From positions 12,953 through 76,952 of the IMG/VR virus record IMGVR_UViG_2767802086_000001: a DNA stretch of 64,000 bases; one strand, 5' to 3'. Positions 1 to 64,000 of the stretch are shown here, piece after piece. A program made the translations under genes and the position numbers. This stretch comes from a virus (lineage: Duplodnaviria > Caudoviricetes). Each line of letters opens with the position of its first letter. Position 1 is the stretch's first letter. The notes under the pieces were generated by a model. It had not been told where the DNA came from, made no database searches, and worked only from the letters and a program-made list of their open reading frames with translations.

Positions 1-1
1 C

Positions 2-196
2 CGGGCCGTGCGGTCAGTTACCGAGGGCGAGCGGGAAGCCGAATCGGGATCCGAGAGGCTCTCCAATCCTGCACTCGCCTGTCCCACCGGTCAGCACCAT
101 CTCCACCCTCTCTTTAGCTGCAGCGAGGTGGACTCGCAGCAGCGGGCGATCAACAAGCGGATTGCCCCCGCCAGCGAGGAGGGGGATGCGCCGTGA
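2..196 (+). CDS. C-terminal part of hypothetical protein entering from the left
   Basis: Open frame whose TGA overlaps the next GTG (GTGA coupling). Confidence 0.4.
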   Translation, partial: RAVRSVTEGEREAESGSERLSNPALACPTGQHHLHPLFSCSEVDSQQRAINKRIAPASEEGDAP

Positions 197-354
197 ACAC
201 CTTCCAGATCATCCAGCTCGCCATGACCGCCGTCTTTGCCATCAGCGCCACCGTCGTTGGCGTACAGGCCCACCGGGGCGCCCGCATCGCCCAGGATGCG
301 GCAGGGCGAGCCGAAGCCGCCGAGCGCCGTATCCGGGGCGGCATAGATGACTGA
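193..354 (+). CDS. Small single-TM membrane protein (53 aa)
   Basis: Not in ORF track; GTG after GAGGGGG; MNTFQIIQLAMTAVFAISATVVGVQAHRG; overlaps next start. Confidence 0.6.
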   Translation: MNTFQIIQLAMTAVFAISATVVGVQAHRGARIAQDAAGRAEAAERRIRGGIDD

Positions 355-1339
355 CCTCGACGTTTTCGGCTGGCAGGCGGACGAGTCGGGCTGCAGCTAC
401 TACCGCATCCAGCTCCCTCTCGGTGGTCTGGCTGCGCTCGGGCACACGGTGGCGCACTCGCTGCGGATGCCGCCCGAGGTCCGTGACAGCGTGTCCACGG
501 TGATCGTGGGGCAGCGGGTCTGCAAGCCCAACCCGTCCAAGCTGTGGCAGGCCTTGGCCGCCCAGGGGCGCAAGTTGATCTATGAGATCGACGATAACCT
601 GTGGAACGTCGACGCCTCCTCCCCTGCCGCGCACGCGTTCTTCGCCGACCCCGAGATCCGGGCCAACCTGCAACGGAACATCGAGGTGGCGTCGGCGGTC
701 ACCGTGACGACGGAGCCGCTCGCCGGCATCGTCCGCCAGTGGAACCCCAACGTGCACATCGTCCCGAACGCCGTCCCGGACTGGATGCTCAACCACCAGC
801 CACCGCAGCGGAACGACGGCCTGCTCACCATCGGCTGGGGCGGCAGCGCAACCCACAACATGGACTTTGCCGAGGTCGCCGACCCGCTGCGCCAATTCCT
901 CAAGCGCAACGAGGGCACCGAGTTCCACTGCATCGGCAACGACTACGCCCAGTGGATGCGGATCCCTCGCGAACGCGCCCGCTTCACCCCGTGGGTGCCC
1001 GGCGTCGACGACTTCCTGCGGGCCATCGACTACCACGTCGGGATCGCCCCGCTCCGCCCGCACCTCTTCAACCAGTCGAAGTCGGCACTCAAGGCCCTGG
1101 AGTGCGGGGCCCTCGGCATCCCCGTCGTCGCCGCCGCAGTCCGCCCCTACGAGGACTACGTGCAGGACGGCACTACCGGCTACCTCGTCCACCGCGACCA
1201 CGAATGGGGTCAGCACCTGCGGGCCCTCATCAACGACCCCGCCATGCGTGTCGAGATGGGCGCAGCAGCACGAGACCAAGCCGCCGAGCACACCATCAGC
1301 CGCCGGGCTGCCCTCTGGGAGAAAGCGATCCTCGGATGA
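347..1339 (+). CDS. Glycosyltransferase, GT4-like (GT-B fold)
   Basis: GCSYYRI, YEIDDNLW, IGWGGSATH, GIAPL..FNQSKSALKALE..ALGIPVVA. Confidence 0.88.
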   Translation: MTDLDVFGWQADESGCSYYRIQLPLGGLAALGHTVAHSLRMPPEVRDSVSTVIVGQRVCKPNPSKLWQALAAQGRKLIYEIDDNLWNVDASSPAAHAFFADPEIRANLQRNIEVASAVTVTTEPLAGIVRQWNPNVHIVPNAVPDWMLNHQPPQRNDGLLTIGWGGSATHNMDFAEVADPLRQFLKRNEGTEFHCIGNDYAQWMRIPRERARFTPWVPGVDDFLRAIDYHVGIAPLRPHLFNQSKSALKALECGALGIPVVAAAVRPYEDYVQDGTTGYLVHRDHEWGQHLRALINDPAMRVEMGAAARDQAAEHTISRRAALWEKAILG

Positions 1340-2346
1340 CCAAGCACGTTCTTCTCACTGGGGCGGCCGGGTTCGTTGGCTCCCACATGCTGCACCGCAT
1401 CCTCCAGGACACGGACTGGCGGGTGACCTGCCCCGTCACCCTTCGGCACCACGGGAACAGCGACCGTCTCGCCCCGTTCCTCGCCGACAGGCCCGACTGG
1501 GCGGACCGTGTGCGCACCTTCCTGTGCGACCTGTCCTGCCCGATCCCCGCCACCGCAGCCGCGGAGATCGGCCTGGTCGACTACATCCTCAACATCGCCT
1601 CCGAATCGCACGTCGACCGGTCGATCAGCGAGCCGGTGCCGTTCGTCCGGAACAACGTCGAACTGATGCTCAGCCTGCTGGAGTTCGCCCGCAAGGCGCA
1701 GCCCGAGGTGTTCCTCCACATGGGCACCGACGAGGAGTACGGGCCAGCCTACGGGGACTACAAGCACCGCGAGTGGGACACCGTCCTGCCCTCGAACCCG
1801 TACTCGGCAAGCAAGGCCGCCCAGTCTGCGCTCGCCACGGCCTGGTGGCGCACCTACCAGATTCCGCTGATGCTCACGCGGACGATGAACCTCATTTCCC
1901 CTGGCCAGGATGGGGAGAAGTACATCCCGACCGTGATCCGCAAGGTGCTCGCCGAGGAAACAGTCCAGATCCACGCCTCACCCGACGGCATCCCCGGGTC
2001 CCGACACTGGATCGACGCCCGCGAGTTCGCCGGCGCCTGGCTGCACCTCCTTGAGCACGCCGACGTCCAGCGGCACCCCGACCACGACCGGCCCACGATG
2101 TACCACGTCGTCGGTGAGGAACAGTCGAACCTGGAGATAGCGCAGGCCATCGCAGGCATCCTCGGCAAGCCCCTCAAGTACGAGCTCGTCAGCTTCCATT
2201 CGAGCCGGCCAGGCCACGACCTTCGGTACGCCCTCGACGGGGCGAAGCTCTCCGAGCTGGGCTGGACACCACAGCGCTCCCTGAAGGAGACGCTGCAGGA
2301 CATCGTCGACTGGTACGTCGCCCGCCCCTCGTGGCTGGGGGCGTGA
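1336..2346 (+). CDS. rmlB: dTDP-glucose 4,6-dehydratase-like NAD-dependent epimerase/dehydratase
   Basis: GAAGFVG, ASESHVDRSI, TDEEYG, PYSASK (YxxxK), RPGHDLRYALD; true start ATG 1336 by ATGA overlap. Confidence 0.88.
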   Translation: MTKHVLLTGAAGFVGSHMLHRILQDTDWRVTCPVTLRHHGNSDRLAPFLADRPDWADRVRTFLCDLSCPIPATAAAEIGLVDYILNIASESHVDRSISEPVPFVRNNVELMLSLLEFARKAQPEVFLHMGTDEEYGPAYGDYKHREWDTVLPSNPYSASKAAQSALATAWWRTYQIPLMLTRTMNLISPGQDGEKYIPTVIRKVLAEETVQIHASPDGIPGSRHWIDAREFAGAWLHLLEHADVQRHPDHDRPTMYHVVGEEQSNLEIAQAIAGILGKPLKYELVSFHSSRPGHDLRYALDGAKLSELGWTPQRSLKETLQDIVDWYVARPSWLGA

Positions 2347-3002
2347 TGACGCACCTGACGACGCTCGGCCCGGAGCAGGCCGACCAGTTCGCCAGCGCCA
2401 AGCCGTTTCCGCACCTGGTGGTCGACGGCATGTGGCCCGAGGCGCTCCTCGCCAGCATCGACGCCGAGTTTCCGGCCGCTGGTGACCCGCGGTGGATCAC
2501 GTACCCAGACGAGAAAGAGCGCGGGAAGAAGGCCGGCGACAGCCGCATGTGGGGCCCGGCAACCCGCGGGTTCTTTGACGCGGCCCGCGGCCCCGAGGCG
2601 TGCCGAATGCTGGAGCTCCTCACCGGGATCAGCCCGCTCACCGCAGATGACATCGGCGGCGGCATGCACGAGACCGGCGAAGGCGGCCGGCTGGAGATGC
2701 ACCGCGACTTCAACGTGCACCCGACGCTCCCGCTAGAGCGCAGGCTGAACATGCTCGTCTTCCTCAACAAGGACTGGGACCCGGCCTGGGGCGGCACCCT
2801 GTACCTCGGCAAGAACCAGGAAGTCTCGGTCGTCCCCGCATGGAACAGGACGGTCGTCTTCGCCTGCGGTCCCGACTCCTGGCACGGTCATCCCGAGCCG
2901 ATCGTCGGCAACCACCTTCGGCGCTCCCTGGCGATCTACCAGTACGCGCCGCTGCGTGCCGAGACTGCCGACGCGCACACCACCGTGTGGAGGACTCCGT
3001 GA
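2346..3002 (+). CDS. 2OG-Fe(II) oxygenase, prolyl-4-hydroxylase-like
   Basis: PFPHLVVD, HRD (HxD), GGTL, WHG distal His, RRSLA 2OG-binding Arg. Confidence 0.85.
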   Translation: MTHLTTLGPEQADQFASAKPFPHLVVDGMWPEALLASIDAEFPAAGDPRWITYPDEKERGKKAGDSRMWGPATRGFFDAARGPEACRMLELLTGISPLTADDIGGGMHETGEGGRLEMHRDFNVHPTLPLERRLNMLVFLNKDWDPAWGGTLYLGKNQEVSVVPAWNRTVVFACGPDSWHGHPEPIVGNHLRRSLAIYQYAPLRAETADAHTTVWRTP

Positions 3003-3661
3003 TCCCGACGTTCGCTGTGGTCCCGTCCGATGGGCGCCCGGTCCTCGATGAGTGCCTGGCCGCCGTTGCTGACCAGGTCGACGCGATCATCTTGATCGGC
3101 AACAACTGGCAGCGCCCCGTCGGAATCGGAGGGCCCACCACCTACGTGACGTTGGACTGCGGCGCCGACCGCAATATCTCTCGCTGGTGGAACCAGGGCC
3201 TGCGCAAAGCAGCCGCCCTTGCCCGGCGCCGCGGTTACGCCCAGTGGAACGTAGCCGTCCTCAACGACGACGCCGTCATTCCGACCAGCTGGGTTGAGGC
3301 GCTGTCCGCAGCGATGCGCTCGACGACGGCGGTCCTGGCGTATCCGGATCAGTGCGGTGGGCAGCAGCAGATCCTCCACACGAAGGCCGAGCCGGTGGAC
3401 CTGCGGCAGCGAATCACCGGTTATGCATACATGCTCCGCGGCGAGGCCGGACTCCAGCTCGATGAGTCGATGGCTTGGTGGTTTTCGGACGATTCCTTGG
3501 ACTGGGAATCCCGAGAGAACGGCGGGGCCCTCCTAGTGCCAGGCATCCCCGTTCGGCATCTCTACCCCAACGGGTTCACAGACGCCCACCCCGAACTGCA
3601 GGAGCAGGCAGGCCGGGACCGGGAAACGTTCATCGCCAAATGGGGAAGGGCCCCTCACTGA
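2999..3661 (+). CDS. GT2-like (GT-A) glycosyltransferase
   Basis: FAVVPS, ISRWWNQGL, VAVLNDD, WWFSDD, VRH; GTG start overlapping upstream stop. Confidence 0.7.
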   Translation: MIPTFAVVPSDGRPVLDECLAAVADQVDAIILIGNNWQRPVGIGGPTTYVTLDCGADRNISRWWNQGLRKAAALARRRGYAQWNVAVLNDDAVIPTSWVEALSAAMRSTTAVLAYPDQCGGQQQILHTKAEPVDLRQRITGYAYMLRGEAGLQLDESMAWWFSDDSLDWESRENGGALLVPGIPVRHLYPNGFTDAHPELQEQAGRDRETFIAKWGRAPH

Positions 3662-4185
3662 TGCACCCTGAAGCGCACGACGCTGTTGGTCGGATGCTCG
3701 ACCTGTCCGGGATAGACCGCGCCGCCTCGTGGCGGGTCCTCGACCTCGGCGGCCGGGATATCAACGGCACCATCCGCAGCCACCTGCCGAAGGCCACATG
3801 GACCGGGACGGACATCGAGCCGGGGGATGGTGTGGACATAGTTCACGACGCCACCCTGACCTGGCCTGCAGATGCCGGGCAGTTCGACGTGGTCGTCTGC
3901 ACGGAAGTGTTGGAACACCTGCCGCTTTGGCGGCTCGTCCTGCATACGGCGGCCGAGGCCTTGGAGCCCGGCGGCCCCGAGCTCCTCGTCGTCACCTGCG
4001 CGTCCGACGGCAGGCCTGAGCACGGGGTCGCAGGGGCGCCGCTGCCGGCCCCCGGCGAGTGGTACGCCAACGTCCCGCCCGGCCACGTCCGGGAGACCCT
4101 GGAGACCCTGTTCGAGCAGGTCCACGTTGAGTACCAGGCCAACCCCGGGGACGCCTACGCGTGGGCGCAGGGGGTGCGGCGATGA
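3661..4185 (+). CDS. Class I SAM-dependent methyltransferase
   Basis: VLDLGGRDING, GTDIEPGDGVD, FDVVVCTEVLEH. Confidence 0.85.
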   Translation: MHPEAHDAVGRMLDLSGIDRAASWRVLDLGGRDINGTIRSHLPKATWTGTDIEPGDGVDIVHDATLTWPADAGQFDVVVCTEVLEHLPLWRLVLHTAAEALEPGGPELLVVTCASDGRPEHGVAGAPLPAPGEWYANVPPGHVRETLETLFEQVHVEYQANPGDAYAWAQGVRR

Positions 4186-4781
4186 TCCCCGGGATCACGG
4201 TGGTCATCCCCACCCACACCGGCCGCGTCCGGAACGGCATGACGAAGCGCGCCATCGGCAGCGTCCTAGGCCAGACCCTTCCGGCTGCCAGCATCATTGT
4301 CGAGCACGACACCGCCGGTGCAGGGGCAGCCGCCACCCGGAACCGCGGGCTGCAGAAGGCCACCACCGAATGGGTCGCGTTCCTCGATTCCGACGATCAG
4401 CTGAAGCCGGTCCACTTGGAACGGCTGATGGAGTGCGCGATCGAGGGCAGCGCCGATTACGTGTACGCCTGGTACGAGGCGGTTGGGTTCGGTGCGGATC
4501 CCCTGCCGCACTTCGGGCGCACGTTCAACCCGGAGAAGCCCACACAGACCACAATCACCACGCTGGTACGCACCGAACTTGCGCAGAGCGTCGGCTTCCG
4601 CAAGCCACCCGAGGGCGCACTCATCGACGGCGAGCGGTACGGCGAAGACTTCCTTTTCACCGTCGAGTGCGTGAAGGCCGGGGCGCGCATCGTGCACCTG
4701 CCCGAAAGAACGTGGCTGTGGAACTTCCACGGCGCCAACACCTCCGGCCTGCCCACCCAGGGCGACGCCCGCATCCGATAG
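4182..4781 (+). CDS. Glycosyltransferase family 2
   Basis: ITVVIPTH, SVLGQT, GAAATRNRGL, VAFLDSDD, GEDFLF. Confidence 0.88.
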   Translation: MIPGITVVIPTHTGRVRNGMTKRAIGSVLGQTLPAASIIVEHDTAGAGAAATRNRGLQKATTEWVAFLDSDDQLKPVHLERLMECAIEGSADYVYAWYEAVGFGADPLPHFGRTFNPEKPTQTTITTLVRTELAQSVGFRKPPEGALIDGERYGEDFLFTVECVKAGARIVHLPERTWLWNFHGANTSGLPTQGDARIR

Positions 4782-4791
4782 GAGCAGCACC

Positions 4792-4998
4792 ATGGCACGA
4801 CAGATCAGCATGGAAGCCGGACTCGCCGCCTACCGCAAGAAGTGCAACGAGCTTTTCGACGCGAACGTTCTCCTTGAAGCGCAGCTCGAAGAGCTGGAGC
4901 GGGAGAACGAGCAACTGCGCAATGCCGCATGCGCCAACGCGACCGAGGCGACCGTCGCGCCGGGAGACTACGCCCACCCTGACGGGCAGCGGGCGTAG
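4792..4998 (+). CDS. Small coiled-coil phage protein
   Basis: AGGAG RBS; heptad-rich LEAQLEELERENEQLR. Confidence 0.7.
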   Translation: MARQISMEAGLAAYRKKCNELFDANVLLEAQLEELERENEQLRNAACANATEATVAPGDYAHPDGQRA

Positions 4999-5014
4999 AT
5001 TCCCCCAGTAGTAC

Positions 5015-5809
5015 TTACGCGGGTTCGACGAGCATCCACGCGACGGTGGATACGTCGGCCGCGTTGGTCGACTTGATGCTGAACGAGGTACCTGCGGTCC
5101 GTGCCGAGACATACGGGCCACCCGCTGTGCCAGCGTTCGGAGTCTGAATCGTGAGCTGGATCCGGCTGTTCGCGGTAACCGCCGTGGTCGATACGACTAC
5201 GGCTGTCGTCCCGTTGAGCGTTGCGGTCCCCATCTTCGCGTTGGTGCCCTCCTTGATCCTCAGCCCCTTTCCGGCGATGTTGATCGCGAAGTCGTCGTCG
5301 GTGGCGAGGGTGTTGGCGGCGCTGCGGTACAGGGTGGTGTCGGTGGCGCCGGACGCCCCTGGTCCCCAGTTGAGGGTTCCGTCCGTATCGGCCACCCAGC
5401 GGGACTGCGTATCCCCAGTGACGCGCAGGCTGATCGCATCCGCGCCCGCGGTTGAGTTCACCACCGCAACGCTTGCGGTGCTGGTGCTGCCACCGATGTT
5501 GAGCTGCTTGCCTGCCACGAGCTGCAGGTCGGCGTTGAAAGTGCTCCCAGCGGTGGGGATCTGTACCCACGACCCGCTTGCCGGCGCAGACCCGTTGGAG
5601 AAGTACGCCCGGTAGCCGGTGTCGCTTTCCGCGATGCCCTTGCCGGAGTAGGGGGTGGACGGCCGCGTTGCGCTGGTGACGATCTGGAACCCGGCGGCAA
5701 GATCGATTCGATCCGCGTTTTGATTGAGGTCAGTCTGAACGTTGACGAGCTCGCTGCCGTCGTTGAGCGGGCGGCGCAGCTGGAGGCGCGGGGTGGGGGT
5801 TTCAGGCAC
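5015..5809 (-). CDS. Tail fibre / minor tail protein
   Basis: Last gene of tail operon; N-terminal TPRLQLRRP..NADRID, Thr/Gly/Ser-rich beta content. Confidence 0.7.
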   Translation of the reverse strand: MPETPTPRLQLRRPLNDGSELVNVQTDLNQNADRIDLAAGFQIVTSATRPSTPYSGKGIAESDTGYRAYFSNGSAPASGSWVQIPTAGSTFNADLQLVAGKQLNIGGSTSTASVAVVNSTAGADAISLRVTGDTQSRWVADTDGTLNWGPGASGATDTTLYRSAANTLATDDDFAINIAGKGLRIKEGTNAKMGTATLNGTTAVVVSTTAVTANSRIQLTIQTPNAGTAGGPYVSARTAGTSFSIKSTNAADVSTVAWMLVEPA

Positions 5810-6407
5810 GGTCGGCCTCCCTCGGGTCGTGGGCGAGCTCTTGCGGCATGGAGCCGATCGGCTGAATGGCAGCCTCGCCGCGCAGTCGGCTTCGGTTCAT
5901 TCCGACTCGCGCCTCGTAGGCGGCAACGCGTGACCGGTCGACCCCCCGCGCTTTGATCGCCGCGAGCGGGTCGGGCCGGCCCTTGCGAGACGTGGCGCGG
6001 ACCACGTTGCTCTTGGCGTACTCGATGCGCATCAGATGCGCTTCCCTCGCCTGCTCTGTCGTGTCCGCGGTGTACAGCGTGGTGGGCACAGGGTCGCCGG
6101 CCCGGACGGTGCCACGGGATTCGAGCGCGGCGGACATCAGTCCCGCCTTCAGGACCGGATCCTTGTCTGCGGTGATCGTGTCCTCGGGGTGGGGTGCCCA
6201 CGGTTCGTGGAGAACGATGTCGAGGAGTTGGTCAGTGTCGGCGGGGTCGATACCGTATTCGGCGGCCCGCCATTCCAGGGTGTTCTGCGGGAAGATGTGC
6301 CGGTGCCCCGTGCCGTCCGGTTTGATCATGTCGACGTACCAGCAGGGTGTATGAGGATTCGGGTGGTATTCGCCGGACGCCGTGATTTCGTATTCGAGTG
6401 CAGACAT
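5802..6407 (-). CDS. Tail-associated hypothetical protein
   Basis: Start corrected to ATG 6407 (MSALEYE) after GAGG; EWRAAEYGIDP motif; operon position. Confidence 0.7.
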   Translation of the reverse strand: MSALEYEITASGEYHPNPHTPCWYVDMIKPDGTGHRHIFPQNTLEWRAAEYGIDPADTDQLLDIVLHEPWAPHPEDTITADKDPVLKAGLMSAALESRGTVRAGDPVPTTLYTADTTEQAREAHLMRIEYAKSNVVRATSRKGRPDPLAAIKARGVDRSRVAAYEARVGMNRSRLRGEAAIQPIGSMPQELAHDPREADRA

Positions 6408-6414
6408 GGTGACC

Positions 6415-9285
6415 TCAGATCCTGAAGTTCCAGAAGTACAAGCTCCAGCCGCCATCGGCTGCGCCGGAGAGCTGGGTTGTGAAGCCGGTGGTATCCGCTG
6501 CTGTGACGACGAACCCTCTCGTGTTGGCCACGGTCGGGGAGTCGCGGATTGACACGATCGGCAGCAGCTGCGAGCCCATGGTGGGCCCATACGTCAGGCT
6601 GAGGCTGGTGCCGCCGGATGTACCGGTGGTACCCCCGGTGAACAAGCCTTCTGAAGGGTCAGCGAAGGCAAAGTTGTTCCACTGGCCGAGGTGTCGGGTG
6701 AGGCCGGACGTGAAGATCATCCGGTTGGCGTTCGTGCTGCCGTCATTCCACCCGAAGGACGCCTCGGTGCTGGTGGCGTAGAAGCTGCCGCCCTCGGTGG
6801 CAGCCCTGTTGTATCCGAGGTTCACCGAGTTCTTGGTCACCCAGACGTAGCCGCCGTAACGGTCCTGGTTGTCCACACGGCGCACGGCCAATTCGCTGGT
6901 GTTGTTCGTGAGGTACGTCCGGGCGAAGATATCGACGCCTGTGCCGTCGTCGAATGATCCGCCGTTCATGCCGAGGTTCGCTTCGGTACCGGAAGAGGAG
7001 GCGTTGATGTAAGCGAAGTTGGAGCCGCTGTTGGCATAGAAACGAATCTCGGGCAGGAAGGTCGCAGTGGGGTTGATCTCTAGGCGCTTGCCGCTTGTGC
7101 CAGAGATGAGCTGGCCGAGGATCGCCACGTTTCCTGTTGTCGAGTCGATGTTGACCGTCTGGGCTCCGCCCGCGTTGAAGGCTTGAAGGCCGCCCGAGTT
7201 GAGCTCAACACGGGCCCCAGTGTCTGCGGTTTTGATGCGTGCACCGACGATCCAGTCGGCGCCAATCGTTCCGGCGGTGACCTTGGAGACGGTGAGATCA
7301 CTGATGTGGGCGTCGTCGATGAGCAGGGCGGTGGCGGTGGCCGCGTCGGACGGTCCGGACTTGTTTCCGGTCATGTCGACGGCGACGACGCGCACGTAGC
7401 GGGCGGTGAGCTCCTCGACCTGCACCGTAGCTACTACGGGGATCTGTGCCTGGATCATTCCGGCGGTCGCGGACGCCTTGCCCAGGAGCGTTGCTTCGGT
7501 CGGCGTGAACGTCGGCTCGTAGCTGACGTGGATCTCCAGGTGGTGGAGATCGGCCTCCAGGTTGAACGTCCCACCGGAACTCTTGCCGAGCTGGTGCGTG
7601 ATCTGCAGGGCAATGCGGGAGCCGGCCACGACAGGGGCGGCCGGGGCGGACGGCGGGATGTTGTCCTCGGACGCCACGAACGTCGTCGTGCCCGACCAGG
7701 CCCCCGTGTTGCCGGACTTGTCGACGGCCCGAATCTGGACGTCGTAGCCGATACCAGGGGACAGATCCTGTAGCTGCAGGGTGCCGGTGCCCCAGGGGGC
7801 GTAGGCGATCTGCCACTGGCCTGTGGGGGCGGCGAACGGCTGCGCCCACGTCTGGAGGTCCATCCATCGCACCTGGGACAACTGCGCCCACGTGGCCGGG
7901 TAGATCATGTCGGTGTCGACGGCGTACCGGACCTCGAAGTGATCACCGTCCAGGATGGTCGAACCGTCGACGTTGTGCGGCGCGTTCCAGGAGACGATGA
8001 CGCGGGCCCGGGTGAAGCCCCGGCTGTCGAGGTACGCGGACCCGACGAATGGTTCGATGAGCGTGGGGATGCCGGGGATGGATGTGTCCTGGCTGGGCCG
8101 TGACCCGATGGGCTGCGTGCCAGTCGAGGTGAGGGAGCGCCCGAACTCGCCGACGGTGATCCGCACGTCGGTCGGGGACTCGAACTCGGTGTAGTCGGTG
8201 AGGTCGTACCAGGTGCCGTCGCCCGCCCGATACGCAACCGTGCTGCCCGCGGTCACAGGCCACTGGGTCTCGGCGATCCTCAGCCGGATCGGGTTGATGC
8301 GCTGCCCACGGAACGTCACTTCGTTCGCGGTGTCGACAAGACCCTGGTCGGGGTCGTACACCCACACGTAGTCCCCGACGTCAAAGGATCCCTGGATGTC
8401 GTAGTCGCTGGTCGACAGCTCCAGGGCGTCGCGGGTGCTCGTGTACTGGGCGAGCGCCACGGCCGCCCTTGTGTCCGCGTTCGGGATCGTTGTGTCCGAC
8501 TCGCTGACCAGCCGGGTGAGCTTCAGGGCGTTGCCGTGCAGGTCCTTGAACGGGGTCGCCACGGGCAGGTTCGCGGTGCCGGTGGCGATCGATTCGCCTT
8601 CTCCCTCGGCGAGGAGGACGACGCGGGTGGAGTAGTCCTCCATGTCCCGCGATACTCCGGTTGTGCCAGGCAGGGCGCGCAACGACATGTCCTCGCCCGC
8701 ACCAGTCTTCACGATGACGCACGTCGGCGTCGTGACGAAGAGGCTCGTCTCGGGGCCGGCGTCCAGGGTGCCGTCCCCGTTGATCCGCCATCCGACCGGC
8801 ACGGCGGTGGTGGACATGGTGTCGCACACGTAGGTGATCGCCTTGCGGGGCGTCTCGTACTGGTGGCGGCCCGAGTAGGTGCCCGTCACCGGGTAGAGGG
8901 TGCCTTCGGTAATGGCGCCAGAGGCGGGTAGAAGAGCGCGCACCGCGTTCGCGAACGTGGCCGCGTTGATGGTGACGGCGGTTTCGTAGACGTCGCCCTT
9001 GTCGTCCTCGTCGCCGAGCCAGAACGCCATGCCGACGCCGCTGATGCGGGTCGCGTCCTCGACGCGTTTCGTCCTCCGGTCGTCATCGACGGCGCGCCCG
9101 CGGACGACGCCGACGTAGCGAGCGGCGGACAGGAGCCCATCCCCGACCGCGGCAGGGCTGACGCGGCCGGGCACAATCGCGATGTGTCCGAAGTACTGGA
9201 CAGCGTCGAGGGTCTCGCGGGGGATCTCCGGCTTGAGACGGACCTCGAAGGAGCCCAGGGCTTCCAGGATCTCGGTGACGGCCAC
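6415..9285 (-). CDS. Minor tail / baseplate hub protein with fibronectin-III-like domain
   Basis: 956 aa downstream of tape measure; LSPGIGYDVQIRAVDKSGNTGAWS FN3 signature. Confidence 0.8.
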   Translation of the reverse strand: MAVTEILEALGSFEVRLKPEIPRETLDAVQYFGHIAIVPGRVSPAAVGDGLLSAARYVGVVRGRAVDDDRRTKRVEDATRISGVGMAFWLGDEDDKGDVYETAVTINAATFANAVRALLPASGAITEGTLYPVTGTYSGRHQYETPRKAITYVCDTMSTTAVPVGWRINGDGTLDAGPETSLFVTTPTCVIVKTGAGEDMSLRALPGTTGVSRDMEDYSTRVVLLAEGEGESIATGTANLPVATPFKDLHGNALKLTRLVSESDTTIPNADTRAAVALAQYTSTRDALELSTSDYDIQGSFDVGDYVWVYDPDQGLVDTANEVTFRGQRINPIRLRIAETQWPVTAGSTVAYRAGDGTWYDLTDYTEFESPTDVRITVGEFGRSLTSTGTQPIGSRPSQDTSIPGIPTLIEPFVGSAYLDSRGFTRARVIVSWNAPHNVDGSTILDGDHFEVRYAVDTDMIYPATWAQLSQVRWMDLQTWAQPFAAPTGQWQIAYAPWGTGTLQLQDLSPGIGYDVQIRAVDKSGNTGAWSGTTTFVASEDNIPPSAPAAPVVAGSRIALQITHQLGKSSGGTFNLEADLHHLEIHVSYEPTFTPTEATLLGKASATAGMIQAQIPVVATVQVEELTARYVRVVAVDMTGNKSGPSDAATATALLIDDAHISDLTVSKVTAGTIGADWIVGARIKTADTGARVELNSGGLQAFNAGGAQTVNIDSTTGNVAILGQLISGTSGKRLEINPTATFLPEIRFYANSGSNFAYINASSSGTEANLGMNGGSFDDGTGVDIFARTYLTNNTSELAVRRVDNQDRYGGYVWVTKNSVNLGYNRAATEGGSFYATSTEASFGWNDGSTNANRMIFTSGLTRHLGQWNNFAFADPSEGLFTGGTTGTSGGTSLSLTYGPTMGSQLLPIVSIRDSPTVANTRGFVVTAADTTGFTTQLSGAADGGWSLYFWNFRI

Positions 9286-9288
9286 AGG

Positions 9289-10953
9289 TCATCGCCTCAC
9301 TGCGTAGGTCGACTCCGGCATTGCCGCTATGTACTGGTTCCGCAGGTCAGTCGCCGCATCCCCAGCTGCTGTGTCTGGGCGGAGCATGATTCGGTCGACG
9401 TACCAAACGTCGCTGACGGCAGGTGTAGCGCCTTGCCGGGCCCGTGCCGCCGCCCTCGATGCGTTCGCCGGAGCGGTGGCCGTGTTCACCACGTAGGTCC
9501 ACTGCCCGGCCGAGATGACCTGCACTGTCGAGGACGAGGAAGAGATGGCCACGTCGGAGGCGTCGAACCAGTCGATCGAGGCCCTGAAATCGGACCAGCC
9601 GGCAGGCGAATAGACCCAGTAGGAGCAGGTGTACGAGGTGCCCGGAACGATGCTGCCAACGGTGCTGTGGGGGGTTTGGGCGGCGCTGCCGGACGAGGAC
9701 ACACCATCCGGGGTCACTCTGATCGACCAGGCGCTGGAGAATGGCGGGCTGCCTGGCGTGGCGACGCGGGCGATGGTGCACGACAGGCCGGTCCAGCCCG
9801 TCAGATCGGTCTCGACGTCCGGATTGTTGTTGAAGGGAGCCTGACTCGCGACGACGCCAATCCAAAAGTCGAGGGTTGTTGTTGCGGCCTTGGTGATGCC
9901 GCCGTTGCTGTGGGCGGTGAATGATCGCGCCGAGCCGATAGCGAACCGGTTGCTGTCGCCGTCGTCGTTGGTCGCGACCACGTAGCCGGAGGCGGCAGCA
10001 GAGGTGTTCGTTTCCAGGGTGCTGCGGTAGGCGGCCAGCGTGGCGCTCGTGCCGATCTGCAGGTATCCCTCGACGAAGCGGGAGCCGCGGCGCAGGGCGA
10101 GGTCGAGGGTGGCGCGGCCTGGGTTGAGGCCCTTCGTGAGGCGCAGGATGACCTGTTCGGGTTCGTTGCGGAGCAGCGTCGCCCCGTCCCATGACGTAAT
10201 CGACGACGCCGAGCCAGCCACGGAGACGTTCCAAAGCTTCGACCGCCAGGCGCCGCCCGTGTATGCCTGCACGTCGAGGGTCGCGGAGGCGGATGTGGTG
10301 ACGTTGACCAGGCCGTTGGTGAGGGCCCAGCCAGTCGACGGCAGGGCCTGGTCGGTGCCGCACAGCTCGGTGCCAGACGAGGTGAGGCGGACCCGTCCCG
10401 TCAGGTAGTTCGTCGGTGCGCAACCCCAGCGCGGGGACACGTTGGCGGGCACGCCGCGGTAGACGGTCATCGCCCCGTCGGCGCCGGTCCTGGTCATGGT
10501 GGTCGGGTTGCTGGCCCCGGTGTAGTAGCCGTAGTGGCCGATCGGCGGGGCGTGCCACCGCTCCCCCGTCAGAGAGAAGTCGTTCGCCCGGACGACTCCG
10601 GTCAGGCGGGACTGGAGGTCCGTCTCGGCGTCGGATCCGAGTCGTGTGAGGGAGACCTTCCAGTCTGAGGTGAGGACCTCGCCCCGGTACTCGGTGTAGT
10701 CCGCTGACGCGTTCCCGACCTGGTAGTAGCCGTTGCGCTCCGGCTTGTCCGTCCACGTCACGGGCAAGATGCACCCCTGGTCAAGGGCGCACAGATTGTC
10801 GTGACGCCACACCAGGGCAGCGCGGGTCAACGGCGGGCTGGACTCCTGCCCTTCGAGCTCCATCGTGCGGCTGTCGCTGCTCGCCTCACCAGCCTTGAAG
10901 GTCTCCCGCAGCAGGAGCCGGCCGAGCTGGAGGTCCCCGTAGTCGCCCTGCAT
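9289..10953 (-). CDS. Distal-tail-like protein with inserted carbohydrate-binding-type module
   Basis: Directly after tape measure; C-terminal NNNPDVETDLTGW..PGTSYTCSYWV..GQWTYV..WYVD CBM-like pattern. Confidence 0.7.
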   Translation of the reverse strand: MQGDYGDLQLGRLLLRETFKAGEASSDSRTMELEGQESSPPLTRAALVWRHDNLCALDQGCILPVTWTDKPERNGYYQVGNASADYTEYRGEVLTSDWKVSLTRLGSDAETDLQSRLTGVVRANDFSLTGERWHAPPIGHYGYYTGASNPTTMTRTGADGAMTVYRGVPANVSPRWGCAPTNYLTGRVRLTSSGTELCGTDQALPSTGWALTNGLVNVTTSASATLDVQAYTGGAWRSKLWNVSVAGSASSITSWDGATLLRNEPEQVILRLTKGLNPGRATLDLALRRGSRFVEGYLQIGTSATLAAYRSTLETNTSAAASGYVVATNDDGDSNRFAIGSARSFTAHSNGGITKAATTTLDFWIGVVASQAPFNNNPDVETDLTGWTGLSCTIARVATPGSPPFSSAWSIRVTPDGVSSSGSAAQTPHSTVGSIVPGTSYTCSYWVYSPAGWSDFRASIDWFDASDVAISSSSSTVQVISAGQWTYVVNTATAPANASRAAARARQGATPAVSDVWYVDRIMLRPDTAAGDAATDLRNQYIAAMPESTYAVRR

Positions 10954-13900
10954 CAGCGGCTCACCGCCCTTTGCTTCTGGTAGAGCCGCAGTTCCTCGTT
11001 GATGTCCTTCACGAGGGCCTTCGCGGCGGTACGACGCTCGGCCGGTGACGCGAAGTCGAAGGAGCCGTTGACGTTCACGGTGAGCGTTTGGATCGTCATG
11101 CCACCCGTTGCCGTCGTGCCGGGGGTGGAGGGCTGAACGAACGACGGCTTGACGGCGTTGGCCGGGCCGCCGGAGATGAGGGTCTTCCCCTTCGCGAGGC
11201 GCTTGGTCCAGCCGACCTCAACGCCCTGCATGGCGAAGTCGCCGATCGGCTCCATGCGCCTGGCCGGAGACTTGATGCCGAGGGCCTTCTTGATCGCGGC
11301 TTCCATTGACGCCGCGATCTTCATCATCGCGTTCTCGATGCTCTTCTGCTTCGCGGTCAGCCCGGCAACGAGGCCCTCGGCGGCCTTGATCCCCGCCCCG
11401 TACATGGCGTCTGCGGTCGTCTTTCCGGCCTTGTCGGCGGACGATGCGAGCTGCTTTTCGAGGGCGTTGATCTGGGCGATCTGGTCGGGAGTTGCGGCGA
11501 GGAGGGACTGGGCGGTCGACATGCCACCGCCAGCGACCCCGGCCGCCGCGATCTCCGAGATCGACTGGGCGTTGAGACCCTTGGCCTTCAGCTGCTCCAA
11601 CTGCTTGGAGAACTCGGTCGTGCGGCCGACGTCCGAGGACAGCTGCTTGATCAGGGTGTCGGCGCTCGTCCCGTACTTGCCGATCTTCGTGATGTTCGCA
11701 AAGCCGATCAAGGACGACTTCACGGAGTCCTTCAGCTGGTTGAAAGAGTCCTTCAGGCCGTTCAGCTTGTCCTTCGCCGCATCGAGGGCCTTCGAGTTCG
11801 CCTCCGAGGAGTCGCGCAGCTTGAACAGCGACGACGCCGACTTCGACAACTGCGACAGCAGCTTCGACTCGGTCTTCCCCGTGAAGGAGCCCTTGATCTT
11901 CGTCTGCAGGTCGTACAGGTTGTTGATCAGGTCCGACTCGGAAGCGCTGCCCTTCGCCAGGTTGCCGCGGATCTCCGGGTTCGACCGCCCGGCGCGCAAC
12001 GACATGTTGCCAAGGGTCACGTCACCGCGCAGCTGGCCTCGGGCCTCGTTCTGCTTGCGGATCGCTTCCTTCTGCTTCTCGGAGAGCTTGCCGCCCTTCG
12101 CGAACCCGGGCAGCCGCAGCCGGCCCGCGTTGAGGGCGTTGAGGACCCCGACCCCGTACTTCCGGACCGCCGACGCACGAACCACGTACTCACTGTCCGA
12201 CACCCGGGCAGGACCGTTGGCGAACATCCCCAGGATGGAGTCCGACGTCGACGACCCCGGCCCGCTGATCATCCCGCCGCCCGGGAACGCCTGGACGTGG
12301 CCGCCGGAGGCGTAGCCGTTCAGGAGGCCGCCCCGCGCCTTCGGTGCCTGCACCATGTCGGGGATGCTGTTGGCGTCCCGGTCGTACACGGTGCGCTTCA
12401 CGTAGGTCGTGGTGATCGTGATGTTCTTGTTGCTGAGCGCGTTACGTGCCCGCTGTACCGCACCAATTCCCGCGAGGGCTTGCCCGGTCTTCGCGGTCAC
12501 CTCGACCCGCCCGTCGGGCAGGGTCTTCGTTTTGTAGCCGAGGGTCTCCAGCAGCGCGATCGCGTCTGACGTCAGCGCCTTGACGGTGACCGACTTCGAA
12601 CCGGGCGTCGCCTTGATCTTCGCGATCACGGCGTCCAGGCCGGCGACCGCGTCCTCGCGCTTCATCTCGATCTGCGTGGAGTGCTTGTCGGGGATCTTCA
12701 GGATCTGTGCCGCGAGCTGCCGGGCCTGCGTCTCGCTGAGGCCCATCGTCCTGGCCGACTTCACGAGCTCCTCGGTACCCCGCGAGTAGATGCCGTTGAC
12801 GGTCTCCCACGACGCGCCGGACTCTCGGGCGGCACCCGCCGCATCGTCTGTCTTCTGCGCCAGATCCTGAAGCGACGTAGCGGCGTTGCGGGCCTTCTCG
12901 CCGTTGAGGTTGAGGACCCCATTCGTCATGTGGAGCGAGTCGCGGTTCTCCTTCGCCGCCTTCGTCGCGGCATCAATGGCAGCTTCGAAGCCGATCATTC
13001 CGCCGAGGCCCTGGCGCTGGATGTCGTTGAGGGCCTGGATGGCGCCACGCAGCCCGTCCGCGCTGCGCTTCTGCTCGTCCAGCTTCGTTTTCGTCGACAC
13101 GGCCTGCTCGCCGAACAGGCCCATGCCCTGTGCCGCCAGCGCCTGGTCAGCCTTGAGTCCCGAGACTGCTGCCCGGTACTCGGGAAACAGTTCGTTGATC
13201 TCCTTGGTGGAGTACCCGGCTTTGTGCGCGGCCTTGCTGATCTCGTTGAAGTCGGTTGCGGCTTGCTTGCCGTACCCGGACGACACCATGCTGGCCATCG
13301 CCGAATCGAGGCCGCCGAAGTCGTCCTTGAGGGCCTTCAGGGACGTCTCGCCCTTGGTGAAGTCCTGCCAGAGGCTGTTCGCCTTGCTGCGCAGGTCATC
13401 GAGCGGGCCGATGCCGCTGTTGCCGAAGCTCTTGACGTACTCCTCGTTGTCCTTCGCCGCCGATCCCAGCTCGCCGATCTTCTTGACGAGACCCTCAACG
13501 TTCCCGAACGTCTTCTGGAGCTCACCGGTGAACTGGCCGGTCCGGGCCAAATTCTTGAGGCTGGTCGTCAACCGGTCAACGTCCGGCGGCGCGCCTCTCG
13601 CCTTCTCGGCGAGCTTGCTGATCCCGATGGCCGCCACGCCCAGGACACCCAGCCCTACGGCAGCCTTCTGCATGGTGGTCATGCTCGCTGCTGTCGCGCG
13701 CAACGTCGTGCCCACGCCGGCCGCCCGCATCACCGCAAAGTAAGCAGCCAAATTCCGTGCCGCTGCACCCGCGGTCACCGCTGTAAGGGCCGCCGCGCCG
13801 AGGGCGGCCAGTTTCATGGCCGCATACAGCTGCAGGAGCGCGCTCAGTGCGGCCGGCGGAATCGCGTTCACCAGCTTCGCAAGGGCGTTCGCCGCCGTCA

Positions 13901-14663
13901 GTATGGTGACACCAAGCCCACCGCCTGCTGCCGTCACGTTCAACATCGCCTTGGCAAGGTTCGCGAGGGTCTCGCCGAGTAGCGGGCCGACCTGCTTTGC
14001 CGTGTCGATGAACTGGTCGAAACCACCACCCATTGCGAAGCCGCCGAGCGACCGCGACAGGTCCATGAGCCCATTGATGGTCGCGTGCAGTGTGGACCGG
14101 CTGAATGTCGTCAGGCCGTCCATGAACCTGTCGAAGCCCGGCGATGCGACCCCGCCGGCAATCATGGTGATCAGCCGGTCGAGCTCCGCCGACGTTCCCT
14201 TGACCAGGCCCGTCGTCTTAGGGAGCAGCGCCGAGAACAGCTGGAAGCTCTTCGTGAACACCGGCATGGTGTCGCCGGCCAGGCTGTCCGACCAGTCCTT
14301 GTACGAGTCGGACAGCGCCGAGAACGCGGCGGTCGCCTCGCGGGTGGCCTTCGGCATTTTCGACAGGGTCTGCTGGTAGGCGAGTTCCGCCTTGACGGCG
14401 TCTGCTGACTGCTTGCCCGACTTGTCGACCGCCTCCTGGTACTTACCCTGGGCCTGGGTCGCCTTCTTCAGATCAGCGACCTGCTTGCCCGCGGCGACCC
14501 CGAATGCGGCGATCCCGGCGCCAGCGGAGGCCATGGCGGCTCCGGCGACCCCCGCTACGGGTCCGAGTGCGCCGACAGCCCCGATGATGGCCGTGATCTT
14601 CTTCATGGCCATTTCGGTCTTTGCTTCGACCTCGACGTGACCGGACGCGATGAGGAAGGACAC
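10953..14663 (-). CDS. Tape measure protein
   Basis: 1236 aa, Ala/Gly-rich helical, follows chaperone; ALGIKSPAR motif. Confidence 0.92.
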   Translation of the reverse strand: MSFLIASGHVEVEAKTEMAMKKITAIIGAVGALGPVAGVAGAAMASAGAGIAAFGVAAGKQVADLKKATQAQGKYQEAVDKSGKQSADAVKAELAYQQTLSKMPKATREATAAFSALSDSYKDWSDSLAGDTMPVFTKSFQLFSALLPKTTGLVKGTSAELDRLITMIAGGVASPGFDRFMDGLTTFSRSTLHATINGLMDLSRSLGGFAMGGGFDQFIDTAKQVGPLLGETLANLAKAMLNVTAAGGGLGVTILTAANALAKLVNAIPPAALSALLQLYAAMKLAALGAAALTAVTAGAAARNLAAYFAVMRAAGVGTTLRATAASMTTMQKAAVGLGVLGVAAIGISKLAEKARGAPPDVDRLTTSLKNLARTGQFTGELQKTFGNVEGLVKKIGELGSAAKDNEEYVKSFGNSGIGPLDDLRSKANSLWQDFTKGETSLKALKDDFGGLDSAMASMVSSGYGKQAATDFNEISKAAHKAGYSTKEINELFPEYRAAVSGLKADQALAAQGMGLFGEQAVSTKTKLDEQKRSADGLRGAIQALNDIQRQGLGGMIGFEAAIDAATKAAKENRDSLHMTNGVLNLNGEKARNAATSLQDLAQKTDDAAGAARESGASWETVNGIYSRGTEELVKSARTMGLSETQARQLAAQILKIPDKHSTQIEMKREDAVAGLDAVIAKIKATPGSKSVTVKALTSDAIALLETLGYKTKTLPDGRVEVTAKTGQALAGIGAVQRARNALSNKNITITTTYVKRTVYDRDANSIPDMVQAPKARGGLLNGYASGGHVQAFPGGGMISGPGSSTSDSILGMFANGPARVSDSEYVVRASAVRKYGVGVLNALNAGRLRLPGFAKGGKLSEKQKEAIRKQNEARGQLRGDVTLGNMSLRAGRSNPEIRGNLAKGSASESDLINNLYDLQTKIKGSFTGKTESKLLSQLSKSASSLFKLRDSSEANSKALDAAKDKLNGLKDSFNQLKDSVKSSLIGFANITKIGKYGTSADTLIKQLSSDVGRTTEFSKQLEQLKAKGLNAQSISEIAAAGVAGGGMSTAQSLLAATPDQIAQINALEKQLASSADKAGKTTADAMYGAGIKAAEGLVAGLTAKQKSIENAMMKIAASMEAAIKKALGIKSPARRMEPIGDFAMQGVEVGWTKRLAKGKTLISGGPANAVKPSFVQPSTPGTTATGGMTIQTLTVNVNGSFDFASPAERRTAAKALVKDINEELRLYQKQRAVSR

Positions 14664-14666
14664 CTG

Positions 14667-14968
14667 CTACACCTCCACTCGTTCGATAAGGCCGGGGATC
14701 ATGAGGTTCATGTCGTCGATCGACACTTCCTGTGGGGCGTTGGGGTCGTGTGCGGTCGGTCCGTATTCGGCTTGTTCGGCGTGGATGGCGGCGGTCATGG
14801 CCCCGTCGTAGACCGGGGTCCGCGAGGCCAGGGCGAGGAACCGTTTGGCGTCGATCTCGGTGCGGTCGAGATCGATGCCGTAGATGGCGAGGAAGTCGGC
14901 GTCGAGGTCGTCGCGGTGGTCGACGATCCAGCTGTGCGCGACGAGGTTGGTTACGAGGTGGCCGAGTC
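14667..14968 (-). CDS. Tail assembly chaperone, -1 frameshift extension (gpT-like)
   Basis: Start-less open frame RLGHLVTNLVAHSWIVDHRDDLDADFLAIYGIDL..ERVEV reached by -1 slip at G GGA AAA. Confidence 0.8.
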
Positions 14969-15349
14969 TTTTCCCGCTGCGTCCGGGCTGTCGTTGAAGT
15001 GCTTGAAGAAGAGGTTGCTGACCAGCCCGGACACCTGGTCGAACTGCTCCTGCGTGATCCGCTCCTGCTCGTACAGTTCGATGAGCTGCGCGTATTGGGT
15101 GCTCCCGAGGAGGAGCTCCATCAGGTACATGGCGCCGTAGACGGGCCCGTCCTTGCGGAGGGAGTTCAGTGCAAGGAACACGACACGCGGACTGATCACC
15201 TTGGGAACGGTGAAGTCCTGCCCGTCCACGGAGAACAGCGGCTCGCGTACCTCCTCGACCGGCGTGGTGTCGGTGGTGGAGAGGGCCAGGGTTCCGCCCT
15301 CGGTGGTGTCCGCCGGAGCGGTGCGGGTCTTGGGCGCTCGGGTGGTCAT
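14951..15349 (-). CDS. Tail assembly chaperone (gpG-like)
   Basis: Between major tail and tape measure; start corrected to ATG 15349; ends AAGKDSATS over slippery site. Confidence 0.85.
   Translation of the reverse strand: MTTRAPKTRTAPADTTEGGTLALSTTDTTPVEEVREPLFSVDGQDFTVPKVISPRVVFLALNSLRKDGPVYGAMYLMELLLGSTQYAQLIELYEQERITQEQFDQVSGLVSNLFFKHFNDSPDAAGKDSATS
14969..14975 (-). other. Programmed -1 ribosomal frameshift slippery site GGGAAAA
   Basis: In-frame X XXY YYZ heptamer near the end of the chaperone gene. Confidence 0.85.
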
Positions 15350-15357
15350 TGGTCCGC

Positions 15358-15918
15358 CTACGGGGTCTCGTCGATGGTTTTGAACGGGGCGATGCCGGCA
15401 GTCACGTAGAAGCCGGACCACTTGACGGTAAAGAGGGTCTGGCCGTCCTTCTTGTACGTGGACTCGACCTTGTCGTTGGACAGGCACTTGCGGATGATGA
15501 AGCGCCGCCGCAGCTGGTTCGGGCTGAACCCGTCGAGAATGATCGCCCGGTAGGTGGGCTGCGTGGCCGAGCTCGCGTACACCGGCTCGAAGCTCTTGAA
15601 CCCGGTCCCCGACGCGGCGGTGCCGTCGTTCAGGAGGTACTTCAGGTTCTCCAGCGTCGGCTCGGCAAGGTTCGTCTCGATGGTGAACAGGCGCTTTGTG
15701 AGGCGGGCGCCTGCCACGTCGACGATCTGGTCGACTTCCAGGTCGGTGTACGTCTGGTCGACGGCCATCTTCGCGCCGTCCTGGGTGCCGCCGAGGTCCG
15801 TCCATGCGGATGCGGCCGGGGTCCCGTTGACAGCGGTGTCAGCCGGCTCGGTGGCACCGAAGTTGCCGATGTAGAGGGTCGCCGGACCCATGATCAGGTT
15901 GGTGGTGGTGACGCTCAT
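15358..15918 (-). CDS. Major tail protein
   Basis: 186 aa, WTDLGGTQDG, VDQ, TNLAEPTLENL; synteny. Confidence 0.85.
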   Translation of the reverse strand: MSVTTTNLIMGPATLYIGNFGATEPADTAVNGTPAASAWTDLGGTQDGAKMAVDQTYTDLEVDQIVDVAGARLTKRLFTIETNLAEPTLENLKYLLNDGTAASGTGFKSFEPVYASSATQPTYRAIILDGFSPNQLRRRFIIRKCLSNDKVESTYKKDGQTLFTVKWSGFYVTAGIAPFKTIDETP

Positions 15919-15920
15919 GG

Positions 15921-16091
15921 TCAGCTCTCCTTGGACTTCACAGCGGCGGCAGGGGTGGGCTTGGCCGGTGCGGCGGCAGGAGCAGCGGAGGCGCCCTCGA
16001 TGAGGAGGCCCTGACGCTTCAGGTCGAGATACTCGGCGTCGTCGACCTGGACGTCGACGTCGGGCTGGATGGTGGTGCGGACGGTTCGCAT
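15921..16091 (-). CDS. Small virion-associated protein with Ala/Pro-rich tail
   Basis: AGGAG RBS, MRTVRTTIQPD..YLDLKRQGLL..AAPAAAPAKPTPAAA. Confidence 0.7.
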   Translation of the reverse strand: MRTVRTTIQPDVDVQVDDAEYLDLKRQGLLIEGASAAPAAAPAKPTPAAAVKSKES

Positions 16092-16098
16092 GGGGCTC

Positions 16099-16551
16099 CT
16101 AAAGGGTGATCCAGTGCAGGGCGAGGTCTGCCTGATAGCGGGCGTAGGACGAGTCATCGCCCGGCATGCGCCGCGGCTCCGACGTGAAGTGGGCCGACAT
16201 GACCCGGGCCTGGGGGTAGCCCGGCAGCAGAGTGAGGGCCCGCTGCATGCCGGCCCCCTGGTACGCCGCTGCAGCAATCAGTTCCATCAGGGACGCAGCT
16301 TTGCCCCACGGCGGCTTGCCGGAGCCGGGGTTCACCGCGTAGGTGTCGATCTGTACGACGGGCTCGCGTAGCGCGTAGTCCACCTGCGGCGATCCACCCA
16401 CGGCGCCGACAACGTGTACGAACCCGTTCTCCGCCCACGCTGCAGAATCCGACGGGAGCGTCGTGGCAACCTGCCCCGGTTCGATCCCTGCTGCGGACAG
16501 CAGCCATGCGACGGCAACGAGTTCCGTGTTCGCCATGGGGATGACGGCCAT
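16099..16551 (-). CDS. Tail terminator-like protein
   Basis: Start corrected to ATG 16551; VVQIDTYA; position before major tail. Confidence 0.7.
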   Translation of the reverse strand: MAVIPMANTELVAVAWLLSAAGIEPGQVATTLPSDSAAWAENGFVHVVGAVGGSPQVDYALREPVVQIDTYAVNPGSGKPPWGKAASLMELIAAAAYQGAGMQRALTLLPGYPQARVMSAHFTSEPRRMPGDDSSYARYQADLALHWITL

Positions 16552-16928
16552 CAGAGCCTCCCGCGCCGCTTGTAGAGGGCAGGCCGGATGAAGGGTTGCG
16601 CGGGGGTTCCGGGGTGCCAGACCCGGTTCACGGGGTGGAGGGCGCCAGGCCAGTGCAGGGCCTGCTTGGTGCTCGGGGTGATCTCGTGCGGCCCGGACCC
16701 GAACTCGACCGTGGACCAGTACGGGACGTTCCTGACGCCGACGCGCAGCTGCCCGTGGTTCACCTCGTAGTAGGTGCCGGCCCGCAGCCGTCCGGTGCGG
16801 ACGGGGGCCATGCGTTCCATGTCGTTCTGGATTTCGCGGCCGAGCTTGTGGAGGTAGCGGGTGATGGCGTTGCGAACCCAGCCCTGCCATCCGTGGTTCA
16901 CGGTGACGTGGCAGCTTGCACCGAGCAT
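16551..16928 (-). CDS. HK97 gp10-like neck protein
   Basis: APVRTGRLR, VEFGSGPH, HPGTPAQPFIRPAL. Confidence 0.8.
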   Translation of the reverse strand: MLGASCHVTVNHGWQGWVRNAITRYLHKLGREIQNDMERMAPVRTGRLRAGTYYEVNHGQLRVGVRNVPYWSTVEFGSGPHEITPSTKQALHWPGALHPVNRVWHPGTPAQPFIRPALYKRRGRL

Positions 16929-17027
16929 CGTCCTGCACCTCCCTCTACGGCTGGTGTCGTTCTGTGCCCTGCTGGCTGGCCGTTTACGGGCCGTGGCGCC
17001 TTGGGGTGGTCTTGCTGTGTCGGAGCC

Positions 17028-17363
17028 TCAGGCGGCTCGTCCTGTGCGTTTCAGGTCGAGCCGCAGGGGCTGCGCGATGATCGGGTTGGTGTTCTTCGTG
17101 GCGGACACGACGATGTAGATCTCGTTCGTCGTCTCGTCTTTGATCCGGTCGTTTTCAGTGACGTTCGTGGCCGGGGGTACCCGGCAGATGTGCGTGCGGA
17201 TGATCCGCGGTGTTCCGCTGACCGGTTCCTGTGCAGTCCGGCTCGACTCAACGAGCGACGCCGGGATGCCGGACACGGCAACGGCGTTCGTGTCGGTCTC
17301 GTCCCCGAAGGCGTCCGTTTCTGTGCCACGGAGGACGCTGATGCGGGTCGTGGCGACGATCAC
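17028..17363 (-). CDS. Head-tail stopper/closure protein
   Basis: Size, beta-rich, DAFGD and NDRIKD; synteny. Confidence 0.7.
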   Translation of the reverse strand: MIVATTRISVLRGTETDAFGDETDTNAVAVSGIPASLVESSRTAQEPVSGTPRIIRTHICRVPPATNVTENDRIKDETTNEIYIVVSATKNTNPIIAQPLRLDLKRTGRAA

Positions 17364-17803
17364 GCGTCACCGCCCATCGGCGTCCATACCTGCTGCTCGT
17401 CGGACGCTTCTGACAGAACTGAGCCGCCCCCCGATCCGGACTCGAAAGGCGACCGGACGTGCAACGAGCGGGACCGCATCCAGCTGACCCGCTGCAATGC
17501 CTGCTTCGCCCGCGGGCCGAGCGTCATGGCCCGGTCGTTGAGGTTGCCGACGATCCCGTCCTGCTGCACCTGGTTGGCATCCAAGCGCGTGTTGAGGTCG
17601 TACTGGCCGGCCTCCCACGCCGCCTGATACGCGACCGCCTGGCCGAGCCAGTGAACATCCCGCGGCCGAATCCGAGGCGTGTCCGCGTAGATCCGGTTGG
17701 AGAACATTTCGATGGAGGCCTGCGCCTGGGCAAGCTGCTGCTGGTCAACGGTCACACCGGTGACCTCGATGACCTGCTGCGGGGTTGCCCAGGCGTCGAC
17801 CAT
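17360..17803 (-). CDS. Head-tail adaptor/connector
   Basis: Start corrected to ATG 17803 (MVDAWAT); QAVAYQA; synteny. Confidence 0.7.
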   Translation of the reverse strand: MVDAWATPQQVIEVTGVTVDQQQLAQAQASIEMFSNRIYADTPRIRPRDVHWLGQAVAYQAAWEAGQYDLNTRLDANQVQQDGIVGNLNDRAMTLGPRAKQALQRVSWMRSRSLHVRSPFESGSGGGSVLSEASDEQQVWTPMGGDA

Positions 17804-17804
17804 G

Positions 17805-18155
17805 TCAGCCCTCGTCGATCTGCTTGCGGGGCGTGGTTGTCTTCTCCGGCTCCGAGTCCATGGCCGACGGCACGACCTCGACGCTGTAGCGCAGCGAACG
17901 CGAGACGCCGTCACCGGTGAGGTCGGTGCCGTCGAAGGACACGTCGCCACGCGGGTGGAGTCCGCGCTGGATCGCTTCCTGCAGAGTGGCAAGCTTGTTC
18001 GGCTCGTGCTCCGGTCCGTCCGTTTCCCCGAACTGGCCGCCCAGGACGACGAACTCCTTGGCGTGCCGGGTGCCGTCCGAGCCGTCCGCCGACCGCTTGG
18101 CGACCTGCGTCTCCGGCGTCTCCTTCTCGGTGGCCTTCTTCGCTGCCGCCATCAT
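17805..18155 (-). CDS. Hypothetical virion protein after capsid
   Basis: Translationally coupled to capsid gene. Confidence 0.65.
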   Translation of the reverse strand: MMAAAKKATEKETPETQVAKRSADGSDGTRHAKEFVVLGGQFGETDGPEHEPNKLATLQEAIQRGLHPRGDVSFDGTDLTGDGVSRSLRYSVEVVPSAMDSEPEKTTTPRKQIDEG

Positions 18156-19072
18156 CAGATCCCGACGAGAACGGCGGCGGCCTTCGGGTGACCGAGGGCG
18201 AACGCGCGGCGGGCGCGCATCTTCAGGATCGACTCGTCCGTCAGCGCCGACAGGCCGTCACGGCCGTCGATGAAGATGGACTCCGGTCCCGACCGGCGGC
18301 CAAGGCGCAGGAAGTCGGCGTTGGCAACGACGAGGATCGGCTTGCCAGCCGGGGCGTCGGTCGCAGTCGCGGAGATCCGGCAGCCAAGCGACCAGCGCAC
18401 CGGCAGGTCGAACAGGGTGTCGGGGGTGCCACGGTCGCCCTGCTGGCCCTGGACGAAGATCGGCTGACCCTGCAGGTCCTTGACGGCGCGAAGCGTGGCA
18501 CGGAACGACGGGTGGGCGATGACGACCATGCGGGACAGGTCGAAGTAGTCGCCGCCCTCAGCCTTGCCGAGGACCGCGGACAGGTCGTCGTAGCTGGGGC
18601 CGGCCGAGCCAGCAACGGTGATGTTGTCGTTGGCTGTGTAGCCGAGACCCGCGTTGGTCTGGGTGAGCGTGTAGTACACCGACTCAAACGGGACGCCCGT
18701 ACCCACAGCCGCGGACACGGCGAGGGTGGCGTTGTCGAGGAGCTTGGCGTAGCTGGTCGCCCAGTCCTTCTGCTTGGTCGTGAGGATGTTCGCGAGCGAG
18801 TCGTCGATGTCCTCTTCGGCGATGCGGATCGCCTTGCCGAGCTTCTTCGCGATCAACGTGATGTCGTCGTTGGTGGAGGTGTCCTCGCTGTACGCGCCAC
18901 CCTTGTCGACCACGGAGACGCCGACACCGGCGGACCGCGGGATGGACTTGGTGTTGGAGCTCATGGGCTCCGGCGATGCGAGGGACTCGACTGCGGACAT
19001 CTGGTCGACGCGCTGGATGACCTCGGAGGAGTCCTCTTCCGGGATCCAAGCCTCATACGTGTTGCGTGTCAT
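18155..19072 (-). CDS. Major capsid protein (HK97 fold)
   Basis: WIPEE, ITLIAKKLG..IAEEDIDD, LRAVKDLQGQPIF, TLFDLPV; strong RBS. Confidence 0.92.
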   Translation of the reverse strand: MTRNTYEAWIPEEDSSEVIQRVDQMSAVESLASPEPMSSNTKSIPRSAGVGVSVVDKGGAYSEDTSTNDDITLIAKKLGKAIRIAEEDIDDSLANILTTKQKDWATSYAKLLDNATLAVSAAVGTGVPFESVYYTLTQTNAGLGYTANDNITVAGSAGPSYDDLSAVLGKAEGGDYFDLSRMVVIAHPSFRATLRAVKDLQGQPIFVQGQQGDRGTPDTLFDLPVRWSLGCRISATATDAPAGKPILVVANADFLRLGRRSGPESIFIDGRDGLSALTDESILKMRARRAFALGHPKAAAVLVGI

Positions 19073-19209
19073 GGTGGTTGCCCTCCTGCGGGCGCGTGAT
19101 GGGGAAGCTGGTGGGCTCGGGCCCCATCACGGGCGCCTTCGCATACAAGGGCGGTGGGCTGATCCGATCACCGAATCAATTCACCTGATGATGAATATAC
19201 CTTCGATTG

Positions 19210-19965
19210 TCAACCCGTGCGGCCCAGAACACGCATCGCGTGCTGCTCCGCCGACGACTTCGGCTTCTCCTCCGCCGGCTTCCGATCCGCCGCAGTTGGC
19301 CGGGCCTTCGGCTTCGGCTTCACTGCGGCCTGGAAGAACTCGGGGTACTCGGACCGGATGCGGTCTATCTCCGACTCCAGGCCGACGACGTCGCCGTCCT
19401 CGTCGACGGACAGGCCGTCCATTTCGAGGAGGCGCAGCACACGGTCTGCCGGGCCGCTGACTCCGGCGTCGGAGAGGGCGGCGCGAGCCGCAGCCTTGAC
19501 GAGCGGGGCCCGGAAGCGGGACTCGCCTTCCTCGCGGGCCTCGCGGAGCGCCTTCTCGTGCTCGGTCTCGTTGGTGCGGGTCTTCTCTTCCAGCTCCTTG
19601 GCGCGGAACCTATTGCGCTTGGCGTCCTCGTTGGCCTTCTTCAGCGCCGCCTGCGTTTTGCGCCACTCCGCCTCGGATGGCGGCGTGAACTCCTCGACGG
19701 CCGGGGCCTCGGGCTTGGCGGGCGGCTTCGGCTTCGGCGCCTCGTCCTCAACGTCGCTGTCATCGTCGTCACCGTCGCCGGACGTGTCGTCGCCGTCCTC
19801 GCCGTCCTCGCCGTCGTCACCGCCGGTGTCGTCGCCGTCAGGCGCCCCTCCGGCAATGTTGTACACCGGGCGTCCGGCGACGTAGCCGATGACGGTCTTC
19901 GGCGGCAGGCTGATCCCGGCCGGGCGTGTGGGCAGGGTGTCGGTGAGGTCGGTGTGGTTGTTCAC
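19210..19965 (-). CDS. Scaffolding protein
   Basis: IAGG then acidic tract, coiled coil ALKKANEDAKRNR, YPEFF; start corrected to GTG 19965. Confidence 0.8.
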   Translation of the reverse strand: MNNHTDLTDTLPTRPAGISLPPKTVIGYVAGRPVYNIAGGAPDGDDTGGDDGEDGEDGDDTSGDGDDDDSDVEDEAPKPKPPAKPEAPAVEEFTPPSEAEWRKTQAALKKANEDAKRNRFRAKELEEKTRTNETEHEKALREAREEGESRFRAPLVKAAARAALSDAGVSGPADRVLRLLEMDGLSVDEDGDVVGLESEIDRIRSEYPEFFQAAVKPKPKARPTAADRKPAEEKPKSSAEQHAMRVLGRTG

Positions 19966-20006
19966 GGGTGAGCTCCCATCTCGGGGTTGGTGTGGCCCAT
20001 CACGGG

Positions 20007-21029
20007 CTATGCGGTGGGTACGGATCGGTTGGCGAAGCGGCCGGCTCGCACAGCTGTGGCAGCGAACTCCTCGACGCTCTTGGGGAGTCCGGCGCCGGTG
20101 CGTAGGAGTTCGTGGGCGGCACGGATGCGGGCCGCGTTGGTCTCGGATGGCAGCGACCAGCCGCGGGCTACCGAACGGCGGGCCTCGCGGCGCAGCGTCT
20201 CGGGCAGGGTTGGGACGCCTTCGACGGCCCAAGAGTCTTTCCAGGCGACGACACGGCAACGGCAGTGCGGGTGCAGCGGCGGGGCGGGCAGGTCTACGCC
20301 GCGGCCTCGCTGGGCCGGGTCGAACGACAGCCCGCCGGGGAAGTCGTCGCCGACGTCCACGACGTGCCCGGCGTAGGCGGCGCAGTTGACGCACGCGTCA
20401 CGCTCGGCGATCCACAGCTTGCGGGCGCCCACCGCCCGGATCCCGGCGATCAGTCCTTCGTTGACGGCCTGGTTGACGGCCCACGTCACGTTGGTGCGGA
20501 TGCTGGCCACTGCCCCACGGGCCGTACCGATCGCCGTCGCGACGGCAGACCAGCGGCGGACCCTTGCCGGGCGCAGCGCCGCCAGTGCCCTGTCCCGGCG
20601 TTCGTCGACTGCCGCCGCTACTCGTGCGGTGGCGTTGCGGAGACCGCGGGAGGGGCGGGAGGGGAGCGGATCGTGCCGGCCGCCGCCGACCTGGCGCAGC
20701 CACTCTGAGCCCTGTCGGGCCCCGAGCATCACCGCGTCCGTCAGGGAATCCTCCATGGTCTGCTGCGCGCGGATGCCGACGCCCTGCAGGATCCGGCGGA
20801 TCGCAGCCCGCACGGCTTTGAGGATCCGGCGCAGCAGCGACGGGTTGGCGGCTTCGGCGTCGGGGCTGCCGAACGCCCGCGTCCATGCCACAACGGTGCG
20901 CCGTACCAAGGCGGTGAAGTCCGCGTCGACGCTGCCGGTCGCCTGGGCGATGATGCGATCCTCGAACGCCTCGACGGCGTCGGTGTGGTCATCCTGTACC
21001 AGGCGGGCGAGCCGCTCGTTGCCTGCCAT
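20007..21029 (-). CDS. MuF-like minor head protein
   Basis: W..DACVNC..PPLHPHCRC motif; between portal and scaffold. Confidence 0.8.
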   Translation of the reverse strand: MAGNERLARLVQDDHTDAVEAFEDRIIAQATGSVDADFTALVRRTVVAWTRAFGSPDAEAANPSLLRRILKAVRAAIRRILQGVGIRAQQTMEDSLTDAVMLGARQGSEWLRQVGGGRHDPLPSRPSRGLRNATARVAAAVDERRDRALAALRPARVRRWSAVATAIGTARGAVASIRTNVTWAVNQAVNEGLIAGIRAVGARKLWIAERDACVNCAAYAGHVVDVGDDFPGGLSFDPAQRGRGVDLPAPPLHPHCRCRVVAWKDSWAVEGVPTLPETLRREARRSVARGWSLPSETNAARIRAAHELLRTGAGLPKSVEEFAATAVRAGRFANRSVPTA

Positions 21030-22582
21030 CAGGTGGACGCCTCCACCCCGGCGAGGAGCTCGATGTCGGACAGAGCACCGGACAGCAGCCCCTGGACCTG
21101 CTCAGTTGTAACGACGCCCAGGGCTGCTGCGGCACCGAGTTTCTGGGCGGAGTCGGCGACGGCGGCGAGGATCTGTACGCGTCGGCCGAGTTCGGCATCG
21201 TCGACGCCCTCCAGCCACTCGTCGACCTGCTCCTGCCGGTACCCGGCCTCCAGCAGGACTTGCTTGCGGGGTACGCCGTTCTTGACCTTCTCCGTCGCGG
21301 TCTGCCACCCAGTCTGGTCCTCGACGGTGGCGGCAGGTACCCAGCGGACGTCGACGGTGGCGTCGTCGTGGCCGAGGAGCTTAAGGGCGAAGGTGAACAC
21401 CTCGCGCCACGTGGCCCCGAACGACATCTGCCGGTTGCGGATCTTCTTGACGAACGGAGCTTCCTTTGCCCGGATGCTCTCACCCGACGGCACTTCGCCC
21501 TGGGGGTCGAACAGGTGCAGGGGTGTGGTGGTGATCTGTGCCATCGCCCGAACCTCGAACATGATCGGGTCCAGGAACACGCTGGGATTCGCCGCTTCGA
21601 ACTGACCGACGTTCTTGTAGCCGCGCAGCAGCCACACTTCCCCTGGCCCAGCCTTCAGGGCGCTGTCGTCACCGGTGTCGGTCGCGCCCGCGCTGGCCTC
21701 GTCGGTCGGGAAATCATCGAAGTCCCCCGGCTCCAGGTCGCTGGTGTCCGTGGTCGCCGCGTCCGTGAGGGCATACCGCTGCGGGAACCCCTGGAAATCC
21801 ACGGTCCCCATGTGGGTGATGCTGAGCTTGTTGATGGCGTTCTGCGGCCCGTAGGCGCCACGATGCTCGGGCCTGCCGTAGGGGCGGGACGTGCGGAAGT
21901 GAAACGCCGGCGGCCGACCGTAGTCGTGCTCGATGACCCACGAGTCCTCCCCGCCGGCCTCGGGGTCCTCCGGGTCTTCGGCGGTCAGCCAGTGATGCCA
22001 GTCCCCCTTTTCCGTCCCCTTCGAGCCGGGCATCGTGGTCCAGCGTTCGGTCCGGTCGTCGTAGAGGAGTTCCGCCCGCTGGACTTCGCCAAGGCTGGTC
22101 TTCTCGCACCACCGCTTAATGACGTATTCGATCTCGCGGGGGTTCTCGGCGGAGTAGATCGCCCTCACGGTCTGCGGCGAGTTGTAGTGCATCTCGACGC
22201 CGGTGACAGTGCCGTGCTCGTCTTCGATGGGGAGGACGATCAGGTAGGCGTCGCCGAGGGTGCAGGCGTGGCAGTGGATGTCGGGGGCTTCGAGGTCCAT
22301 GCCGTTGTCGGCCCACAGCTTGGAGATGAGCTCGGTTTGCTCGTCCTTGGTGCCGGTGATTGCGGCGATCTCCAGGCGGTCGACGATCGCATCGACGGGC
22401 GTTTTCGCGAAGTTCAAGCGGAAGTCGACGCCGGTGTCTTCGAGGGCGCGACGCAGTCGGGCAGACGCGAAGATCTCGGGGACGTCGCCGTCGTAGTACT
22501 GCTGCGCCGTCCGGTAGTCCGGGCGCGCGTCGTCGAGCTCCTCTATGCCTTGCATCAGGTCACTCGACGCCACAATCGCCAC
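21029..22582 (-). CDS. Portal protein (SPP1 gp6-like)
   Basis: YYDG, NFAKTPVD, FPQRY, PSGESIR, VDVRW; follows terminase. Confidence 0.9.
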   Translation of the reverse strand: MAIVASSDLMQGIEELDDARPDYRTAQQYYDGDVPEIFASARLRRALEDTGVDFRLNFAKTPVDAIVDRLEIAAITGTKDEQTELISKLWADNGMDLEAPDIHCHACTLGDAYLIVLPIEDEHGTVTGVEMHYNSPQTVRAIYSAENPREIEYVIKRWCEKTSLGEVQRAELLYDDRTERWTTMPGSKGTEKGDWHHWLTAEDPEDPEAGGEDSWVIEHDYGRPPAFHFRTSRPYGRPEHRGAYGPQNAINKLSITHMGTVDFQGFPQRYALTDAATTDTSDLEPGDFDDFPTDEASAGATDTGDDSALKAGPGEVWLLRGYKNVGQFEAANPSVFLDPIMFEVRAMAQITTTPLHLFDPQGEVPSGESIRAKEAPFVKKIRNRQMSFGATWREVFTFALKLLGHDDATVDVRWVPAATVEDQTGWQTATEKVKNGVPRKQVLLEAGYRQEQVDEWLEGVDDAELGRRVQILAAVADSAQKLGAAAALGVVTTEQVQGLLSGALSDIELLAGVEAST

Positions 22583-22595
22583 CCTTCATTCAGGT

Positions 22596-22626
22596 CAGCA
22601 TAACGCCACACCTTTGAATCAAAGGT
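22596..22626 (-). promoter_or_regulatory. Putative late promoter box upstream of portal
   Basis: GATTCAAAGGTG-N6-TATGCTG within palindrome ACCTTTGAATCAAAGGT. Confidence 0.5.
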
Positions 22627-24166
22627 AGCTTGCGCTGCTGGCCTTAGAAATCTCCCTCGCCTTGTTCGGGATGAACCGTCGGATCGCGCTCCCCACGGCA
22701 TCGACCATGTCGTCGTGCGGCGCCTTCGGAAACGCGCACATCTGCTGCTCCAACTCGACCAGCCGACGAGCATGGATCACCCGGCCGCGCTGGTAGTGGT
22801 TCAACACCCCTTCGGCCCGAACGAACTTGGGCTCGGACTGATTGACGGTCTTCACCTTCACTGGCATGTGGTGGAACACGGACTGCCAGACGTCCTGACC
22901 TTGGTTGATCTCCAGGAGGATCAGCCCGATCTGCGGCCATTCGTCGAGCAACGCGAGCACACGCTCTCGCATGTGGACACCGGGCGGAACCTTGACAGCC
23001 AGGGCGGCGTGCACGGTGCAGCGTCGGGTCTGGGCCGACCACGACACGACCGCAAGGCCCGTGTAGTCGGATCCCTTCTTCGCGGTAACCGCCGGGTCGA
23101 TGCTGAGCATCATGTGCGTGATCGGGTCCGGGCCCTCCTCACCGGGATACCGGAAGTCCTCCGGGACCCACAAGTCGCCGTCCGCGCCCATCGGATCGTT
23201 CGACATGTTCTTCGCGAACGACCTGGTGTGCTCAATGCTCTTGAGGTACGCGAGCGGCCACTTGGCGGGCCAGACACTGCGCTCGGTCCCGTCGTCGCGC
23301 TGGACGATTGGCGGGGTGTAGTGGGCGCGGAACCCTTCCTCGCTGATCCACTCTGCGGTCTCGACGCCGCGGGCGTGCTTCGTTAGCTGGTGGACGATGC
23401 TGCCGGGCATGGTGACGGTCCCGGAGATGACGACCCGGGCGTAGACGTTGAGGGGCAGGATTGAGTCGATGAGGGTGGTGCGCCGCTTGCTGGCCTGGTC
23501 AGCCGAGTAGCTGGACTCATCGGGCTCGATGTCGTCGCACAGGATGAGGTCCGGGCGCTGCTCCCCCACCTTCATGCCGAGGTTGGAGCTGTCGATACCT
23601 CGGGCCGCGAACACGAACCCGGACTTGGCGACGTACATCGACTGAGTGTCGGCGACGTTCGCACCGGACGGGCGACGGGCCGGGGTGCACAGGTCCGGGA
23701 AGTCCTGGCGCAGGAGTTCGTTGGTGTCGATCTCCCGCTTGAACGACCCCAGATGCGTCTCCGCCTGGCCGGCTGAGGATGCGAAGGCTGCGGCAAACCG
23801 GACGTGACCGTGGGCGGCGGCCCACATCGGCAGGATGAGGAACCACCAGGTCGACTTCCCCATGTTGCGAGGGGCGATGTAGGCGTCACGCTCCTCGGAC
23901 GGTCCGCCGACCGGGCGCACCCATGGGCGTGCGGCCCGGCACCAGTCGAGGTGGGCATCCCCAAACGTGATCACTCCTTCGCTGTCCCGCAGATGATGCC
24001 GGACGTAGACCAGGGCGAACAGCAGCGGGTCGAGGCGCGTGAGGGTGCGTCGCCCTTCGGCGTTCCCGAGGAGCCGCGGGTCGAACTGGGCGAGGTAGGC
24101 GCCGAGGTCGAACCGCTCCGCGTCCAGGCCGTGCAGGTAGCTCCGGGTGAACGTCGCGGTCGTCAC
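22619..24166 (-). CDS. Terminase large subunit
   Basis: APRNMGKS Walker A, RPDLILCDDIE Walker B, SIDPA and HDDMVDA nuclease motifs. Confidence 0.93.
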   Translation of the reverse strand: MTTATFTRSYLHGLDAERFDLGAYLAQFDPRLLGNAEGRRTLTRLDPLLFALVYVRHHLRDSEGVITFGDAHLDWCRAARPWVRPVGGPSEERDAYIAPRNMGKSTWWFLILPMWAAAHGHVRFAAAFASSAGQAETHLGSFKREIDTNELLRQDFPDLCTPARRPSGANVADTQSMYVAKSGFVFAARGIDSSNLGMKVGEQRPDLILCDDIEPDESSYSADQASKRRTTLIDSILPLNVYARVVISGTVTMPGSIVHQLTKHARGVETAEWISEEGFRAHYTPPIVQRDDGTERSVWPAKWPLAYLKSIEHTRSFAKNMSNDPMGADGDLWVPEDFRYPGEEGPDPITHMMLSIDPAVTAKKGSDYTGLAVVSWSAQTRRCTVHAALAVKVPPGVHMRERVLALLDEWPQIGLILLEINQGQDVWQSVFHHMPVKVKTVNQSEPKFVRAEGVLNHYQRGRVIHARRLVELEQQMCAFPKAPHDDMVDAVGSAIRRFIPNKAREISKASSASYL

Positions 24167-24720
24167 GCTCGACCCTCGCCGGCCTCACCGGCGACGATCG
24201 CGGCCTCCTCAAGGGCAGTCTTGGCTCGGGCCTCGCGGATCATCTCCTGCAGTTCCACGTCCTGCTGGGTGACCTCGGTGACCTGCGCTTCGATCTTCGT
24301 CGTGGCGATGCCGAGGAGCTTGTTCTGCGCCTCGACAGTTCTGGTGACACCAGTGAGGGCGCGATCGACGGCGAGGGCGGCCGGCACCTCTGGGCCCTTT
24401 TCACCGTCGCCCATGGCTCGGTCCCAATGGGCGTTGCGAAGGGCAAGGTGGTCGCGAAGGACACCTTCGAGGCGGTCGAGTTGAAGCTGCCGCCAGGCAT
24501 CGACTCGGGGGTCGACTCGGCGGGCGGCTTCCTCGTAGACGAGCTCCTTGGCGGTGGTGGTGCTGATGCGGTGGCCGTCGGTCGGCCCGTCGGGAGCTTG
24601 GGTGAGGACGTCGATCTGCCGGTAGGTGAGGCCCTGGAGCTTGAGGTCGAAGACGATGGCGGCACGCTCGGCGCGGACGGCGGGGTCGAGCTTGCGGTGC
24701 GGTGCGGGCCCTGCTGCCAT
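24163..24720 (-). CDS. Terminase small subunit
   Basis: N-terminal HTH (GLTYRQI), KLLGI; overlaps terL start. Confidence 0.75.
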   Translation of the reverse strand: MAAGPAPHRKLDPAVRAERAAIVFDLKLQGLTYRQIDVLTQAPDGPTDGHRISTTTAKELVYEEAARRVDPRVDAWRQLQLDRLEGVLRDHLALRNAHWDRAMGDGEKGPEVPAALAVDRALTGVTRTVEAQNKLLGIATTKIEAQVTEVTQQDVELQEMIREARAKTALEEAAIVAGEAGEGRA

Positions 24721-24752
24721 ACCAACCACTCCCCTGACCAATGATCCTTTAG

Positions 24753-24784
24753 CAGAATACCGCTATCACCTTAGAATCCTAGGT
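24753..24784 (-). promoter_or_regulatory. Putative late promoter box upstream of terS
   Basis: GATTCTAAGGTG-N7-TATTCTG, near-copy upstream of portal. Confidence 0.5.
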
Positions 24785-24837
24785 TACCGGGCAGGCTTAG
24801 TGTGCAATCCTCCCTCCCGTCGAGCTTGGAGGCAGAC

Positions 24838-25026
24838 ATGGTCAGCGCACGCGGAGGCCGATGGGGCTTCGTCTACCCCAGCCGCCAGGACGTCTATCGG
24901 GCTCTGCGCCGCGACGGCGCCAGCAAGTCGAAAGCCGCCCGCATCTCCAACGCGGGCCGCTCCTTCTCTGCCCGTTCCCGCATGGCCCGCAAAGCTGCAC
25001 GCACCAGGCGGCGCCGCGGTCAGTAG
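24838..25026 (+). CDS. Small very basic protein (moron)
   Basis: GGAGG RBS; YRALRRDGASKSKAARISN; own terminator. Confidence 0.75.
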   Translation: MVSARGGRWGFVYPSRQDVYRALRRDGASKSKAARISNAGRSFSARSRMARKAARTRRRRGQ

Positions 25027-25046
25027 CCCGCTCCGCGACACGCAAA

Positions 25047-25075
25047 GGGCCCGCCCTGTGGATCAGGGCGGGCCC
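25047..25075. terminator. Hairpin terminator between convergent genes
   Basis: GGGCCCGCCCTG-tggat-CAGGGCGGGCCC, UUU after stem on minus strand. Confidence 0.7.
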
Positions 25076-25087
25076 GGCTGGTCGAGG

Positions 25088-25201
25088 TCACGCGTCGTCA
25101 TCTTCGGTCTCGTACTCCCGCTCCCAGTAGTCGCGGTCCGCGCGTGCGGCCTGGGCGGGGGTTTCCTCCCATGGCGGGAGCGGAGCCGGCGGGGCGGTCA
25201 C
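25088..25201 (-). CDS. Small hypothetical protein
   Basis: GTGA overlap with upstream gene. Confidence 0.45.
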   Translation of the reverse strand: MTAPPAPLPPWEETPAQAARADRDYWEREYETEDDDA

Positions 25202-25557
25202 GGAGTTGCCTTCGGCTCGACGACTCCGAGGAGCGGACCTTTGAGGTCGTCGGCGAACACGAACTTCTTGCCATCCTCGTTCGTCCATACGCGGGCCATC
25301 GCGGCGTCGTGGAGGCGCTTCTCCAACTCGGCGACCCTGGTCTCGGCGCGCATCAGGTCTTCGGTTCGAGCCGCGAGAGCGGAGCCCAGGCCGCTTCCGA
25401 CCGAGACCACCCGCTTGTTCGCGGCCTCAAGTTCCGCGATCCGCCTCTTCAGCGCAGCCGTGTCGTAGATGTATGCGCGCTCCACCTCGTCGAGTCGCGC
25501 CTGCAACCTGGAGACCACTTCGGCGGGAGACTGGGCGGGCTGGTTCGGAATCGTCAT
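25198..25557 (-). CDS. Coiled-coil hypothetical protein
   Basis: RIAELEA / RVAELE repeats; start corrected to ATG 25557. Confidence 0.65.
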   Translation of the reverse strand: MTIPNQPAQSPAEVVSRLQARLDEVERAYIYDTAALKRRIAELEAANKRVVSVGSGLGSALAARTEDLMRAETRVAELEKRLHDAAMARVWTNEDGKKFVFADDLKGPLLGVVEPKATP

Positions 25558-25703
25558 CAGGGTCCTTCCGGGGCTGGGTTGATGCTGGTGCTGACTACCG
25601 GGCGCGGCCGTGGTTCGGGTGCCTCGACGTGGTACGGGGCGAGTGCGCACCACGCGGCGAGGACCGACAGGAGCAGGCACAGGCCGCTCGTGTGGGGCTT
25701 CAT
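25557..25703 (-). CDS. Small membrane/secreted peptide
   Basis: AAGGAG RBS; hydrophobic N-terminus. Confidence 0.5.
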   Translation of the reverse strand: MKPHTSGLCLLLSVLAAWCALAPYHVEAPEPRPRPVVSTSINPAPEGP

Positions 25704-25713
25704 CGCAGGCTCC

Positions 25714-25989
25714 TTATCGGTTGAGGCCGGGCAGGTCGGCCCAGCTATGGACGAGTCGCGGGTTGTGGGCGGCGAGCAGCTTGTTGGCCGTGGCCAGCCG
25801 GGTATGCAGTGCGCTGGCGGCTTCGAAGCGCACGCCTTGGGGGCAGACAGCGAGGACGCGACCGGCGAGAAGCCGGCCCGCCAGTCCCGCCTCGGCGATG
25901 GCGTCACGCACCTTGGGCGGGAGGCTGCTGGCGGACAGGGCGGCGACCGCATCCGGGACGGGGACCGCGGTGCGCGGGAAGGTGATCAC
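25714..25989 (-). CDS. Hypothetical protein
   Basis: GGAGG RBS, GTG start. Confidence 0.6.
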   Translation of the reverse strand: MITFPRTAVPVPDAVAALSASSLPPKVRDAIAEAGLAGRLLAGRVLAVCPQGVRFEAASALHTRLATANKLLAAHNPRLVHSWADLPGLNR

Positions 25990-26000
25990 GGGGTGGCCTC

Positions 26001-26401
26001 CTAGTACCAGTGGCCTGCGTCGTTACGGCGGCGGACGTACATCTCGGAGTGCGTCCTCGTAGTGAGGTCGCTCTTCGGCAGCGGGCACCGGACTACGGCG
26101 CCCGCTCGCTCGGTGGCGATGACCTCACCGGGACCCGTGCACGTGACGTGCTGAACGCTGATCTGGTCACCTACGCGGAGACCGAGGAAGTCGGGCACTG
26201 GCGTCGAGGCGATGTTCCGCCGCCACCAGCCCACGCCTTCGGGGCGGTCGGGCTGGCAGGCATCGGCTCAAACAGATCGCCGGGCCGGTAGTCGTACACG
26301 TACCGGTCGTCCACCGCGTATGCGGTGAGAGCCAGGGTGGGGCTGTAGAGGTGCCCCCGGTCGAAGGCAGCCGGAACGCTGGAGATCGGGTAGTCGGGCA
26401 C
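26001..26401 (-). pseudogene. Hypothetical gene apparently split by a frameshift near 26265
   Basis: RBS-led ORF 26401 loses coding character where overlapping ORF ending 26001 (no clear RBS) takes over. Confidence 0.4.
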
Positions 26402-26449
26402 GGCGGGTCCTCCGGGGGTGAGCTGGGCGGCGACTGCGTTGAAGTTGGT

Positions 26450-26833
26450 CTATGCGCACCTCGCGAAGTCCGCGGCAACGAGGTGACGGGTGGCCTTGTA
26501 GGTGCTGAGCGCGACGTACAAAGCGGGGTCGGTGGGGCCGTAGACGTGGACATGGATCCACTTGCCGGTCGTCCGGTGCTGCGCCCAGACCTTGGCGGCG
26601 TCGGCGCCGAGGTGTGCGGCCCGGTAGGCCTTGGCGGTATGCCGGCCGAACCAGCTGCGGTGCCCGTCCTTCAGGTCGTCGGCGCCAAGGCGGTCGAGGA
26701 GGTCTCCGGTGCGGATGAGGTCGCCCTGCTCGACGGCGGCGGCGATGAGGCCGGAGCGGCACCGGTAGGCGAGGGCCTTCGTGGTCGTGCGGGCCGCGGT
26801 GTGGATCCGGCGGAGCTGGGCGGTGACGCGCAT
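26450..26833 (-). CDS. Antirepressor C-terminal-domain-like DNA-binding protein
   Basis: SWFGRHTAKAYRAAH..K..VHVYGPTD resembles actinophage antirepressor C-termini. Confidence 0.55.
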   Translation of the reverse strand: MRVTAQLRRIHTAARTTTKALAYRCRSGLIAAAVEQGDLIRTGDLLDRLGADDLKDGHRSWFGRHTAKAYRAAHLGADAAKVWAQHRTTGKWIHVHVYGPTDPALYVALSTYKATRHLVAADFARCA

Positions 26834-26876
26834 TGGTACCCCTCGACGTGGTGGCGCTTGGCGATGACTCCATCAT

Positions 26877-26946
26877 GTAGCCCTATGCGTAGCCCTGTCA
26901 ATAGGGCTACGCATAGGGCTTATGGTTGGCCTTACCGTAGGGCTAC
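26877..26946. promoter_or_regulatory. Operator: perfect 18-bp inverted repeat with five AGGGCT(AC) boxes
   Basis: AGCCCTATGCGTAGCCCT-gtcaat-AGGGCTACGCATAGGGCT at 26879-26920; TTGACA on minus strand at centre. Confidence 0.75.
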
Positions 26947-26966
26947 AGTTGTGCCAAAATGAAGGC

Positions 26967-27233
26967 ATGGCCACCGACTACGAACCCAGCCCAGACGCAG
27001 CCGCCGTCTTCGCGGAATACAGGGAGCACTACGAAGGCGAGCGCGACCTCAAGCCCAAGATGCGCGAGCACGCCGCCCTGGAACTCAAGGCCGGCGCCAC
27101 GGTCGGCCAGCTCGCAAAAGCCACCGGCCTCACCCCCGAGGTCTTCCGCCGCATGGCCCGCGACCTCGGCGTCGAACGTCGCCGCCCGCCAACTGTCGGC
27201 AAGCTCAAGCCCGACTCGGGGAGCAGCGCATGA
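26967..27233 (+). CDS. Small HTH regulator
   Basis: GATVGQLAKATGLTPEVFRRMAR; divergent from operator. Confidence 0.75.
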   Translation: MATDYEPSPDAAAVFAEYREHYEGERDLKPKMREHAALELKAGATVGQLAKATGLTPEVFRRMARDLGVERRRPPTVGKLKPDSGSSA

Positions 27234-27610
27234 CCGACGACCTGGTGCAGTTCCTCCGCGACCGCCTCGACGAAGACGAGCTGACTGCAAAGGCTGCCGA
27301 TCCCGGCCTGGGCAACCTCCTCAGCCAGGTTGAGTACCTCGACGATGAGGTACAGGCAGATGAACGCCACATCGCCCGCCATGACCCGGCCCGCGTCCTG
27401 CGCGAGGTCGACGCCAAGCGGGGGATGATCGAGATCCACACGGTCGTCGGCGGCTTCGAGGACGAGGACATGACCGATCTCGGGCTGGGATGCAGCGAGT
27501 GCGGTTACTCGGCCGAGTACAGCGACCAAGGCGGCTGGTGCGACACGGTCAGACTGCTCGCCGTGCCCTACGCCGACCACGCGGACTATCAGCAGGAGTG
27601 GACGCCATGA
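27230..27610 (+). CDS. DUF6221-family protein
   Basis: FLRDRLDEDE, HIARHDPARVLREVDAKR, LLAVPYADHADYQQEW. Confidence 0.8.
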   Translation: MTDDLVQFLRDRLDEDELTAKAADPGLGNLLSQVEYLDDEVQADERHIARHDPARVLREVDAKRGMIEIHTVVGGFEDEDMTDLGLGCSECGYSAEYSDQGGWCDTVRLLAVPYADHADYQQEWTP

Positions 27611-27864
27611 CCGACGACATCGACGCCACAATCACCGCCGTGCTGATGCGCGCGCAGCAAGCCCGGGGCTTCGCCGAGTACTTCAAGGTCGGTGACCTTG
27701 TTCGCTTTCCGCTCGGCGTGCAGTGGAATCGTGAGCGCGACTACCGAATCCACAAGATCTACAACAACGGCTTCGAGGTGGAATCCAACGGACACATTCA
27801 GAGCCACACGGACGAGGCCGCCCATCGTCTCGGGATGACGCACTCGCCGAATCAGGTGGACTGA
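27607..27864 (+). CDS. Hypothetical protein (SH3/KOW-like)
   Basis: ATGA overlap; FKVGDLVRF. Confidence 0.6.
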   Translation: MTDDIDATITAVLMRAQQARGFAEYFKVGDLVRFPLGVQWNRERDYRIHKIYNNGFEVESNGHIQSHTDEAAHRLGMTHSPNQVD

Positions 27865-27922
27865 ACGGCCAACCTGCCCGATTCCTCCCCCTCCGCGCCC
27901 CTGCACCAGCCAGACTGCCGGT

Positions 27923-28102
27923 ATGGGGGCGCGATTTGTTGTCCTGGGCGAGACCGAGGCGGAGTGCGCCGACGGTCTGGCCGAGCTGTGCGAGCAGCTG
28001 GGTGCGGTGCCGACGACCAGGCCATGCCAGGCGACGGGCGGCCGGTGGATTGCCCGCGCCGTACCCAAGACGAAAGCCCCGGTCGAGGAAGGCCGGGGCT
28101 GA
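27923..28102 (+). CDS. Small hypothetical protein (59 aa)
   Basis: Not in track; MGARFVVLGETEAECADGLAELC..GRWIARAVP; good codon bias. Confidence 0.5.
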   Translation: MGARFVVLGETEAECADGLAELCEQLGAVPTTRPCQATGGRWIARAVPKTKAPVEEGRG

Positions 28103-28120
28103 TCGTCGCGGACGGGTCGC

Positions 28121-28630
28121 TCACTGCTTGTTGTTGGTCTTGGCCCATACGCCGCTGGTCTTGCTTTGGACGTTCCGCTGGTCGACGGGCCCGTTGTAGA
28201 CGTTCGTGGTGACTCCGGAACGGGCACGGCTGATCGCTGCGCCAATCGCGGTGGCGAGCATCGCCGCGCCAGCGAACGGCAGGGTGACCATCAGGACGCC
28301 GTTCAGCGTGACCGAGGCGAGGCCCTGCAGGACCAGCCATGCGCCGCAGCCGATGCCGGTGACGCCAGTGCCGACGCCGATGGAGGCGACCGCGATTCCG
28401 GCTGCCCAGGCGGGCACGATCCGCTTGTCGTCCTGCTTCACGGGCGGGGTGTCGCCGATGCGCGGTCCGTCCTCCCACGATGGCAGGTCGGGGTTGTTGT
28501 AGGAGGTCGGCCGTTGTGCGCCGATCTGACTGATGGCGGTCATCATCTGGTTGGCGCGCTCGTTGATTACGGCGTCTCGGTGGGCCTGCCCGGCAGCGGG
28601 GGCGGCGGGCGGCTCGGGCAGGACGGTCAT
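28121..28630 (-). CDS. Spd-like two-TM membrane protein
   Basis: Gly-rich TM hairpin, C-terminal NVYNGPVDQ..SKTSGVWAKT; downstream of traB. Confidence 0.65.
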   Translation of the reverse strand: MTVLPEPPAAPAAGQAHRDAVINERANQMMTAISQIGAQRPTSYNNPDLPSWEDGPRIGDTPPVKQDDKRIVPAWAAGIAVASIGVGTGVTGIGCGAWLVLQGLASVTLNGVLMVTLPFAGAAMLATAIGAAISRARSGVTTNVYNGPVDQRNVQSKTSGVWAKTNNKQ

Positions 28631-28644
28631 GGCGGTGGGTTCTC

Positions 28645-28911
28645 CTATCGGTCGGTGTGATCAGCGGATGGGGCTTTGATCTGCTCGTTGAGCTCGGCAA
28701 CCTCTGTGATCTTCTGGAGGATCGGGCCGAGGTCGAGGGTGAGCGTCATGCGCGCGGGGGTGGCCTTGCGCAGGTCGATGCGGAGTTCCCTGCCGCCGGG
28801 GTCAAGCATGGCGAGGTGGGCATCGAGGAGCTTCTCGGCGGCCTCCAGCAGGGCGTAGATCTCCTGAGCGTTAGTGGCGGTGAACTCGTACTTGGGCGGG
28901 ATGGCGGTCAC
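28645..28911 (-). CDS. Hypothetical protein in transfer operon
   Basis: AGGAG RBS; follows traB. Confidence 0.65.
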   Translation of the reverse strand: MTAIPPKYEFTATNAQEIYALLEAAEKLLDAHLAMLDPGGRELRIDLRKATPARMTLTLDLGPILQKITEVAELNEQIKAPSADHTDR

Positions 28912-28926
28912 GGCGGTCTCCTGGAT

Positions 28927-30927
28927 CTAGGCGGCTTCGGCGAGTTCGGCGGAGTCGACAGGGATGTCGGCGTGGTTGGGGTGCGCCCAGATGCCGCGTT
29001 CTGTGTCCATGGCGCGGCCCTCCCGCTTGAGGCGGGTGAGCGCGCTCTTCACGGCGCCGAGGGTCAGGCGGGTCTCTTGGGCGATGGTGTTGCGACCGAC
29101 GGGCCGTCCGCGCTGCAGGAGGAAGGTGTAGACGGTGTCGTCGGTGCCAGCCGGCGCTTCGGCCTCGATGGCGGCAGTGGCGGCGGCGATCGGGTCTGCG
29201 CTGCTGGCGACCGCGGTCGTGGCGGGGATGGCGTCGTCGGGCAGGCTGACGGTCTCCCCGCGGAGGCGTGCGGCAAGTCGGTCGAGGCGCTCCGTGTAGG
29301 CCTTGCTGGTGCAGGCGGCCGCGGAGGCTTCGATGGTCGGGGTGGTGCCGGTGGTGGCCCAGTGGGCGGGGTCGCGGTCGAAGTGGGCACGGAACATCGC
29401 CTGGCGATTGTCGGGGCCCTTGATGTAGCCGAGTCCGGCCGTGCTGGTCTTGTCGGGCCAGTACATGGGCAGTGCAGATGGGTTGACGTCCCAGCCGGGC
29501 AGGCCGATGGAGTCGGTGAGCGTGCTAGCGGTACGGAACATGACGGTGTTGCCGGACTGCAGCTGCTCGCGGATGTCCGTGGACTCGGGTCCGGAGCCGT
29601 AGTAGTTGGACTTGGGGCCCTGGAAGACGAGGCGCAACTTGATGCCGCATTTGCGGGCCATGAGCACGATCTCGAAGACGAGGTCGACGGCGCCTTGCAG
29701 CTTAAGGACTCGGTGGGCTTCGTCGATGGTGACGGAGATCAGCGGGTCAGGGTCGCCGACGACGAAGTGGTCCCGGCCGCGGAGCTTGCGCCCCTTGTGG
29801 TCGGTGAACTCGAGCAGTGAGTAGCGGGCGGACCGCTCGTACATGATCTTGCGGACCTCGTAGAGCATGGCGAGGCCGCCCTGGGCTGTGTCCTCGTACC
29901 AGTCGACGGACTCCCGCCAACGGGGCAGGGACTGGCCGCCCTGCGGGTCGCACACCCAGGAGACGATCCCGTTGTGGCGCTCCGTGCCGAGGAGCATGTC
30001 GAGGAAGCGGCTCTTGCCGCCGTCTGTTGCGCCGTACACGACGGAGTGCACCGGGCCGGACGGCTTCCAGAACGCGTAGTGCGCGGGCTCCCCGTCGTAG
30101 AAGATGCCGACTTGGGCCTGGCCGGTGGTCATGTCGAGGATCTGCGGGCCCGGGTGATCGGTGCCCTTCTGCAGCGGGTTGCGGTTGAAGACGGCGATGA
30201 TCGCGCGGCGGGCGGACATCCCCACCGCCTTCTCGATCTGGATCATCTCGTCGGGGATGTCGAGGTCCCCCGCGATGTCGTTCATGGCGGACACTGCGCG
30301 GCGCCAGTTGCCCTTCTTCAGGACGATCACACCGGTCCAGCCGTAGTCGGTGGTGATGACGTTGACGAGCGTCGAGCCAGGCAGGGAGCCGTCGGAGCAG
30401 GCGACCTTGTCCTGCCAGGCCTTCATCTGCTCGGTGAGGTCGAGGACGGGCGCCGCAGTGCGCCGGCCGCGCCGCCACCAGTAGATGCCGTGACCAAGGC
30501 CCCAGGCGACGAGGAGCGCCGGGAAGGGGCTGTCGCCGATCTGCACGCCGCCGGTGGCGGCCATGGCGGTGACGAGGCCTCCTCCGCTGGTGGCGGCGGA
30601 CACGGCGCCAATGAAGTCGTTGCGGGCCGGGAGCCTCTTACGGAGACGCTTCTTGCCGACACGGCCTTCCCAGCGGCCCCAAGCGGTGGTGACGACTGCG
30701 CTCGTGACGGTTGCGGCGACAGCGGTCTTCCAGCCGTCCGGAGCCGTAGCCAGGACGGTGCCACTGAGGGCGAGGGCGCTGGTGGCGTAGACGGGGGCCA
30801 TGCCGCGGCGTGTGCGGTAGGCGAGGCGCATCGCGCGACGGGCCGGCTTCGTGGTCCGCTTCTTCTTCGGGCCAGCCGCGACGGGGGCTGCCGTGACGGT
30901 CTTCTCGGCGGTGATGGTCTGCGGCAT
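28927..30927 (-). CDS. traB: TraB-type FtsK/SpoIIIE DNA translocase
   Basis: N-terminal TM helices, GATDGGKS Walker A, VTIDEAH Walker B, ARKCGIKLRLVFQ, C-terminal winged helix. Confidence 0.85.
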   Translation of the reverse strand: MPQTITAEKTVTAAPVAAGPKKKRTTKPARRAMRLAYRTRRGMAPVYATSALALSGTVLATAPDGWKTAVAATVTSAVVTTAWGRWEGRVGKKRLRKRLPARNDFIGAVSAATSGGGLVTAMAATGGVQIGDSPFPALLVAWGLGHGIYWWRRGRRTAAPVLDLTEQMKAWQDKVACSDGSLPGSTLVNVITTDYGWTGVIVLKKGNWRRAVSAMNDIAGDLDIPDEMIQIEKAVGMSARRAIIAVFNRNPLQKGTDHPGPQILDMTTGQAQVGIFYDGEPAHYAFWKPSGPVHSVVYGATDGGKSRFLDMLLGTERHNGIVSWVCDPQGGQSLPRWRESVDWYEDTAQGGLAMLYEVRKIMYERSARYSLLEFTDHKGRKLRGRDHFVVGDPDPLISVTIDEAHRVLKLQGAVDLVFEIVLMARKCGIKLRLVFQGPKSNYYGSGPESTDIREQLQSGNTVMFRTASTLTDSIGLPGWDVNPSALPMYWPDKTSTAGLGYIKGPDNRQAMFRAHFDRDPAHWATTGTTPTIEASAAACTSKAYTERLDRLAARLRGETVSLPDDAIPATTAVASSADPIAAATAAIEAEAPAGTDDTVYTFLLQRGRPVGRNTIAQETRLTLGAVKSALTRLKREGRAMDTERGIWAHPNHADIPVDSAELAEAA

Positions 30928-30996
30928 GGCGGCTGTCTCTCCTGTGAGTGCGAGGGGCGGGGCGGCCCCGGCAGGTAGCCGGGGCCGCGGGGGCGG

Positions 30997-31902
30997 TCAG
31001 GCGTCGGCGGTGTACGCCTGCTTGGAGGCCATCCGTCCGCCCTGGGCGGCGACGGCCTCCTGGATGTTGGAGTGGCGGTCGTGGATGTTCTTGGAGGACT
31101 GGGCAGCGAGGGCGGCGGCGTCGAGCGCGGCCTTCTGGTAGGCGAGGGCGGCGGCCTGGGCGGCGATCGCCAGGTCGCGGAGGGCGGACAGTTCGTCGAG
31201 CGAGCCGCCGTCGTCACCGAACTCCAGCGCGGTGGCCTGCTCGATCGCGGCCTCAATGGCGGCGAGCTCGTCCACGGTGCGCTGGGCGAGTGAGCTGACT
31301 TCCTCGGCGCTGACGTTCTTCTCGGAGGCGTAGCGGGCGACGAACGCCTTGAGCGTGTCGACGCCGGTGATCTCCTGGAGCTGGGCGATGGCCATGGTTC
31401 CTCCTGTGGTGGATGCGGTGGTGGGGTCGATCTCGGGGTCGTCGTTCTTGATCAGGACGAAGGCGCGGGACTCGGGGCCGGTCGGCTTCGGGTCGGCCGC
31501 CGGCTTTGTGGCGGTGGGAGCTTCAGCCGGCTTCGGGATGGTCGTGATGGGGGTCTCGGTCTTGGCGGGGTCGGTCTTGGCGACGGGTGCGCCGTCCGGG
31601 CCGATGTCCTCGCCGATCGCCAGCTCGGGCTCCGGCTCGTAGCGGCCGAACTTGGTGGCGGCCCGCTTCTTCGCCTTGGGCCACTCGCGCTTCCAGCCGC
31701 GCATGAAGCCCCGCCAGAACGTTCCGGTGGCGGTCGCTCCTGTCGCCGTCCATGCCGCCAACTTGGCGCCGGTGCGGCGACCGTTCTTCTTGGCGGATTT
31801 GGCGATGCGCTTCTTGTGGTCCTTGGAGACGTCGGCCATGCCGTTCTCGATGCCGCGAGCGCAGGCGTAGGCGATGGCCAGCAGGATGATGAGTCCGAGC
31901 AT
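30997..31902 (-). CDS. Membrane-anchored coiled-coil protein of transfer operon
   Basis: N-terminal TM, Pro-rich linker, helical C-terminus; start corrected to ATG 31902. Confidence 0.7.
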   Translation of the reverse strand: MLGLIILLAIAYACARGIENGMADVSKDHKKRIAKSAKKNGRRTGAKLAAWTATGATATGTFWRGFMRGWKREWPKAKKRAATKFGRYEPEPELAIGEDIGPDGAPVAKTDPAKTETPITTIPKPAEAPTATKPAADPKPTGPESRAFVLIKNDDPEIDPTTASTTGGTMAIAQLQEITGVDTLKAFVARYASEKNVSAEEVSSLAQRTVDELAAIEAAIEQATALEFGDDGGSLDELSALRDLAIAAQAAALAYQKAALDAAALAAQSSKNIHDRHSNIQEAVAAQGGRMASKQAYTADA

Positions 31903-31904
31903 GG

Positions 31905-32372
31905 TCAGCCCCCCATCAGCCACATGACGAGGGATCCGACCTGCGTGGCGATGAAGCCGAGCGCCTTGGACGCCCCTTCGCCAAGTACGCCGGGGATCAT
32001 GACGGTGAGCGTGGGCGTGAACGCCGCGAGCAGTAGGGTGCGAGCCTTGACGCCGTTCACGAAGTCGCTGATCAGCCAGATCAGGGCGGCGAGGGCCAGC
32101 GCGAACGTGATCCCGAAGCCGGTCCACTCGCCTGCCAGCCCGTCAACGAACCCGTCGACGGCGGTTGTGGCCTGGTTGATGAGCTGGCCGACGGGGGTGG
32201 AGACGAGGCCGATGGATGCGGTCAGGACGAGCAGGACTTGAATCTGCGGGCTCTTGATCTTCGCGGTGAAGCGGTTGATCCATGGGAGCCGGTCGGCGAC
32301 GTAGAGCACGCCGGCTGTTCCTAGGCAGGTTCCGCCTGTTGCGGCGGAGATCCCTGCGTCAATCATGGGCAT
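31905..32372 (-). CDS. Multi-TM membrane protein of transfer operon
   Basis: 4-5 hydrophobic segments. Confidence 0.75.
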   Translation of the reverse strand: MPMIDAGISAATGGTCLGTAGVLYVADRLPWINRFTAKIKSPQIQVLLVLTASIGLVSTPVGQLINQATTAVDGFVDGLAGEWTGFGITFALALAALIWLISDFVNGVKARTLLLAAFTPTLTVMIPGVLGEGASKALGFIATQVGSLVMWLMGG

Positions 32373-32503
32373 TTTCGGGTTCCCCCTTGTGGTTACGGTG
32401 GGTTAGTGGTTTCCTCGCGTGCGCGCGGGCGCGAGCAGGCGCGTTGAGATCTCGATGGCTCGCCCGGAACGGCTTGAGCCGTTCCTTGAGCCATTACGTT
32501 CGG

Positions 32504-32740
32504 TTAGGTGTCGGCGATGGACTGGCGAAGCTGGTCGAGGAGCTGGACCGCCTTGCTGGCGGCGTCCGCCCGTTCGGCTTCGGGGAGGCGAGCGATCACC
32601 GCCCGGAGTTGATCGACCGCCACGGGAAGGGTCGTCAGAGGGCCTTGCTGCTCGGCGGACTTGCGGCGATCACCCATGTGCTGGGCGGAGCGCGCCTGCC
32701 GGGCAGCGAGTCGGGGGCGGCGGGTTCGAGTGATGGTCAT
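32504..32740 (-). CDS. Small hypothetical protein
   Basis: GAGGA RBS; helical. Confidence 0.65.
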   Translation of the reverse strand: MTITRTRRPRLAARQARSAQHMGDRRKSAEQQGPLTTLPVAVDQLRAVIARLPEAERADAASKAVQLLDQLRQSIADT

Positions 32741-32747
32741 CGCGTCC

Positions 32748-33833
32748 TCAGTCGTTCAGGGCGGGGAGGTCGATGCGGTCGAGGATTTCGGTGCGGATGT
32801 TCTTCGCCGACGAGTCGGAGGGCCGGCCGTGGCCTGCCTGGCTGATCGCGTCGGCGAACTCGCTCGCGGTCGGGTTGCGCTTCAGCCGCTTGAACTCGGC
32901 GTGGAAGATCGGCTCGGCGAGCGCCACCCACTCGGCCATCGACCGTCGCGGGGCCTTCTCGGCGGCCGGCTTCTGGCGCAACTTGGCGGGGGCCTTCTTG
33001 GCGACAGCTGCCGTCTTCTTGGCGGGTGCTTCTGTCGCCTTCTTGGCGGCGCCAGAAGTGGCGTTCTGGCGCTCGTTCTGGCGGTCGCTTTTGGCGGGGG
33101 CGTTGTCGCCAACTGGCGGCACGACCGGAGCCAACTTGGCGGGCGCTTCCTGGCGGGGCGCTGTCGCCAGAACGGGTACCGCCGCGGTCGCCTGCTGGCG
33201 GTCACTGCGGCGCTGGCTCGGCTCGCGCTTGGCCTTCGCCGGGGCGGTGATGGTGTGCATGCGCCAGAGGATCAGCGAGGCGACCGAGGCGACGATGGCG
33301 ATCAGCCACCACTTCGGGTCGGTCTTGCCGTCGTGGCCCGGGTCGACGCCGAAGAGTCCGGCGTCGGCCAGGTGGTAAATGACGTTGGCGGCGATGGTGA
33401 GGCCGATCGCCTGCATGACGTCGCGGTGCCGACGGAAGGCCTGGATGACGTACACGTCGATCACGAGCGGCAGGAGCCAGGCCACGCCCCCGTCGAAGCC
33501 GACCATCCTGGCGAGCTCGAACTCTCCGCTCGCGGTGAGACCGACAGCACCGGCGATGACGGCCCGGGCGGACCAGGTGTCGAGGTTGTCGTCGCGCTTC
33601 TGGCGCTTGGCGGTCTCGGCATTGGCCGCTTCGCGAATCTGGTCGGCCTCGCCATTGGCGGAAGCGAGGACCCGGGTGCGCAACCCCTGCGCCTCTGCAG
33701 CGGCGGTCTCGCGGATCTCCCTCGCGTCGGCCTTGGCCGCGGCAAGGAGCGTGTCGGCCTCAGCCTGTGCTGCGGCGGCGTGCTCGTCAGGGCGGGGCAG
33801 CGGCAGGGGGTGGAAGTCGTCGGGCGAGAACAC
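32748..33833 (-). CDS. SpdA/SpdB-like (DUF2637-type) membrane protein with C-terminal HTH
   Basis: Coiled coil, ELARMVG..AWLLPLVID, 4 TM, low-complexity linker, PTASEFADAI..SAKNIR. Confidence 0.7.
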   Translation of the reverse strand: MFSPDDFHPLPLPRPDEHAAAAQAEADTLLAAAKADAREIRETAAAEAQGLRTRVLASANGEADQIREAANAETAKRQKRDDNLDTWSARAVIAGAVGLTASGEFELARMVGFDGGVAWLLPLVIDVYVIQAFRRHRDVMQAIGLTIAANVIYHLADAGLFGVDPGHDGKTDPKWWLIAIVASVASLILWRMHTITAPAKAKREPSQRRSDRQQATAAVPVLATAPRQEAPAKLAPVVPPVGDNAPAKSDRQNERQNATSGAAKKATEAPAKKTAAVAKKAPAKLRQKPAAEKAPRRSMAEWVALAEPIFHAEFKRLKRNPTASEFADAISQAGHGRPSDSSAKNIRTEILDRIDLPALND

Positions 33834-33877
33834 GGGCCCTCCTCTCGGGTGGGATGGTGGCGACAGGGCGGGCGGGG

Positions 33878-34159
33878 TCAGGCGGCCTGGTCGAAGCGCC
33901 CGGACAGGGCGTCGAGCTCGTTGAGCTCGTCGATGAGGCGCGGGCCGAAGCGCTGGGCGGCGTCGTGCTCCTTGGCCAGGCCTCGCAGCCAGTGCCGGGT
34001 CCCGGAGTCACCGCGAGCGGCGATGTACCGGGTGACGATCTCGCTGGGCTCGATCCCGTCCGCCTCCTCTCGTGCGAGGCCGATGTCGGCGACGAGGATC
34101 CGCTTGCGGAGGTCCCGGATGTCGGCGGAGAACGTGGCGAAGTCAGCGTTGAACAGCAT
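33878..34159 (-). CDS. Hypothetical protein
   Basis: ORF with typical codon bias in transfer operon. Confidence 0.6.
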   Translation of the reverse strand: MLFNADFATFSADIRDLRKRILVADIGLAREEADGIEPSEIVTRYIAARGDSGTRHWLRGLAKEHDAAQRFGPRLIDELNELDALSGRFDQAA

Positions 34160-34251
34160 TGGGGTGCCCTTCGATCGGTACGTGGATGAGGTGGAGAGCC
34201 GCGGTCGCGAGGGAGCTGGGGGCTCGCCGCGCGACCGCGGCGGTATGGGGG

Positions 34252-34584
34252 CTAGCGGCGGCGAGCGGCCTCTTCGCCGATGTCATGGACGTCGAGCCCC
34301 AACGTCGAGGCCTCGTCCTGCAGTCGGTGCGACTCGGCTACGGCCGCCTGCCAGAACCGGTCGCCGGTGTGGTCCTGCCCCTTGGCGTTGAGGTCGGCGG
34401 CGATGCGGAGGCACACGTTCATCTGGTCGGCCGCGGCGCCGAGCGCGCTGGCGGTACGGGCACGGTCGGCAATCTGGCTCTGCAGCCAGGCGGGCGTTCC
34501 GGGCATGACGGTCTCCTTGATGCGGTGGGCGGCGACGTGGATGGGGTGGAGTACCGCGCCCGTGCCGGGGCTGGGGGTGGTCAC
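34252..34584 (-). CDS. Hypothetical protein
   Basis: ORF with typical codon bias. Confidence 0.6.
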   Translation of the reverse strand: MTTPSPGTGAVLHPIHVAAHRIKETVMPGTPAWLQSQIADRARTASALGAAADQMNVCLRIAADLNAKGQDHTGDRFWQAAVAESHRLQDEASTLGLDVHDIGEEAARRR

Positions 34585-34609
34585 CGGCGCAGGCGCGGCG
34601 ATCTGTGGG

Positions 34610-34774
34610 TTAGCGGCGGGTGCGCTGCTGGCGGGCGAACGTGGCGCGGGATTCCGCGGCGGACTCGTAGTCGCGGCGGCAAGCGGCGATCGTGGCCGGC
34701 TCTTCGACGATGCTGCTCGGCTTGGGGGGCTTGGTCGCCTTGTCGGCGACGCCCCGGTCGCGGAGCACGGTCAC
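34610..34774 (-). CDS. Small hypothetical protein (54 aa)
   Basis: Not in track; GTGA overlap; SIVEEPATIAACRRDYE. Confidence 0.5.
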   Translation of the reverse strand: MTVLRDRGVADKATKPPKPSSIVEEPATIAACRRDYESAAESRATFARQQRTRR

Positions 34775-34995
34775 CGCTCCGAGAGCTGAGCGAGCTCGGC
34801 CTGCGCCTGCGCCAGCTGGTCGAAATCGGCCGGCGTCATGGTGCGGGCGTCCATCGCGGACAGACGGGCGATCTCGTCCCGGCAGATCCTGGTGCGGACC
34901 GAAACCCGGTCGGTGGTGCGGACGTGCGACGCGGCAGCGTGGGCGTCGGTGTCCGTGGACGTCATCGGGAAGGCGGGAGCGATCGAGGGGGTCAT
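34771..34995 (-). CDS. Small hypothetical protein
   Basis: ATGA overlap with upstream gene. Confidence 0.55.
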   Translation of the reverse strand: MTPSIAPAFPMTSTDTDAHAAASHVRTTDRVSVRTRICRDEIARLSAMDARTMTPADFDQLAQAQAELAQLSER

Positions 34996-35312
34996 GACGT
35001 CACCGCCCGACGGACGCTGCGAACGATCTGGGTGGCGGGCCAGAGGATGCGTCCGATGCGGGCGCGGATTCGCTGGGGGCGCTCCAGCCTGTGGGCGGCG
35101 GACCGGTGTGCGGCGGCGAGGCGGTAGTAGCTGGCCTGTACGGCCTTCGCCTCTGCCAGCTCGTCGGCCGACATCAAGCCAGCCGAGCGCCGGACCGAGA
35201 TGCTGCGAGCGGCACTCTCGGCACGCCGCATCGCGGCGTAGTGCCAGTTCGGGGTGCGGCCCGGGGCGGTGATGGTCGCGGCGGGGGCGCCGGTAAGCTT
35301 GCGTGCAGCCAT
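34992..35312 (-). CDS. Basic hypothetical protein, first gene of transfer operon
   Basis: GAGGA RBS; start corrected to ATG 35312. Confidence 0.55.
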   Translation of the reverse strand: MAARKLTGAPAATITAPGRTPNWHYAAMRRAESAARSISVRRSAGLMSADELAEAKAVQASYYRLAAAHRSAAHRLERPQRIRARIGRILWPATQIVRSVRRAVTS

Positions 35313-35438
35313 CAGGGGTCCTCTCAAAGATCCTGGTGGTGAGGGCCGGCCCGCGATGTAGGAGTCGCGGTGTCCGGCCCGTTTGCAGTTGTGGGGCGCT
35401 GCTCTCGGACGAGTCCGGTAGGAGTGAGCAGCACCGTC

Positions 35439-35543
35439 TCTCAAATTGGAACTTGAGAAGCGGCTACGAGGTAGACAGTAGGCGCCTCGGCACGCGCAGT
35501 CAAGACGTGTCTTGAGAGAGTGTCGGAACACCTCTACTCTCAA
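35439..35543. promoter_or_regulatory. Operator pair TCAA-N8-TTGA in divergent promoter
   Basis: TCTCAAattggaacTTGAGA (35439-35458), TCAAgacgtgtcTTGA (35500-35515), half site 35537-35543. Confidence 0.6.
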
Positions 35544-35546
35544 CCC

Positions 35547-35789
35547 ATGACCGATTCCCTGGACGCCGCCTTCGCCCCGCTGCACGCCCGCCTCAGAGCC
35601 ATCAGCGACCTCAGCGAGCGCTACAAGGCCATCCGGGAAGCCGAGGAGACGTTCGAGCACCTCAAGCGAACCCATCTCCAAGAGGTCGCCCAAGGTCTCC
35701 GCGCCGAAGGGAAGAAGTGGAAGGAGGTCGCCGCGATCATGGGTGGCGTCTCCTACCAAAGGGCCTTCCAGTACGGCCGAGGCGAGTGA
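35547..35789 (+). CDS. Small HTH regulator (candidate Kor/TraR analogue)
   Basis: LRAEGKKWKEVAAIMGGVSYQRAFQY; divergent from transfer operon. Confidence 0.75.
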   Translation: MTDSLDAAFAPLHARLRAISDLSERYKAIREAEETFEHLKRTHLQEVAQGLRAEGKKWKEVAAIMGGVSYQRAFQYGRGE

Positions 35790-35951
35790 GCGGGACGTCT
35801 TCATGCCTTCGAGTCAACGCCCAGGCGCGTTACCGAACCATGAGCGCCGGCTGCACCTAGCAGCACAGTTCCGCGCCGACCGGAACGCTTCCGGCACGGA
35901 ATCGGTACGCACCACGAAGTACGCCACCAACGACACAGCTGGGGCCGGATA

Positions 35952-36587
35952 GTGGACGTCATTGATGCATGGGACGGGCGGAAAGCGTGCGCGCTACAGC
36001 AGGCGTTCCGCTTGACGCAGGAAGGGTTCGCCGAGCACCTCGGCGTATCTGTGCGGACGGTTGGGAAGTGGCATGCCGAGCCCGACGCAGAGCCTCGCCC
36101 GGACATGCAGCAGATCCTCGATATCGCCTACGGAAGGGCCGACCCGACTGTGCAGAGACGTTTCCGTCTTCTGATCCGCCCGCCGGAGACTCCCAGCTTG
36201 GGGCAGGCTCTTCGGGTGGCCATCACGGTGGTGGTCCGTGGCGATGACGTGCTCCTGGTTTGCCGTCGCGGCGACGCTTCCCTGTCCTGGCAGTTCCCGG
36301 CCGGGATGGTGAAGCCGGGCGGTTCGCCGGAGACCGTCGCCGTACAGGAGACCCTGGCCGAGACGGGCGTGCACTGCGCGATCCGGCAGCATCTCGGTGG
36401 CCGGCTGCACCCCGTCACTGGCGTCGTTGCCGAGTACTACCTTGCCGAGCACCTGATGGGCGAGGCCGCGAACCGGGACCCGCAGGAAAACGTCGACGTG
36501 ACGTGGGTGCCTCGCGCATCTCTGACCCGTTTCATACCCGCAGACCGCATCTACGAGCCGATCTTGAGCGCCTTGGAGGCCGCGTGA
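35952..36587 (+). CDS. XRE-HTH fused to degenerate Nudix domain
   Basis: LTQEGFAEHLGVSVRTVGKW; WQFPAGMVKPGGSPETVAVQETLAETGV. Confidence 0.85.
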   Translation: MDVIDAWDGRKACALQQAFRLTQEGFAEHLGVSVRTVGKWHAEPDAEPRPDMQQILDIAYGRADPTVQRRFRLLIRPPETPSLGQALRVAITVVVRGDDVLLVCRRGDASLSWQFPAGMVKPGGSPETVAVQETLAETGVHCAIRQHLGGRLHPVTGVVAEYYLAEHLMGEAANRDPQENVDVTWVPRASLTRFIPADRIYEPILSALEAA

Positions 36588-37003
36588 CCCAGCAGACCGA
36601 GACCGAGCAGCAGGGCATCTCGACCGCGATCATCGTCGACAGCGACAGCGGGCGGGTCCTGATGATCCGGCGGCGCGAGCGGGAGGGCAAGTTGCTGTGG
36701 GCGTTCCCTGGCGGTGGGATCGAGGCCGGGGAGACACCGGAGCAGGCCGCGGTGCGGGAGACGTCCGAAGAGGTCGGCCTCGAAGTGAAGTCCGTCCGAA
36801 CCCTGGGCGATCGGGTACACCCGAACACGCACCGGCACATGACCTACGTGGCGTGCGAGCCGATCTCCGGCGAGGCGATCGTGGGGGATGCCGAGGAGAT
36901 CGCCGAGGTCGCGTGGATCACGCATAGGCAGATCTCGGAGTACGTGCCCTACGGCCTGTACAAGCCGGTCCAGGAGTACCTCGACAGCGTGCTGCCGCAC
37001 TGA
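36584..37003 (+). CDS. Nudix hydrolase (pSAM2 Pif-like context)
   Basis: Canonical Nudix box GGGIEAGETPEQAAVRETSEEVGL; GTGA overlap. Confidence 0.88.
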   Translation: MTQQTETEQQGISTAIIVDSDSGRVLMIRRREREGKLLWAFPGGGIEAGETPEQAAVRETSEEVGLEVKSVRTLGDRVHPNTHRHMTYVACEPISGEAIVGDAEEIAEVAWITHRQISEYVPYGLYKPVQEYLDSVLPH

Positions 37004-37334
37004 CGACTTCAGGGGTGAGATCTGGCCATCCTGCCGGGGCCCGAAACGGGGGGTTTCCGCCGTGTGGCCATCCACCCCAAGGGGCCCCTGCCGGAGTAGC
37101 CCGAGGCCAGGCTCACCTGCGTTGACGCTTATCTATAGCCCGTTATCGCTTCCTACTCCAAAGCTGGGGTAGGCGGTCGCTTTCCGGATCTAGCCGCAAG
37201 CGTTGTGTCTCATACGTGACCACGGGCTAGGTTCCAGACAAGCGAAGGGCCGGGTGCTGTGAACACCCGGCCCGTTCCACCGGCGAGCGCGAACTCGCCG
37301 ATCATCAGATCCGTCTCGTCAAAGGGGACCTGCC

Positions 37335-37643
37335 ATGCAGAGTACCGCCCCATGCCCTCCGGCACGACGCTCTATCACCCGGGCCCGCCTGTTCGATGCG
37401 CCACTCGACGACCTGCTGCTGGAGCTGAACGTGGAGCTCCACTGGTCCTCGGTCACCGACGCCGAGTTCAAGGGTCTGGTGGTGCAGCGCGAGGACGGCA
37501 GCCTCGTTCTCTCGTTGCCGCCAGGCCGGCCACCGCGGGAGCGGGACACGATGGCGCAGGCCCTGCTGGGGCAGGCGCTACAAGCATCCCGGACCGCCGG
37601 TGACCCGGCCGCGAGCCTCGGGCGGCGGTTGCCAGCGGACTAG
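37335..37643 (+). CDS. Small hypothetical protein (possible ImmA/IrrE N-terminal-like)
   Basis: AGGGG RBS; FKGLVVQREDGSLVLSLPPGRPPRERD. Confidence 0.6.
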   Translation: MQSTAPCPPARRSITRARLFDAPLDDLLLELNVELHWSSVTDAEFKGLVVQREDGSLVLSLPPGRPPRERDTMAQALLGQALQASRTAGDPAASLGRRLPAD

Positions 37644-37777
37644 GGTCGCTACAGTGTTCGGCCTCTGGTAACGGGTAGACCAAAGTTGGACCCGTGAGGG
37701 TGACATTCCCTAGGGTCGACCACATCGTTGTCAGTGGCCCCTGCTTCACTATGGCCATCGATACTGGGGAGCGAGTT

Positions 37778-37963
37778 ATGCCGACTGTGATCCATAGGAC
37801 GCGCAGCGAGCTTGAGGTCCAGCGCGAGCAGCTGCTGGCCAGCGTGAACATGAGCTACGAAGAGCTCGCGGAACGCGCCGCCATGTACAGCCTCAGCATG
37901 GAAGAGTTGGACGTGTGGCACACGATCGAGGGTCTCGACTACCTTCTCGAAGGTGACAGCTGA
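37778..37963 (+). CDS. Small acidic protein, candidate antitoxin
   Basis: GGGAG RBS, 61 aa acidic, overlaps downstream gene. Confidence 0.65.
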   Translation: MPTVIHRTRSELEVQREQLLASVNMSYEELAERAAMYSLSMEELDVWHTIEGLDYLLEGDS

Positions 37964-38693
37964 AGAGGCTAAGGCCCTTGATGTGTCGGCGGCGGGTTTC
38001 GCCGACCAACTGACTTCTTTGACGCGGGGTGTCCTCGGTGAGGACACCCCGCGTTTCCATGCGATCAACATGGGTTCCAAGATCAGGGTCTCGCCGATAC
38101 GGGAGGACGAGGTTCTCCAGCGAATCCCGGTGAGCATTGACGGCGAGCCGCGGCTGAGCCTGATGGTCCGTTTCTACTGCTGCTGGGATGGCTCCAGTAC
38201 GTTCATGGCCACCGACCAGGCGGACGTCCACGTCTTCTATGCCGGGGTCCCTGATCCGTTGTTGCGGTACGAGTATGTGCGAAGCAGCAAGGAGCCGCCG
38301 GGTGCTCACGTGCAGGTCCATGCTCACCGTGACGAAATGGCGTACCTGCTGCGGTTGGCGGAGAAGGGCCGGCCGAAGCAAGGGTTGAAGCGCAACCGTC
38401 TGCCGCGGCTGTCGGAGATGCATCTGCCGGTCGGCGGCCATCGGATGCGGCCGGCTCTTGAGGATGTTCTGCTCTTCCTGAAAAGGGAGTTCGCGATCGA
38501 CACGGTGGATGGCTGGAAGGCTGTGATCGACGAGCATTTGCGGGACTGGCGGCTCATGCAGTTGAAGACTGCGGTGCGGGATGCTCCGGACACGGCTGCG
38601 CAGGTGTTGCGGAGTCTGGGGTATTCGGTGGTGGAGCCGACTGTTCCTGGGGCGCGGCAGGCCCCGGACGACGTGAAGTTGTTCTGGCCGTAG
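37953..38693 (+). CDS. Hypothetical protein, candidate toxin/defence effector
   Basis: LRYEY..PGAHVQVH..HLPVGGHRMRPALEDVL; lower GC, counter-oriented moron. Confidence 0.7.
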   Translation: MTAEEAKALDVSAAGFADQLTSLTRGVLGEDTPRFHAINMGSKIRVSPIREDEVLQRIPVSIDGEPRLSLMVRFYCCWDGSSTFMATDQADVHVFYAGVPDPLLRYEYVRSSKEPPGAHVQVHAHRDEMAYLLRLAEKGRPKQGLKRNRLPRLSEMHLPVGGHRMRPALEDVLLFLKREFAIDTVDGWKAVIDEHLRDWRLMQLKTAVRDAPDTAAQVLRSLGYSVVEPTVPGARQAPDDVKLFWP

Positions 38694-38712
38694 AGGTGGC
38701 CACACGCGACGA

Positions 38713-38745
38713 CGCCCCCGCACCGGATCTCTCCGGGCGGGGGCG
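38713..38745. terminator. Hairpin between convergent units
   Basis: CGCCCCCGCaCCGGA-tctc-TCCGGGCGGGGGCG. Confidence 0.55.
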
Positions 38746-38771
38746 CTGCCGTCGGTATCCGACGGTGCGGG

Positions 38772-39428
38772 TCAGACGGTGGGCGGCTGCTTGTCGAGGG
38801 CAGCGCGCGTGGCGCTGATGGCTGATGACCAGCCGCGGTTGTAGTCGTCCTGCCCGGGAATGCCGTGGATCTGGATCTGTACCTGTGGGGTCTGCGGCAG
38901 GGCGCGCACGCTGGCGATGGCGGCCTCGGCCCGGTCGGCGCGCTCGCCGTTCTCGATGGCGCGGTCGGCGTACTGCGCGGCCATGCGGACGGCCTGGCCT
39001 GGCTCGCTGCTCGCGGCGACGAGGAGCTTCAGCCGCTCCATCTCCCGGTCCCGCACGGCAAGGACGGCGTCGGCGAGCCGGTGCCCGTTGGCGGATCCCT
39101 GGGTGCCGTCGACCTTCGCGTTGATCGCTGCCGCGTACTGCTCGCGCAATCCCACGGTCCCGTCATCGGCTGCCGACCGACTGGCCCCCTCGCGGAGACG
39201 GTCCTGCGCCTCGCATCGGGCCTCGTGGACCACGGTGGACGCCGTGCCGTTGCCGCGAAGGCAGGGCTGGTGTGGCGGGGCCTTGCACTTGGGGCAGGTT
39301 GCAACCCAGGCCGGATGGGCATAGCTGCCCAAGATCGGCTGGCAGGACAGGGCGCAGCTGTCGAGGTAGTACGTGTGCTGGTCGGCGCACGCGTGGCCGC
39401 ACGTCTCGGGTGGCATTTGGTCGGCCAT
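38772..39428 (-). CDS. Mosaic hypothetical protein with Zn-finger
   Basis: CPKCKAPPHQPC..HEAR; start corrected to ATG 39428. Confidence 0.65.
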   Translation of the reverse strand: MADQMPPETCGHACADQHTYYLDSCALSCQPILGSYAHPAWVATCPKCKAPPHQPCLRGNGTASTVVHEARCEAQDRLREGASRSAADDGTVGLREQYAAAINAKVDGTQGSANGHRLADAVLAVRDREMERLKLLVAASSEPGQAVRMAAQYADRAIENGERADRAEAAIASVRALPQTPQVQIQIHGIPGQDDYNRGWSSAISATRAALDKQPPTV

Positions 39429-39772
39429 CAGGAGGCCTCCTGTGCGGGGAAGACGCTGTCGACGGCGTCGATGGTCGGGCAGGGCCAGGGGGTGACGAGG
39501 CCGAGGCAGCGGGTGCCGTTCCAGCCGGAGCATTCGCCGCAGACGGCTATGGCGCCGCGTTGTACGGGCTGGTGGATGACGGCTAGTCGGCGCTGCAGGG
39601 CGCGGACCCTGTTGCCCCAGGACGCCCCGACGCCGCTTCGGCGTCCGGCCGCGGCGAACTTGTCGATGCCGGCGCGAAGGCGGGTGACTTCGGCGGGCTG
39701 GAGAGCCCCGCGGTCCGCTCTGTCGGCGATGTTTCTGAGCTGGGCGATTGTCGGCGTTGCTTTCCGGTTCAT
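39428..39772 (-). CDS. Hypothetical protein with CxxC..WPCPT motif
   Basis: H..CGECS..WPCPTI; start corrected to ATG 39772. Confidence 0.65.
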   Translation of the reverse strand: MNRKATPTIAQLRNIADRADRGALQPAEVTRLRAGIDKFAAAGRRSGVGASWGNRVRALQRRLAVIHQPVQRGAIAVCGECSGWNGTRCLGLVTPWPCPTIDAVDSVFPAQEAS

Positions 39773-39948
39773 GCCTGCGACCTCTTGATCTGGACTCGTT
39801 TCGCTGCTCGTCGCGCCGCCCGGTTGGGCGTGGGCTCGGGTGCCTGGTCGTCGATCAGTTGCTCGCCGGTCCAGCGGAGTTCGGTCTCCCACCGGGAGCC
39901 GGCGCGCGGGGTGTGCTCGCCGCGGGGTGCGGACTTCGGGGCGGTCAT
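39769..39948 (-). CDS. Small basic protein (NRAARR motif)
   Basis: Not in track; ATGA overlaps at both ends. Confidence 0.55.
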   Translation of the reverse strand: MTAPKSAPRGEHTPRAGSRWETELRWTGEQLIDDQAPEPTPNRAARRAAKRVQIKRSQA

Positions 39949-40640
39949 CGGGTCGGCTCCTCGGTGGCGGCGGGGGCGGTGGTCTGATCCGGGCTGCGTG
40001 TGCAGGTGCAGTCACCGGATCCGACGCCGCCGATTCCATTCGGTCCGACGCAGCCCTCGTACTCGTCATGCCAGTCGGAAGGGTGCTCACAGTGGCTGCA
40101 GGTCGAAGTGGGCTGCTCCTCGGTCGCGGCGGGGGTGGTAGGCAGGCGGTCGAAGGCCCCGCCGTACATCACCTCCAGCTCGTGGCGCATCCGCTCGTTC
40201 TTGGCCCGCAACCGCTCCATCTCGTCGGTGCGGCCTAGGGCGCGGCCCAGGGCGTCGACCTGCCATGCCGCCAGCTCCTCGGGCACGGACCGACCCGGGC
40301 AGTGCGAGCACCACCCGAGCACGTGGTGGGACGGGGTGCTGTGCCCCAGCGGAGTCTCCGTGGCGAGGAGTGGGGCAGCGGCCGTGTCCGCGCTGCCGGT
40401 GGTGCCGAGGATCTTCCGGGCCACCGCGAGGGCGTGCTGGTCGGTCTGCTGTGCCACCCAGGCGTCCCGCTCGGCGGCCTCGTGTTCCCTGCGCCAGACG
40501 CTGGCGGCGCCAATCACTGTGGCGTTGTGGGCCTTGGCCGCTGCGTCCAGCCAGTCGGCGAGGGCGGCGTGCAGCGGGTCACCGATCTGCTGGGCACGCT
40601 CAGCTGCGGCCAGGAGTTCGGCGGCTGGTGTGATGGTCAT
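39945..40640 (-). CDS. Mosaic hypothetical protein, Cys/His clusters
   Basis: ALADWL..HALAVARKIL; CSHCEH..H..C..CTC. Confidence 0.65.
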   Translation of the reverse strand: MTITPAAELLAAAERAQQIGDPLHAALADWLDAAAKAHNATVIGAASVWRREHEAAERDAWVAQQTDQHALAVARKILGTTGSADTAAAPLLATETPLGHSTPSHHVLGWCSHCPGRSVPEELAAWQVDALGRALGRTDEMERLRAKNERMRHELEVMYGGAFDRLPTTPAATEEQPTSTCSHCEHPSDWHDEYEGCVGPNGIGGVGSGDCTCTRSPDQTTAPAATEEPTR

Positions 40641-41440
40641 CGCGTCGACTCCTCAGTCGGGGCGGCGGGTTCGACGGTGTACGTGGTGGTCGCGCGGATG
40701 AGGCGGCGGCGGACGGGCGTCCCGTCAGCCCAATCCGGGAAGCGCTTCTGCTGCCCGGTGATCCGCTTCTCGATGACGGCGCGGTCGGCGTTGGCGCCGA
40801 GGTACATCCACTGGCCGTCGCCCTCCTCGACCTCGCCGATCCATTCGGTCTTCGACGGATGCGCCTCGACCGGCTCCTCGGTCACGGCGGGGGCGGCCTG
40901 CTGCGCCTCGTCGGCCATGCGGCGGAGGTCGGCAGCCCGGTCGCCGATCGCGTCCCACGGCGCCCCGGTGCCGAGCCCGAGCGCCTCGGACAGGGCCAGG
41001 TGGTGCTCCTCGTCGGCGGGTGCGGGCAGAACGGCCAGGACGGCCTCGGCGTAGGCGAGGTAGGTCTGCCATAGCGCCTGTTTGTCCAGCCGCTCACCGG
41101 TGGCCCACTTCGGCCACTCGGTGCGGGCGATCGCCGTGGCGACGACGCGCAGCTGGTTACTGACGACGTAACAGGGTCCGTCGGCGCGATGGACGGTGTC
41201 GCGCGTCTCGGGCTGGCCGCAGACGCAGGCCCGGTCGGTGGTCCTGGCGCCGAGGATCTGCCGGGTCGAAGACTGCTGCTCGGTCTCCCAGTCACGGCGC
41301 AGCTGGGCAAGGAGTCGCTGCGCATCGGGCTCGCCCTGGGTCATGCATTTGCTGGTCGTCATGAGCTCAATGGCCAGTTCTTCGCAGCTCTTGGTCTCGC
41401 GGATCGGTTCGGCGGCGGGTGTCACGGGCTGGTCGGTCAC
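40637..41440 (-). CDS. Mosaic hypothetical protein
   Basis: GGAGG RBS; start corrected to GTG 41440. Confidence 0.65.
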   Translation of the reverse strand: MTDQPVTPAAEPIRETKSCEELAIELMTTSKCMTQGEPDAQRLLAQLRRDWETEQQSSTRQILGARTTDRACVCGQPETRDTVHRADGPCYVVSNQLRVVATAIARTEWPKWATGERLDKQALWQTYLAYAEAVLAVLPAPADEEHHLALSEALGLGTGAPWDAIGDRAADLRRMADEAQQAAPAVTEEPVEAHPSKTEWIGEVEEGDGQWMYLGANADRAVIEKRITGQQKRFPDWADGTPVRRRLIRATTTYTVEPAAPTEESTR

Positions 41441-41511
41441 GGTTCCTCCATGGGGTGGGATGCTGGCGGGGTGCCCGCCCCTGATAGCGACAGGGGCGGG
41501 CGCGTTGCGTG

Positions 41512-41982
41512 TCACGGGGTGCGGCGGTCGATGTCCGACACCCAGGCCGCACAGACGGCGGCGACCTGGAGCAGCTCGGCCCGCAACTTCACCGGGTCGG
41601 ACTCGGCGATGGCCTCGAAGACCTCCTCGCGCAGGATGCCGTTCCAGGTGGTGCGGCCGAGGCGGGCGGCATCGTCCACCTCGCCACGAATGTGGTTGGC
41701 GACGTCACGCCAGCGCTGATCGCCGGTGCCGTCGGGGTGGCGCTGGTCGCCGAACTTCTTCAGCTGGCGCTGCCGCTCGGCGTCGACCTCGCAGACGAAC
41801 ACCCCCATGCCGTCAGTGGCGGGGATGACCTCGTGGCCGATGTACGCGGCGACCTTCACGGTCAGCTGGGAGATCAGGTCGTCGGTGCCGCCGGCGCCGA
41901 GGCGGACAGGGGTCGTATGCACCGTCTCGTTGATGACGCGGGCGAGCGGGCGGAGTTCGGTCAGGTCGGGCTGGTCGGTCAC
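41512..41982 (-). CDS. MazG-like all-alpha NTP pyrophosphohydrolase
   Basis: ERQRQLKKFG, ILREEVFEA..LRAELLQVAAVCAAW. Confidence 0.7.
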   Translation of the reverse strand: MTDQPDLTELRPLARVINETVHTTPVRLGAGGTDDLISQLTVKVAAYIGHEVIPATDGMGVFVCEVDAERQRQLKKFGDQRHPDGTGDQRWRDVANHIRGEVDDAARLGRTTWNGILREEVFEAIAESDPVKLRAELLQVAAVCAAWVSDIDRRTP

Positions 41983-42055
41983 GGGTTCCTCCGGTGGGTG
42001 TGATGGACTGGGCCGGGGCCGCCCCTGTTACGAGCAGGGGCGGCCTTGCTGTGGG

Positions 42056-43294
42056 TCACGGGGTGGGGGCGGCGGTCGGGTACTCGCGGACGCGGATCTC
42101 GGCCGGCCAGTCCGCCGGGGCGCCGCCTTTCTTGTCCGACGCCCCGTTCTCTCGCGCCCAGACGGAGCCGAGCTGCTTCACGAACGTCGCCACTCCAGCG
42201 CTGCGCGCGTCCCTGGCCAGGGCCTCAGCCCACTTCGGCTCGAACGGTCGCGCGCCCGGGCCTGATTCGCCTCCGACGATCACCCAGTCGATGGGCTGGC
42301 TGCGCTTGCGGTCCTTTGTGCCGAACGAGGTGTAGGCGAACGACCTGTTCGGGTCGTCATCGAGGACGAGCCGACCGATGTTGTTCCACGCGTGGACGTA
42401 CCGGCCGACGATCCGGCGGGGGTTTCGGCCGAAGCCGTCGTCCATGAGGAGGGTGGCGCCGAATGCCGGTGCGCCCTGCTGGTGCATGTCCTGCATCCAT
42501 TCGCGGGGGCTGCGTCCCTGGTCGGCGCCCCAGAATCCTTCGATGGCCTCGCGGACCTCGGCAGGCACCCACTCGGGCCACGACCACTCAGCCCACGTCC
42601 GAGGCGCCTCGTCCACCGGCAGCGGCGAGATCGCCGGCATCCACGGGCTGAGATCGACCGGGCCGAGGAGCGGCTCACAGGACAGGAACCGGACCGCGGC
42701 CGGCGTCTTCAGCAGGGCGGGGATTCGGAGGTCGGCGTACTTCTGGTTCTCCACCGAAGTGCCGATCCACACGTTGGGCAGCGGCCAGCCGGAGCGGTGG
42801 TAGATGCCGTGCTCCAGGCCGGGTACGTAGGTGGGGCTGTGTGAGGTGGCGGCCCATTCCATGGAGGAGCGGAAGTGCGTCCCGGGGACGCAGCCGCGGC
42901 CGCAGGTACACAGATCGGTGAGGATGCGGGCCGCGCGCTCGGGGCGCTTGGTGAGGATCTGGTAGGTGTGCTGCGGGGTGGCGGCCATGACGGCGAACAC
43001 CTGTGCCAGGAACTCGCGGGGGACGCGGGCGTGGAACAGGTCGGACATGGAGTTGACGAAGATCTTGCGGGGCTTCTTCCAGCGGAGCGGTTCGGTGAGG
43101 GCGTCGGCGTGTGTGGCGATGCCGAAGCCGGGGCCAGAGGTCCGCGGGTCGCCGTCGGTCTGGTACTTCGCCGAGCCCATGCCCTTGAGGCGCTTGGCCA
43201 TGGTCAGCGCGTAGCAGTTGTCGCAGCCGGGGCTAACGCGGTTGCAGCCGGTCGTCGGATTCCAGGTCTGCTCGGTCCATTCGATGTTGCTCAT
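42056..43294 (-). CDS. Phage Gp37/Gp68 (DUF5131) radical-SAM-like protein
   Basis: [57 protein letters not shown]. Confidence 0.9.
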
Positions 43295-43548
43295 CAATCG
43301 CTCCAGGTGAGTTGGTGCTGCATGGGCGGGAGGAAGATCTCTATCTGGCCGGGTATCGGGTCGGGGGTGGCCGTGGGCGACGCTTGGCTCTTCCGGGGCG
43401 CTGTACGGCCGCGTGCGGCTCTCGCACAGTGCGGGCCGAGTCCCCTGCGGCGGGATGCCTGGGAGCGCAGCAGGCGCCCACAGGACCGGCACCGCAGGCC
43501 AGTTGAGGTCCGGCCGGTGGAGTCGGCATCCAACGTGCGGGCGGTCAC
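43294..43548 (-). CDS. DUF6011-like Zn-finger protein
   Basis: [18 protein letters not shown]. Confidence 0.7.
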
Positions 43549-44921
43549 GTCTGGGCCATGTCGACGAACCGGCTGTAGTGGCCCTGGAATGCGACGGTGA
43601 TGGTGGCGGTGGGCCCGTTGCGGTGCTTGCCGACGATCAGGTCTGCTTCGCCGGCCCGCGCGGATTCCTTGTCGTAAGCGTCTTCGCGGTGCAGGAGGAT
43701 CACCATGTCGGCGTCCTGCTCCAGGGATCCCGATTCGCGAAGGTCGGACACCTGCGGCTTCTTGTCGTTGCGCTGCTCGGGTCCGCGGTTGAGCTGGCAG
43801 AGGACGATGACGGGGACTTCCAGCTCTTTAGCCATGAGCTTGACGTTGCGGCTGATGTCGGAGACTTCCTGCTGCCGGTTCTCTTGGCGGCGGGAGGTGC
43901 CGCAGCCGAGCAGTTGGAGGTAGTCGATGACGACGAGGTCGAGGCCGTTGCGCTGCTTCAACTTTCTGCAGCGGGCCTTGATTTGCATGATCGTCTGGTT
44001 CGGGGTGGCGTCGATCGTCAGAGGGGCTGCCGTGACGTCGGGCGACCTGCGGGCGAATCGCTCCCAGTCGGAGTCGGTCATGTTGCCGCCACGGATGTGG
44101 TGGAGGCCGATGCGGGCTTCGGCGGACATGACGCGGTGCTGGACTTCGCGCCGGGACATTTCGAGGCTGAACATTGCGGCAGGGCGGCCGTGCTGGATGG
44201 AGCAGGCTCGGAGGATGTCGACGGCGAGGGTGGACTTTCCCATGGCGGGCCGCGCCGCAATGATGATCATCTGGCCGGGGTGGAGGCCGTGGGTCAGCGC
44301 GTCCAGGTCGGCAAACCCGGTGGGCACCCCCATAGCCTTGCCGTTCTTCTCCAGGTCGACGAGCTCGTCGACCATGTCGTCCATGTCGTCGCCGATGGGC
44401 GCGGAGTCGGGGTCGTCGCGGACCTGGACGGCTTTGTTTAGCTCGGCGGCTGCGGCGTCGGCGGATTCGTTGGCGTCTCCCCCGGCGTAGCCGAGCTGAG
44501 CGATGGCTGTGCCGGCGCGGACGAGGCCGCGGAGGATGCTCTTCTGGCGGACGATGTCGGCGTAGTAGCCAGCGTTTGCCGCGGTGGGGGTGCCCTGGAC
44601 GAGAGTGAACGCGGCGTTGATGCCGCCGGCTCGGTCGAGTTCGCCGCGTTCCCGGAGCCGGTTGGTGACGGTGATCGGGTCGACAGGGTCGCCCTTGCTG
44701 AACAGGTCGGTGATCGCGCTGAAGACGAGTTCGTGGGCGGGCTTGTAGAAGTCGGCGCCCTCGACGATCTCGACGACTTCGGTAATGGCGTCGCGGTGGA
44801 GCATCATGCCGCCGAGCACGGACGCTTCTGCATCCATGTCCTGGGGAGGCATCCGGTCGAGGCGGTCGGGCTCTACGGGGGCGGCGTCCTGCCAGAGGTC
44901 GGTGTCGATCTCGGTGGTCAT
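43545..44921 (-). CDS. dnaB: Replicative DNA helicase
   Basis: [52 protein letters not shown]. Confidence 0.96.
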
Positions 44922-45301
44922 GCGGTGGTGTTCCTCTGCTCGCCGGGGTGGGTCTGGTTACGGACGGGGGCCCACGGTGGCTTGCCGGATCCGGGGCAGG
45001 GCTCGGACCAGTCGCGGCCACGCCACCGGTGCTGGCCCATGACGCCGTCTTTGGTCATGGCTCGGTCCTGTACGCAGTGCTCGCACCAGCCGCGGGGGCG
45101 GGGCGGTTCGGGGACCTGCGGGTAGACGATCCGGTACGTGGGGTGGCTGATGGTGATGCGCTTCTCGCCGTCGATGCGGAAGCGGAGGTGGCCGCCGCGC
45201 GCGCCGACGATGGTGGCGGGCTTGCCGTCGTACTCCATGCGCATCTTGTGGCGGGCGGGGACGCCGTAGTTGCGGCGGATCCATTCCATGGAGCTGGTCA
45301 T
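44918..45301 (-). CDS. Hypothetical phage protein
   Basis: MEWIRRNYGVPA..HLRFRIDG..HPT; start ATG 45301. Confidence 0.7.
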   Translation of the reverse strand: MTSSMEWIRRNYGVPARHKMRMEYDGKPATIVGARGGHLRFRIDGEKRITISHPTYRIVYPQVPEPPRPRGWCEHCVQDRAMTKDGVMGQHRWRGRDWSEPCPGSGKPPWAPVRNQTHPGEQRNTTA

Positions 45302-45522
45302 GTACGGGCCTCCAGTTCGGCAATGCGGGCTTCCAGCGCCTCGATGCGGGCGGCGGTGTTGTCCTCGGTGGGCAGTGCTCGGTTCGCGGAGCAGGTGCAC
45401 CAGGTCATGAGCCGTGCGGTGCCGGGCGGGCCCTGGTTGGATGCGGTGCCCATGCAGCGGGGCATGACGTCGTCGTCGAGGTCGGGGCAGCGATGGCAGT
45501 TCGGCGGGCACCGGTGACTCAC
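45298..45522 (-). CDS. Small Cys-rich protein
   Basis: GTGA overlap; CHRC..PRCMG..CTC..RIAELE. Confidence 0.55.
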   Translation of the reverse strand: MSHRCPPNCHRCPDLDDDVMPRCMGTASNQGPPGTARLMTWCTCSANRALPTEDNTAARIEALEARIAELEART

Positions 45523-46232
45523 GCGGCCACCTCCCGGCGCCGGTCGGGGCCGGTGATGGTGATCCGGTCGCACATCTCGACGAGCCGGGACGCAACCCGG
45601 TCGCCCATACGGGCCCCGAGCTCCTTCGGCAGGACGTTGGAGGTGATGAGCGTCGGGAGCTGGTGGTCGTACCGATAGTTGATGAGCCGGAAGTTCACGG
45701 TCTCGGTGTGTTCGGACAGCTTCCCGCCGGCGCCGAGGTCGTCGATGAGGAGGATGCTGGCCTTCGCGTACCGCTGGAACTCGGTTTCGGAGTCGACGCC
45801 GTACCGCGGCTGCAGCTGGGCGTACAGGTCGGCGGCGGTGACCACGGTCCACTTCGCGGCAACCCCGGTGACGGCCATCTCTCGCAGCGCCCCGTAGGAC
45901 TGGTAGGTCTTGCCGACGCCGACGGGGCCGAGGAGCAGCAGGGAGGGGCCGGATCGGACGCTGGCGACGGGTGAGCGTCGCTCCTTCTGGGCGGCGAAGG
46001 CTCCTGCGACAAGGGTGTTGATCCACTGCCGGATGGCCGGGTGGTCGGCGGTGGCGGCCTGGTAGCGCAGGGGAACGGTGTTGGCGGCCTGGATGATGTT
46101 CCGGCGGGCCACGTTCGGCAGGCTGAACGGGTCACCGTCGTCGGTGTTCAGCCACTCGATGGTGCGGTTCTGGGCGGCAAGCAGCGGGGCGAGGTTGTAC
46201 TGGTCGGGGTTGATCAGCGGGGTGGGTTCCAT
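45519..46232 (-). CDS. DnaC/IstB-like AAA+ helicase loader
   Basis: GPVGVGKT, LLIDDLG, LINYRY, TLITSN, GDRVASRL, GPDRR. Confidence 0.9.
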   Translation of the reverse strand: MEPTPLINPDQYNLAPLLAAQNRTIEWLNTDDGDPFSLPNVARRNIIQAANTVPLRYQAATADHPAIRQWINTLVAGAFAAQKERRSPVASVRSGPSLLLLGPVGVGKTYQSYGALREMAVTGVAAKWTVVTAADLYAQLQPRYGVDSETEFQRYAKASILLIDDLGAGGKLSEHTETVNFRLINYRYDHQLPTLITSNVLPKELGARMGDRVASRLVEMCDRITITGPDRRREVAA

Positions 46233-46234
46233 GA

Positions 46235-47206
46235 TCACAGATCTCCGTAGTAGTCGTTGTGGTCTTCGGGGTTGGTCCACGGCCCCTCGTAGTCGCCGAC
46301 GGCGCGGAGGCGAGGGCGGCTGGGCTGGTCGGGCTCGTCGTCGTAGCAGCCCTTGTTCAGCCAGGTGGCCGGGTACTTCGTGTACTTGGCGTCTTCGCCG
46401 GCCCGCTCTTTGGCGTAGCCGGCGGCGGCAGTGACGATGTGTTGCGGGTCGGCGCCGCGGGCAATGGCGGCTATCCATGCCTTCTTCGCTTCTTCGCGGG
46501 CCCGCTTCTTCGGGTAGTTCAGCCAGAAGGCACCGAAGGCGTCGAGGTGTTCGTCGGAGGCCGGCTTCGCGGGGCGCGGCTTGCTCGTGGGCTTTGACTC
46601 TGCGGCGGGGGTGAAGGTGTCTTCCTGAGCCGCAGGCGAAGAAGAGTCTTTATGTAGTTGGTTGTCTGACGGTTGTTGGTGGTTAGGGCGGCGTTCCGTC
46701 CGTGACGAACGGACTTTAAGTCCGTGACGGACGGACGCAGAGTCTGTGACATCGGCGGTCACAGACTCTGCGTCCGTGACCGTCACGCCCTTTGAATCCG
46801 TGACTGTCACAGACTCTGCGTGCGTGACACCCTTGGATCGGGACCGACGCTTCCGCTCCGCCGCAGCCGCCCGGAAGTCGTCCTCCTCGCGCTCCAGATC
46901 CGTCCAGTCGGACTCTGGGCGAACCATGTGCATGGCCAACTGCCACCGGATCCGACCCTCCCGCAGACCGTCCTTGCCGATGAGCTTCGCGGCCTCCAGC
47001 CGGCGCAGGGCCCGCTGGACCGTCGTCCGGTCGTAACCGGTCCGGAACTGGATCCGCATCACCGACGGGTGAGCGTTCGAGCCGTCCGGGTTGGCGTGCT
47101 CGGCAAGCACCTGCAGGACATGCCGTCCGGTGGTGTCCGGCTTGCCCTTCTCGGTCCGCGGCATGGGTGCGCGATCCATAGCCCAGTCGACGGCTTCGGT
47201 GCTCAC
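46235..47206 (-). CDS. Replication initiator (N-terminal wHTH, internal iterons)
   Basis: VLAEHAN..HPS..RTTVQRALRRL; FGAFWLNYPKK..YPATWLN; upstream of loader and helicase. Confidence 0.85.
   Translation of the reverse strand: MSTEAVDWAMDRAPMPRTEKGKPDTTGRHVLQVLAEHANPDGSNAHPSVMRIQFRTGYDRTTVQRALRRLEAAKLIGKDGLREGRIRWQLAMHMVRPESDWTDLEREEDDFRAAAAERKRRSRSKGVTHAESVTVTDSKGVTVTDAESVTADVTDSASVRHGLKVRSSRTERRPNHQQPSDNQLHKDSSSPAAQEDTFTPAAESKPTSKPRPAKPASDEHLDAFGAFWLNYPKKRAREEAKKAWIAAIARGADPQHIVTAAAGYAKERAGEDAKYTKYPATWLNKGCYDDEPDQPSRPRLRAVGDYEGPWTNPEDHNDYYGDL
46640..46830. repeat. Putative replication origin iterons within initiator gene
   Basis: 20-bp inverted repeat 46731-46777, third copy 46806-46821, many GTGAC/GTCAC, adjacent AT-richer tract. 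Confidence 0.75.
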
Positions 47207-47293
47207 GGGATCTTCTTCCTGCGGTACGGATAAGGACTGCTGTGGGCGTGGTGCGGCCGGTTCAGGTGGGGGCCGGGGGCGCCCGGTGGGTGG

Positions 47294-49051
47294 TCACGCG
47301 GCGGCCTGGAGGTCGGTGCTCGTGCCGCAGTCCTGCGGGGTGTGAATGACGGCCCGCAGCCGAGTCCCGATCCATGTGCCGACCTGCGGGCTTACGGCGT
47401 TGCCGAAGCCGTCCACTTGGTTGCGGGCGGAACCCCAGACGGTGAACGTGCCGCGGTAGTCGTTGAAGTCGACGTCGAAGCCGCAGCCGCGGCCGATCTC
47501 GTGCGCCGTCATCATTCGGTAGAAGCAGTCGTCCAGCGGCAGTTCGGCGAGCGACGCCTTCCACTGGGCCATGAGGAGCGCGGTCGTATCGGAGGCTGTG
47601 AGGGTGCCGAGCGGGTCGGTGAGCGGGTGCGGCGCGGTCCCGTGGTTGGGGCTGGTTCCGTTTTGCTTGTACCAACCGGCGGCCGTCAGGACTGCCGGGA
47701 TCTGCTCCGAGGTGAAGGTGGGCATCGCTTCGCTGTGAAGCGTGGGCAGCGTGTTCTTCCGGTACGGGATGACGCCGGAGGACAGCACGGCGAGGGTCTC
47801 CGACCCGACCTGGGTGGGCAGCGGCTCTCCGGCGCCGCGCGCGGCGCCCTGGTAGTTGTCCACGGCGAGCGCCATTGCCGGTGCGGCCAGGCCGGCCGCA
47901 GCGCCCTGTGCCCACAGCGGCTGGACGACGGGCCCGGTCGACAGGATTGCGGTCTCCTGCTGGCTGGTCTGTGTTGCCATCGGCTGCAGCAGGAGCCGCT
48001 CCGATCCGTGTACGCCCTTCGCTGGCATGAGGATCGCCGGGAAGTCCGCGAACCGTTGGCGACAGCGTTCGGCTCGGGCCATCGACGACCGTGCGAGTGG
48101 TCCGACGAAACCGTCCTTGAACGTCTTGACCGGCTTGTCGCCGATGCGTGTGCCGAGGTTGGTGAGGTCGAGCGCGGCCAGCGACGGCGTCATCGGCGGG
48201 ACGACGGGGCGGCGGCAGGACGGGCACCGGTACTCGTACTGCTTGCCGTACATCACCGTGCCGGACTCCGGGATGCCGGTCTTCCACGTCCACACCGCCT
48301 CGACGTCCTTGTCGCAGCCGCCGCACCGGGACACCGGGCGGTGCTCCAGGTCGGGCATCGGCAGGGACTTGTGGACGAACACCCAGTAGCCGCGGTCCCG
48401 TGACTGCGGAACCCCGAAGAACTGGCTGTTCAGGTACAGCACTTTCGGGGGGTGGTAGTCGAGCAGCTCGAACTGCTTGACCCACCACCGGTAAGTCGAG
48501 CCGTCCCCGACCTTCGGGCGTCCTGGCAGCGCCGGCCCCCACGAGGTGAGCTGGGTGGTGCACTCGACGAGGATGAGCCGCGGGCGGTGCCGCTCGGCGT
48601 AGTGCAGGACACAGTTCGCGGTCGCCCGGTCCCGCTCAGAGCGGGTGACACGCGCCTCGTAGTCGGGGTCCTCCAGCTCGAACAGGGTCCCGCCCTGCTC
48701 GTAGGCCTTGGCCGTGTTCGCGAGCGAGTGGTTCACGCAGCTGACACCCGCGACCAGCAGGTCGGCGGCAGGCAGGTCCCGGGCGGAGTGGTAGTCCGCC
48801 TCTTCGGGGTTGATCAGGTCGGCGATCCAGTGCTCAGCCTCGGGGTGGTTCGCCTCGTGGACCTCGACCTTGTAGCTGTTGTGGTTCGCGGCCATGATCG
48901 TGGTGAATCCGGCTTCCTCGATGCCGCGGGTGAGCCCCCCGAAGCCGGAGAACAGGTCGACGGCGATGAGGTCGTCGTGCCGGAACCGGCGGCGCTTGAC
49001 GGCTGGCCGGTGTGTGGCGGCTCGGCTCTTCTTCTGGGGCGCGATGGCCAT
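47294..49051 (-). CDS. C5-cytosine DNA methyltransferase with atypical motifs
   Basis: DLFSGFGG (I), AGVSC (IV), VECT (VI), VPQSRDR (VIII), FGNAV (X); CxxC..CxxC insert. Confidence 0.85.
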   Translation of the reverse strand: MAIAPQKKSRAATHRPAVKRRRFRHDDLIAVDLFSGFGGLTRGIEEAGFTTIMAANHNSYKVEVHEANHPEAEHWIADLINPEEADYHSARDLPAADLLVAGVSCVNHSLANTAKAYEQGGTLFELEDPDYEARVTRSERDRATANCVLHYAERHRPRLILVECTTQLTSWGPALPGRPKVGDGSTYRWWVKQFELLDYHPPKVLYLNSQFFGVPQSRDRGYWVFVHKSLPMPDLEHRPVSRCGGCDKDVEAVWTWKTGIPESGTVMYGKQYEYRCPSCRRPVVPPMTPSLAALDLTNLGTRIGDKPVKTFKDGFVGPLARSSMARAERCRQRFADFPAILMPAKGVHGSERLLLQPMATQTSQQETAILSTGPVVQPLWAQGAAAGLAAPAMALAVDNYQGAARGAGEPLPTQVGSETLAVLSSGVIPYRKNTLPTLHSEAMPTFTSEQIPAVLTAAGWYKQNGTSPNHGTAPHPLTDPLGTLTASDTTALLMAQWKASLAELPLDDCFYRMMTAHEIGRGCGFDVDFNDYRGTFTVWGSARNQVDGFGNAVSPQVGTWIGTRLRAVIHTPQDCGTSTDLQAAA

Positions 49052-49200
49052 CAGGCGGCTTCCTTCAGGGTCTCGGAGTGGCGGCTGGTCGTCGTATTGG
49101 TGGCGGGCATTACCAATGCCGGGTGTCGCATTAGTCGCGGGACTGCACTAATCGCGGTCGTAATTGAGATGCCAGAACGACAACCGTGAGAATGAGAATA

Positions 49201-49247
49201 GCGTTCACAGTTCGCGATCACAAGGCGCGTCCACGTAGCGCGTTCAC
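49201..49247. promoter_or_regulatory. Four direct repeats GCG(T/A)(T/C)CAC at 13-bp period
   Basis: Copies start at 49201, 49214, 49227, 49240, just upstream of HTH gene. Confidence 0.6.
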
Positions 49248-49263
49248 CGTGGGGTGTGTCACC

Positions 49264-49539
49264 ATGAGCGGCATGGACGCCCTTGAGAAGGAGATTCAGG
49301 AAGCCGCCGTCAGCCGCCAGCGGGCCGAGGAGGCCTTTCTGCAAGCGGACGCGAAGCTGAAGGATCTGCTGGTCAAGGGACGTGCGGGTGGTCTCGGCCC
49401 GTCGCAGATGGCGAAACTCACGGGCTTCACCCGCGAGTGGGTTGCGAAGATCGCGCCGGACCCGAAGAGGTCCCGCCAGAACGCCATCCAGCGCCGGCTC
49501 GACCGGAACGCGGCTGGCGACATCGCCGACTCCGACTGA
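49264..49539 (+). CDS. Small HTH regulator
   Basis: GLGPSQMAKLTGFTREWVAKI; divergent from methyltransferase. Confidence 0.75.
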   Translation: MSGMDALEKEIQEAAVSRQRAEEAFLQADAKLKDLLVKGRAGGLGPSQMAKLTGFTREWVAKIAPDPKRSRQNAIQRRLDRNAAGDIADSD

Positions 49540-49597
49540 CGTCACGTCCCCTCCCCTCTGCCCCGCGGTGTTCGCCGCGGGGCGTTGTTGTGTGCGG

Positions 49598-50479
49598 TCA
49601 GGCGGCCTGGGCGCGGGTGCGGCGGCGGAGCCGGTTGAGGGCGCTTTCGCCTTGGGTGATCTCGGCGGCGGTCTTACCGGCGCGTCGGTCGCAGCCCCAC
49701 GGCTTCGACGGGATCTCGCCTTCGTGCCAGAGCTTGCGGAAGCGGCGGCGGCCACCGCTCAGCTGCGACTTGAGGCTGTTGGTGGTACCCAGGAGCTGTT
49801 CGGCCTGCCGGTAGTCGCCGGTGGCGGCGAGGGCTTCGACGGCTCGGCGCTGCCCGTCGGTGAGGGTCGGGAGGATCTGCTGGAGCGCCATCCGCTCGAC
49901 GATCCCGTTCTCGGGGCTGGGTGTCGCGCGGCCGTACCACGTCCAGTAGAGGGCGTACTTCGCGCCGTTGTTGGAGGTGTCGCGGCGTGTGCCGTGGTGG
50001 CGCATGTTGTCGCGGACGTCGGACGCGAGGGCGCGGCGGCCGGCTTCCATGAGTTCGTTGCGCCGCGGTGCCTGGGTGGCGGTGTAGAGGTGTTCGACGA
50101 TGCCGTGCCAGGCGGCGGCGTACAGGTCGTCGCGGTCGCCAGCGGGCCACCAGGTCCGGTTGTTGGAGACGACGGAGCGGGCGAGCGCGTCGAGGGTGTG
50201 CAGGGTCCAGCCGTAGCGGATGCCGTCTGTTTCGGTCGGCTGGTTGTCCGGCTCGATCTCGGCCTGCTCGATGGTGAACGTTCCGGCCTGGGCGCCGTGG
50301 TTGGCGATGGTGCCGGTGAGTGTGGCGCCGTCGAGGTGGATGTCCACTCGGGTGGCGCCGAGTTGGCCGCGGGCGTGACGGTGAACCTGCGCGGCGAGGT
50401 CTGTGGTCGTGGCGCCGGTGATGGTGAGGCTCCGGGCCTCGCCCGCCAGGTGCAGGTACAGGGTGTATTCGGTGGTCAC
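49598..50479 (-). CDS. Sigma-70-like regulator (region 4 HTH)
   Basis: ERMALQQILPTLTDGQRRAVEALA..DYRQAEQLLG..LSGGRRRFRKLW. Confidence 0.65.
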   Translation of the reverse strand: MTTEYTLYLHLAGEARSLTITGATTTDLAAQVHRHARGQLGATRVDIHLDGATLTGTIANHGAQAGTFTIEQAEIEPDNQPTETDGIRYGWTLHTLDALARSVVSNNRTWWPAGDRDDLYAAAWHGIVEHLYTATQAPRRNELMEAGRRALASDVRDNMRHHGTRRDTSNNGAKYALYWTWYGRATPSPENGIVERMALQQILPTLTDGQRRAVEALAATGDYRQAEQLLGTTNSLKSQLSGGRRRFRKLWHEGEIPSKPWGCDRRAGKTAAEITQGESALNRLRRRTRAQAA

Positions 50480-50489
50480 GGTGTCCTCC

Positions 50490-50723
50490 TCAGGCGGCTT
50501 GTGCGCGCCGGGCGCGGTTGAGTCGCCGGAGTTCGTTTTGGTCGAGGCCGCCCCACACGCCCCAGTGCTGCCGGGTGTCGAGGGCGTAGTCGAGGCATTC
50601 GGGGCGGACCGGGCAGGCCATGCAGGTGCGCTTGGCTGGTGCCGGACTACAGCCGGGTGCGGGGTGGAAGAGGTTCGGGTCCGTCTGCCTGCAGAGCGCG
50701 TCTTCGCGCCACCGCTCGCTCAT
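50490..50723 (-). CDS. whiB: WhiB-family transcription factor
   Basis: WREDALC..DPNLF..CMACPVRPECL..GVWGG. Confidence 0.93.
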   Translation of the reverse strand: MSERWREDALCRQTDPNLFHPAPGCSPAPAKRTCMACPVRPECLDYALDTRQHWGVWGGLDQNELRRLNRARRAQAA

Positions 50724-51145
50724 GCCGACACCGCCCTGAAGATGGCCGCGTACTGGTCGCGCATGGGCTGGTCTTCGACGTGATCGGGGTGGACGCAGCC
50801 GTTGGCATCGCAGCCGGCGCGGACGCGGCCGATGGGGTCGCGGTCCCAGCGGATGCGGAAGGCGATGCGGCCGGCTGTGTGCATTCGCCCGCCGGTGCGG
50901 ATGGCGGGCACGCCGGTGCTGTTGCGGTGGCCGGCCCAGAGGAGGTGGCCGCCGTCAGCGGGCTGGGTGCGCCGCCAAAACAAGTCTTCGGGGCTGGCCG
51001 AGCCCTTGATGGTGCGGGCGTCGGGCAGGCCGAGTTCGGCTCGGATGCCAGCTACGTCGCCGTGGTCGCAGCCGACTTCGCGGGCGATGCCATGGTTGGA
51101 CACCCCGGCGTGGAGGAGTTCGACGATCGCGGCCCTGGACATCAC
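50720..51145 (-). CDS. HTH plus HNH/His-Me-finger-like protein
   Basis: GVSNHGIAREVG; FWRR..LLWAG..GC..GCVHPDHV. Confidence 0.65.
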   Translation of the reverse strand: MMSRAAIVELLHAGVSNHGIAREVGCDHGDVAGIRAELGLPDARTIKGSASPEDLFWRRTQPADGGHLLWAGHRNSTGVPAIRTGGRMHTAGRIAFRIRWDRDPIGRVRAGCDANGCVHPDHVEDQPMRDQYAAIFRAVSA

Positions 51146-52077
51146 GCCGCCTCTGCGGGGTGGCGCTGGAGTTCCTGCTGCAGGTGCTGGCGGGTGATGC
51201 CGAGGCGGGCGGCGGCCTGCTCGTAGTCGAGGCCGGAGATGCGCATCAACTCACGGGCGTCTGCGGCAAGGTTGGCGCCGCGGTTTGAGGCGGCAGCTTT
51301 GGCGTGGCCGAGTTCGGCCCAGCGCTCCTTGTGGTCGAGGTGGGCCCGCTCGGCCTTCCACCCTTCATGGGCTGTCTGGCAGCGCTCGCACATCGGCAGC
51401 TTCTGCACGGTGTGCATCCACCAGCCGCGGTCAGTGCCGCAGCAGCCGGTGAATTCGGGGGCGGCGGTCGGGTCGTCGATGGTGTCGTCGTCCCAGACCT
51501 CCGGTCCCAGCCATCCGCTGCGGGCAGCCTGGTTACGGCACCGGGTGGCCAGCCACGGGGTGACGCCGTGGGTCTCGGCCTTGCTGCCGCATGCCGATTC
51601 GTAGAGGTCACGTACAGCGCGGGCCAGCCGGGCGGTGACCTGCTGGTTGTGCCGCGCGTTCTCGATCGTCTTGACGTTGACGAAGTTGATCCGTTGGCGG
51701 ATTGCCGTGGCCGGCCAGCCGGTGGCGCCGAGCGCCTGGAGCCTGCGGCGGGTGCCGGTGGCGTCGATAACGGCGCCGTCGATGTAGTCGTCGAGGGTGG
51801 GCCAGTACGCGAGGAGCGCCGTTGCGCTCTCGGTACGGATCCGCACGGCGGGCGGGTAGCCGGTGGCGCCGTATACGAGGTGGTCAAGGGTTGAGGAACT
51901 CACTCCGGTGACGGCAGTGAGGTTTTTGAGCGACATGCCGGCATCCCGGATGGCCAGTACGTGCTGACGTACAGGCTCGGCGTCAACGAACGGCTTCCAC
52001 TGGCCGTATCCGATGAGCCTGCGGCGGCGCCTCATCCAGCGGGCGGTTGCGTCGCGTACAGCCTGGTCGGTGCTCAT
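51142..52077 (-). CDS. Multi-HTH DNA-binding phage protein
   Basis: VDAEPVRQHV, GTRRRLQAL..GW, WDDDTIDDP, CGTDRG..H..CERC, AAARLGIT. Confidence 0.75.
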   Translation of the reverse strand: MSTDQAVRDATARWMRRRRRLIGYGQWKPFVDAEPVRQHVLAIRDAGMSLKNLTAVTGVSSSTLDHLVYGATGYPPAVRIRTESATALLAYWPTLDDYIDGAVIDATGTRRRLQALGATGWPATAIRQRINFVNVKTIENARHNQQVTARLARAVRDLYESACGSKAETHGVTPWLATRCRNQAARSGWLGPEVWDDDTIDDPTAAPEFTGCCGTDRGWWMHTVQKLPMCERCQTAHEGWKAERAHLDHKERWAELGHAKAAASNRGANLAADARELMRISGLDYEQAAARLGITRQHLQQELQRHPAEAA

Positions 52078-52388
52078 CGGTCTCCTTCGCGGGTGTAGTC
52101 GGGTGCGGCGTACAGGTCTTCGAGCTGGCGGCGGGTGTCGTCGTCGACGCCAGGTGTCGTCTGGATGAGGGGCGCTTCGGCGATCAGCCGGCCGAGGCAG
52201 CGCAGCCGGATGAGGTCGGTGAACTCGCGCTCGGCCTGGGACCGCCGCTCGGCCCGGTCGTGCAGCAGCTGACGGGCGCGGTCGGATACCCAGATGAAGC
52301 CGCGCCCGGCGGCGAGTACCGCAGCGGTGAGGATCACTCCGGGCCCGTAGTAGAGGACGGTGTCGATGAGCTGGTCGAGGGTCGTCAT
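52074..52388 (-). CDS. Small membrane protein
   Basis: ATGA overlap; one TM segment. Confidence 0.55.
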   Translation of the reverse strand: MTTLDQLIDTVLYYGPGVILTAAVLAAGRGFIWVSDRARQLLHDRAERRSQAEREFTDLIRLRCLGRLIAEAPLIQTTPGVDDDTRRQLEDLYAAPDYTREGDR

Positions 52389-52834
52389 GCCGCCCACCGC
52401 CTTACGGGCAGTCCGGCCTTGGCGAGCCGCCGAAGGCAGTCGGCGGTCCCGGTGGACTCCCCCACCTGGAAGGCCAGGGCGATTAGCGGCTGGCGGTCGA
52501 CCATGTTCTGGTTGCGCCGGTGCCCCGCGAGCGGGCAGTAGTCGGTGCCGTTGCGGCGGGTCTTCCGGTGGCCGGGCCGACAGGTGTCGGCGCAGGGGCC
52601 TTCCCAGTCGGCTTCGACGGGCAAGTGGCCAACACCCTGGTCGAAGCGGGCCTTGGCCCAGTCGCCGCACATGGCGTCGGCGCCGTCGGCGGTGCCTTCC
52701 ATGACCTCGATGCCGCAGTAGCCGTCCTGCCTGGCGTCGTGCCACGTCTCGGTGAGTACGTCGTTGATCAAGTCTCGGTCGGTCCACGCGCGGGAGCCGA
52801 GGCCGAGCACCAGTGCGAGGTAGGGGCCGTTCAT
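52385..52834 (-). CDS. SLOG-superfamily (DUF2493/YspA-like) protein
   Basis: GSRAWTD, EGTADGADA, ADW, AGHRRNQNMVD, STGTADC. Confidence 0.8.
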   Translation of the reverse strand: MNGPYLALVLGLGSRAWTDRDLINDVLTETWHDARQDGYCGIEVMEGTADGADAMCGDWAKARFDQGVGHLPVEADWEGPCADTCRPGHRKTRRNGTDYCPLAGHRRNQNMVDRQPLIALAFQVGESTGTADCLRRLAKAGLPVRRWAA

Positions 52835-53169
52835 GCCGCCCTCCGCTGGGTGTTTGCGAAGGCGGCGAGGACGTACTCGCCGATCTCCTTGTGGTGGGTG
52901 TCGCGGGAGGTCGAGCGGACCTTCCGGATCTCGACGATCGGCGGCGGCTTCCGGTTGACCATGGACAGGAAGACCAGGCCGGCGGTGTGGTGGGCCATCT
53001 CGGGCAGCAGGTCGCGGAACGTGTTCATGGAGAACGGCCGCCCGTCCTCCCCGAAGATCTCTATCGCCTGCTCGATGAGCGCCTTGTCCCACTCGGAGAC
53101 CGAGGCGATGAACGCGGCGAGTTCGGCGCCTATCCGGAGGCGGTCGGCTGCCGTTGCGGTGGTGGTCAT
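52831..53169 (-). CDS. Hypothetical protein
   Basis: Coupled ORF; PFSMNTFRDLLP. Confidence 0.6.
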   Translation of the reverse strand: MTTTATAADRLRIGAELAAFIASVSEWDKALIEQAIEIFGEDGRPFSMNTFRDLLPEMAHHTAGLVFLSMVNRKPPPIVEIRKVRSTSRDTHHKEIGEYVLAAFANTQRRAA

Positions 53170-53393
53170 GACGCCCGCTCCTCGTTGACGGTGTCGGTGG
53201 CCAGGTAGGCGGGGACGTGGCCGGTCGCGAGGACGTGGCGGATGTCACCGGCGGCCTTGCGGATCTGCTGGGCACGCTGACGTCCGGGGACCGTCGTGGC
53301 CCGGTTGGCGATGGCCTCGTAGCGGCGGGCCAAGTCGGCGAGAGCGGCGCGGAGATCGGTGTCGGTGGGCTGGGGCGGGTGCGAGGCGGTCAT
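53166..53393 (-). CDS. Small hypothetical protein
   Basis: AGGAG RBS; DIRHVLATGHVP similar to DLQHVLTAGQMP of upstream gene. Confidence 0.6.
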   Translation of the reverse strand: MTASHPPQPTDTDLRAALADLARRYEAIANRATTVPGRQRAQQIRKAAGDIRHVLATGHVPAYLATDTVNEERAS

Positions 53394-53461
53394 GGCGTGT
53401 TCTCCTGGGTGGTGCCGGGACTGCTCGCATTACGGGTGCGAGCAGTCCCGGCGGTGGTGGA

Positions 53462-53983
53462 CTAGAACGGGACGTCGGGCTCGTTACCGAGAGTCAGATC
53501 GGCGATCTGCCGCTGAATCGCTTCGACGAGGTCGACGCCCTCGCTCCTGAGGGCCCAGGTCAGTTCGCGTGCCTGATGGCGGGCGCTTACCGTTGCCGGG
53601 CTGAGGAGCAATGTGACGATGTGCCCGACGACCAGGGACTGAACGGCACCCGGAGTCGGCCGAGGCTTCAGCGGGAACGGCTTTGCCCACGGGTCGTCAA
53701 GGGCTGCGGAATCCGTCGCGCTGACTGCCTCCGTGTGGACGTGCCCACAGTCGCCCCGCCCGCGCTCCTCGTCCGTCATCAGCGAGCACGGCATCTGGCC
53801 GGCGGTGAGGACGTGCTGGAGGTCGCGGATCAGTCGCAGGTAGATCGTCCGGAAGTGCCCGTACTTGAGGTCGAGGTCTTCGTGGCCGGACGATTCGTTG
53901 TAGGTGTCGGCGGTCTCCTGCCAGCGCTCGATGAGCGTGTCGAGGAGGCGGCGTTGTACCGCCATGGTCTGGTCGGTGGTCAT
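53462..53983 (-). CDS. Hypothetical protein ending in SSB-like tail (EPDVPF)
   Basis: AAGGAG RBS; C-terminal DVPF. Confidence 0.65.
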   Translation of the reverse strand: MTTDQTMAVQRRLLDTLIERWQETADTYNESSGHEDLDLKYGHFRTIYLRLIRDLQHVLTAGQMPCSLMTDEERGRGDCGHVHTEAVSATDSAALDDPWAKPFPLKPRPTPGAVQSLVVGHIVTLLLSPATVSARHQARELTWALRSEGVDLVEAIQRQIADLTLGNEPDVPF

Positions 53984-54047
53984 GTCGTGTGGTCTCCTTC
54001 TCGGAGACCGCCCCGCACTGCCCGCGGGGCGGTCTGCTGTGTGCGGG

Positions 54048-54929
54048 CTAGTTCGGGGATCCGGGCTTGGCGACGTCCTGGCCGGCCCACGGGTCGTCAG
54101 CTGGCGGCGCGCTGTTTCCCGACCGGGTCGGCGCCTTGCTCTTGATCTCGGCGGCGGTGATGCGGGCCTGCGGGAATTCGTCCTCGACCGAGATCTCGCG
54201 GCGCTGGATCGACTTGTGCGTGATCAGCAGTTGGGCGATGTCCGGGCCGGTCCACTGGTCCCGCTTGCGTCCGAGCTTCTGCTCCAGCCGGTCCGCGCTG
54301 ACTCCGAGGCCGGCGAAGACCTGGATGGCGCCCTCGATGCGCTCGGGGAGCGGCTTGCCGTCGCCCTTGTTCAGAGTCTGGCGGCAGAGGTCTTCGGCCT
54401 CTTCGATGAACCAGTCCGGGATGGTTGCGAAGATCGCTTCCCGGAGGCGGCGGGCGCCGTTGTTGGCGTTGTTCTCGTAGATGTCGCGCAGGTCGATGAG
54501 GGCTTCGACCTTGCCCTTGGCGAACTTGGCGTGGGGGACGATGAAGGTGAGGACGTGCCGGGTGTTGTTCTCGACGTCCCAGGCGAAGGCCTGCATTTCG
54601 GACTGGCGGTATTCGTCGTCGCGGCGCATCTCGGTGACGCCGTACTGGATGTTTCCCCAGGACTGGGCGAGGGTCTTCGCGAGGTGGATGGTCGAGCCTT
54701 CGACTGCGCCGCCGGCCCGCGGGAAGCGGTAGAACGCCTTCCCTGCGAGGGCCATGGACTGGCAGGCGGACTGCATGCTGTTGCGGGCGCGGCCGATCTC
54801 GCGGGGGAACTGGCGGGCGACGTAGATCGCGGCCTGGACCTCGGCGACGGCGCGGGACTGTTCGACGGCCGTGGCCTGGCCGATGCGGTCGGCACCGGGG
54901 GCGGCGGGCATCTGGGCGGGGAAGTTCAC
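54048..54929 (-). CDS. Putative single-strand annealing/recombination protein
   Basis: Coupled to RecE-like gene; VARQFPR, FPRAGG.VEGSTI, WGNI, ARRLREAI; ends DDPW; start GTG 54929. Confidence 0.65.
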   Translation of the reverse strand: MNFPAQMPAAPGADRIGQATAVEQSRAVAEVQAAIYVARQFPREIGRARNSMQSACQSMALAGKAFYRFPRAGGAVEGSTIHLAKTLAQSWGNIQYGVTEMRRDDEYRQSEMQAFAWDVENNTRHVLTFIVPHAKFAKGKVEALIDLRDIYENNANNGARRLREAIFATIPDWFIEEAEDLCRQTLNKGDGKPLPERIEGAIQVFAGLGVSADRLEQKLGRKRDQWTGPDIAQLLITHKSIQRREISVEDEFPQARITAAEIKSKAPTRSGNSAPPADDPWAGQDVAKPGSPN

Positions 54930-55807
54930 AGGTAGATCTCCTTGTCGCGGTTTTCGGCGTAGCCGGGAAGGGCGAGGTAGTTGGGTTCGTCGCCGTAGCC
55001 CGGCCAGTTGCCGGTGGACATGCACTCGGCGAACTTCTCGATGGCGACCCGGTTTTTGGCGCCGCCGATGATCCGGGAGCCGAACTCGATACCGATGACG
55101 TTGATCAGGTAGGGGGCCTTCTTCTCCTGGACGATCAGGAGGAGTTCGGCGTCGTCTCCGCCGAGCCCGAGCGCGCGGGCCGCCTCCTCGTACCAGTCGG
55201 CCTGCTGGTTGTAGCCGTACTTCTCGATCTCCTTCTCCATGACCCGGTCGCTGGCGTCAGCTGCGGTCTTGTAGTCGGGGATGATCAGCCGGCCGGACTG
55301 GATGGACGGCAGCCAGTCGAAGCGGACACGGCGCCGGATGCCGGTAGGCCCGTCAATCCAGAACCCGGACTGCTCAGGGGCCCCGTAGGCGGGGTCGAGG
55401 AGTGCCGCGGCCAGTGGGTGCTTTCGGATGGCGGCAGCCATGGCGTTGACCATGTTCATCTCGTGCTGCTTGAGCGGGATCGCGCCGCGGGATCGGGCTT
55501 CGAGAACCTCGGCCTTCGCGGCGTTGGTGTCCCAGCGGGCGTGGTCGATGACGACGAGTTCGGGCCCGTTGCCCAGCACCTTCTTGTGGGCGGCGTTGCC
55601 GTAGTCGAAGGTCTTGGTGGCCGGCTGCGGGTTGTCCTGCTCATACCGGAACTTGGCAGGGCAGGACGGGGGCAGGAGCTTGCGGGCGCCCGACGACGAC
55701 AGCGACGTCTTATCCGCGTGATAGGACTCGTTGGACAGGTCGTTGTGCAGGCCCAGAGTGGGCGGTTCTGCGGCCGTGTCGACCGGCGGTTCGATGGTGG
55801 TGGTCAT
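54926..55807 (-). CDS. RecE/exonuclease VIII-like PD-(D/E)XK nuclease
   Basis: YHAD..LSSSGARKLL, GNAAH, EQS.FW, RFDW, DYKT, YGYNQQADWY. Confidence 0.88.
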   Translation of the reverse strand: MTTTIEPPVDTAAEPPTLGLHNDLSNESYHADKTSLSSSGARKLLPPSCPAKFRYEQDNPQPATKTFDYGNAAHKKVLGNGPELVVIDHARWDTNAAKAEVLEARSRGAIPLKQHEMNMVNAMAAAIRKHPLAAALLDPAYGAPEQSGFWIDGPTGIRRRVRFDWLPSIQSGRLIIPDYKTAADASDRVMEKEIEKYGYNQQADWYEEAARALGLGGDDAELLLIVQEKKAPYLINVIGIEFGSRIIGGAKNRVAIEKFAECMSTGNWPGYGDEPNYLALPGYAENRDKEIYL

Positions 55808-56304
55808 GCTGCGCCGCCTTCGATGAGCGAGGCGTAGAAGCAGCGGCCGGGGCGCTCGCTGTGCAGTTCGACGAGGCCGTCGCGGTGGAGGTCTTCGAGG
55901 TGGCGCTGCGCCACTGATCGGTAGACGTTCGTACCGATGGCTCGGCGGAGGACGACCTTGGCCCGGCCCGGGGTCCACTCGCCGCCTTCGTTCGCGATGG
56001 CCTGCAGGAGAGCCAGGACCGGCCGAACCTGACCTCCGGGGTGGCGCCAAACGGTCTTGGGGTTGAGCAGGTAGGCACGTTGGCCGTCGACGGTTACGGC
56101 TAGGAGGTGACCGCGCCGGGCGAGGTCTCGCAGGTCTCGGCGGGCGGCGCTGCGGCCGATGCCGGACCAAGGGGTGACGCTGTAGAGGTCTTGCGCGAGC
56201 CTGGTCGTGACCGGCCGTCGCGGACCTTCCTTGATCAGCGCGAGGAGGCTGTCGCGACGGGCGGTGACGTCCAAGGCGCCTCGGGTTTCGAGAATGGTGG
56301 TCAC
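55804..56304 (-). CDS. Tandem winged-helix protein
   Basis: Two repeats ARRDLRDLARRGHL / AQRHLEDLHRDGLV. Confidence 0.65.
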   Translation of the reverse strand: MTTILETRGALDVTARRDSLLALIKEGPRRPVTTRLAQDLYSVTPWSGIGRSAARRDLRDLARRGHLLAVTVDGQRAYLLNPKTVWRHPGGQVRPVLALLQAIANEGGEWTPGRAKVVLRRAIGTNVYRSVAQRHLEDLHRDGLVELHSERPGRCFYASLIEGGAA

Positions 56305-56408
56305 TGGTTGTCCTCTTCGGTCAGGCAGTCTTCGCAGACGGGGCCCTCGGGTCGGCGAGCGAAAGGCCCGGCGGTTCCTTCGCAGCGGACGCAGGCGATG
56401 GGGCTCAT
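56301..56408 (-). CDS. 35-aa Zn-ribbon peptide
   Basis: GGAG RBS; MSPIACVRC..GPF..VCEDC; GTGA overlap. Confidence 0.5.
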   Translation of the reverse strand: MSPIACVRCEGTAGPFARRPEGPVCEDCLTEEDNQ

Positions 56409-56510
56409 GTGGATCTCCGGTTGGTGTGGGTGCCGCGGGCCGCCGTGGGGGTCGGCGGCCCGCGGCTGGCAGACGGAGCGCGGGGAGCTCCACGCCTGCC
56501 GGTCGGTGGG

Positions 56511-57521
56511 TCAGACTGCCGGTGCCGTCTCAGCGGCCTGCTTGGCGGCCCGCTTCTTGAGGTGGGCCTCGTAGTCGTCGCGCCAGGCCTGCGGGTTGTG
56601 GCCGGCCGCGGCAGCCTCGTCCCACGCCCACTCGCCGATCTCGCCCGACTCCAGCTGCTCGTTGAGATCGCGGACCGTCGCCTCGGCAAGGTCCGGGTCG
56701 GCCTTCTTCAGCGCCTGCAAGAGCCGGTAGGCGGACCAGGCGTAGCTGCCCGAGTGGACCCAGGCGATGAAGGCTGCGCGGCCCTTGTCGGTATCCATGT
56801 CGACGTCGAACATCTCGGCCGTCGACTGAAGGGTGCGGCGGAGCATGCCTTCCGCCATCTCCGCGACGGCGCCCGGCTGCGGGAGAGGCGCGAGAGCCTC
56901 GGCGGGCTCGCTCTTCTGTCCGAGAGTTCCGGACCAGTCGTTCAGCACTGCGGCGCGGCCCTTGTCGTTGCCGCTGTAGCGTGCGGGCATCTGCAGGCCA
57001 AGGAAGTCATCGCCGACGAGCAGGAGCGGCTTCTCGGGCGCGGTCTGCCAGACGCGGAGGTGAGTGTCAGCGCGCTTCCAGCGGGCGAGCATCTTGGTGT
57101 CGAGGCTGACCAGGTCACCAGAGGTGGAGGCGTCCTGCAGGGCGTCGCGGAACAGGCTCTGCCACTTCGGGAAGATCGGGTCCTTCGCGGGCACGGTGAG
57201 CTTGCTGCTGTCGTCGGTGATGGTGATCCCGTTGTCGCCGACGGACAGGTCAAGGATCGTGTCGCCTTCGTGGCTCTCCAGCCAGCCCGTCAGCCAGTCA
57301 AGGTCCTTCTCGGCGACGGTGGCGGACCAGGCGTCAGTCTCCTCGCGGACCTTCGTGCGGGCCACGGCGAAGGTGTACCGGTCCGTGGCGAGGGCGTGGA
57401 TGTGGATGCCGTCGCACTCGAAGCGGATGCCGTTGATGGGCGGCAGGGTGTCGTCGGTGCTGACATGCGGGCGGGCTTGCTTGATGAGGCGCTGGAGCCT
57501 GTGGGCGTTGATCGTGGTCAC
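56511..57521 (-). CDS. DnaN (beta-clamp)-like phage protein
   Basis: VSTDDTLPPINGIRFE, ALATDRYTFA, FPKWQSL, GLQMPAR. Confidence 0.75.
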   Translation of the reverse strand: MTTINAHRLQRLIKQARPHVSTDDTLPPINGIRFECDGIHIHALATDRYTFAVARTKVREETDAWSATVAEKDLDWLTGWLESHEGDTILDLSVGDNGITITDDSSKLTVPAKDPIFPKWQSLFRDALQDASTSGDLVSLDTKMLARWKRADTHLRVWQTAPEKPLLLVGDDFLGLQMPARYSGNDKGRAAVLNDWSGTLGQKSEPAEALAPLPQPGAVAEMAEGMLRRTLQSTAEMFDVDMDTDKGRAAFIAWVHSGSYAWSAYRLLQALKKADPDLAEATVRDLNEQLESGEIGEWAWDEAAAAGHNPQAWRDDYEAHLKKRAAKQAAETAPAV

Positions 57522-57638
57522 GGGGATCTCCTCCTGGGATGCTGGTGGGGTGCCCCTGTCGAATTCGCCTCGACAGGGGCGCTTTGGTGAGGCGTTGGTG
57601 CCGGGCCGGGGGCCGGTGGCATCCGCCGGCCCGGCAGG

Positions 57639-58112
57639 TCAGGTGGCCGGGACCGGTACGTGCGTGGGGTCCGTGGCCTGCGGGTTGTCGACGCGGACGA
57701 TGGGGCCGATCCCGAGGGCGTCCCAAAGGGGGCGGACGTTGATCGGGGTGGTGGCCTGGTCCTCACCTGCCGTGGTGTCGCGAATGGACGGCGGGACGGT
57801 GACGGCGTTCCGGTTGGCGTCGGCTGCGAGGTACGGGGCGAGCTGCTGGAGCAGCGCCTCGTTCTCGTCGACGAGCTCGTTCCGCTCGGTGGAGAGGCCG
57901 TTGACCTGGCGGGCCAGGCTGACGTTGGTGCCGTTCGCCGCCTTCAGCTGGTTGTGCGCTGCGGTGAGCCGCTGATCGAGCTGACCGACGGCGGTGGCGG
58001 CACCGACCAGCTGTGCGCGCAGGTGCCGGTTCTCCTCGCGCAGGTCTTCGACTGCGTCGACGGCCCGGTGCTTCGGGCGGCTGTGGCGGCGTATACCGAG
58101 GTGGAGGCTCAT
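57639..58112 (-). CDS. Coiled-coil hypothetical protein
   Basis: Long heptad region; coupled. Confidence 0.65.
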   Translation of the reverse strand: MSLHLGIRRHSRPKHRAVDAVEDLREENRHLRAQLVGAATAVGQLDQRLTAAHNQLKAANGTNVSLARQVNGLSTERNELVDENEALLQQLAPYLAADANRNAVTVPPSIRDTTAGEDQATTPINVRPLWDALGIGPIVRVDNPQATDPTHVPVPAT

Positions 58113-58210
58113 GGCTTCTTCTTTCGGGTCCAGAGGCTGGGGGCTACGGCCATCGCGCAGAACACGAGGCCGATCGAGGTGGGGACGACCGCGAACGAGT
58201 ACGCGGTCAC
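58109..58210 (-). CDS. Small TM peptide
   Basis: Overlaps both neighbours; hydrophobic. Confidence 0.45.
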   Translation of the reverse strand: MTAYSFAVVPTSIGLVFCAMAVAPSLWTRKKKP

Positions 58211-58488
58211 GCGGTCGCCTCGTGCGGGCACTTCGCCGCCAGGTCGACGTCGGCCCGGTAGCGGTCCCAGCCCATGAGCTCGACCCGGTAGCCCTGCCGC
58301 GTGTACTTGGTGCGCTCGCGCTTGGTCGGCCAGATCTCGGCGAGGGCCTGGCTCTCCGTTGCGTGCGCCGTGTCGCCGTAGGCGGCGGTGAGAGCTCCGC
58401 ACGGGCAGCCGCAAGGCGCCCAGGTGATCCACACGCAGTTGGTAAGCGGGACCGTCTGGTCGTCGATCTGCACCATGAGCTCAGGCAT
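58207..58488 (-). CDS. Hypothetical protein (PCGCP)
   Basis: Coupled ORF. Confidence 0.6.
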   Translation of the reverse strand: MPELMVQIDDQTVPLTNCVWITWAPCGCPCGALTAAYGDTAHATESQALAEIWPTKRERTKYTRQGYRVELMGWDRYRADVDLAAKCPHEATA

Positions 58489-58708
58489 TGGGGTTCCCCT
58501 TGCTGGTCTGGAGGCCGAGGGCTGCGAGGAGTTCGCGGAGCCCGGCGTGGATGATCGGGTCGGTGGCGAGCTGGGCGCCGGTGAGGTGCGCGTACTGGCC
58601 GGCCACGTAGTCCGCGGCCCGTATCGCAGCCCGGCGCTCCTGATTGGTGGTCGTGGGCGGCAACGGGGTCTCGTCGCCCCAGAACGCCCGGTCGGTCTCG
58701 AAGCTCAT
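58481..58708 (-). CDS. Hypothetical protein
   Basis: Coupled ORF; RELLAALGL. Confidence 0.6.
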   Translation of the reverse strand: MSFETDRAFWGDETPLPPTTTNQERRAAIRAADYVAGQYAHLTGAQLATDPIIHAGLRELLAALGLQTSKGNPNA

Positions 58709-58953
58709 GTGGTCACCTGCTTGCCGCTGTACGGGACGAAGTCGCGGGTCTTGGCCGACAGGGCTCGGAAGGCGGCGACGCCCTCGATGAACCCGGCGTC
58801 GGCAATGGCGCTGGCCAACCGCCGGGCTTCGCCGGACACGTCCCTGCCCTCAACCGCGGTGTTCCAGCCAGCGGCGTAGGCGCGCATGAACAGCGCTGGG
58901 TCCTCGGACGTTTCGCGGGCACGGTCCTCGGCGATCTCGATGGGCCCCATCAC
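58705..58953 (-). CDS. Hypothetical protein
   Basis: Coupled ORF. Confidence 0.55.
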   Translation of the reverse strand: MMGPIEIAEDRARETSEDPALFMRAYAAGWNTAVEGRDVSGEARRLASAIADAGFIEGVAAFRALSAKTRDFVPYSGKQVTT

Positions 58954-59144
58954 GCATCCGCCTTGCTGCCGGTCCGGACCGCGAACTGGTCGAGCGTCTC
59001 GACGAATCCGCGGGCGAGGCTGTCGGCGTAGTTCGGGTCGAGGCCCAGGGCCCGGACGATGGACTGGGCGACCGGGCCGGTGATGACGGGCGGCGGGTCG
59101 GACAGCAGGGTGGAGACGATGACCGTCTCGGTTCGGGGCGTCAT
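58950..59144 (-). CDS. Hypothetical protein
   Basis: ATGA overlap; start corrected. Confidence 0.55.
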   Translation of the reverse strand: MTPRTETVIVSTLLSDPPPVITGPVAQSIVRALGLDPNYADSLARGFVETLDQFAVRTGSKADA

Positions 59145-59413
59145 GCGGTCACCCCGTCCGTGGTCCGCTGGTACGGGACGCCGATGCTGCGCACCCCGTC
59201 CTCCATGGCCACCTGCGCGGCGACGTCCGGCTCGTCGTCGAGCTCGTCCACCGTCCACAGGACCCGGCGGAGGATCCCGGCGAGCGCCTCGTGGGAGGCG
59301 ACAACGGCGACGTGGTCGTCGATGTCCGTGGCTTGTGCGGTCGCCAGCAGGGTGCGGGCGTCATCGAACGCGGCGGCCGACAAGGCCGGCGAGATGCGGG
59401 TTGCGGTGCTCAT
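59141..59413 (-). CDS. Hypothetical protein
   Basis: AAGGAG RBS; start corrected. Confidence 0.6.
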   Translation of the reverse strand: MSTATRISPALSAAAFDDARTLLATAQATDIDDHVAVVASHEALAGILRRVLWTVDELDDEPDVAAQVAMEDGVRSIGVPYQRTTDGVTA

Positions 59414-59751
59414 CGAGTGCTCCTTGCTTTCAGCTCTGCCTTGAGCCGGTCTTGCGTGGCGATGAGGTCGGCCAGTGCCGCCGACCACTCCGGGTACGTG
59501 TCGCTGGTGGACACCGGGGCGTCGGGGTGGGTGCGGACCAGCAGCGCGAACGTGCTGTCGGCGGGGTCGATGGAGTGCCGGTCCGGGTCGGCCGGCGTGC
59601 ACCGGCCCTGGCACACGAGCACCTGGGCGCCGGAGCGGTAGCGGGCGCCAGACGGTTCGGGAACCCACGGGCCGTGCTGGTCGCCGCAGTGCAGGCACTC
59701 GGGGCGCAGCGGCTCCGGGCGGGCGGCGATCGTGTGGGGGATGGTCGTCAT
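59410..59751 (-). CDS. Hypothetical Zn-binding protein
   Basis: CLHCG..GPW..CQGRC. Confidence 0.55.
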   Translation of the reverse strand: MTTIPHTIAARPEPLRPECLHCGDQHGPWVPEPSGARYRSGAQVLVCQGRCTPADPDRHSIDPADSTFALLVRTHPDAPVSTSDTYPEWSAALADLIATQDRLKAELKARSTR

Positions 59752-60443
59752 GACGCACCGCCCGACTCCGCCTCGTCAGCCATGCGGCGGAGGGCTCGCA
59801 CGGACAGCCGGAGAGCGAGGAGGAAGCCGCGCCCGGCGCCCTGGGTTTCCGGCGTCAGGTCCAAGACCAGTTTGTCGGCGGCCTCGGCCAGCACCGCTGC
59901 GCGGGACGGTCGGGCAGTCAACTCGGCAACCTGGGCCTTCAGCTTGGCCAGTTCGTCGCGCTGCTCCTGCCACACGGTGACGCCGGTCTTCTCGATCTTC
60001 CGACGCTCGATGAACTCAGCCATGACCTGCTCGGCCTGCGCGATCGTCTCGGCCGGGACCGTGGCGAGCATGGCGTCCGCCAAGGGCTCCCGGAACGTGT
60101 CGCCCATCCCGGCACCCCAGAACGACCAGTCCAGCAGCGACCACAGAGGGCCGCGCTTCACCGGGTCGGGGCCCTTCGATAGCGGCGGGCGGACCGCGCC
60201 CCGGCTGAGCTTGTCGGCCATGCGGAAGAGGACGTCAGCGCGGGTGCGGCGCTCCTTGTTGGAGGTGCCCTCCTCGCCTGCCTTCTTCACCAGCCACGCG
60301 ATGATCTGCGCGTCCCGGTCAGCGATCGCCTCGGCGCGGTAGGAGTCGAGCAGCTGCTCGGCGTCGGTGACGTCATGCAGGGTGGCGATGCCTCCGAGGC
60401 TGTCCTCGGACAGGCGGCGGATCAGCTCACGGCGGGCGCTCAT
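59748..60443 (-). CDS. Mosaic hypothetical protein
   Basis: GAGGTGG RBS; start ATG 60443. Confidence 0.65.
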   Translation of the reverse strand: MSARRELIRRLSEDSLGGIATLHDVTDAEQLLDSYRAEAIADRDAQIIAWLVKKAGEEGTSNKERRTRADVLFRMADKLSRGAVRPPLSKGPDPVKRGPLWSLLDWSFWGAGMGDTFREPLADAMLATVPAETIAQAEQVMAEFIERRKIEKTGVTVWQEQRDELAKLKAQVAELTARPSRAAVLAEAADKLVLDLTPETQGAGRGFLLALRLSVRALRRMADEAESGGAS

Positions 60444-61057
60444 GACGCCACCTCGGTCCACTCGCCGTAGCGGACGGTGCGCTGCACGGTGGGCGTGGTC
60501 TCGCGAACCCGGGTGGCGGTCTCGACGGGGAAGCTGTTCAGCAAGTGAACGGTGCCGAACTCGTCGCGGAATCCGACCTCGACGACCGGGGCCGGCAGGG
60601 CGGCCAGCTCGGCGCGGAGGCGGTCCAGCTCGGCGAGGAGCTCGGTCGCGTACTGCGCCGATGCCTCAAGCCAGTGGGCGACGGGGTTCGCGACGCCGAC
60701 GATGCTGTCCGGGTCGTACTCGGTGCGACCGATGGCGAGCGTGTTGCCCGGGCGCATCGTCGAGTACTTCTCGCCCTCGCGCTGGTCCCGGAACTGGAGG
60801 TCGCCGTAGACCACCCAGCCCATCTCGGGGTCGAGGAGTTCATCGCCCCGGTGGTCGGTCGGCTTCGCGGCGCGCAGCAAGTACTGGCGGCCGGAGTGGT
60901 CGGTGACGAGCTGCGGCCCACCAGCGTGACGCGATCCGATCCAGCGCCAGGGAGGCGCGGGAATGGCGTCCAGGTCGGTGCGGATCTCGGCTTCGCGCTC
61001 CGGCGAAAGGGCCGTGGGGCTGGTGTTGTTCGGGGCTGCGGATGGAATGATGGACAT
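60440..61057 (-). CDS. Hypothetical early protein
   Basis: LSPEREAEIR..PPWRW..LLAELDRLRAEL. Confidence 0.65.
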   Translation of the reverse strand: MSIIPSAAPNNTSPTALSPEREAEIRTDLDAIPAPPWRWIGSRHAGGPQLVTDHSGRQYLLRAAKPTDHRGDELLDPEMGWVVYGDLQFRDQREGEKYSTMRPGNTLAIGRTEYDPDSIVGVANPVAHWLEASAQYATELLAELDRLRAELAALPAPVVEVGFRDEFGTVHLLNSFPVETATRVRETTPTVQRTVRYGEWTEVAS

Positions 61058-61144
61058 GGGTCCACCTCTCTGTTCACGCGGATGGTGTGGTGGATCTGAG
61101 GTCGTCCCGGACTGGCGAGTTGCGGGGCGGCCTCTTTGCTGCCG

Positions 61145-61423
61145 TCAGGCAGCCGCGGCGTGCTGGCGGGGCCGGCTGATCCCTCGGCGGAGCGGGAGCG
61201 CGTGCACCTCGGTCGCCTTGTAGTACTGGTCGATGGCCTCGCGACTGACGGTGATCCGACCGCCCTCGCTGTCCCGGCTGACGCTGATGCGGCCGGCCGC
61301 GATGCGTCGGCGGAGGGTCTTCACGCTGATGCGCATCACCCAGGCGGCTTCGCGAATGTTGAAGTAGGGGGCATTCAGGTCGGCCGGCGGCGTTGCCTGG
61401 TCGGTGGGCCTGCTGGTCATCAC
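61145..61423 (-). CDS. xis: Excisionase-like HTH protein
   Basis: FNIREAAWVMRISVKTLRRRIAAGRI..ITVSREAID. Confidence 0.8.
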   Translation of the reverse strand: MMTSRPTDQATPPADLNAPYFNIREAAWVMRISVKTLRRRIAAGRISVSRDSEGGRITVSREAIDQYYKATEVHALPLRRGISRPRQHAAAA

Positions 61424-61671
61424 GTCTGGTTCCTTTCTGTTTGGTCCTCGGTGGGGGCGAGGAGATCGCCGTCAGTCGCTTCGAGAGCGGAGCGGAGGCG
61501 GACGTACTTGCTCGGGCTCATGCGGTAGCGGGTGCCTCGTTCGAGCTTTCGCAGGTAGCTGGCGGTGCAGCCGACCTTGTCGGCGAGCTGCTGGACTTCG
61601 ATCCCCGCTTGCATGCGCTTTTTGCATATGGCCGCCCCGTCCACTTCGAAAGTGGTTGGGGTTTGGTGCAT
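61420..61671 (-). CDS. Cro-like XRE regulator
   Basis: QQLADKVGCTASYLRKLERG; first gene of early operon. Confidence 0.85.
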   Translation of the reverse strand: MHQTPTTFEVDGAAICKKRMQAGIEVQQLADKVGCTASYLRKLERGTRYRMSPSKYVRLRSALEATDGDLLAPTEDQTERNQT

Positions 61672-61677
61672 GAGTAG

Positions 61678-61765
61678 AACCTACCCATAGTTGCCCACGA
61701 CGTCTACCCATACTTGCCCATGAGTTGGCCACGGTTGGACACGACCTACCCTCAGATGCCCTGTG
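61678..61765. promoter_or_regulatory. Lysis/lysogeny switch operator array
   Basis: CTACCCATAgTTGCCCA at 61681 and CTACCCATAcTTGCCCA at 61704 plus degenerate copies at about 11-12 bp spacing. Confidence 0.65.
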
Positions 61766-61848
61766 ACCTGGGGTTACGTGTGCATTACTTCCGGCCCAAT
61801 ACGGGCTCAGTCCTGGCTGGTCCCGCCCGGTCCTGCCAAGATGGGGCC

Positions 61849-62268
61849 ATGGCACCCAGTGACCTCGACCGCCTCGCGAAGGCAGCCCGCAAGCGCCGCA
61901 ACGACCTGGGCCTCGCCCTCAACGACAAGAACGCCAAAGCTGCCAAGACGTCCAAGGGCACCTGGCAGCGCGTAGAGCGAGGGGAGACGATCCGGCCCAC
62001 GAACTACGTCAAGATCGACGCCCTGCTTCAGTGGGCACCCGGCAGCTGCATGGCGGTCCTCGGCGGCGGAGAACCCATCCCCACGAAGGCGTCGGAGGAT
62101 GCCCCAGGCGTGCAGATCTCGCAACGGCCAGCCGCAGACCTCGAAGGCCGGGCCCGTGACGTGATTCGGCTCGCAATGATCGCTACTGAGACCGGCCTCA
62201 CTGTGGAGCAGGTTCGCGAGCTCAGCGACAGGGCGGTACAGGACCTCAAGGCCAACGGGTTGATCTGA
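61849..62268 (+). CDS. CI-like immunity repressor (XRE)
   Basis: RKRRNDLGL..TSKGTWQRVERG..IDALLQWAPGS; divergent from Cro. Confidence 0.8.
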   Translation: MAPSDLDRLAKAARKRRNDLGLALNDKNAKAAKTSKGTWQRVERGETIRPTNYVKIDALLQWAPGSCMAVLGGGEPIPTKASEDAPGVQISQRPAADLEGRARDVIRLAMIATETGLTVEQVRELSDRAVQDLKANGLI

Positions 62269-62427
62269 CCGAAGTTCACCTGATTGGCGTACAACCATTT
62301 GCCTTTATGGTCACAGCGCCGCTTTTTCTCCCACCACTTTGGCCTCACATGGTCCCAACTAGCCCACGACGTGGCAGAGTCGAAGCACGCCCTTGGAGGC
62401 TCCCGCAATCCCAATCAAGGGGGAGCC

Positions 62428-62631
62428 ATGCAATACAGCGAACCACTCATAGTTGACTACGGGCCGAAATTCCATGGCCATGGCTTTTTGGTCGCCGAGA
62501 GGATCGTGTGTGTGATTCCCCGCCAGCTGCACCCCGGTAACGCCGCAGCTTCAGCAATGCCGGAGATGGTGAGGGAACTCGGAGGAAACTGTGGTGACTG
62601 TCGCAACTGCCCACTTGGGCGGCGCGGCTGA
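62428..62631 (+). CDS. Small Cys-rich protein between repressor and integrase
   Basis: GGGGAG RBS; CGDCRNC. Confidence 0.55.
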   Translation: MQYSEPLIVDYGPKFHGHGFLVAERIVCVIPRQLHPGNAAASAMPEMVRELGGNCGDCRNCPLGRRG

Positions 62632-62710
62632 CACCATGGAGCACGTGGGGTCGCCTTGGCGGTAGGGGTACCTGCCGGGCACCCGCGTCTCACCTGTCGA
62701 GGGGGTTGCA

Positions 62711-64000
62711 ATGGGCCGGATCAATCAGCATGTCCACGTTGAGTGGCGTGGCGGAACCTGCCGCGTGAAGTGGTGGAACAACGAATACCTTGAGAACGGC
62801 CGCAGACGGTACGAGTCCAAGGGTGGATTCACCGACGAAGAAGCGGCCTACGAGTACGGCCATGACAAGCGGTCCGAGATCCGGCACGGCACGCACGTCA
62901 AGAACAGAGACGGCGCGACCCTGATGTCGGACTGGCTGGACGACTGGCTCGCCGCCATGGACCACGGTCACCTGACGGAGCGCGGCTACCGGTCGGCGAT
63001 CGAGAACCATATTCGCCCGTACTTCAAGAAGCAGAACGCATCCGTCGGTGACATCGACGTTCTCGCTTACCGGGCGTTCAAGAAGCACATCAACGCGAAG
63101 ATGAAGAAGCCGAGCTCGGCCAGCAACATCATGATGGTGCTCGGCATGGTGCTCGACGACGCGGTGCCCCGCCTGATCAAGACGTCACCAGTCGAACGGA
63201 CTAGGCGTCGGGGAAAGTTCGTCAAGAAGCCCAAGGAGCGCAAGAAGGACATGACGCCAGAAGCCGTTGAGCAGCTGGCGCGCAACGCGAGGATCTACTT
63301 CGGCGAATCGGGCTACGCCTTCATCTGGACCATGGCCCTGACCGGCATGCGGCCGGCCGAGCTGTTCGGCTTGACGCGTGAGTACTGCTACCCGAACTGG
63401 CCCATCACCGACCCACGGTCGGACCCGGACGAGGCGGAGCGGTACGAGGAGGACGTCGAGCGGTACGGCAAGACTGACGGCCTGATGCCGGCAATTCGAG
63501 TAGAACGCCAAGTTCAGTACGCAGACAGCGTGCTCCAGTTCTTCCCGCCGAAGTACGAGTCGCGCCGGACGCTGGTGGTGCCGCCGTTCCTGGCGGAGCT
63601 GCTGGAGAAGCTCCTCATGTCACACGACAGCGAGTGGGTGTTCCCGGCGATCCAGGGCGGGAGCCTGGGGGTGGTGAACTTCGACTACGTGTACTGGCGG
63701 CCGATCGCTGACGGCGCCGATGCGCGCAAGGGGCCGCGAGTCCGCCGGCCTCGGGCGGAGATGCCGACCGTGCCGTCGTTCAAGGGCAAGCGCCTGTACC
63801 TGCTGCGGCATGGCCATAAGGCCTGGCTGGACGAGGACGCCCATAGCACGTTCGCGGTGGAGTCCCGGATGGGCCACGAGGTGCCGGGTGTTGGGGGGAT
63901 CTATTCGAGCGTGACGGTGCCGATGGAGCGTGCCATCATGAAGACGATGCAGGAGCGTTGGGAAGGTCTGCAGGACAGGTTGAGAGGGTCGGAAAGCTAG
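62711..64000 (+). CDS. int: Tyrosine integrase
   Basis: GFTDEEAA arm domain, ALTGMRPAEL, PPK, YLLRH, RMGH, GIY. Confidence 0.93.
   Translation: MGRINQHVHVEWRGGTCRVKWWNNEYLENGRRRYESKGGFTDEEAAYEYGHDKRSEIRHGTHVKNRDGATLMSDWLDDWLAAMDHGHLTERGYRSAIENHIRPYFKKQNASVGDIDVLAYRAFKKHINAKMKKPSSASNIMMVLGMVLDDAVPRLIKTSPVERTRRRGKFVKKPKERKKDMTPEAVEQLARNARIYFGESGYAFIWTMALTGMRPAELFGLTREYCYPNWPITDPRSDPDEAERYEEDVERYGKTDGLMPAIRVERQVQYADSVLQFFPPKYESRRTLVVPPFLAELLEKLLMSHDSEWVFPAIQGGSLGVVNFDYVYWRPIADGADARKGPRVRRPRAEMPTVPSFKGKRLYLLRHGHKAWLDEDAHSTFAVESRMGHEVPGVGGIYSSVTVPMERAIMKTMQERWEGLQDRLRGSES

Follow-up and report, generated by a model that had tools for sequence, protein, structure and literature searches.

A probable plasmid-type tra operon holds a conserved position in a family of integrated Streptomyces prophages

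Spread is ordinarily attributed to particles in the case of phages and to conjugation in the case of plasmids. The closest described systems to the locus reported here are pZL12 (GQ919031) and pSLE1 (NZ_LN831788.1). In each of these tailed-phage genomes a tra operon, made up of genes for membrane proteins and an FtsK-like translocase, lies immediately upstream of terS, terL and the portal gene, so that the occurrence of a tra operon in this phage slot is already known. Both are free circular plasmids that encode ParA/ParB and a divergent GntR regulator. pZL12 is the experimentally studied plasmid-phage (PMC3583192, PMC4487206), and pSLE1 has two integrase genes (PMC4487206). pZL12, the one worked-out Streptomyces hybrid and a free plasmid, is treated as a singleton (PMC7157519). 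The temperate Streptomyces phages phiC31 and VWB carry homologues of SpdB2, which the authors suggest help in the spread of phage DNA (PMC4447253). In the open-access main texts that were searched, no integrated prophage bearing a TraB-type operon was described (among them PMC3218068, PMC9513070, PMC11302927, PMC12282955, PMC4487206, PMC7157519, PMC3583192 and bioRxiv 10.1101/2025.09.05.674406).

Here we analysed a window of 64,000 nucleotides (positions 12,953 to 76,952 of the viral record IMGVR_UViG_2767802086_000001), for which the initial annotation had proposed a conjugation module within an integrase-bearing tailed prophage with intact head and tail genes. Virion genes are indeed present, including those for TerL, the portal, a MuF-like protein, the major capsid protein, the tape measure and minor tail proteins. 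An integrase is present as well, since the ORF at 62711-64000 (plus strand) holds the first 429 aa of a tyrosine integrase, which the record end truncates; Pfam itself gave no match to this cut ORF, which is similar (E 4e-10) to an ORF of G012 that hits PF00589 (E 3.9e-22). Pfam detected one tyrosine recombinase in the record, outside the window, and no serine recombinase. The large terminase gene (22619-24166, minus strand; phrog_38, E 3.7e-69) begins the late region 4.8 kb downstream of the translocase gene described below, and a DnaB-type helicase gene (43545-44921, minus strand; DnaB_C, E 4.9e-100) marks the early/replication region upstream of the module. The window element and pSLE1 have an endolysin, a tape measure and a second recombinase in common (41-67%). 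In contrast to pZL12 and pSLE1, the window element is integrated, lacks ParA/ParB (neither ParB_N nor AAA_31 matched across the 76,952-base record) and has an HTH-Nudix/Nudix pair in the place of GntR. The initial annotation had named pZL12 as a partial precedent; the precedent is closer than claimed, given that the tra operons of pZL12 and pSLE1 occupy exactly the same slot.

The operon extends over 28121-34159 on the minus strand, which GC3-based gene calling recovered as the coding strand, as had been claimed, and holds at least seven genes around a protein of 666 aa (28927-30927, minus strand). The full TraB architecture ascribed to this protein was recovered part by part. Walker A (GATDGGKS) and Walker B (VTIDEAH) motifs are present, and hydropathy gives four weak hydrophobic segments within residues 42-144. 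In the AlphaFold model (mean pLDDT 84.9) four N-terminal helices at 44-157 are followed by an alpha/beta domain at 186-515 and a C-terminal winged helix at 595-648, the latter composed of helices 595-606, 612-619 and 623-635 and strands 640-643 and 646-648 (pLDDT 76-92). TcpA, the coupling protein of pCW3, and the motor domains of FtsK headed the Foldseek matches of the ATPase (all at E ~1e-12), with EccC/EssC and HerA lower. FtsK/SpoIIIE and TcpA, the best structural matches of the ATPase domain, are yet only 15-18% identical to it, and unlike theirs the locus is a phage context, neither a cell-division nor a pCW3-type one. The predicted structure shows the central protein to have the build of TraB and FtsK, namely a membrane anchor, a ring-translocase ATPase fold and a winged helix. 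Such a three-part translocase with small membrane proteins resembles, by build, TraB/Tra and Spd of pSVH1, pIJ101 and pWTY27.

The protein is named by no model in Pfam, PHROG or NCBIfam, and a PDB sequence search with it returned nothing. Unlike Streptomyces TraB systems, it falls below the Pfam FtsK_SpoIIIE threshold (PF01580, 11.3 bits around Walker A only), and the locus has no TraR and gave no clt of 8-bp repeats. PF01580 is present in 6 of 108 sequence relatives, and the family comprises about 70 protein clusters at 73% identity or more. Across 33 family sequences, with identity down to 27%, K305 of Walker A and E403 of Walker B are invariant. A check of TraB against FtsK and EccC was made with a family profile, which matched the pSLE1 Tra along its whole length (186.6 bits, E 1.4e-57; 27.5% identity to the window protein) and a linear-plasmid homologue with 584.6 bits; host FtsK was matched in the Walker region only (40.9 bits, E 1.7e-13) and two EccC-sized proteins not at all. 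These comparisons show the central protein, at the level of sequence, to be homologous to Tra of Streptomyces plasmids and of the plasmid-phage pSLE1. The FtsK-like gene of pZL12, pZL12.71c, has no detectable similarity to the family, and because of this pZL12 serves as a functional precedent by analogy and not by orthology. With pZL12 set aside, matches to the translocase in the phage collection were confined to the motor domain at no more than 24% identity, in three records from two large phages. phiC31 and VWB are absent from those three records; they are cited for SpdB2 homologues only, whereas here a translocase occurs with conserved partners.

Homologues of the 666-aa protein were found in 164 actinomycete plasmid records, the best at 38% identity over 91% of the protein, with source labels such as 'transfer protein', 'traB' and 'type IV secretory system conjugative DNA transfer family protein'. 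For example, the linear plasmid NZ_CP106800.1 carries, in order, a DUF2637 membrane protein, homologues of the 78-aa and 155-aa proteins of the window operon, two hypothetical genes, the Tra homologue and small genes, with a divergent GntR regulator upstream of the tra operon. Its counterparts are 36% identical to the 155-aa protein and 42% identical, in the same position, to the 78-aa protein. By sequence comparison, then, the translocase and small membrane proteins are shown to keep the gene order of a plasmid tra operon.

Four Spd-like membrane proteins had been described in the operon. Four membrane proteins are indeed predicted, but none was given a family name by Pfam, PHROG or NCBIfam, and because of this 'Spd-like' refers to their architecture and position only. 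The probable first gene (33878-34159, minus strand), found by gene calling, encodes a 93-aa protein without a family whose single homologue among the IMG/VR loci is in L004. It is followed by a 361-aa protein (32748-33833, minus strand) with an N-terminal coiled coil (residues 17-80) resembling ATP synthase b and about four hydrophobic helices at ~89-197; a stretch rich in Lys, Ala and Pro then leads to a C-terminal domain. This protein alone in the module has the SpdB2 layout, in which a coil precedes four TM helices and a C-terminal domain (PMC4447253). Homologues of its TM part occur in 65 plasmids, where most lack a name, and in pMLP1; in at least four of the 65 the homologue lies 4-6 kb from a Tra-like match on the same strand. 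The gene recurs in just two of 15 IMG/VR relatives and in none of 11 genome relatives. More widely kept are a 78-aa soluble protein of the conserved gene core (32504-32740, minus strand) and a protein of about 301 aa (30997-31902, minus strand), each with homologues in 13/15 IMG/VR and 11/11 genome loci. For the latter, the ATG at 31902 was taken as the likely start of a mechanical ORF extending to 32127, and hydropathy and composition give a single TM helix at the N-terminus, then a linker rich in Pro, Thr and Ala, and a helical C-terminus rich in Ala. The 155-aa protein (31905-32372, minus strand), with about four TM segments by hydropathy, is the translocase's best-conserved partner in sequence comparisons (72-90% identity in 13/15 IMG/VR and 11/11 genome loci); an ESM Atlas search with it returned unnamed clusters only. 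Downstream of the translocase, an 88-aa soluble protein without a Pfam or PHROG family (28645-28911, minus strand) has homologues in 3/15 IMG/VR and 2/11 genome loci. The final gene of the operon (28121-28630, minus strand) encodes a 169-aa membrane protein with two to three hydrophobic segments, which matches phrog_19266, of unknown function (E 1.4e-11), and is found in 10/15 IMG/VR loci. It is also weakly homologous to pZL12.70c (26% identity, E 8e-4), the gene directly downstream of the pZL12 Tra. Accessory genes of the module thus vary among relatives.

Beyond the operon, two Nudix genes lie on the plus strand at 35952-37003, as the initial annotation had stated. The first (35952-36587, plus strand) encodes a 211-aa protein with a NUDIX domain at residues 87-196 (E 5.5e-15) whose Nudix box is degenerate; the second (36584-37003, plus strand, with the start taken at 36584 and not at the mechanical ORF start of 36260) encodes a predicted Nudix hydrolase of 139 aa with a canonical box (NUDIX, E 2.7e-25). 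The second is a weak homologue of the Nudix protein pZL12.76c (28% identity, E 6e-12). The pair is not universal, homologues of 35952-36587 being found in 7/15 IMG/VR and 3/11 genome loci. As for the divergent HTH gene that had been reported, an HTH-like segment can be read by eye at the N-terminus of the 211-aa protein, but no profile search named it and the PDB sequence search gave Nudix matches only. The proposed operators did not emerge, as the repeat search yielded only chance-level short repeats and, upstream of the operon (34180-34619), a duplicated hairpin element of about 80 nt. Its copies at 34180-34261 and 34535-34619 are 79% alike, each with a 15-nt inverted repeat, and the duplication is conserved only in G001 and G015, the two closest relatives. 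No GntR-type TraR/KorA repressor is present. A Nudix gene beside an XRE-type HTH, here a putative one, is common to the window element and many AICEs (PMC2440964), and like pSAM2, SLP1 and pMEA300 the element is integrated and has a Tra translocase. Unlike in AICEs, however, the int and replication genes belong to a tailed phage of about 60 kb with a full virion set.

Taking these results together, we lean towards the view that the region is a plasmid-type operon for the transfer and spreading of double-stranded DNA, and that it is fixed and under selection in integrating, siphovirus-type Streptomyces prophages, which form a mosaic family. The initial interpretation of a conjugation-type module in a prophage is supported, each computational check that it had called for having turned out in its favour, and transfer itself is inferred. 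A role specific to the phage and unconnected with transfer seems unlikely by comparison. In one form the membrane ATPase and the Nudix pair would provide superinfection exclusion or defence, and in this respect the fold is common to FtsK, HerA-type defence ATPases are among the structural matches, and both Nudix genes match the PADLOC candidate-defence model PDC-S07 (E 6.6e-7 for 35952-36587 and E 2.9e-19 for 36584-37003). However, PADLOC gave at most a 16-bit P-loop match for the ATPase and nothing for the membrane proteins. In another form the translocase would act like FtsK or SffA in segregating excised genomes into hyphal compartments or spores. Three relatives (G001, G002 and G014) are flagged as contigs that have terminal repeats and are possibly free circles, with an end overlap of 48 bp in G001, and a phage whose record encodes neither ParA nor ParB could make use of some other segregation device. 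Against both forms, host FtsK is only a distant and partial match, and the closest annotated relatives are plasmid transfer proteins in tra-operon order.

Whether the module belongs to the phage or merely sits within it was addressed with related loci from 15 IMG/VR records and 11 species-representative Streptomyces genomes, with two overlaps. A four-gene core was found in 24 of the 26 loci (13/15 IMG/VR and 11/11 genomes), the two IMG/VR loci without the full core being cut at the contig start; the contigs that carry the genome loci range from 11 kb to 8.5 Mb, ten of the 11 exceeding 100 kb. Among sequencing runs, none of RNA was listed for the sequence, and the 15 DNA runs listed all had small shares of it (0.06-0.09). 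In 13/15 IMG/VR loci a terL gene follows 2.9-7.8 kb downstream and on the same strand, and in 8/11 genome loci one lies within 10 kb; the slot is the same in 14 of 16 provirus loci when the window is counted. The translocase gene invariably falls between replication genes and terS/terL. Relatives thus keep the module at its position, which was a check the initial annotation had called for. TerL belongs to phrog_9 in all six fully fetched relatives and to phrog_38 in the window, and because of this difference the slot is seen to be kept while the packaging module is swapped; the relatives' use of another terminase family also explains why the phrog_38 search found a terminase in just 2/15 of them. 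Across phages with terminases of different families the translocase remains 74-94% identical. In 26/26 loci its frame is uninterrupted and retains Walker A and B, and dN/dS is 0.13-0.28 over five pairs. Therefore the module is under purifying selection, and its position is kept while head, tail and terminase modules exchange.

These data bear directly on the alternative that the operon is a decayed AICE or plasmid fragment inserted in the prophage as an inert passenger, which we consider largely refuted and very improbable. The functionally named homologues are all on plasmids and accessory content differs among relatives, as such an origin would have it. The kept slot, the open and constrained frames and the similarity of the translocase across terminase families argue against it, however, as does the lack of any mark of an independent insertion. 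As had been claimed, the module has no integrase, Rep or meaningful flanking repeat of its own: searches of the record with models found no Prim-Pol and no RepSA or RepAM, the latter two being weak blanks because controls gave no signal for either model, and direct repeats flanking the module do not exceed 13 bp, a length reached or surpassed in 87% of 162 random region pairs. Unlike an AICE, the module has no int, xis or rep of its own, and 'plasmid and plasmid-phage style' describes it better than the label 'AICE-style' under which it was first presented. Having its core and slot kept, its frames open and no insertion apparatus, the module belongs to the phage.

It is scarcely plausible that the translocase instead serves the virion cycle, in DNA entry or exit or in feeding DNA to the packaging machine: it does lie immediately upstream of packaging genes in every relative examined, as do its counterparts in pZL12 and pSLE1, but TerS and TerL, which alone package DNA in tailed phages, have genes of their own here, the membrane anchor and partners point to envelope transport and not to capsid filling, and the phage collection holds no close homologue beyond the two large phages at 24%.

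Transfer by a TraB-like protein would call for a clt, and we searched for one as clustered short direct repeats. None was found, the only clusters being in-frame low-complexity codon repeats. The densest 7-8-mer cluster of the window, CTTGGCGG at 32982-33196, was rejected as a DNA-level site: all five copies of CCGCCAAG are in a single reading frame encoding (P/A/T)AK low complexity, where the hexamer falls in other frames it encodes a recurring DRQ peptide, and the gene that holds the cluster is found in just 2/15 relatives. GC-rich 8-mers at ~31050-31260 were likewise rejected, nine of nine GCCGCC copies in the window being codon-aligned Ala-Ala. Such GC-rich 8-mers cluster ahead of the translocase start, at a distance of 100-300 bp, in 7/7 full genomes.

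If the region is indeed a transfer and spreading operon, it might act as follows. Once the phage has excised, or while it replicates, the winged helix would bind repeats somewhere on the circular phage genome, and the ATPase ring would then pump duplex DNA across membrane and wall, assisted by the membrane partners. The route could be hyphal contacts, amounting to conjugation to another mycelium, septal cross-walls, amounting to intramycelial spreading, or both, and the outcome would be a virion-free route of transmission for the phage. By analogy with Pif of pSAM2, the divergent Nudix pair may act as a regulator or immunity factor. Under such a scheme the prophage may spread without virus particles. 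A bolder proposal, which we regard as possible but advance only tentatively, is that these prophages form a widespread dual-mode family whose members make virions and also send their excised genome, by means of the TraB-like translocase that they encode, through cross-walls and into adjacent mycelia. Hosts without a receptor would then be reachable and a whole mycelium could be lysogenised without lysis; the gap that separates terS from the replication genes would serve actinophages generally as a slot for transfer modules, with unrelated Tra lineages occupying it in different phages.

The present results place the pZL12-like idea in ordinary integrated prophages, as represented by the 15 IMG/VR records and 11 Streptomyces genomes. 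If it is true, host range and prophage spread in mycelial bacteria would not be governed by receptors alone, and prophages would join the conjugative elements that mobilise Streptomyces DNA.

Along the minus strand, which third-position G+C shows to carry nearly all genes of the window (G+C ~68%), the order is integrase, early region, transfer module, small genes and late region. The window covers bases 12953-76952 of a 76,952-base source record, which IMG/VR classes as a provirus and CheckV estimates to be 92% complete. An ORF at 62711-64000(+), open at the record end, matches an ORF of the related provirus G012 (E 4e-10), and relatives of this ORF are placed at the ends of related proviruses. 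Because the G012 match carries PF00589 (E 3.9e-22) and the relatives sit at provirus ends, the ORF is, as judged by homology, the prophage tyrosine integrase minus its last few dozen residues. Genes of the early region (61671-38772, minus strand) specify a DnaB helicase, a cytosine methylase, a sliding-clamp homologue of the DNA polymerase III beta-clamp type (56511-57521, minus strand) and a DUF5131 protein. The DUF5131 protein (42056-43492, minus strand; 478 aa) matches over 390 residues for only 230 profile positions, and therefore contains an insertion of about 160 residues, which may be an intein or an added domain. The late region (24166-6415, minus strand) encodes TerL (22619-24166), a portal, a MuF-like protein, the major capsid protein (18155-19072), minor tail proteins and a tape measure.

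The part of the record to the left of the window encodes a collagen-like tail fibre, an amidase endolysin and a second tyrosine recombinase. This recombinase (6415-7449 in the record's own numbering, G000:C1; PF00589, E 1.2e-27) is encoded ~5.5 kb before the window begins and is 88% identical to one in the related provirus G003 and 45% identical to one in the Streptomyces plasmid-phage pSLE1. In pSLE1 the recombinase follows a DUF6221 gene, to which the window gene at 27230-27610(+) is 34% identical. A plus-strand block of genes predicted to be glycosyltransferase-like (window 347-4781 and G000:C1:11947-13148) separates the tail genes from the lysis genes and is antisense to them. The collagen-repeat fibre gene (G000:C1:7885-10230) comes after the lysis genes, at the far end of the record. 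In the related provirus G001 (30145-32154; phrog_14726) it is found between terS on one side and the transfer module on the other, so that close relatives have this one gene at two places.

The translocase at the centre of the module (28927-30927, minus strand) has 666 residues with a Walker A motif GATDGGKS and a Walker B motif VTIDEAH. It found no match in Pfam even at E 10, none in PHROGs and none in a sequence search of the PDB; NCBIfam gave just a 12.5-bit TraD match, and PF01580 scored 11.3 bits around the P-loop. The protein thus stays without a name from curated sequence models. An AlphaFold model computed from 33 family members (mean pLDDT 84.9) begins with four helices, continues with an alpha/beta domain and ends in a winged helix, a predicted three-part build in common with that described for TraB of pSVH1 (PMC4447253, PMC3583192). 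Its best Foldseek matches were FtsK motor domains and the pCW3 coupling protein TcpA (E ~1e-12), followed by EccC/EssC and HerA, and residues K305 and E403 are invariant in all 33 family sequences.

To place this protein among its relatives we scored 8000 candidates from a word-indexed protein search, of which 108 proved to be relatives. Seventy of these are 73-94% identical to the window translocase; where a name is given, it is Streptomyces 'hypothetical protein', apart from two called 'biotin operon repressor'. Others are 30-52% identical, and PF01580 is present in six of the distant ones. Homologues also occur in 164 actinomycete plasmid records (146 from Streptomyces), the best covering 91% of the length at 38% identity, and some of the weaker plasmid matches are annotated as 'transfer protein', 'traB' or 'type IV secretory system conjugative DNA transfer family protein'. 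In the phage collection only three records, from two large phages, matched, at 24% over the motor domain. A profile built from the translocase family scored 584.6 bits against a linear-plasmid protein over its full length and 186.6 bits (E 1.4e-57) against pSLE1 Tra over nearly its full length. Among host proteins of three Streptomyces genomes bearing the prophage family, FtsK matched just in the Walker region (40.9 bits), partial matches of 17-34 bits came from five chromosomal PF01580 proteins (462-584 aa), and two EccC-size proteins gave none. Since the plasmid Tra proteins score so far above host FtsK and the EccC-size proteins, the comparison favours the plasmid Tra side, as the initial annotation had proposed.

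Of the proteins that share the operon with the translocase, four are predicted to lie in the membrane and three are small and soluble. The membrane four had been described as Spd-like, a likeness of architecture and position: model searches named none of the partners, and only 28121-28630 matches a PHROG, itself unnamed. The gene order of the operon is that of a tra operon on the linear plasmid NZ_CP106800.1, which runs from a divergent GntR regulator through WhiB, a DUF2637 membrane protein, homologues of the 78-aa gene (42%) and 155-aa gene (36%) and two unnamed genes to a Tra homologue (38%) and small genes. Furthermore, the 361-aa protein of the operon (32748-33833) has a coiled coil and a C-terminal domain besides about four hydrophobic helices, an arrangement also reported for SpdB2 (PMC4447253), the likeness being one of architecture. 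Sixty-five plasmids, and also pMLP1, encode homologues of its membrane part. An ~80-nt element, present in two copies that are 79% alike (34180-34261 and 34535-34619) and each contain a 15-nt inverted repeat, precedes the two small genes heading the operon and is conserved only in G001 and G015, two related proviruses.

On the opposite strand, the predicted pair of Nudix-domain genes was indeed found at 35952-37003(+). The Nudix box is canonical in the second gene but degenerate in the first, where the N-terminal segment ahead of it by eye resembles an HTH. AICEs typically carry Nudix genes beside XRE regulators, and the Nudix protein Pif is an immunity factor of pSAM2 (PMC2440964). Both window proteins also match the PADLOC candidate-defence model PDC-S07, so that the pair might be anti-phage, instead of or besides acting in conjugal immunity.

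Against an independent insertion, the module contains no recombinase and is flanked by no direct repeat above chance; RepSA, RepAM and Prim-Pol were likewise not found within it, two of these models being silent in control genomes as well. As anticipated, relatives keep it in the same place. A 73-94% identical translocase occurs in 15 IMG/VR records and 11 species-representative Streptomyces genomes, two of the genome loci being identical to two of the IMG/VR loci. The four-gene core (78-aa gene, 155-aa gene, ~300-aa gene and translocase) is present in 13 of the 15 IMG/VR loci, the other two starting at the translocase gene, and in all 11 genome loci. A large terminase gene follows on the same strand, 2.9-7.8 kb downstream of the translocase in 13/15 loci and within 10 kb in 8/11; the three misses are an 11-kb contig and two loci with only small genes in the 10 kb examined. 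Six relatives compared over their whole length share the overall gene order of the window, and all six have a phrog_9 terminase as compared to phrog_38 in the window, with portals and tape measures 23-35% identical to the window's or undetectably similar. The transfer-module slot is therefore kept while the surrounding phage modules are swapped. An inert passenger is made very unlikely by this retention, by translocase frames that are open with both Walker motifs in 26/26 loci, and by a translocase dN/dS of 0.13-0.28 between the window and five relatives.

The same slot appears in plasmid-phages. In pSLE1, which its authors call homologous and syntenic to pZL12 (PMC4487206), the genes directly before terS, terL, portal and capsid are a divergent GntR gene, several small genes and the gene for Tra, and in pZL12 the FtsK-like gene 71c is set in the same layout. 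Weak homologues link pZL12.70c to 28121-28630 and the Nudix gene pZL12.76c to 36584-37003. With the tra operon ahead of terS/terL in each, the slot is, by this comparison, common to plasmid-phages and the window prophage, and the translocase lineage differs. Both plasmids have ParA/ParB, whereas none was found in the source record, and the contigs that bear the relatives' genome loci range from 11 kb to 8.5 Mb (10/11 over 100 kb). Three related proviruses (G001, G002 and G014, with translocase loci L004, L005 and L017) carry the IMG/VR direct-terminal-repeat flag, with a 48-bp end overlap in G001; these may be free circular phage forms, though excision, through its effect on assembly, could explain the repeats just as well.

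A repeat-cluster search of the phage DNA found no clt, the cis-acting transfer site; two candidate clusters were both accounted for by in-frame low-complexity codons. The module might do something other than carry DNA. As a transfer system it would carry phage DNA to other mycelia, or only across cross-walls. Altogether, our analysis confirms a plasmid-type transfer operon within an integrating tailed prophage, and sequence comparison supports the conjugative prophage as a candidate reading. Set beside the pZL12-type plasmid-phage, the element is its integrating equivalent, with a Tra of another lineage, and it is widespread, in 15 IMG/VR records and 11 Streptomyces genomes with two overlaps.
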